This document shows, one piece after another, positions 1 to 64,000 of a DNA stretch of 64,000 nt; position 1 is the first letter of the stretch; every line of letters begins with the position of its first letter. Origin of the DNA: Hemiscyllium ocellatum (Eukaryota); the NCBI RefSeq assembly GCF_020745735.1, contig NC_083445.1, positions 8,928,001 through 8,992,000 of the forward strand, read 5' to 3'. The notes under the pieces are model-generated. The model did not search any database. It saw only the letters and a list, made by a program, of their open reading frames with translations, and was not told where the DNA came from. The position numbers and the translations under genes are program-made.

Positions 1-210
1 TGATTTTCACCATTACAGGTTCAACACCTAGCAGTGTTCAGACTTCATTCGTACTTGCAATCTCTCATTCCCCCCACCCCTTTCTGAAACTAAATTTTAA
101 ACTGTAAACACTTAGATGTGAAATGACAGTACACACAACAAAATTCAATTCACCATACATTGCACTTTTGGGCACTTCAATACATCATAAATGTTTCCAA
201 CATATCATAA

Positions 211-400
211 GGGAGTTGGTTAACTCAGTTGGCTGAACAGCTCATCTGCAATACACAGAAAAGCCTGTTGGACTATTTTATCCCGGTGTTGTGTGATTTT
301 TAACTTTGTTCACCCCAGTCCAACACCGGCATCTCCAAATCAGAAAAGCCAGCAGTGTTGATTCAATTTCTGCAGTGGCCGGGATTACCATGAAGGACCA
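211..400 (+). mobile_element. Old tRNA-derived SINE split by two PLE insertions (resumes near 1495-1620)
   Basis: taactcagttgg A box; gattcaatttc B-box-like; TSD CAGAAAAGCC at 256-265 and 341-350 around the first insert. Confidence 0.6.
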
Positions 401-409
401 ATTCCAATA

Positions 410-1492
410 CTGAACAACCTAGATGGCCCCCTTCTTCAAAGACCGCAATTTCCCCTCAGACATGGTTGACGATGCTCTCCACCGCATCTCCTCCACTTCC
501 CGCTCCTCCGCCCTTGAACCCCGCCCCTCCAATCGGCACCAGGACAGAACCCCACTGGTCCTCACCACCACCCCACCAACCTCCAGCTACATCATATCAT
601 CCTTCTTCATTTCCGCCACTCCAAACAGACCCCACCACCAAGGATATATTTCCCTCCCCACCCCTATCAGCGTTCCGGAAAGACCACTCCCTCCACGACT
701 CCCTCGTCAGATCCATACCCCCCACTAACCCAACCTCCATTCCCGGCACCTTCCCCTGCAACCGCAAGAAATGCAAAACTTGCGCCCTCACCTCCCCCTC
801 ACTTCCCTCCAAGGCACCAAGGGATCTTTCCATATCCGTCAGAAATTCACCTGCACCTCCACCTCCACACACATCATTTACTGCATCCACTGCACCCGAT
901 GTGGCCTCCTATACATTGGGGAGACAGGCCGCCTACTTGCAGAACATTTCAGAGAACACCTCTGGGACACCCGCACTAACCAACCCAATCGGCCTGTGGC
1001 TGAACACTTTAACTCCCCCTCCCACTCCATGTCCTTGGCCTCCTCCATCGCCAGACCATGGCAACACGACGCCTGGAGGAAGAGCACCTCATCTTCCGCC
1101 TAGAAACCCTCTAACCTCAAGGGATGAATGCAGATTTCTCCAACTTTGTCATTTCCCCTCCCCCCATCTTTTCTCAGTCCTAACCCTCAGACTCAGCACC
1201 GCTTTCTTGTCCTGCAATCTTCTTCCCAACATCTCCACCCCCAACCCCTCTCCGGCCTATCACCCTCACCTTAACCTCCTTCCACCTATCATATTCCCAA
1301 CGCCCCTCCCCCAAGTCCCTCCTCCCTACCTTTTATCTTAGCCTGCTTGGCACACCCTCCTCATTCCTAAAGAAGGGCTTATGCCCGAAACGTCGATTCT
1401 CCTGTTCCTTTGATGCTGCCTGACCTGCTGCGCTTTTCCAGCAACACAATTTTAAGCTCTGATCTCCAGCATCTGCAGTCCTCACTTTCTCT
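410..1492 (+). mobile_element. Penelope-like element (Neptune-type) 3' fragment with GIY-YIG remnant and terminal repeat
   Basis: Frameshifted CNRKKCKTC ... FTCTS..IIYCIHCTRCGLLYIGETGRLLAEHFREH; degenerate hammerhead near 1363-1398. Confidence 0.88.
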
Positions 1493-1689
1493 TAGTTACC
1501 ATTAAGTGCTCTACTTAGCTTCTTCTCTCTGCATGCATGTGATGACCCTCAGGTTAAACCATCACCAGTCATCGCTGTCTTTCTAAGAGAGCAACCCTAT
1601 TGTTTACTAGGACTATTGTAATATTTGCAGTTTATTATAAAGGATCCTCACCAACTTTAACAAATACAGCATAGAAAGCATTCTATTCA

Positions 1690-2143
1690 GATGCATTTTT
1701 GCCCAAGACCATAAGAAACTACAGAGGGTGTGCGCACAACCTAGACTATCATGGAAGCCAAACTTCCATCCATGGACTCTATTTATACTTCTTGCTGCAG
1801 TGGAAAGGCTGCCAACATAAAAGAAAACTTCTCCCACTCCTGTATCTTCTGCCTGGCGGGAGAGGTTGTAGGAGAGCATTACTGAAGTTTTAACACACAC
1901 ATCAACAGGTTGAAGAACAGCTTCTTCTCTGTTGTTACTAGACTGATGAATGGAGACTCTAACTTCAAATAATGTTGATTTTGTTAATAATGATCTTGCT
2001 TCGCACACCTATTTGCGTAGTGTAACATTTATTCCTCAACCTGTCTAAGCACCCTATGATCCTTGCCTACTCTGATCTGTCTGTACTACTCACAAAGCTT
2101 TTCACTGTACTTAGGTACACATGACCACAATAAATCAAATCAA
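1690..2143 (+). mobile_element. Rex1/Babar-like LINE 3' fragment (second piece near 2478-2705)
   Basis: acacacatcaacaggttgaagaacagcttcttctctgttgttactagactgatgaatgg motif and caataaatcaaatcaa tail. Confidence 0.6.
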
Positions 2144-5100
2144 GTATTCAGCAAGAACACACTGTTGGAGAAATTCAACAGGTCGAGCCGCATCTGTGAA
2201 GAGAAAAAAAAAGTTATTTCAAGTTCAGTGATCCTTATTCACCGGACTCCAAATGTTAACTTCTTTCTCAGACCTGCAAAGTTTTTTCAGCAATTTGTTT
2301 TTGTTTCACTTCTCCAGCAGCTGCAGTTTTATACAGCATGCATAAATAATCAGTAAATTAAAATTCTCATGCCAAAGATTCAAAACATATTATTCTTTTC
2401 TCCACAGATGCTGAGTTTCTCCAACATTTTCTACACTTATTTCCTGCAGCCACCACATTTTTCTTTTGAGATTCAAAGGTGTTTGGAGGAAAGCAGACTT
2501 ATTCACTTCTTCTCTGCTGTTATCAGACTTCTGAATGGACCCCTCATAAATTAGAGTTGATTTTTCACTGCACCTTCTCTCTCGCTGCAACACTATATTC
2601 TGCATTCTGCTCTATTACCCTGATGTACTTGTCTACGATATCATTTGTCTGGTTCGCACACAAAACAATACTTTCATTGTATCTCAGTACACATCACATT
2701 AACCAAATTTTGATAGAATACTACTTTTTAAACATGGTTTGAAACCTGAAAGGACAGGGAAGCAGATAAAACATTAAAAAGGAAAACATTTACAGTGGTA
2801 AATGGAAGGAGCAATGGAATAGGCCAAAGTAAATACTTTGAATGCTGGAAATCTGAAGATAAAAAAAACAGGAAGGGTTGGAGAAACACATTAGGTCTGG
2901 TAGCAAGAGAAAAAGAGTTGCTGTTTCAAATCCTATGGAGAGAGAGGTGAAGACATGATAATTTTCATACTCTAGTAAAAGTTGGGAAGGATCAGGTATA
3001 ATTAAAAGGAAAGGTTAGATGGTAAGGGAGATTATCACAGGTATCACAAAAGGGAGTGATAATGGTTGTAGGTATGTGAGATTGGCAGCTGTTCTGGACT
3101 CATCAGTTCCATGCAATTAAGAGGTAAAAACTATAAAAGAGGTGGAACAGGCTGAATGGCCTCCTCCTCCTCCTGTGCTGAATCAATCATTCTATAATTG
3201 CCCATGTTGTGAATATACATGCAAGAGATTTTCTATAAAATTTAGTGCATGGAAATTCTGAGAATTGAAAAGGGACTAAAACAGTTATGCAGTTAAAACT
3301 ACCTGAGCAGCACCTTGGCTTTATCCAGTCGATCAGTTACACCACTCTTAATAATCTTGTCAATTAATAATTAGATTTGAAGACATTTGAAACTGATGAC
3401 TCAGGGAATAATAAATTATGTAGTTTATATTCTTTCTTCTGAGGATCTCTACATTGTAAGATGGCACAATGAGTCTCAGGTTGCACAGAGTGAGGATACA
3501 AGGAGTAGAAAGAACACGGAACTGTGCTTTTTTTTTAAAAAACAACAGTTTCAGTGAATGGAATGAAAGTTCAAAGAAACAGTAACCTTATAATAGCAAT
3601 GCACAGGAGGACAAGAGAAAGATAGAATTAATTGTGCAACACTTTAACTGCGAAATTATGAAGCATTACATTTCAAAAGTAATTTGTAATACTGCATTGT
3701 TTCAAAATGCAGAACAAAATGAGTGACAAGATACCTGAAGATGGTCCCTGCCTGAAATACCATTTAATATACTTCCAGATAATGCCAAGATATGTCCTGC
3801 CTAACTACAGCAAAGCTTTCACAACAATCAAATTCAAAGTGGCATTCATTGACTATTCCCTTTAATCAAGACTTCTGTTGGGAGGATGCATTGAATCCAA
3901 ATCCTGCAATCAAAGCCAAATTTTGGAAGAAGTGCTGACCAAAGCACATGCCTACCAATAAGCTTGACATCCCTTATTCCATTCAACATGAAGTTAGCTT
4001 CCTATGCAAGTTCTTTGAGAGAATGAGCAGCTTTCAAAATTTCCATTGTCCTCATAATACAGGACTTTGCTGAGGCTTAGTCCCTGCTTATCAGCCGAAT
4101 GATCGCGGATTGTTGCATTGAGCTATTTTCTCATACAATTGTGATGTTTTTGGAGTTTAAGTACGCTTTCGTTTAAACAGCTTGATGAAGAACTTATCTC
4201 CATTCTGCCTGCAACTGCAAAGAATGGTACCACTGCATGCAACTTCTCAAATCTTATTCAACAATACCATCCAAACACACAGCCTCTGATACCTAGAAAG
4301 AGAAGGGCAAATAAAATTTGCAAACTACCACATATGTTCCCTACAAACCACATACCATCCTGGTGGTGAACTATATTGCTTTATTGTCAGTGGGTCAAAT
4401 ACTGGAGCTCTTTTTAACAGCACAAATATTCTATTCCCTTATGGAGAGCAATAGTTCAAGGTGACAGCTCACCGGCATCTTATCAAATGCAATTAAGAGA
4501 GGGCAATGGATGTTGGCCTACCCAATAGCACTTAAATCTTATGAATTAATTAAAAGCACCAAGCCAGTACTTTAATCATTTATTTGATATGCCACGTGGG
4601 TTCTAGCTATGCTAAAATTGGCTGCTACATTCACTTCATCAACACCGATTGCACATTTAGATCACAGGCAATTATACTTACTGAAACTATTCATCCGAGG
4701 ACTGGAAAATTGTGTAACTTTGTAGAGGATATTACGCAGTGAGGAAGTTGCATTACCATTGTTCTTGGTCAAAAAGAGCTCTTACACAATGAGGTAATGT
4801 TGGAACAGATATTAGCCATTTGGTCTAATTTAGTGCTGCCCTTGGCTAGCAAGGCAGCTCACTTAAGTTCAGCACCAACTGAGTGTAGAAAAATAGGATT
4901 TAGGAACAGGAGTCAGCCATTCGAACCTGCTCTGCCATATGATTGTGACTTGATTCAATTGTGGTCTTAGCTCAACTCTCTTGCAGACTCTCATGTGCAA
5001 CATCTTTGATTTTGATGAGACAAGAACATGCTTAAATTAGCTTAAAGAGTAAAATCAGTCAGGGTTCCTATTCCAGATCCATGCTGGAAATTATATGATG

Positions 5101-5295
5101 TGCTTGAGATAACTTAATAAAGAACACATGCACTCTCTTCTCACATACAGAACATGTGGCAGCCTTTCACCTCATAGGACATTGGTTCAGAACATGATGG
5201 TCAATTAATTGCTGGTGTGGCTCAAGGGCTTCACTCTGGCACTGGCAAGCAGGAAGATTGTGGTGGTTCTGTTCGCCGAGCTGGGAGTTTTTGTT

Positions 5296-5335
5296 GCAAA
5301 CGTTTCGTCCCCTTTCTAGGTGACATCCTCAGTGC
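5296..5335 (-). ncRNA. Minimal hammerhead ribozyme motif (PLE family B)
   Basis: GCA-CUGAGGA-U-GUCACCUAGAAAGGGGAC-GAAAC-GUU-UGC. Confidence 0.75.
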
Positions 5336-5873
5336 TTGGGAGCCTCCTGTGAAGCGCTTCTGTACTGATTCTTCCAGCATTTATAGTGGTTTGTCTCTGC
5401 TGCTTCCGGTTGTCAGTTGCTGTCTGCTGCAGTGGCCGGTATATTGGGTCTAGGTCGATGTGTTTGTTGGTAGAATCTGTGGATGAGTGCCATGCCTCTA
5501 GGAATTCCCTGGCTGTTCTCTGTTTGGCTTGCCCTATAATAGTGGTGTTATCCCAATCAAATTCATGTTGTTTGTCATCTGAGTGTGTGGCTAAGGATAG
5601 CTGGTCGTGTTGTTTCGTGGCCAGTTGGTGTTCATGGATGCGGGTTGTTAGCTGTCTTTCTGTTTGTCCTATGTAGTGTTTTGTGCAGTCCTTGCATGGG
5701 ATTTTGTACATTACGTTGGTTTTGCTCATGCTGGATATCGGGTCCTTTGTCCTGGTGAGTTGTTGTCTGAGCGTGGCTGTTGGTTTGTGTGCTGTTATGG
5801 TCGTAGTAGTCTGGCTGTCAGACTATAAATGCCAGAGGAATCAGCACAGAAGCGCTTCACAGGAGGCTCCGAA

Positions 5874-5913
5874 GCACTGAGGATGTCACCCAGAAAGGGG
5901 ACGAAACGTTTGC
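5874..5913 (+). ncRNA. Minimal hammerhead ribozyme motif (PLE family B)
   Basis: GCA-CUGAGGA-U-GUCACCCAGAAAGGGGAC-GAAAC-GUU-UGC. Confidence 0.75.
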
Positions 5914-6572
5914 AACAAAAACTCCCAGCTCGGCGAACAGAACCACAACAAGAAGCACCCGAGCTACAAATCTTCTCCCAAACTTTGAAGCAGGAAGATT
6001 GTTTGCTGGCCTCAACTTGCAGACATTGACTTCTGTTCCCTTTCACTGGCAGCCAACTATGCTCTCAAGGCCAGCCTTCAATCTCTCAGGAAGCAAAGCT
6101 GGTTTGTCAGTGGCTTTGCGACACTGTTCTCCAGCAGCTGGCATGTTCCTTTGAGAGAGGGAGCTTTTTCCTGGATTACAAACCACGAATTGCAGAGTCA
6201 CCAGATTTCAGCAAGTTACACAAGTGAAGCTTAGCACATTGAAGCTTTTTGAAATAACAGAGATTGTTGATGAAGAGAGAACAATGAATGTTGCTTATAT
6301 GGATTTTAAGAATGCATTTGACCAAGTTCCACATTATTGACTGGTTAATAAATTTGAGGCTTTTGGAATAGGAGGATAACATTTGGATAAAAACAGTCAA
6401 CTTTGGGACAGAAACAACTTGTGATAAATGGTTATTTTTCAGACTGGAGGCTGGTAGACAGTGGTTCTAGCACCACTGCATTTTTTAATGTATAGATTAA
6501 AATGTCAAAATAAATGAAGAGCTGGTTAAAGAAAACATGTTCCCAATGGTTTTAGTACAAGAACCACAGGGC

Positions 6573-6575
<3 letters not shown>

Positions 6576-6628
<53 letters not shown>

Positions 6629-6630
6629 TG
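6576..6630. repeat. (GT)n microsatellite extended by an alternating GC/AT tract
   Basis: About 21 GT units followed by cgcgcatgcgtg. Confidence 0.95.
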
Positions 6631-6874
6631 CCCATGCGAAGAGAGATCCATTTTATTGCTTCACAGGGAGTCAGTTTGGACTCAAATGGGCAAAATGGCC
6701 TCCTTCTATGTTGTATATGTTTGCATCAATCAAAATGTCCATCATGAAAGTTGGAATTCAGTGGGCCCTGTTTCCTGATTCCTTCCCTGTTACCCAAATA
6801 CAAAAATAAACGTTTCAATTCTAGGAGATAATTAATAATGCCACATTAATGAACCATCTGTGATAGCAAATATG

Positions 6875-6880
6875 TTTATT
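6875..6880 (-). terminator. Candidate KRI1 polyadenylation signal (AATAAA)
   Basis: tttatt on + strand, about 40 nt past the stop codon. Confidence 0.6.
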
Positions 6881-6921
6881 TTTCACAACACCATATAAAA
6901 TAATCTTACTCAGCAGAAAAA

Positions 6922-38914
<31,993 letters not shown>

Positions 38915-39030
38915 GCACAACCGGCCGACCCCTGCCGGGCATAACCGGTCAAAGGTCAGAGGCCATGCTCAGTCTCCCACCAATCACCGGCCCCGGAGAG
39001 GTCACGTGACTGAGACCCCCCTTTCCCTCA
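38915..39030 (-). promoter_or_regulatory. KRI1 CpG-rich promoter/5'UTR with DR1, CCAAT and E-box motifs
   Basis: CGGTCA-A-AGGTCA 38946-38958; CCAAT 38980-38984; palindromic GTCACGTGAC 39001-39010. Confidence 0.65.
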
Positions 39031-39195
39031 ACGACAAGAATAGAGCCAGTTCTTCACTGTGGACATAGCAAGGGTAAGTTAGTTCAGAACATAAATTCTC
39101 GGCTAAGTTCTTAAGTTTTACCTTATCCATGTAAAGCTCGGCTTTGCAAACTGATGCCATATCTTTTTCCCCCCCTCTAAGATGTTCCATCCCAA

Positions 39196-39685
39196 GGATT
39201 CATGTGGTAGTGTCCCTGCCTCTGAGCCAGGAGGTCTGGGGTTCAGGTCCCACCTGCTGCACAAAGTATGTACTGTGGGACCATCTTAGTTTCTGTACCA
39301 AACTGCAACAATCAAGATGTTCACTCTTAGGGCTTCTGTGATGCAGTGGCAGTGCCCCTACCTTTGGACCAGGAAGCCTGGATTCAAGTCCCTGCACTGC
39401 TCAGAGATGTGTAATGATAGAGATGTGATTTGAAAATATCCTTCAGGGCTCTTGTGGCACGGTGGTATATTGGTAGTGCCCTGCCTCTGACCTTAAAGGC
39501 CTGAATTCAAGCCCTACTTGCTTCAGCTGTGTATCTTAACATGTTTTGAATTTTGATTATTTTAAAAATGTTGATTCAGAAGGTTCTTGTGGTGCAGTGG
39601 TAGTGTCCTTACCTTTGAGCCTAGAGACCTGGTTCAAGTTCCACCTGTTCCGGAGAGTAATGCCATCTCTGAAAGGGTTGTTTAT
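39196..39685 (+). repeat. Four tandem diverged tRNA-like (Pol III A/B box) units, period about 120-135 bp
   Basis: Units start near 39200, 39331, 39446 and 39582; consensus ggntcttgtggtgcagtggtagtgtccctacctctgagccagaaggcctgggttcaagtcccacctgctc. Confidence 0.8.
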
Positions 39686-40046
39686 TCTTTAAAATCATGT
39701 TCATCCTTAAAAGTTTCCCTGCCACAAGCAAGCAGTACCTTGCATTTATGGTCCTATTGACTTTTTATTCATTCTTGGGATATGTGTTGCTGACAAACAT
39801 TGTATTATTAATATTACATATGTTAATGTTATATTGTGAATGGTATATAAAAGTAAAAGGCAAACATTATTGATATTTTTAGATAGCCTTATCAGACATG
39901 TTGTGGCTCTTCTCTGAGGCAGGAGGAAGTTGAAGCCAGACCATCTGGCTTAAAGATAGGGTCATACCAATGCACTGCAAGAACCCTCTAAGTACCAGAG
40001 GTTTTATCCGAAATGAGCTTAGGTCAAATGCGCTGACCAATTGCAC

Positions 40047-40132
40047 AAAGCCTACTGTTTGCAGGCAGTCTCCCATCCAAGTACTAACTGGTCCTGAATG
40101 TGCTCAACTTTCGCAATCAGACAAGATCAGAC
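40047..40132 (-). pseudogene. 5'-truncated, diverged 5S rRNA pseudogene
   Basis: Minus strand reads GTCTGATCTTGTCTGATTGCGAAAGTTGAGCACATTCAGGACCAGTTAGTACTTGGATGGGAGACTGCCTGCAAACAGTAGGCTTT, with an intact box C region and the 5S 3' end. Confidence 0.85.
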
Positions 40133-40323
40133 AATAGACTTGCATTTATATAGTCGCTTGCATAATCATCAGATGCCCCAAACCACTTTATGGCCAATTA
40201 ATTTTGAAGAGTTGGCCTGTTGTGATGTAGAACATGTGACAGCTAATGATATTTATGCAATACTTGTTGTCGTTTGTAATAACTTATTGGACCACTTCAG
40301 AGAGCAGTTAAAATGTGACGAGT

Positions 40324-41197
40324 AAAAAGTGAGGTCTGCAGATGCTGGAGATCAGAGCTGAAAATGTGTTGCTGGTTAAAGCACAGCAGGTTAGGCAGCA
40401 TCCAAGGAACAGGAAATTCGACGTTTCGGGCCAGAGCCCTTCATCAGGAATGAGGAGAGGGTGCCAGGCAGGCTAAGATAAAAGGTAGGGAGGAGGGACT
40501 TGGGAGAGGGGCGATGGAGATGTGATAGGTGGAAGGAGGTCAAGGTGAGGGTGATAGGCCGGAGTGGGGTGGGGGCGGAGAGGTCAGGAAGAGGATTGCA
40601 GGTTAGGAGGGCGGTGCTGAGTTCAAGGGAATTGACTGAGACAAGGTGGGGGGGAGGGGAAATGAGGAAACTGGAGAAATCCGAGTTCATCCCTTGTGGC
40701 TGGAGGGTTCCCAGGCGGAAGATGAGGTGCTCTTCCTCCAACCGTCGTGTTGTTATGTTCTGGCGATGGAGGAGTCCAAGGACCTGCATGTCCTCGGTGG
40801 AGTGGGAGGGAGAGTTAAAGTGTTGAGCCACGGGGTGGTTGGGTTGGTTGGTTCGGGCGTCCCAGAGGTGTTCCCTGAAGCGTTCTGCAAGTAGGCGGCC
40901 TGTCTCCCCAATATAGAGGAGGCCACATCGGGTGCAGCGGATGCAATGGATGATGTGTGTGGAGGTGCAGGTGAATTTGTGGCGGATATGGAAGGATCCC
41001 TTGGGGCCTTGGAGAGAAGTAAGGGAGGAGGTGTGGGCGCAAGTTTTGCATTTCCTGCGGTTGCAGGGGAAGGTGCCGGGAGTGGAGGTTGGGTTGATGG
41101 GGGGGGTGTGGACCTGACGAGGGAGTCACGAAGGGAGTGGTCTTTGCGGAACGCTGATGGGGGAGGGGAGGGAAATATATCCCTGGTGGTGGGATTG
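40324..41197 (-). mobile_element. Neptune-type PLE 3' fragment with intact hammerhead
   Basis: Close relative of the 410-1492 element; AQHFNSPSHSTEDMQVLGLLH...RRLEEEHLIFRLGTLQPQGMNSDF. Confidence 0.9.
40416..40451 (-). ncRNA. Minimal hammerhead ribozyme motif (PLE family A)
   Basis: AUUC-CUGAUGA-A-GGGC(UCUG)GCCC-GAAAC-GUC-GAAU. Confidence 0.82.
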
Positions 41198-41435
41198 AGG
41201 TGTTGTAGTCCCTCTTCAATGATAGCGTGCAATCATTGCATAACATAGAAAAAAAAAGTCTTGCATTTAGGTAATGCTTTTCACGACTACCAAATGTCTC
41301 AGTGCTTTTCAGCCATTGAAATACGTAGAAAACAGGAGGAGCAGTGGGACATTCAACCTTTGAGCCTACTTTGCCATTCATTATGGCAGACTTTTGAAGA
41401 GTAGATACTGTTAAAATGTAGAAATTATAGCAGCT

Positions 41436-41520
41436 AATGTGTATACAATAAGCTCCCTATACAATGTGTATGATAATGTGTATACAATGTGTATGCTAAT
41501 ATGTATACAATAAGCTCCCC
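41436..41520. repeat. Short imperfect tandem duplication (aatgtgtatac units) within a SINE
   Basis: gtatacaataagctccc occurs twice, with aatgtgtat repeats between. Confidence 0.7.
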
Positions 41521-41711
41521 AAAACAGCAATGCAATAACAGCTGGATAATTTGTTTTTAGTGATATTGGTTGTGGGATAAATATCAACCAGGTTAGTGTG
41601 AAGTCTTCTGCTATTCTTTGAAATAGAACCATGGGATGTTTTGCATCCTCCTGTGAGAGCAAGTATCATTTCAGATTAATAGCATTCAAAAGATGGATCT
41701 TTTGATTATAA

Positions 41712-42137
41712 ATGAACATAGAACAGTACAGCACAGTACATGCCTTTAGCCCATGATGCTGTGCTGAGCATTTATCTTAATCTAAATCAACCTAACCTAC
41801 ACACCCCTCAATTTACTGCCGTGTACGTGCTTGTCTAGCAGTCGCTTAAATGTCCCTAATGTCTCTGACTCTACCACCACCGCTGGCAGTGCATTTCACA
41901 CACCCACCACTGTTGGCGTAAAGAACCTACCTCTGACATCTCCCCTATATACCTTCCTCCAATCACCTTAAAATTATGACCTCTCATGACAGCCATTGTT
42001 GCCCTGGGGGAAAGTCTCTAAGCTATCTGATATATCTATGCCTCTCATCACCTTGTACACCTCAGTCAAGTCACCTCTCTTCCTCCTGCTCTTCAGTGTG
42101 AAAAGCGGGAGCTCACGCAACTTCTATTCATAAGAAC
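41712..42137 (-). mobile_element. CR1 3' end of a different subfamily
   Basis: CR1-type 3' sequence ending in tgtactgttctatgttc. Confidence 0.7.
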
Positions 42138-42828
42138 ATGTAAAGGTGAAAATTTATGATTGAACAAGCTTATTTACGCAATAAGTTGACAACCAGAAAT
42201 TGAACTGCAAGCAAGGAATGAGTAGATTCAATCTGTGTTTTGTTTTAATTAAAGTTAAACTTAATAGCTCAAAGTGGAGTAAGACTTTTTTCAGTTTTTA
42301 TTTAAGAACACCATTCTGTTTTAATGTTAGGCTCAACTTTGAAAATAAACATCCCTGCGTGGAGTATATGTCGGTGCTGATGTAATGTAGTTCACTCCAT
42401 CCGAATTGCTTTGGCAACGTATACATTTACATGCATGTTGTAGTCTGGAGCTATGAATAATGATGGTTGAGACTCCAATGCTCATTCCATCACAAGGCTG
42501 ACCAGCAGTCTCTCTTACTCTTACTCCTTGCCATTGACGTGTGTTGGACGGATTTAAAAATTGTTATTCAAATGTTTGGCTGTGTCATGAAACCACGTTC
42601 CTTCCCCAACAACAAAATATTGGGAACATAATCACTGAATGCTTCCTGTTGTTATAGCCATTCCTTGTTTGAATCCTCAATTGAAGGTTCTATAATAACC
42701 CACCAGAAAGCAGAGAAGTAACTTACCTCAGTATTTTCTGTGGAGATGGTGCCCTGTTTCTGCTGAGGGCCTTGAGCCCCATTGACATCAAGGAATCCAT
42801 TGCATTTTTTTATTCTTCACCCTTGTCT

Positions 42829-43818
42829 CACTAGATTGAGTTTTTTGAAGAAGTAGTGAAGAGGATTGATGAGGGCACAACAGTGGATATGATCCATATG
42901 GACATCAGTGAGGAGTTTGATAAGGTTTCTCATGGTAGACTGGTTAGCAAGGTTAGAGCGTATGGAATAGAGGGAGAACTAGTTTTTGGATACAGAGCTG
43001 GCTCAAAGGTAGAGGTTGCTTTTCAGACTAGAGGCCAGTGACCAGCGGTGTGCCAATATGGTTGGTCCTGGATTTACTGTTTTTTGTCATGTAAATAAAT
43101 GATATGGATGTGAACATAGGCATTATGGTTAATATGTTTGTAGATAACACCAACATTGGAGGTGTAGTGGACGGCCAAGAAGGTTACATCAGAGTACAAC
43201 AAAGATCTTGACCAAATGGGCAAATGGGCCAGTGGCAGATGGAGTTTAATTTAGATAAATGTGAGATGCTGTATTTTGGGAAAGCAAATCAGGGCAAGAC
43301 TTGTATACTTAACGATAAGGTCCTGAGGAGTGTTGCTGAACAAAGAGACCTCGGAATGCAGGTTTATTGTTCCTTGAGTGGACTCTTAGGTAGTTAGGAT
43401 AATGAAGAAGGTGTTTGGTATGCTTGCCTTTATTGGTCAGTGGATTGAGTGTAAGAGTTGGGAGGTCATGTTGCAGCTGAATAGGACATTGGTTAGGCCA
43501 CTGTTGGAATACAGCTTGCAACTCTGGTCTCCTTGCTTTAGGATGTTGTGAAACTTGAAAGGGTTCAGAAAAGATTTACAAGGATGTTGCCAGGGTTGGA
43601 GGGTTTGAACCAAACGGATAAGCTGAATAGATTGGAGCTATTTTCCCTGGAGTATCAGAGGCTGAGGGGGTGACCTTGTAGAGATTTATAAGATCATGAC
43701 TGGCATGGACAGGGTAAATAGATCAAGTCTTTTCCCCAGGTGGTGAAGTCCAAAACTAGAGGGCATAGGTTTAAGGTGAGAGGGTAAAGATTTAAAAGGA
43801 ACCTAAGTGGCGGCTTTT
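42829..43818 (+). mobile_element. CR1 LINE fragment
   Basis: KRIDEGTTVDMIHMDISEEFDKVSHGRLVSKV; colinear with 10280-11280. Confidence 0.88.
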
Positions 43819-45734
43819 TGTTTGTAAAGATTTGTGAGAATTCTTTAATTTTCTTCTTTGTTGTTTGTTGTCTGGCTATCTCCAGCTCTTCTCCGAGAGT
43901 GTGGTTCTTATACATGCTGGGTCTGCCTGCATTATCTACTCTGCCTCCCAACAATCCACACCATCTGAGAATTAGCCCTGAATGGCTGCTCATCACGTGT
44001 GAGCCAACGTAGTAGATGCTGGCAAGCTACCCAACTGCAGAAGGCATCACAATTAAGTCAGACTCTATTCTCACTGAGGTAGGCCACACTGTTGCAGTAA
44101 GATGTGGTAAACATTAAGAACAGTGGCTGATGATAGTTTCTTCTCTAACTTTACCACCTATCCCCATCCTGAACTCAGTGACGAGACCATAATTGTAGCA
44201 CTCACACAGCCCATCCCAATATGTTCCCTCACCTTCGATCACACAGTAAACCTTGGACATCATCTGTGTACCCCATGTAGAACAAATAAATAAAATCACA
44301 CAGTCATCCACAGTAAAACTTTCCGAAAAAGTGATATAATTTATTTGCAGATTTTTAAAAAAGTATAACGTCCACCAAACAAATTCAACATTATAAATAT
44401 AATTATGTGCAACATGAACCAATTTACAATATAGCAACCTATAAAGTCTTCAAACATTCCCCTCCCCCCCCCCTTCCCAAAGTTGTGTTTTGTCCTCAAC
44501 TCACTTCCACTTTCCCCGAGGCCCTGAATCCAACTGGGAGAGACTTCCAAATTTGTCAGCCAGTACCAAGCCCCAGTGACCATTCTTGATGTAATGGCCT
44601 TTTTTTTTCTGCAAACCCCAAACAGTTTAAAACAGCAAACTCTCTCAACAATAACATGCATCTAAGTGGCACTTCAATGTAAAAACAATTCAATGCGCAT
44701 CACAAAATGGGCACAAATGTAAATGTCTGTTGAGACAGAAAGGGAAAGATTAGGATGGGTAGAGTTAGGCTAGTTTGAAGACAGACGTTGAGGAAAGCTT
44801 AAGAGAAAGAGAAGTGTGAAGACACAGAGGTCTGAAGGACAAGGTCAGGGTGATTTCTAGCCTGCCCTGCTGATAGTGGACTGAAAGGAGAAGGTACAAT
44901 ACGCTGAAGATTCAGGTGAGCAAGTGAGAAGGCATTTGAGGTCGAACAATCTGGTTCTCATGGTGAGATAAGTTTGGAAAGGGCAAAGGACAATCAAGAA
45001 TGGGATCAGCAAAAGAGAAATGGACCAGAATTTGCAGTCTCCTCTTATCTGGTCTCTCTATTATTGCATCACTGTTAGAAAAGGAAAAATCTCAAATTGA
45101 AATTAAATATTTGGGACTGAAAGCAAGAATAAATATACATTTTTTTTTGTTATTCCATAACGTGCCTCATTTCTGAGGGACCTATACCGGACCCATTTAA
45201 CTTCTGTCTCCAACCAAGGGACAGTGAGTCAATTTGTAATGACTGCCTTACCACCGAACTTGGCTGAGATCACATGACGGGTTTGAGTAGTCTGCTGCTG
45301 TGCTGTAATGATTCTGAGTGACCTGGACTTAAAAACTAAAAACAAATGGTTCTAGGTCTATATCATTCCTGTAATACCAAAATCCTACTAAAGGCAGCAT
45401 GTTCAACCAGCAAGAAGTTGCTGGTTGGCAAGTCATCCTGTGTGCAGGAGCTGAAAAGAGAAGTAACTTTTTTTTTAAAGAAAAATCTGTTAAATCAACT
45501 TTTGTACTTCCCATGCATCATGTTAGAGTCTGTGCAAAAGACACATTTCTACCATTTAGGTAAAGCTTCATAAGCTACAAAATCCTATATCTGTAGCACT
45601 ACTTCAAACAAAAGATCATCAACTTAAAATATTAACTCTGTTTTTCTCCTCACAGGCACTGCCTGATCATCTGAGTATTTCCAGCAATTTTTGTTATCAC
45701 TTAATTTAATCGTTCTTGAAGGAAACTTAATTAC

Positions 45735-46290
45735 AATTTTGCATTGTGTAAAAGGAACATAAATGTCCCAAAGTGCTTCATAGGAGCATTATGAAACAAA
45801 ATTTGATGTTGAGCCATAAAAAAAACGATATTAGAGAAGATGGCCAAAAGCTTGCTGAAAGAGCAAGGAGTATTTTAAAGGAAGAAAGCGAAATAGAGTG
45901 GTTTATGAATTCCAACTGAATGCAGATTACCGTTGGCAGAACAATTAAAATCAGGAATGCTGAAAAAGCTAGAATTGGGACAGTGCAAATGACAGAGCAA
46001 CTTCGGGCTGTCAGAACTTAGAAAGGGACATGGTCATGAAGGGATTTGAAAGTTCGGATGAGCATTTTAATATCAAAGTGTTGCTTTTCCAGGAACCATT
46101 GTGAAAGCATAGTTTGATGACTGGACTGGACCTTGTTTGAGTGAAATGGGCAGCAAAAGCTAATTAGAACTGTACTAGAATAATCAACTGTAGAGGGAAT
46201 AAGGTATGAGGAAGGATTTCAGTAACGCAAGATCTGGGAGGGACAGAATTGGGTGGTACTGCAAAGGTGGAAATCAGTAGTAGTAGATAT
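45735..46290 (-). mobile_element. Old L2-like LINE tail; similar pieces near 9790-9980, 21120-21400, 35990-36290, 44660-44950 and 63530-63940
   Basis: Recurrent caaaatttgac...gaccaaaagcttggtcaaagaggtaggttttaagg purine-rich motif. Confidence 0.55.
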
Positions 46291-46376
46291 GTGACTGCTC
46301 GTCAGTTTTCAAAGCAAAAAGAAGTTGAAATGCCAAACTTTCACCAAAGCATTCACTGGCTGAACTATTTTATCCA

Positions 46377-46382
46377 TTTATT
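46377..46382 (-). terminator. Candidate CDKN2D polyadenylation signal (3'UTR about 1.4 kb)
   Basis: First AATAAA I found after the stop; followed by U/GU-rich sequence; marks the end of a repeat-free stretch. Confidence 0.45.
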
Positions 46383-47790
46383 TGCATTCAGCAACCACAC
46401 CTAAGTGACACTAACACAATGTACCGACTCAATGTTTAAAAATCTTGTTCAATCCTCTAATGCACAGAGTAGTCTATAACCAACTCACAGCTGCTGAGAA
46501 ACAAAAGGCCTCTCATAGGACTGTTGCTCACTCAATAGAACATTTACTATAACAATGTCATTATGGCAGTGTATTGTTGGGTAGGGCATTACCATCAGCA
46601 CCTGTTTAACACAAACAGGGTTGCCTCTTTATGCTGCCTTTGTGGTAAAATTCAATTTCATTCACTGGGATTCAGGAATTTGTGTTCTGTACACTTTGGT
46701 CTACAGTTGTGTTTGCTTATCCCACAAGAACTGCAAACCAGTGGTCTTACAATTGAACATTCAAATTGAGAACTTAAAGTATTTCACATTTTAAAAAAAA
46801 TTGTGTGTTCCCATTTTGTAAAAAAAAAATCACTTTAAAGTCATGCTTTCAGGATAAAGGATAATTAATTTTCAAATATAAATAAGCTTGATAATGCATT
46901 CCTTACATATATACATAATTATTAAAGCACCAATGATTCAAATTCACTGCTACATTAGCTGCTGTCTGTTTCCTTGTAAAAGTAGAGAGAAAATACAAAG
47001 CCACTTTGATGTGTACATACAACTCATTTTGCTTTGCTTTTTTTACAGTACTTTAAAATCATTGTAAACACACAGCACTTAAAATAAAAAGACACAGATT
47101 TTCAACTCCATAGTTCACAAGATTTTCTCCCATTTGTAGATGCTGTTTTCTATGCTCCTGTGCTTTTGTGTAGATGCTGCTCCTAGGCAGAAGATCAGCC
47201 TCCGTTCTGCTTTGGAGACGATCAGTGCAGACCTTCGCATTCAGTTGACAGCTCCTGAGTGTCCTAGCTACAGCTCTTCTGTTAAAAGGATGATCCCTTA
47301 GACTTCCTCACAAAATGCAGTAGTTTCTAGAACTGCATTGATGTGCGTGTCTTGGAGCTTTCTTGTACAGCACACTGTACAATGCTTTGGGCTTTTGAGG
47401 CAAAGTATGCACAACACGTGACTCAATTGATACTGTCTGATTCCACGCACCTCTTTTTAAAATGTTCAATGGTTGGGAGATGTAAACAGTAAATGAGTGG
47501 CATTATCTTGAAGGTATTTTTTGCCAACCTTTTTTGCAAGATGGCCAGCACATGTTTCTGGAGGAGTTGCCACAATGGCTCAAAATCTTATTTGTGGGGG
47601 GAGGGGGGAGGAGAAGGGAGGTGATTCAAATTAACAACAATAACCAAGGAACATATACAATGGGTCCACAATTAGCAGTGCAAAGTAGGAGTCCAATATG
47701 GTGGAAAGGAAGGATTCACAGCATAGTCAAGACCACACAGTGAGAGAGGTAAGGTATAAGCAACGTCAGCATTTCTTAATAGGCTCTGAA

Positions 47791-48165
47791 TCAGTGTTGA
47801 GTTTGTGTCTGCATAGCTTGCAACTGTTGCTCTAACCAGGCAACTACTTCAGTTCTATTGGAGGCCCTTGCTAGATCCAGTGGTGTTTGCCCACTGATGT
47901 TCTTCTGCAAAATGCTTGATCTTGGAGTCAGGTATTGGACAAGGTCCAAGTAGCCCTCTTGGGCAGCCATGTGTATTGGCAGGCACCATGCAGCATCCTT
48001 GATGTTCACGTTTGCCTTGTATTTTATCAGGACCTTCATGGTATCCAAGAAACCACTCCGGGCCACATCGTGTGCCGGAGTAAAGCCCCATCTATCCTGG
48101 ACATTTGGCTGTGCCCCGTTCTTCAACAGTTCCTCTGCAACCATTGTACTGCCCAGCATCATCAC
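47791..48165 (-). CDS. CDKN2D: CDKN2D (p19INK4d) exon 2; total protein 170 aa, ankyrin repeats
   Basis: [46 protein letters not shown]...[10 protein letters not shown]...GQTPLDLA. This is closer to p19 ([24 protein letters not shown]) than to p18, and the gene is adjacent to KRI1 as in human. Confidence 0.93.
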
Positions 48166-50864
48166 CTGGAAAGAGAAGCACAAAAACAGAGATTTAGGCT
48201 CTGAGTGTAACCAAAGGAGCTAGCCCTTTGTGGTGTGACAATTAAATCAGTCTGTGTATAGGAGGCACTGAAACAATTCACCAAGGCTTCTTCAATATTA
48301 TCTCCCAAGCTTCTGATCTGCAACTCCCAGAAGGACGAGTAGCAGATGCACACAAACACCATCACCTCCATGACAGATACCATCCCAACTTATAGATGGA
48401 TCTCTGTACACCTGCACTTTCATTCTTACTGGATCGAAATTCTTTTCCTCATTGGTGAACACTGCCTTCATTGTCTCAATTACAGCTAGAGATGAGCAAT
48501 GTCCAAATCCCAAAGATCAATACTTCAAAATTAATGTTTGTATTGAATAGCATTTTGGGGATTTATGGCTGAAATTTTTGGGACTGAACTCCACAACGCT
48601 CTCTATTTTTCTGTATAAATTATAATTTACCATGGATTGAATCCCTTGCCATTTGAGTGAGCGAAGAATACACACTGAAGAATTGGAATAGGTGATTCAA
48701 CCTCTCAAGCATGTTTAGAGTCCCTACAGTGTAGAAACAGGCCCTTCAGCCCAACTATTCAGTTACGGTTCAGCTGTACTGCAGCAAGATGGCAAACAAT
48801 AAAGATTCACCAATTGTACATATTTCCTACTTAATGGCTCTGGGGAATGGAAATTAGGCCGAACTGTATTTTTAGGGGTAACTGTGGGCTTTGGTAATAT
48901 TGGAGAGATGATTCTTGGGTTTTGGAGAGGAGCGACAACAGCATAGGGTTTATTTTTGATATTGCTGCTTGTAGAGAAGGAACCTACAATTAGACACAAT
49001 TATGGTTTCGATCATTGGTGGAATCTTGCCCGAGTAATTCAGGCAGCAGTGTGGAAAACAGGCACTAACAGATCATGTTTGGTTCCTATTGAAATTAATG
49101 GTGAGAGGGGAAAATAGAGGGGTGCAAGGTTTTAGGAAAATAAAGGGGGTGGGCATGTTAGTGGTGCACTTTAGCAACCTAAGTTTGTTACTTTGTAAGG
49201 CATCTTGCACACATCGAATTTGATTTTGTTTGAAATCAGTTTCTGGGCATGTTTGTGTGTGCCCGGCGATCTGTGTCTGTCTCCCTTTCTGTCTCACAGC
49301 TGCAGAACAATGTAAACATTCTAATCATGCATCTCTCTGACTCTCCCACAGCTGCAAGAAGATGTAGACATATGTAGACATCGCAATTACTACCTTCCCC
49401 TGTGATTGTTATGAATTTGTCTCTGTAACAGCCCCGGGGCGCAGGGCTAGTGTGAAGTCTACCATGGGAACTCAGACATTATGGTGTCAGAAAAACCTCT
49501 GCAGAAGATGAAAGCAGTCTCTTTTACGCAGCAGTGATGGATTTTCAGAATCCAACGCCTTGCAACATTCAGTCATCCTTCCACATGACAACGTACTAAC
49601 CTCAACCAAGGATTTTTGGTCAGAGGAAAGAGGAGGAAATTTGGGCACAGGGCATTACAAATCCAAAGTTTGACCTTTCCAGGAATGAAATTGGGGGATA
49701 ATGCTATGCCACGAGTGATAGAAGGTTGGCAGTGATAATTGCTCAGTCGATTAATCATTTTTAAGCTGAGGTCAAAGGATTGTTCTATTTTGCAAACTAA
49801 AAGTACTAAGGATACTGGACAAAGACAGAAATATGGAGATACCAGACAGTCGTAGATCTACAATTCCACTGAATTTAGGGTGATCGCGTGTGGTCTAATT
49901 TTGGTTCACACTGCTACTTTATGCCGTTGGTGAGAGCTGCGGGTGAGACAGAGTCCACTGTTAAATATTACTTAACACGAATGCCTAGCAACATCTTGTG
50001 AACAGCTTGGTAGGTAATATACACAACCTGCAATAATTATTCTAACCCCACCCATATTTAAAGTGTTTTTAAATATGAAACGTATCTTTACCGCTTTCGA
50101 TTTTAATTTGCAGAGGAGGAACAGTGTAAATTTAGAACAGCGATCGACAACGCGGACTGAAACCGCCCTTTTGTACACATTCCCCACTGTAAGACTCCGC
50201 CCTTCGTAGTAAAGTAACGTAAGAGTTACTGACATATTTGTCAAAGATTGTTCCTTTTCAGGGCTTTTTCTAAATTAAATCAACAATCGGATTATTTAGC
50301 TCCGTTTCCATCTCTCCAAAATTCCATCCCGCCAACTGCAGGCAAAAAATAGTTATCGGATAGAGTTTGGAGTCAGATGTCAAATTATTTCAAATCGGCT
50401 TTTCAACGTCAGCCGAAGGGGAAGGGGTCGGGGAGGCGGGGGAGGGAGCCCCTTGGCTTCATTCATAAATTGTGACGACCCCAGTAGCTCACAACCCCAA
50501 ACTGCGCCTGAACATTTTATTTTGCGTTTCAATACATCTCTGGGCGCAGTCTGGGAACGGGTTAATCTTCCGCAGCAGGTTTAACCGGCTGACATCTCCG
50601 TCACAAGCGGCATCGCAACAGTCGTTTACAAATCCCAATGTCACGCACATCCCCAACTCTGAATCTGCTGCGTTCGACAGCAACGCAGATTCCGCTAGGA
50701 CTTGCAAATTTTTACAGAATTTTTGTTACTGAAGGAGGTGAATGTAATCCTGAAAAGGGTTTCTGCCGGCTCAAACGAGTGTGATTTTAACTGGGAGGGG
50801 GGGGGGATTAAAAACAACATGCTGCTGTCTTTATCACTATTTCGAGTCGAGAGCTATTACCAAC

Positions 50865-51002
50865 CTGCAGTGCGGTTTGTCCGAATTTATTCACCGCGTT
50901 GGCGTTCACCTTTTCATCGGTCAGCAGACGCTTCACCTCTTGCCAGTCTCCCCGTACGGCAGCCTGCGACAACTTATCCCCGTCCAGTATGGTTTTGCCC
51001 AT
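50865..51002 (-). CDS. CDKN2D: CDKN2D (p19INK4d) exon 1
   Basis: [46 protein letters not shown]; phase-0 donor GTTGGT at the conserved INK4 position TALQ|VM. Confidence 0.93.
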
Positions 51003-51099
51003 ATTTATGTGTGTGATTCCCAACGTTAAATATTTGCTTTGCTTTAAGCCCTCCGCGACTGGAGGCGAAGGCAAAAGCCTACTGTTGTTGCTGCTGTAA

Positions 51100-51420
51100 T
51101 CTCTCTCCGCTTGCCGGGCAAGTGAGTTAGCCCCCACTCTAGGGAGGAGTGAAGCAGGATATGATTGACAGACGCAGCCGCCAATCAGAGTGGCGGTGTC
51201 TGCTGCCGCACCGGGCAACATTCTAAATCGCGACTCAACGTTCGGAGGCCGGGCCAGCCGACCAATCAGGGACGAGATGGCCCGAAAGGTGCAATAACAT
51301 ACTGACGTTGGGTCTTTGTGACGTTATCTGTTTTGTTACTTTCACGCTGTGGACGCACGCGCGGCTCCAGAGGAGCTGACAGCTCCCCCGGGGCGACAAT
51401 CGTTGCAAATTTGTGTTGCA
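51100..51420 (-). promoter_or_regulatory. CDKN2D CpG-island promoter with CCAAT boxes and an E2F-like site
   Basis: CCAATCA at 51181 and 51262; TTTCGGGCCA on the minus strand near 51278-51287; high CpG density. Confidence 0.6.
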
Positions 51421-51970
51421 CTGAGTGGCCGAAGCAGCGGCTAGCCTTACATTACCCCCTTCCCAGCTAAAACGGAACCTCAGGAAGAGTCACTGGACTC
51501 GAAACGTTGACTCTGTTTATCTCTCCACAGATGCTGCCAGAGCAGCTGAGTTTCTCAAGCAATTTCTGTTTTTTTTAGATTTCATTTGGGCTCATGTGGC
51601 ACAGTGGGAATGTCTTTGCCTCTGAGGCAGGAGGCCCCATATTTAAGTCTGTCCTTCAGGGGCATGCCATAAAACATTTCTTTACAGGTTGATTATATCT
51701 AATTTCCTCAGGTCAGACAGCACAAGAAGAGTCTGGTCCCACAGTCACTAAGTATTTAGCCAACCTGCTAATAATTCCATCCTTTTTCTTTCTTTAAAAA
51801 GTCAAATCTGTTCATACATATCTTGGGCATGTGAGATTTAAATCCAGGCCGAGAGGTAAGGACTCTACTACTGTACTATAAGATGCTTTAGTCCATTTTT
51901 AGTCTTGAATTTTCACAGGAAATTCAAGAAAGCCTGGAGGCCCGTGAACAGTGTTGTGTCACAAGGATTG

Positions 51971-52932
51971 AGTCATAGAGATGTACAGCATGGAAGCAGA
52001 CCCTTCGGTCCAACCCGTCCATGCCGACCAGATATCCCAACCCAATCTAGTCCCACCTGCCAGCACCTGGCCCATATCCCTCCAAACCCTTCCTGTTCAT
52101 ATACCCATCCAAATGCCTCTTAAATGTTGCATTCTACCAGTCTCCACCCCTTCCTCTGGCAGCTCATTCCATACATGTCCCACCCTCTGAGTGAAAAAGT
52201 TGTCCCTTAGGTCTCTTTTATCTTTCCCCTCTCACCCTAACTATGCCCTCTATTTCTGGACTCCCCAACCCCAGGGAAAAGACTTTACCTATTTACGCTA
52301 TCCATGCCCCTCATAATTTTGTAAACCTCTATAAGGTCACTTCTTAGCCTCCGACGCTCCAGGGAAAACAACCCCAGCCTGTTCAGCCTCTCCCCATAGG
52401 TCAAATCCTCCAACTCTGGTAATATCTTTGTAAATCTTTTCTAAACCCTTTCAAGTTTCACAACATCTTTCTGATAGGAAGGAGACCAGAATTGCATGCA
52501 ATATTCCAACAGTGGCCTTGACCAGCAACACATTTGCAGCTGTGATCTCCAGCATCTGCAGACCTCATTTTTTACTACAACAGTGGCCTAACCAATGTCC
52601 TGTACAGCTGCAACATGACCTCCCAACTCCTGTACTCAGTACTCTGACCAATAAAAGAAAGCATAACAAACACCATCTTCACTATCCTATCTACCTGTGA
52701 CTCCATTTTCAAGGAGCTATGAACCTGCACTCCAAGGTCTCTTTGTTCAGCATGACTCGCTAGGACCTTACCATTAAGTATGTACGTCCTGTTAAGATTT
52801 ACTTTCCCAAAATGCAGCACCTCACATTTATCTGAATTAAACTCCATCTGCCACTTCTCAGCCCATTGTCCCATCTGGTCCAGATCCTGTTGTAATCTGA
52901 GGTAACCCTCTTCGCTGTCCACTACACCTCCA
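51971..52932 (-). mobile_element. Young CR1 LINE 3' fragment
   Basis: DSEEGYLRLQQDLDQMGQWAEKWQMEFNSDKCEVLHFGK; very similar to 10630-11488. Confidence 0.92.
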
Positions 52933-52972
52933 GGCTAAGATAAAAGGTAGGGAGGCTTGGCTACTCTCTCTC

Positions 52973-53008
52973 ATTCCTGATGAAGGGCTTATGCTCGAAA
53001 CGTCGAAT
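52973..53008 (+). ncRNA. Minimal hammerhead ribozyme motif (PLE family A) in a solo terminal repeat, about 52933-53100
   Basis: AUUC-CUGAUGA-A-GGGC(UUAU)GCUC-GAAAC-GUC-GAAU. Confidence 0.82.
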
Positions 53009-53133
53009 TCCCTATTCCTGAGATGCTGCCTGGCCTGCTGTGCTTTGACCAGCAACACATTTTCAGCTGTGATCTCCAGCATCTGCAGACCTCATTTTTT
53101 CCTGCGTACAGGACCTTGAGATTGGTTGAGGAA

Positions 53134-53993
53134 TGGTAGATCAAATTTAATTACATATGAGGTGTTGCATTTTGGAAAGACAAATCAGGGCAGAACTTAT
53201 ACGCTTAATGGTAAGTTCCCAGGAAGTGTTGCCAAACACAGAGACCTGAGAGTGCAGGTTCATAGTTCCTTGAAAGTGGAATCACAGGTGGACCATGTAG
53301 TAAAGAAGGCATTTGGTATGTTTACTTGTATTGGGAAGTGCATTGAGTATAGGAGTTGCGTTGTCATATTGCAGCTGTACAGGACATTGATTCAGCCATA
53401 TTAGAATACTGTGGTCTCCTTGCTACAAGATAGATGTTATGAAACTTGAAAGGATTCAGAAAAGATTTACAAGAATGTTACCAGGATTAGAGGCTTTGAA
53501 CTTTCAGGAGAGGCTGAATAGTGGCTACTTTCCCTGGAATGTCGGAGGCTGAGGGGTGACCTTATAGAGGTATATAAAATCATAAGGGACATGGATAGCA
53601 TAAATAGCCTAAGGTCTTTTCCCAGGGAATGGGAGTCCAAAACTAGAGGGTATAGGTATAACATCAGAGGGGAAAGATTTAAAAGGGATCTAAGAGGCAA
53701 TTTTTTTACACAGAGGGTGTTGGAATGAGCTGCCAGAGGACGTGGTAGGGGCTGGTACAATTTACAACATTTTAAAAGGCATTTGGATGGTTATATGAAG
53801 AGGAAGGGTTTAGAGGGATTTGGGTCAACTGGTTGCAAATGGGACTAGGGGTAAAAAATGAGGTCTGCAGATGCTGGAGATCACAGTTGAAAATGTGTTG
53901 CTGCAAATGGGACTAGATTAATTTAGGATAGCTGGTTGGCATGAAGGAGATGGACCTAAGGGTCTGTTTCTGTGCTGTACATCTCTGTGACTC
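53134..53993 (+). mobile_element. CR1 LINE 3' fragment
   Basis: EVLHFGKTNQGRTYTLNGK...; same 3' tail. Confidence 0.9.
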
Positions 53994-56261
53994 TGGCTGG
54001 CCCAGGCTTATCCACGCCCATAGCAATGTGATTGGTTTTCACCTGCCTTCTCAAATGACCAGCAAGCCACTCAGTTGTATCAATCGTTAGGAAATTACAA
54101 AATAAGAAACGAACAGGACATGGACTGCAGCTGTTCAATAAGGCAGCTGACCACCACTTTCTCAAGGACAACTGACAGCAGGCAATAAATGCTGCCCCCA
54201 CGAGTAAATAAAAAAAATCCAGTGGTCTCGCCTATTGTTATTCACACTCGTCCCCTTGTGTTGAATTCGCCAGTTTTAACAATGGTTATAGTGACTGGCA
54301 CTGCCTCTTCGACCGACCAGCATCTTGTCGCGTTCGGGTGTTAATGTAATTACCTGAGTTTTAAAATTTTATTTTTATATCCCTGAGCCTCAATCGTTGA
54401 AATAGCTGCAAGGTTTTCCAGACGCAGTGTGTTAATTGGAATAACAACCCGTAATGGTTTGGAGGACAAACAGGAATTGCTGAAGAAACTCGGCAAGTCT
54501 GGCAGCGTTTGTGGGGAGAGCGAGAAAAAACAGTGTGTTTATGGTCCCGTATCACTTCTGTCGAAGCAGCTGCCAGCCCTGCTGAGTTTCTCCAGGGCTT
54601 CTTGTCTGTATTTCAGACCTCGAGCATCCCCGGGCTTTTGGTTACATAAACATGGAGTCTATACCCTTGCCGACTTCGGGAAAGTTGTGTCAAAAGGAGC
54701 GCCTTTCATTTCTCTCTCACGCACACTCGGTATAATTTATATGGTGTAACTCGGGTGTACAGACTCCCAGATAACTCTGAAATGATGTCCTGTGTTCTGG
54801 GGTGTCTCCGGTACGCTCTGTTACCAAGAAGACCAAACTGCAGAATTCATCTGAACTTAGCCAAAACCGTAGGATGACTAAACGAACTTTAGTCTGCAGT
54901 TTGTGATGTACCTACATAATTGCAAACGGACATCATTCGGTCACAATATAAAGAAATATCTCCTCACTTTAAGCTCTGTATTGCGACTGGGTTACAGGTT
55001 CAATTCTTTCGAAATGTGGAGTTTCAGTCATCAAACTTTCAGCTTTTCATGAAGATGTGTACTCAAACTCCACCCAGCCAAGGCTTGAGCCCAAAACAAA
55101 GACACTGAGTGGCTCGCCAGCATTGATTGTTAACTGTGTCATTGCGCCCACAATGGCAAAATCGTCTCAAGGTAATAAGGGAGGGATTTCCAAAGAAGCC
55201 GAGGGAGGAAGTTGGAGATTGATCATTGGCGCGCATCCTTGTTCTCAAGAAGTGTGACATTATTTGGAAGTTCTAGTTTTTTTTTGTGATTTTGATTTTT
55301 TTTTAAAATCCCAGTCCCATCTGATGACTCTTCGCCTAAAATTCGACAAAGAAGAGTTTGTTGTCTTGACTACACCCCGCTTCAACCCACAGGACTGGAA
55401 ATGCACGAATTGCTGATTCATTTCATGACTGTTTACAAGCTAAGGAGCCCAGGGTGACCGCAGCGCAGCCGCTAATGTTTACCATACGGACTGAGGCCAT
55501 TCAGCCCGCCTTGTCCGTGTGCCGGCCGATCGCTGCAGCAATCTAAATAGAAACAAATGCATCTTCCCCGGGCACCAAATATCCCACCTCCTCACCACGA
55601 CTCCCTTCAAAAACGACAGTTGCTCCCTTGCAGTAAGTTGCAGGTTCAACAGCCCGCGCCGTGCAAAACGAGTATTCTCCTGCTTAACTCACAGATCACC
55701 CATTACTTCACCTCTCCCTCTCTCTCTCTCTCTGCCGCCATCCCTTCCCCCAGCCAGTCCGGGGGAACTAGATCTCCCTTCATTATTATTCCAAACATTT
55801 CAATTTGAGAAGATGGCAGTAATAGATTAGATAAGGGAATCGAGAGAGCTGGGGTTAATGCTTTGGGAATGCGGGTTCGGACTTTGAAATTAGTGAATTG
55901 GCAACCGGAATTTGAAAATTAGCCTTCGTCAGGCGATCATGAAATTGCCATGTATTAAAAACCTACCTGGTTTAATTAAGGGAGGAAATCTGCTAACTAT
56001 CCTTGGTGTGGCCGCCATGTGACTCCAGTCTCATTCTTAACCTCCCTCTGCAATGGGCAGTGAAGGATTGTCAACACAGGATGGCCTTTTCACATCCAAT
56101 GAACCAACACATATTTTTAAAAACGCTCTATCATATCTATTCTCTATTTTCACGAGTGGGTACGCTCCCGATTCCCTCTTCAAATCAGACCCGGCACAAA
56201 TCCTTGGCCCTTTTCTCGTAAACTGCGAAGTTGTACTTTCAGTCAATAAAAGCCGAAAGAA

Positions 56262-56420
56262 CCGCGGATGCTGTAATTCGAAAACAAAAACAGAAATTGC
56301 TGAAAAAAAGATCACCTGCGGAGAAAAGTCAGAGTTAACGTTAAGGGTCGAGTGGCCCTTCCTCAGAACACTGATTTCTCTCCTCAGATGCTGAGCTTTT
56401 CCAGCAATTTCTGTTTTCAT
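56262..56420. mobile_element. Short palindromic PLE-derived element (family D); related copies near 2150-2330, 30320-30560, 45630-45700, 51478-51580, 54465-54640 and 60958-61140
   Basis: Shared ...ctctccacagatgctgccagacctgctgagtttctccagcaatttctgtttt motif, often as inverted arms, with degenerate CUGANGA...GAAACGUU. Confidence 0.7.
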
Positions 56421-57089
56421 TTGTGCTCTCAGTCAACAATGTCCCAATGTCTGGAACACCCTCCAACTTCACCGCCCTTCCCCCATTCCCATCAACTTAT
56501 TCTGTCCTCCCCGCTCATGCGCTTAGAATTGTCCAACTGCTTATGTCGGTCCTTGCAAAATCCATGGTTCCGGCGTTTCCAGACATTGTTTGTTGTGGAA
56601 ACCTAAAGATGCAAAGTTCCCTTTCGACAAAACTCGGCGCTTCGCAATATTCAACATCATCACTGTTTCTTTCCACCTGTGACATGACCTCTCTGTGGTC
56701 AGCGCCCTATTTACCAAACCCACAATGATTATTTACCTCAGATATTTTCAAAAGTAATTGTGTGTGTGAAGGTGAGATGTGAGAAAAAAAAACGCACTTT
56801 ACAAATGCAATTGTAATTATGGAGGCTTTTAAAAATAAACAAACTGGAAACGTGTAACAAAAAAAATTACTCTGAAACCTATGAGGTAAACCTTGTTGGA
56901 CTTATTCCATACTGTTTGGAGCCACTTTGCTCTGTTGAATCCACGTTTAAGCACACTGATTTATGAGTGTAAACTATATAAGCAAAGCTTGCTTATACCA
57001 GGAGGTGTCAGCTCCTTTATGAATGGCGTTGTCTGGTTTGCCATTCAGTTTTTAAGGCTTTTTCTGCACCTCCTCCTCTTCCTGTTATT

Positions 57090-57206
57090 GTTGCTACGGA
57101 CGCTTCTCAACCCGGTGAACCATCTTGGCGGTCGTTTATATATATTTTTAAAAAATCATACTTCTCATTGCATTTAATCATAGGCGAGTCGGCCTTCCGA
57201 GTAAGT
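57090..57206 (+). promoter_or_regulatory. Putative promoter and non-coding first exon of the plus-strand gene, with an X-box-like motif
   Basis: GTTGCTACGGACGC 57090-57103; CpG-containing, ATG-free stretch ending at donor CGA|GTAAGT (57200/57201). Confidence 0.45.
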
Positions 57207-57395
57207 ACAATGTGCAGTGTAATCCACGTAGTGACAATGAAATTCTGTTTAAACAGCACAATCTCATTTCTTCCCAGATTAGTTTCCAATCAGTTCCCGG
57301 AAAACCCCATGCAAAAGGCAACTATTCAGAATTCCAGGTTAAAACGGATATCAGCACACAGTCTTTTTACAGTTACTCCAAATCCCACAGAGGTA

Positions 57396-57700
57396 AGATT
57401 AGATTCGATTACCTACAATGGAAACAGACTCTTGGCCCAACAAGTCCACACCAAGCCTCCAAAGGAGTAACCCACCCAAACCTATTTCTCTCTGACTAAT
57501 GCACCTAACACTATGGGCAATTTAGCGTGGTTAAATCACCTGCCTGCACATCTTTGGACTGTGGGAGGAAACCGGAGCACCCACGCAGACATGGGGAGAA
57601 TGTGCAAACTCCATACAGATACTTGCCTGAGGCTGGAATCGAACCTGGGTCCCTGGCCCTGTGAGGCAGCAGTACTAACCACTTGAGCCACCATGTAGCC
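57396..57700 (-). mobile_element. V-SINE (HE1-like)
   Basis: Same head, V core and tail. Confidence 0.88.
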
Positions 57701-58929
57701 AAATAAGTTCAAATTCGTCCAAATGGGTTGGTCCCATTCAGAGCACTATAAATCAGAGCCTCATTTCTGTCCGTAAACTTACAGTATAAACAGTGTCAGG
57801 GGTGCTGAGATTTATTCATTTTTTTTCACAGGATGACCCATCAGTAATTGCCCTTGAGAAGGTGTTGAGGGCCATTAAATAGGCTGCTGGGCTATTTCAG
57901 AGTCAACCACTTTGTGATGGGTCTGGAGTCATCTATGGGCAAGGGGGGGGGGAGCAGATTTCCTTAAAGAAAATCAATGACCCAGATCAGAAGTCTCATG
58001 ATTGCTGCAGTTTGCAAGGTATTCCCAGTTAACATCCAATGACCCCTGTATGTGTGACCCCATCTTGTAAGGATAGGGCTGGATCAAAGAGCAGTATTGG
58101 GCATGCCATAGAATTATTAAGCTGCTTTTGCATTCCAACTATAGCATGCACCTGTTAAACTGACAGAACATTAGCACAACAGCATTGACTAGCTTCTGCT
58201 GACCTAATAATATTAATATTCAGCCCAAAAAAAACACCTCCACAAACCACTGAAACTCTCCCTTTGCATGTTCACACTGAAAAGTAATTCTCACTGCGTT
58301 GGCGGGACCTGTTTCTGCAAACTCCAGTGTGGTCGATGACTGATTTATCTGATATTTCATGATGTTTTTCTGCTCAAAGTGTCAAATGTGGTCTGGAGTG
58401 TAAGACAGGAAAATGGTGAAGAAGTTTCATCACTAATTGTGGGAGCTTGCTGTACACATTGTTTCTTCAGTTACAGCCATGATTACACTGGACAAAAACT
58501 CTGATGGCTGAATGAGACTCATTGAGACATTCTGGAATTGTGCAAGGTGCATATTGGATATATAATATTGCAAGAAGAGTCATAGATCAGGGCACTTTAG
58601 TTTATTGTGGCTGTGACAGTCAGCAGCTAATTATTCTCTTGTATGCAATGGCAATTCAAGTTCTCATCTAAACAGTTCTCAAATGTTTTGAGGGTTGCTA
58701 CTTCTACCAGGCTTTTATGCACTGAGTTCCAAATACCCACCACCCATTGGGTATAAATGAAATCCTAAAATTGCCTTTAAACCTCATGGTCCTTACCTAC
58801 AAGCTGTGCCCCTAGTTATTTACCCATCTTCGAAGCGGAATTGTTTATCTCCATCTATGCCTCTCATACTTTTGTGCACTTTTCCAGTTGTGAACACAGT
58901 CTGTCTTACCTTTGACAGTGAAACTCACT

Positions 58930-58954
58930 ATGACTGAGATCTTAAAAGCTACAG
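58930..58954 (+). CDS. Uncharacterised plus-strand gene, first coding exon (exon 58919-58954)
   Basis: Acceptor tcttacctttgacag; actATGa start context; MTEILKAT; phase-1 donor CAG|GTAACC. Confidence 0.55.
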
Positions 58955-59065
58955 GTAACCAATCCAACACAGACTTGGAAAGTGGTTCTAGGCTTATGTA
59001 CAGCCCAATGGGAGAGGCTGCGTACCGATAAGGAGAGACTTTGGCATTGGGCTATCTTTTAGGAA

Positions 59066-59191
59066 TAAAAAGTGAGGTCTGCAGATGCTGGAGATCAGAG
59101 CTGAAAATGTGTTGCTGGTTAAAGCACAGCAGGTTAGGCAGCATCCTAGGAACTGGAAATTCGACGTTTCGGGCCAGAGCCCTTCATCAGG
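59066..59191 (-). mobile_element. Solo PLE terminal repeat (family A); hammerhead core intact at 59159-59191 but 5' strand of stem I truncated
   Basis: Nearly identical to 40324-40448; CUGAUGA-A-GGGC(UCUG)GCCC-GAAAC-GUC. Confidence 0.8.
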
Positions 59192-59269
59192 TAGCAGGGT
59201 ATTGTACAAAAATAGATAGTATATTAAACCCCCTTCACCCACACACTAGAATCATCACAGCAATTTGTT

Positions 59270-59560
59270 GGATACACAGCTGTGTGTCAGAGATCTATGG
59301 ACAGCACTGGACACTTCCTCTACCAGGATACCCGCAAGAGAGATATAAAGATTGTGGGTGACAGCTGGAGGGCAGTCACTGAGAGCAGCGATCTCTGGAG
59401 GTTGACTGTTTGGAAGGTAGTGAGCAGAAACAGAAATCGCAGCTGGCTGAGAAGAGAGTCCAATGAAAACAGAGTCCAGAGAATCATGCACCTTCTCAGC
59501 CCATTATCTTCCTCTGCTGATTGGGGCTCCTGAGTCACACCAGCCAATGCCTAACATGGG
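59270..59560 (+). mobile_element. RTE-like LINE C-terminal remnant
   Basis: STGHFLYQDTRKRDIKIVGDSWRAVTESSDLWR resembles the RTE C-terminal GRP..R.KD..KRD.K....W......R..WR motif. Confidence 0.55.
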
Positions 59561-59669
59561 GGTGACTAACTGTATTATGAGATTGAAGACAACAGGAATG
59601 TACAGCCCAGTATTTTTCTGCAGGAATGGAAAATTGTGCTTTCAAAACAAAACTGACCCACTTCTCAGA

Positions 59670-60737
59670 TAGTTGATTTGTTGCAACAGTAATAGAAATC
59701 TGGGTACAAAATTGGCTAAATAGGAAGCAGACAGTAATGCTCAATGGATATTTTTAAGGCTAGAGGAAAGTTTGCACTGGAGTTCCCCACAGGTCCGTTG
59801 CTCTACCCGATATGTATTAATGATTAAGATCCTGGTGTGCAGGGGATGGTTTCAAAGTTTGCAGATGTCTCTAAATTTGGACAATTGTCAGCTGTGAGGA
59901 AGACAGTATGGAACTTAAAAAGACATTTGACAGTTTGGTAGAGTGGGAAGGTGGGTGGCTGATGAGGTTCCATGCAGAGAAATATGAGGTGATGCACTTC
60001 GGTTGGAAGAAGATTGAAAAACAACTTAAAATGGATGGTTAAAAAACTAAAGTGGTGTGGAAGCAGAAGAAGCTGGGTGTATATATGCACAGATCATTAA
60101 AGGTGGCAGGACAGGTGAAGAGACCAGTTAAGAAGATATACACTGTTCTCAAATTTTTAAATAGGGTATAGAGTACAGGAGCAAGGAGATGATATTGAAC
60201 TTGTAAAAAGGCACTTATTAGACTTCAGTTGGTGTACTGTGTCCACTTATGGGCACCACATTATAGGAAAGCTATGAATGCATTGAAGACAGTGCAGAAG
60301 TGATTTACAAGAATGGTTCCAGGAATGAGAGACTTCAGTTGTGAAGATAAATTGAAGAAGTTGGGACTGTTCTCCTTGGAGAGAAGCAGGCTGCGAGGAG
60401 GTCTGACAGAGGTTTTCAAAATCATGAGCAGGATGGATAGAGTAGATAGGAAGAACCTGTTCCTGTTTGTAAGATAGAAGAGAGAGGGCATAGATTTAAA
60501 GTGATGTGCAAATGAAGCAAGGGTGATGTCAGGAAAAACATTTTATGAATGAATGTTAGGGTATGAAATGCACTGCCTGGCAATGTAGTGGAGGAAGGTT
60601 CAATTGTGGCATTCACAAGGGTATTGGATGACTATTTGGAGAGTAACTGTGTGCAGAGATTGGCACTGAGTAAGAGAACCAGTGTAGGTACGATGGGTCA
60701 AATGGCCTCTTTCTGTCCCATAATAATTCTATGATTA
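59670..60737 (+). mobile_element. Older CR1 LINE fragment
   Basis: Degenerate RT C-terminal sequence (aagtttgcagatg, gaggtgatgcacttc) and gggtcaaatggcct...ttctatgat tail. Confidence 0.8.
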
Positions 60738-61381
60738 CTTCTAAGTCAAACTACGACTTGTAGAGCAGAATATTCCTATGTTTGTGGATTCATTTGACGT
60801 TCCAATCTCAATTTCACAATAAAATTCCTTAACATTGCAGTGCTATAATTATGAAGACACTGGGAACATTTGTGACACAGCACCACCTAGAGTCTCTGTT
60901 CTTAACTTCACCTGCATTCATTTATTTTGCAGTCTAAATACAGTGCAGATTTATTAAGTTCTGAGGCAGAGTCACCGGACCCGAGACTTTAACTTTGATT
61001 CCTCTGCAGAGGTGCTGCCAGACCTGCTGAGCTTTTCCAGCATCTTCGGTTTTTGTTACCGATTTATTAGTGCTGAGTGCGTGATGAATGCAGGAAATGC
61101 TGAACAGGTCAGGCCGGTATCTGTATATAGAGAGAAACAGAATTAATTGTTGCAGGTCTGTGACTTTTCGCCTGAGCTATTGGTTACTACTTTGAAACTG
61201 ACAGTTACTTCCGGACTCATGCAGAAAAGTTTCAAAATCAGAAGTGACTATCAATGTGTCTAGGCTTTTCATAGGTTACAAAGTAGAGGTTTAAATGGTT
61301 GCTATCTCCCCTGCAATCAATGAAAGAAAGTATCCCTCTCCATAATGAGGTCTTGCTGTGAAATAAACCTTTTAAAACTTG

Positions 61382-61594
61382 AAAATCACACAACACCAGG
61401 TTAGAGTCCAATATGTTTAATTGGAAGCACTAGCTTTGGGAGCACCGCTCCTTCATCAACTCCACAACCACCTGATGAAGGAGCGGCGCTCCCAAAGCTA
61501 GTGCTTCCAATTAAATTTATTGGATTATAACCTGGTGTTGTGTGATTTTTAACTTTGTACAGCCCAGTCCAACACCGGCATCTCCAAATCATCT
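61382..61594. mobile_element. Palindromic PLE terminal-repeat element (family C) with hammerhead-like motif
   Basis: Inverted arms 61382-61458 and 61473-61549; CAC-CUGAUGA-A-GGAGC(GGC)GCUCC-CAAAG-CUA-GUG; a 3' tail fragment of the same family lies at 266-340. Confidence 0.8.
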
Positions 61595-62324
61595 TTGAAA
61601 AGTTGGTTCTGTTTCTTGCTTGCAGATGCCGTCTGACTTGCTGAGAATTTCAAGCATTTTCTGATTTAACCTGAAAAAAAATGGCTACACTTTGTTGAAC
61701 AAGGTGTAACTGGGTTTATGACAGTGCTCAAAGTTCCAGAATTACTGCCGAACCTCCTCACTGGTCTGAAAAGCTACTCCTATATTTGTCGATTGTTAAG
61801 CGTCTTTGTAACAATAAAGGCAAATGTGCACTTTTTAAAACGTACAGGTCTGCCACTCACAATTGTCTATATGATTTCCTGAAAATTTAAATTACAAGCA
61901 AAGCAAAATTTAAACTTAAAGTGAAGGATACTAAGTGCCATTAAGTCATAGTTTGCTGTAAATGTTTGGCCCTTTACCCACTTGCTGTTATTGCTGTCGC
62001 AGCAAGCCGCACCCTTGACTTTGTACCAGGTTTAAATTGTCATCGGGAAGAGAAGTTCAGAGATCATCAGGTCATTGTGGGTGGCTTTCTTTGAGATACT
62101 TGCAAGCACCTTTGACAAGACTGCCATATCCAGGACATTATAGTGGGAACACAATGTAGGTTAAAGGGGCTTATTATTGCTATTCAAAGATCCTCAATCT
62201 ATTTTCTACAATCCACGGGGAATGCCTTTTCAGCCTGAGAAAGTGTATTTTAACACACTGAAAGACTTAATGGAGCTTGTCTGCATTAATTTTGACTGCA
62301 TTTTTGTCTCCTCCTCCCCTGAAG

Positions 62325-62356
62325 GTGATGGAAGAAATCAAGATGATAAGCAGAGG
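62325..62356 (+). CDS. Uncharacterised plus-strand gene, second coding exon
   Basis: Strong polypyrimidine tract + gaag; (G)DGRNQDDKQR; phase 1 in and phase 0 out, matching both neighbouring exons; donor GTAGGG. Confidence 0.6.
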
Positions 62357-63310
62357 GTAGGGGAGTCCTGCACGAAGGGGTACAATCTCAAGATCAGAGC
62401 CACATCAATGACATGCATTACAATTTTGTTAAGGCACCTGTAATACATCACCCCAGTCTTGTAGTAATGTTGGACTCTCCCACAAGTGGAAACATCAATA
62501 AATTAGTTACCCAAGATTTTTGGACTTACTGAATGGAATGACTGGCAATGGGGGAGTGAAGTTTATGGGTTGAAAGGAGTGGTGAGGAGGAGTGGAGAAC
62601 AGAAATGAGTTTAAAACAATGTAAATAGGTGTTTAGGAAACTTGTTATCAGCAAATAAATAATCAAATCTCCAACCCATTGGAGAAGTGCACTTCAGTGA
62701 TGAAATGCAATACCAAATTCCTGAGAGCTAAATGCCGTTGAAACAGGGAGTAGCATGGCATGAGGGCCACAGACTAGACAGAGAGCTCCAATGAGAACCT
62801 TTGAACATATCTAGTTCACAAACGAATACCAGACTTTTGTTCTATTGAAGACAGAGAAGCCGAGAGAGTGAATCAACACCAGACAGGTCCAAGTCCTGGG
62901 TTGCCAGAGTTAAGAGTTATTGGGAGGACACCAAAACAGCTGTTTGAAATGATGAACACTTCAAAATAAGCTGACAATAAATGTGCTTGACCATCTTCCC
63001 CGACTGGTGAAATGAACGATTTTTGGTGTAAGGTATATTAGACAGCACTTGGTGCATCTCCGACAGATCCTGGCAAAGTATATTTTCACGAGATTCTTTT
63101 GTTCATTTAAAGAAGCCTTTCTGTTTTTAACCAGTCCTCTGTATAATTCTGCAATTGTAAATTGAAAGATGGCCTGTACTTGTAATATGGAGACTCTATA
63201 ATGATTGTAGGATGGTATCCCAGCAAAAATATGTTTTTATTTTATGCGGGCAAGCATAATTGATAAAAGAGGTGCTCAAAATATTTTCTTTTTTAAATGT
63301 TTCATCATAG

Positions 63311-63522
63311 GAAATGTCAGAACAAATGCTCATGAGGCCCAAAGCCCCTCAGTCCAGTGACTTGAATTTAGCTCGAAGACTAAACAAGCTTTGGAAATAC
63401 ATTGATGCAACGGGCCTTCAGAAAAGCATGGAGGACCTGTGTGCCCAGCTGCTGAACAGGACAGAGCTGCCATGCAACCCATACCTGGGGTTTGTCCATC
63501 GACTGCACCAGCAGGCAGAACG
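63311..63522 (+). CDS. Uncharacterised plus-strand gene, exon with RIIa/Dpy-30-like dimerisation/docking motif; gene continues beyond the window
   Basis: Acceptor tttcatcatag, donor CG|GTAAGT; EMSEQMLMRPKAPQSSDLNLARRLNKLWKYIDATGLQKSMEDLCAQLLNRTELPCNPYLGFVHRLHQQAE. Confidence 0.8.
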
Positions 63523-64000
63523 GTAAGTGGCAACAACAATTTGCATTTATACATCAGCTGTGATGCAGGGCATTCACAGGGGCAGTTTAGGAAACAAAAT
63601 TTGACACCAAACCACAAAAGGAGGCATTCAGATTGACCGCCAAATGCTTGATAAAAGAGACCAGTTTTAAATGGTGATGGAAAGGAGAAGAGAGAGGAAG
63701 GAGGAAGGGCTTAGAGGCAGACTTCCAAGGCTGGGGTCTGGTCAGCTAAAGACACAGCCACCAATTTTGAAGTGATAAAATTGAGCATGTGTCAAAAACC
63801 CAAACTGGAGGAGTTCAGAGATTTCTGAGGTTTAACGGGCGAGAGCAATAGAGAGAGGTATAGCCATGAAGTGATTTCAAAATAAGGAGGAAGATCTTCA
63901 AATTGAGGTATAGCTGGATTTTCATTGCAGTGAACAGGCTTATTGACTATAAAGTAAAGTCACCACAGTCCCAGAGGGCTGCTCTTTCATTGGAGAGAGA

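What the first reader, a model, noticed from the sequence alone, without database searches (positions are those of the whole stretch)
58919..63522. Unrecognised plus-strand gene encoding an RIIa/Dpy-30-like docking motif, divergent from CDKN2D
Seen: three exons (58919-58954, 62325-62356, 63311-63522) have good splice sites and matching phases (1, 0). They give MTEILKATGDGRNQDDKQREMSEQMLMRPKAPQSSDLNLARRLNKLWKYIDATGLQKSMEDLCAQLLNRTELPCNPYLGFVHRLHQQAER. The two small exons are not evident from the ORF track. Known: the pattern Y(I/L)...GL...(M/L)E.L...LL.....P.NP...F...L fits the X-type four-helix D/D fold of PKA RIIa, Dpy-30 and ropporin, common in axonemal and sperm proteins. In human, the gene on this side of CDKN2D is AP1M2, which this is not. 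Inference: an uncharacterised, possibly ciliary or AKAP-binding protein that mammals lack at this locus.
Basis: partly seen in the sequence, partly recalled or inferred. Interest (0 to 1): 0.7.

Follow-up and report, generated by a model that had tools for sequence, protein, structure and literature searches.

The report
Shark gene's first exon, not docking motif
The 70-codon open reading frame is the genuine first coding exon of an already annotated but uncharacterised shark gene, conserved from molluscs to salamanders and not found in mammals. Its supposed "docking motif" is the first piece of a twice-repeated unit whose predicted fold resembles giant-virus nucleotidyltransferases.

Summary
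Exon 63311-63522 (+) is real. It matches residues 29-99 of RefSeq XP_060710871.1 at 100% (uncharacterized LOC132835806, Hemiscyllium ocellatum, 1171 aa). The window's geometry also fits that assembly's gene table exactly.

Most orthologues start at the ATG at 63314, three bases into the exon. Their splice sites and phases are no better than chance. Annotated 5' exons near 57.0-57.4 kb splice straight to 63311.

The Dpy-30/RIIa reading is not supported. There was no Pfam hit in 32 domain copies, no profile hit to solved D/D domains, and no fold match.

The helix-helix-LPxNPY-helix element opens a long unit that is duplicated in tandem within the protein (hhalign E 1.9e-22). In the AlphaFold model each unit is an alpha/beta core followed by a helical bundle. 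Its closest solved match is Megavirus Mg662 nucleotidyltransferase (Z 16.4-17.6). The canonical catalytic carboxylates are not recognisable.

The family is unnamed. It occurs in sharks, rays, basal ray-finned fishes, a salamander, amphioxus, a hemichordate and molluscs. No mammalian member was found.

The parts
63311..63522 (+). Acceptor AG at 63309-63310, donor GTAAGT from 63523; the exon ends in phase 2.
   Evidence: Searches show the sequence and translation; tblastn of P0027 residues 29-99 gives 100% identity; phmmer hits to 18 proteins, best E 2.5e-23; two probable RNA runs hold 0.58 of the sampled words of 63250-63600, which is the share expected if they hold the exon but not its flanks.
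63314..63316 (+). Conserved start codon (ATG).
   Evidence: Orthologues from Mustelus, Chiloscyllium (2 species), Pristis and Leucoraja start at this aligned position; paddlefish, sturgeon and Pleurodeles models start within one residue of it.
63359..63520 (+).
   Evidence: HMM envelope covers residues 16-69; alignment A2, with P53/N55/P56/Y57 invariant; predicted helices at 17-33, 35-47 and 57/58 onward.
57309..57392 (+). Part of a 5' exon read as a 28-aa N-terminal extension in RefSeq isoform X1. Its donor GT at 57393 is spliced directly to 63311. Probably 5' UTR.
   Evidence: P0027 residues 1-28 match at 100%. One search shows the sequence; the distance from the Ank gene to the CDS start, 6307 bp, matches the window exactly. 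The extension is absent from other orthologues.
57019..57200 (+). Alternative or upstream 5' exon with a GTAAGT donor at 57201, joined to 63311 in a Chiloscyllium punctatum model. Not a continuous ORF in this window, so probably non-coding.
   Evidence: P0031 residues 1-56 match in two different frames. One search shows the sequence; run X1 holds 0.11 of the words of 56800-57560.
58919..58954 (+). Unsupported and probably intronic.
   Evidence: Its peptide is in no homologue. Its site scores are no better than 36 other candidates.
62325..62356 (+). Unsupported and probably intronic.
   Evidence: Same as for 58919-58954.
54000..57500 (.). CpG-enriched zone (observed/expected 0.6-0.8) that ends just after the 5' exons. 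Probable promoter region of the gene, separate from the CDKN2D CpG island at about 50000-51750.
47791..51002 (-). Neighbouring CDKN2D-like gene: two coding exons encoding ankyrin repeats.
   Evidence: ORFs; Pfam Ank_2 E 3.7e-19; 170-aa Ank gene, 3.2 kb, on the minus strand upstream of LOC132835806.

Best explanation
The ORF at 63311-63522 is the first coding exon (start codon at 63314) of the epaulette-shark gene LOC132835806. The gene spans about 70 kb and encodes 1142-1171 aa. Its annotated CDS begins about 6.3 kb from the CDKN2D-like gene, head-to-head, and it runs far beyond the window. Non-coding or weakly coding 5' exons at about 57.0-57.4 kb splice directly to 63311.

The protein is an ancient, unnamed bilaterian protein built from two tandem copies of one long unit. 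Each unit begins with a helix-helix-LPxNPY-helix element, and the exon in this window encodes the first such element. The element continues without a linker into an alpha/beta domain and then a helical bundle.

In the predicted structure each unit has the shape of a Pol-beta-type nucleotidyltransferase core plus helical domain. The closest solved structure is Megavirus Mg662, and the closest predicted ones are Mimivirus L544-like proteins.

Inferred function: an intracellular nucleotide-binding protein of nucleotidyltransferase ancestry. Because the canonical carboxylate triad is not recognisable, it is probably non-canonical or catalytically inactive. It would then act as a binding or scaffolding module, somewhat like the inactive units of OAS2/OAS3. 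It is not an AKAP-type docking protein.

Shown: the exon, gene identity, start codon, family distribution and internal duplication. Model-based: the fold. Inferred: the function.
For: Gene identity:
- tblastn of P0027 gives 100% identity at 57309-57392 and 63311-63523.
- The locus table of GCA_020745735.1 has a 170-aa Ank gene on the minus strand ending 6307 bp before the CDS start. This reproduces window coordinates 51002 and 57309.

Homology and start codon:
- phmmer of the exon peptide against 1.84 billion representatives gave 18 hits. The best matches begin at residue 1 of proteins of 995-1120 aa.
- Source names are all 'uncharacterized'.

Expression (indirect):
- Two probable RNA data sets hold 0.58 of the words of 63250-63600. 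An exon-only transcript would hold 0.57.

Duplication:
- An HMM finds two copies of the element per protein, and three in one protein.
- hhalign of unit 1 against unit 2 gives probability 99.5%, E 1.9e-22, over 280 columns.

Fold:
- The full-length AlphaFold2 model has pLDDT 74.4 and pTM 0.72, with the repeated order helices, alpha/beta, helical bundle.
- VIA-align gives 4xul Z 17.6 (rmsd 3.8, 278 of 365 residues aligned), 4ams Z 17.2 and 4amq Z 15.8.
- In the unbiased search of 48,161 chains, 4xul_A is top at Z 16.4, and the next hit is 12.6.
- AFDB clusters named nucleotidyltransferase match unit 2 (E 1.5e-5 and 7.4e-4) and unit 1 (E 1.5e-3, TM by hit 0.52).
- Giant-virus and virophage models match at probability 1.0.
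- Bacterial proteins of ~440 aa match model residues 90-565 at TM 0.64-0.67.
- The unit 1 core matches Pol lambda, TdT, Rel and FAM46C at Z 7-8.
Against: - No sequence-level link to any nucleotidyltransferase family. Pfam and NCBIfam scans of whole proteins and of single units are empty, and a family profile against PDB sequences finds nothing.
- No conserved [DE]h[DE] pair lies on any predicted strand. The strand expected to carry it reads T-V-Q-V-L in unit 1, and unit 2 has only one invariant Glu, E767.
- The fold evidence rests on one predicted model built from 17 sequences.
- Foldseek E-values against PDB were weak (0.04-0.06).
- Language-model look-alikes are helical scaffold proteins, not nucleotidyltransferases (all below 0.9).
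- No reads could be laid, so splice junctions and tissue of expression are unverified.
Confidence: 0.72

Rival explanations
1. One reading: the exon encodes an RIIa/Dpy-30-type dimerisation/docking (D/D) domain. It would form an X-type four-helix bundle and dock the protein to AKAP-like amphipathic helices, for example in cilia or sperm.
For: There is a superficial motif resemblance: a helix, then a Pro-x-Asn-Pro turn, then a helix, as in Dpy-30. This comparison is from my own knowledge of Dpy-30 and was not tested. The predicted isolated domain is helical, with a loop at LPxNPY.
Against: - No Dpy-30 (PF05186) or RIIa (PF02197) match in the window peptide or in any of 32 family copies, even at E<=10.
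- A profile of 32 copies against all PDB sequences, a set I take to include DPY30 and PKA R-subunit chains, gave no such hit at E<=10.
- Foldseek and VIA-align searches with the domain model gave no D/D entry; the best Z was 3.2.
- The element is duplicated together with the ~230 residues that follow it.
- The second copy is internal, at about residues 614-667.
- In the full-length model, residues 51-53 of the motif pair as a beta bridge and helix 57-74 runs straight into the alpha/beta domain.
Confidence: 0.05
2. The protein is a scaffold subunit of some multiprotein complex, with no evolutionary link to nucleotidyltransferases. The Mg662 resemblance would then be convergent or an artefact of the predicted model.
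For: Language-model look-alikes are NCKAP1, GEMIN4, MED24, CYFIP, INTS2, strumpellin and NELF subunits, at scores of 0.84-0.89. The helical bundles at 372-566 and 914-1095 give many Z 9-12 matches to four-helix bundles. No catalytic motif is present.
Against: All look-alike scores are below the 0.9 lead threshold, and the tool itself flags the family as probably wrong. About half of each unit is alpha/beta, not helical. The Mg662 match covers 78% of the solved chain and stands about 4 Z units above the helical-bundle background. Independent predicted-structure libraries return proteins named nucleotidyltransferase for both units.
Confidence: 0.18
3. The ORF is a chance open frame, a transposon fragment or a pseudogene exon.
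For: The surrounding intron is full of retroelement fragments.
Against: The exon is single-copy in the window. It is 100% identical to a full-length RefSeq model. It is conserved at 32-67% identity from hemichordate, mollusc and amphioxus to other sharks, with invariant residues. It has no match to transposon proteins.
Confidence: 0.01

Closest known systems
RefSeq LOC132835806 (Hemiscyllium ocellatum, XP_060710871.1) and its orthologues, e.g. LOC122552236 (Chiloscyllium plagiosum), LOC144507598 (Mustelus asterias), LOTGIDRAFT_152822 (Lottia gigantea)
   Same: It is the same gene: 100% identity over both window exons and matching locus geometry. The orthologues share the start codon, the two LPxNPY elements and the overall length.
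   Different: Nothing differs. The gene is simply uncharacterised everywhere, with no Pfam domain and no paper found for six of the orthologue identifiers searched.
Megavirus chilensis Mg662 and the Mimivirus L544-like nucleotidyltransferase family (PDB 4XUL, 4AMS, 4AMQ)
   Same: The predicted unit 2 (model residues 587-1095) superposes on Mg662 at Z 16.4-17.6, rmsd 3.8-3.9 A, with 278-284 of 365 residues aligned. Predicted models named L544-like or nucleotidyltransferase match both units.
   Different: - Sequence identity is only 8-9%, and no sequence method links them.
- The animal protein has two units in tandem.
- The canonical acidic catalytic residues are not recognisable.
- Each unit carries a conserved LPxNPY turn, and I could not check whether Mg662 has one.
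2'-5'-oligoadenylate synthase 2 (OAS2) and other tandem nucleotidyltransferase-fold proteins
   Same: The architecture is similar: two tandem core-plus-helical-domain units. OAS2 is the best Swiss-Prot structural hit over the whole model.
   Different: The match is weak (E 6.4e-3, probability 0.69, TM 0.12-0.17). There is no OAS or Mab21 Pfam signal. This is an analogy of architecture only.
Dpy-30 motif (PF05186) and PKA RIIa dimerisation/docking domain (PF02197)
   Same: A short helical element with a Pro/Asn-Pro turn between two helices.
   Different: There is no HMM, profile or fold match. The loop is longer. The element is not a free terminal module but part of a duplicated larger unit.

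Membership tests
Dpy-30 / RIIa D/D domain | Significant match to the Pfam Dpy-30 (PF05186) or RIIa (PF02197) model | tested here: not met
   hmmscan of the window peptide and of 32 family copies at E<=10 matched neither family. The only hits were scattered chance matches such as SWIB at E 0.09.
Dpy-30 / RIIa D/D domain | Sequence relationship to solved D/D domains (DPY30, PKA RI/RII and others) | tested here: not met
   hmmsearch with the 32-copy profile against all PDB chain sequences at E<=10 returned only ferritin (0.28) and MTA1 (0.65).
Dpy-30 / RIIa D/D domain | Helix-turn-helix fold that superposes on D/D domains | tested here: not met
   The AlphaFold2 domain model has pLDDT 79.5. Foldseek against PDB found nothing at E<=0.001. 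VIA-align against 48,161 chains gave a best Z of 3.2, with no D/D entry among the 50 listed. Small helical hairpins are hard to match, so this is weak negative evidence.
Dpy-30 / RIIa D/D domain | Homodimerisation into an X-type four-helix bundle | tested here: inconclusive
   The two-copy complex prediction returned 'no answer' (score 0.01, partner pLDDT 41). This is not evidence either way.
Dpy-30 / RIIa D/D domain | Stand-alone terminal module separated from the rest of the protein | tested here: not met
   The element is duplicated together with the ~230 residues that follow it (hhalign E 1.9e-22). A second copy sits internally at about 614-667. No low-confidence linker follows it in the full-length model.
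Dpy-30 / RIIa D/D domain | Binding of an amphipathic helix from an AKAP-like partner | not testable with these tools
   Needs a binding assay.
Pol-beta-type nucleotidyltransferase fold (Mg662 / L544-like) | Alpha/beta core plus helical domain that superposes on a solved member | tested here: met
   4xul gives Z 17.6 and 16.4, rmsd 3.8-3.9 A, with 278-284 of 365 residues aligned, and is the top hit of the unbiased search. The query is a predicted model (pLDDT 74.4, pTM 0.72).
Pol-beta-type nucleotidyltransferase fold (Mg662 / L544-like) | Catalytic pattern hG[GS] ... [DE]h[DE]h ... h[DE]h on core strands | tested here: not met
   I overlaid conservation on the predicted secondary structure. An invariant Gly (G109 in W-G-L-P-S, G704 in F-G-L-x-S) could be the G[GS] turn. 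No conserved acidic pair lies on any strand. Unit 1's following strand reads T-V-Q-V-L, and unit 2 has one invariant Glu (E767). The mapping was done without a residue-level structural alignment, so a non-canonical site is not excluded.
Pol-beta-type nucleotidyltransferase fold (Mg662 / L544-like) | Sequence-profile match to a curated nucleotidyltransferase family | tested here: not met
   Pfam on whole proteins (E<=0.01) and on single units (E<=10), plus NCBIfam, gave no nucleotidyltransferase family.
Pol-beta-type nucleotidyltransferase fold (Mg662 / L544-like) | Nucleotide binding or transfer activity | not testable with these tools
   Needs recombinant protein and NTP-binding or transfer assays.
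Orthologous group of LOC132835806 (unnamed bilaterian family) | Full-length collinear homology with two LPxNPY elements and a shared start | tested here: met
   For the part inside the window: 100% identity to P0027. For the family: alignments A1 and A3 are collinear over ~1000 residues, with 21 invariant columns in A3 (40 in A1), and there are two HMM copies per protein.

The most novel reading that the evidence does not exclude
Animals outside the amniotes may retain an ancient two-unit relative of the giant-virus Mg662/L544-type nucleotidyltransferases. It would still bind or transfer nucleotides through a non-canonical site. It might act as a sensor or signalling enzyme comparable to OAS2 or cGAS-like proteins, and it would have been lost on the line to mammals.
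Probability: 0.12. Interest if true: 0.75.

Novelty: new variant of a known kind. Interest (0 to 1): 0.4.

Why it matters
As a gene call this is ordinary. RefSeq already lists the locus, and the docking-motif idea does not hold.

The interest lies in the family. It is a ~1100-residue protein conserved from molluscs, a hemichordate and amphioxus to sharks, basal ray-finned fishes and a salamander. It has no name, no Pfam domain and no paper, and no mammalian member was found in these searches.

The predicted architecture is new information, as far as these libraries show. It consists of two tandem units shaped like Mg662/L544-type nucleotidyltransferases, each opened by an invariant LPxNPY element. 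This makes the family experimentally approachable.

If the units bind nucleotides, the family would add an animal branch to a fold otherwise solved only from a giant virus. It would also be a candidate ancient gene lost in amniotes.

Tried and rejected
- **Reads.** No splice junction could be checked.
- **Short-protein homologue search.** The search for homologous proteins with the 70-aa peptide found nothing. This is a length-window effect, because the real relatives are ~1000 aa.
- **Profile homologue search.** Repeating it with family alignment A1 added no new members.
- **Homodimer prediction.** The complex prediction of the N-terminal element returned 'no answer', which is not evidence for or against binding.
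- **Language-model atlas searches.** The exon peptide gave no usable hit. The whole protein and residues 600-1100 gave only sub-threshold helical-scaffold look-alikes.
- **PDB by sequence.** Searches with the peptide, the domain profile and the family profile found nothing meaningful.
- **NCBIfam.** No hits.
- **Bacterial-type scans.** Promoter/terminator and tRNA scans were irrelevant for this eukaryotic locus.
- **Literature.** Searches for orthologue identifiers, for Mg662 and for L544 found no paper on this family or on the Mg662 structure.
- **Earlier findings of this scan.** Nothing near this place or under related words.
- **Rejected ideas.** I rejected a chance ORF, transposon or pseudogene. 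I also rejected a bidirectional promoter shared with CDKN2D, because two separate CpG-rich zones lie 3-6 kb apart.

Full report
**1. What is in the sequence**

- 58919-58954 holds an ATG at 58930 and ends before a GT at 58955.
- 62325-62356 follows an AG and a strong pyrimidine tract and ends before a GT at 62357.
- 63311-63522 follows an AG at 63309-63310 and ends before GTAAGT at 63523.

The third stretch is a 70-codon open frame with its own ATG at 63314. All three are single-copy in the window.

**2. The third exon is a real coding exon of an annotated gene**

A phmmer scan of the 70-aa peptide against 1.84 billion representative proteins gave 18 hits at E<=0.001. The best were proteins of 995-1120 aa whose match starts at their residue 1 (E 2.5e-23 and 2.3e-12).

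The sources call every one of them 'uncharacterized' or 'hypothetical'. The taxa are:
- sharks: Mustelus, Chiloscyllium (2 species), Hemiscyllium, Scyliorhinus
- rays: Pristis, Hypanus, Leucoraja
- basal ray-finned fishes: paddlefish, sturgeon, bichir and reedfish, gar
- a conger eel fragment
- the salamander Pleurodeles
- amphioxus, the hemichordate Ptychodera, and the molluscs Lottia and Liolophura

The Hemiscyllium ocellatum protein XP_060710871.1 (P0027, LOC132835806 isoform X1, 1171 aa) maps to the window at 100% identity. Residues 1-28 fall on 57309-57392 and residues 29-99 on 63311-63523.

The gene table of that assembly shows a 170-aa ankyrin gene on the minus strand, 3.2 kb long, ending 6307 bp before the CDS start. 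This reproduces the window's CDKN2D-like exons (47791-51002) and the ATG at 57309 exactly.

The window is therefore this locus of the epaulette shark. The gene's CDS range is about 70 kb and is followed by an acyl-CoA dehydrogenase gene. Only its 5' end lies in the window.

**3. Start codon and the 5' exons**

Orthologues from Mustelus, both Chiloscyllium species, Pristis and Leucoraja begin at the position of the ATG at 63314. The paddlefish, sturgeon and Pleurodeles models begin within one residue of it.

The 28-residue extension of isoform X1 comes from 57309-57392 (donor GT at 57393). A different extension in a C. punctatum model comes from about 57019-57200 (donor GTAAGT at 57201). Neither is shared between species. 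The second is split over two frames in this window. These are most likely 5' UTR exons, and both are joined directly to 63311.

A CpG-enriched zone at 54000-57500 ends just after them. It is separate from the CpG island over CDKN2D exon 1.

**4. The two mini-exons**

Their peptide appears in no orthologue or model.

I ran a crude consensus scan of the intron 57400-63300, with thresholds at or just below their site scores. It found 54 acceptors, 56 donors and 36 candidate exons of 20-80 nt. It also found 131 chains of an ATG-bearing mini-exon plus a second mini-exon that stay open into exon 3. Good-looking sites and matching phases for exons of 32-36 nt are thus expected by chance here.

I could not test them with reads. 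I worked beside those places afterwards.

**5. Indirect evidence of expression**

Two data sets guessed to be RNA, from the same organism as the DNA holders, hold 0.58 of the sampled 31-mers of 63250-63600. DNA data sets hold 1.00. A spliced transcript containing only the 212-nt exon would hold (212-30)/(351-30) = 0.57.

One of the two also holds 0.11 of the words of 56800-57560, which is consistent with a short 5' exon. This is suggestive but is not proof of the junctions.

**6. Test of the Dpy-30/RIIa reading**

- Pfam gave no Dpy-30 or RIIa hit for the window peptide.
- It gave none for any of 32 aligned copies of the element, even at E<=10 (alignment A2).
- A profile of the 32 copies against every PDB chain sequence gave only ferritin and MTA1 at E 0.3-0.7.
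- An AlphaFold2 model of the element (pLDDT 79.5; helices 17-33, 35-47, 58-68) matched nothing in Foldseek/PDB.
- The same model reached only Z 3.2 in an all-against-representatives VIA-align search, with no D/D domain listed.
- A two-copy complex prediction gave no verdict.

More telling is the context. An HMM of the element finds a second copy at about residues 600-670 of every full-length member, and a third in one protein. A profile-profile comparison of residues 1-345 with residues 603-1000 gives probability 99.5%, E 1.9e-22, over 280 columns.

The element is thus the opening of a long unit that was duplicated as a whole. In the full-length model, residues 51-53 (the L-P-x of the motif) form a beta bridge. 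Helix 57-74 leads without a low-confidence linker into an alpha/beta domain. That is not how RIIa or Dpy-30 modules are built.

**7. What the protein looks like**

The full-length model was built on the C. plagiosum orthologue, which is 98% identical overall in alignment A3, using 17 sequences. It has pLDDT 74.4 and pTM 0.72.

| Element | Unit 1 | Unit 2 |
|---|---|---|
| Opening helices | 17-74 | 614-667 |
| Alpha/beta domain | 90-318 | 685-905 |
| Helical bundle | 372-566 | 914-1095 |

Structural matches:
- Foldseek against PDB ranked Megavirus Mg662 (4xul, 4ams) first, at weak E-values but probability 0.98. TENT5/FAM46, Pol mu/TdT and OAS1 ranked lower.
- VIA-align on those candidates gave Z 17.6 (rmsd 3.8 A, 278 of 365 residues), 17.2 and 15.8 for 4xul, 4ams and 4amq over model residues 585-1095. 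It gave Z 7-8 for the unit 1 core against Pol lambda, TdT, Rel and FAM46C.
- In the unbiased search of 48,161 representative chains, 4xul_A was again first at Z 16.4. The next entries were generic four-helix bundles at 12.6 and below.
- AlphaFold DB clusters returned a whole-length uncharacterised relative (E 4.7e-59, TM 0.79) and two further uncharacterised proteins (E 2.1e-29 and 3.5e-17). They also returned entries named 'L544-like nucleotidyltransferase' or 'Nucleotidyltransferase' for unit 2 (E 1.5e-5, 7.4e-4) and for unit 1 (E 1.5e-3, TM by hit 0.52).
- The viral library returned giant-virus and virophage proteins at probability 1.0.
- The ESM Atlas returned bacterial hypothetical proteins of ~440 aa at TM 0.64-0.67 over model residues 90-565.
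- Among Swiss-Prot models the best whole-length hit was OAS2, itself a tandem of two such units, but only at E 6.4e-3. No human protein matched convincingly.

**8. Limits of the nucleotidyltransferase reading**

No sequence method links the family to any nucleotidyltransferase family.

I overlaid conservation on the predicted strands. It shows an invariant Gly after a short strand in both units, which is a possible G[GS] turn. It shows no conserved acidic pair on any strand. Unit 1 reads T-V-Q-V-L where the pair would be expected, and unit 2 has a single invariant Glu (E767).

I therefore say that the protein looks like a tandem Mg662/L544-type nucleotidyltransferase. I do not file it as an active member. 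The likeliest mechanism is nucleotide or ligand binding, or scaffolding, by inactive or non-canonical units. That step is inference.

**9. Verdict**

Its central claim, a D/D docking fold, is not supported, and neither is the word 'unrecognised'.

What remains of interest is an unnamed, ancient bilaterian family with a predicted tandem giant-virus-like nucleotidyltransferase architecture.

Noticed in passing
window 6922-7443 (-): A 173-aa lysine- and glutamate-rich ORF ending in a basic tail. It looks to me, from memory only, like the C-terminal exon of KRI1. That would give the order KRI1, CDKN2D, LOC132835806, as in the human KRI1-CDKN2D-AP1M2 interval. Pfam gave no hit.
   Followed up: partly
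window 466-1341 (+), 5316-5729 (-), 14231-14873 (-), 40391-41381 (-): Several proline-rich ORFs share a Cys/His-rich '...YIGxTxRxL...EH' type segment and resemble each other. They are probably copies of one retroelement family (Penelope-like GIY-YIG, by my recollection). Pfam gave no hit for the three tested.
   Followed up: partly
window 10643-11017 (+), 52575-52922 (-), 53126-53404 (+), 59908-60042 (+), 60313-60477 (+): LINE reverse-transcriptase tail fragments, recurring as '...W.MEFN.DKCE.LHFGK...'. One gives a weak RVT_1 hit at E 0.007. Two of them lie inside the first intron of LOC132835806.
   Followed up: partly
window 59085-59219 (+) and 52858-53082 (-): Two ORFs translate to closely similar peptides starting M-L-E-I-(R/T)-A-E-N-V-L-L-V-K-A-Q-Q. 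This points to a dispersed repeat (SINE or LINE 5' part) present in both orientations near the gene's 5' end.
   Followed up: no
The tool states that this is no evidence of anything. The places lie in the first intron, within overlapping ORFs at 57511-57712 that look like a tRNA-derived SINE-type repeat. I did not examine or search them.
   Followed up: no
locus table of GCA_020745735.1 and GCA_004010195.1, outside the window: In both Hemiscyllium and Chiloscyllium the gene downstream of LOC132835806 is a 442-aa acyl-CoA dehydrogenase on the same strand. It may be GCDH, which is also on human 19p13; that is my recollection and was not tested.
   Followed up: no
P0011 (MetaClust UPI00078A3440, 1689 aa): One family member carries three LPxNPY elements. 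The second and third are nearly identical (residues 633-698 and 925-988). This is either a recent extra duplication of the unit or an assembly artefact.
   Followed up: no
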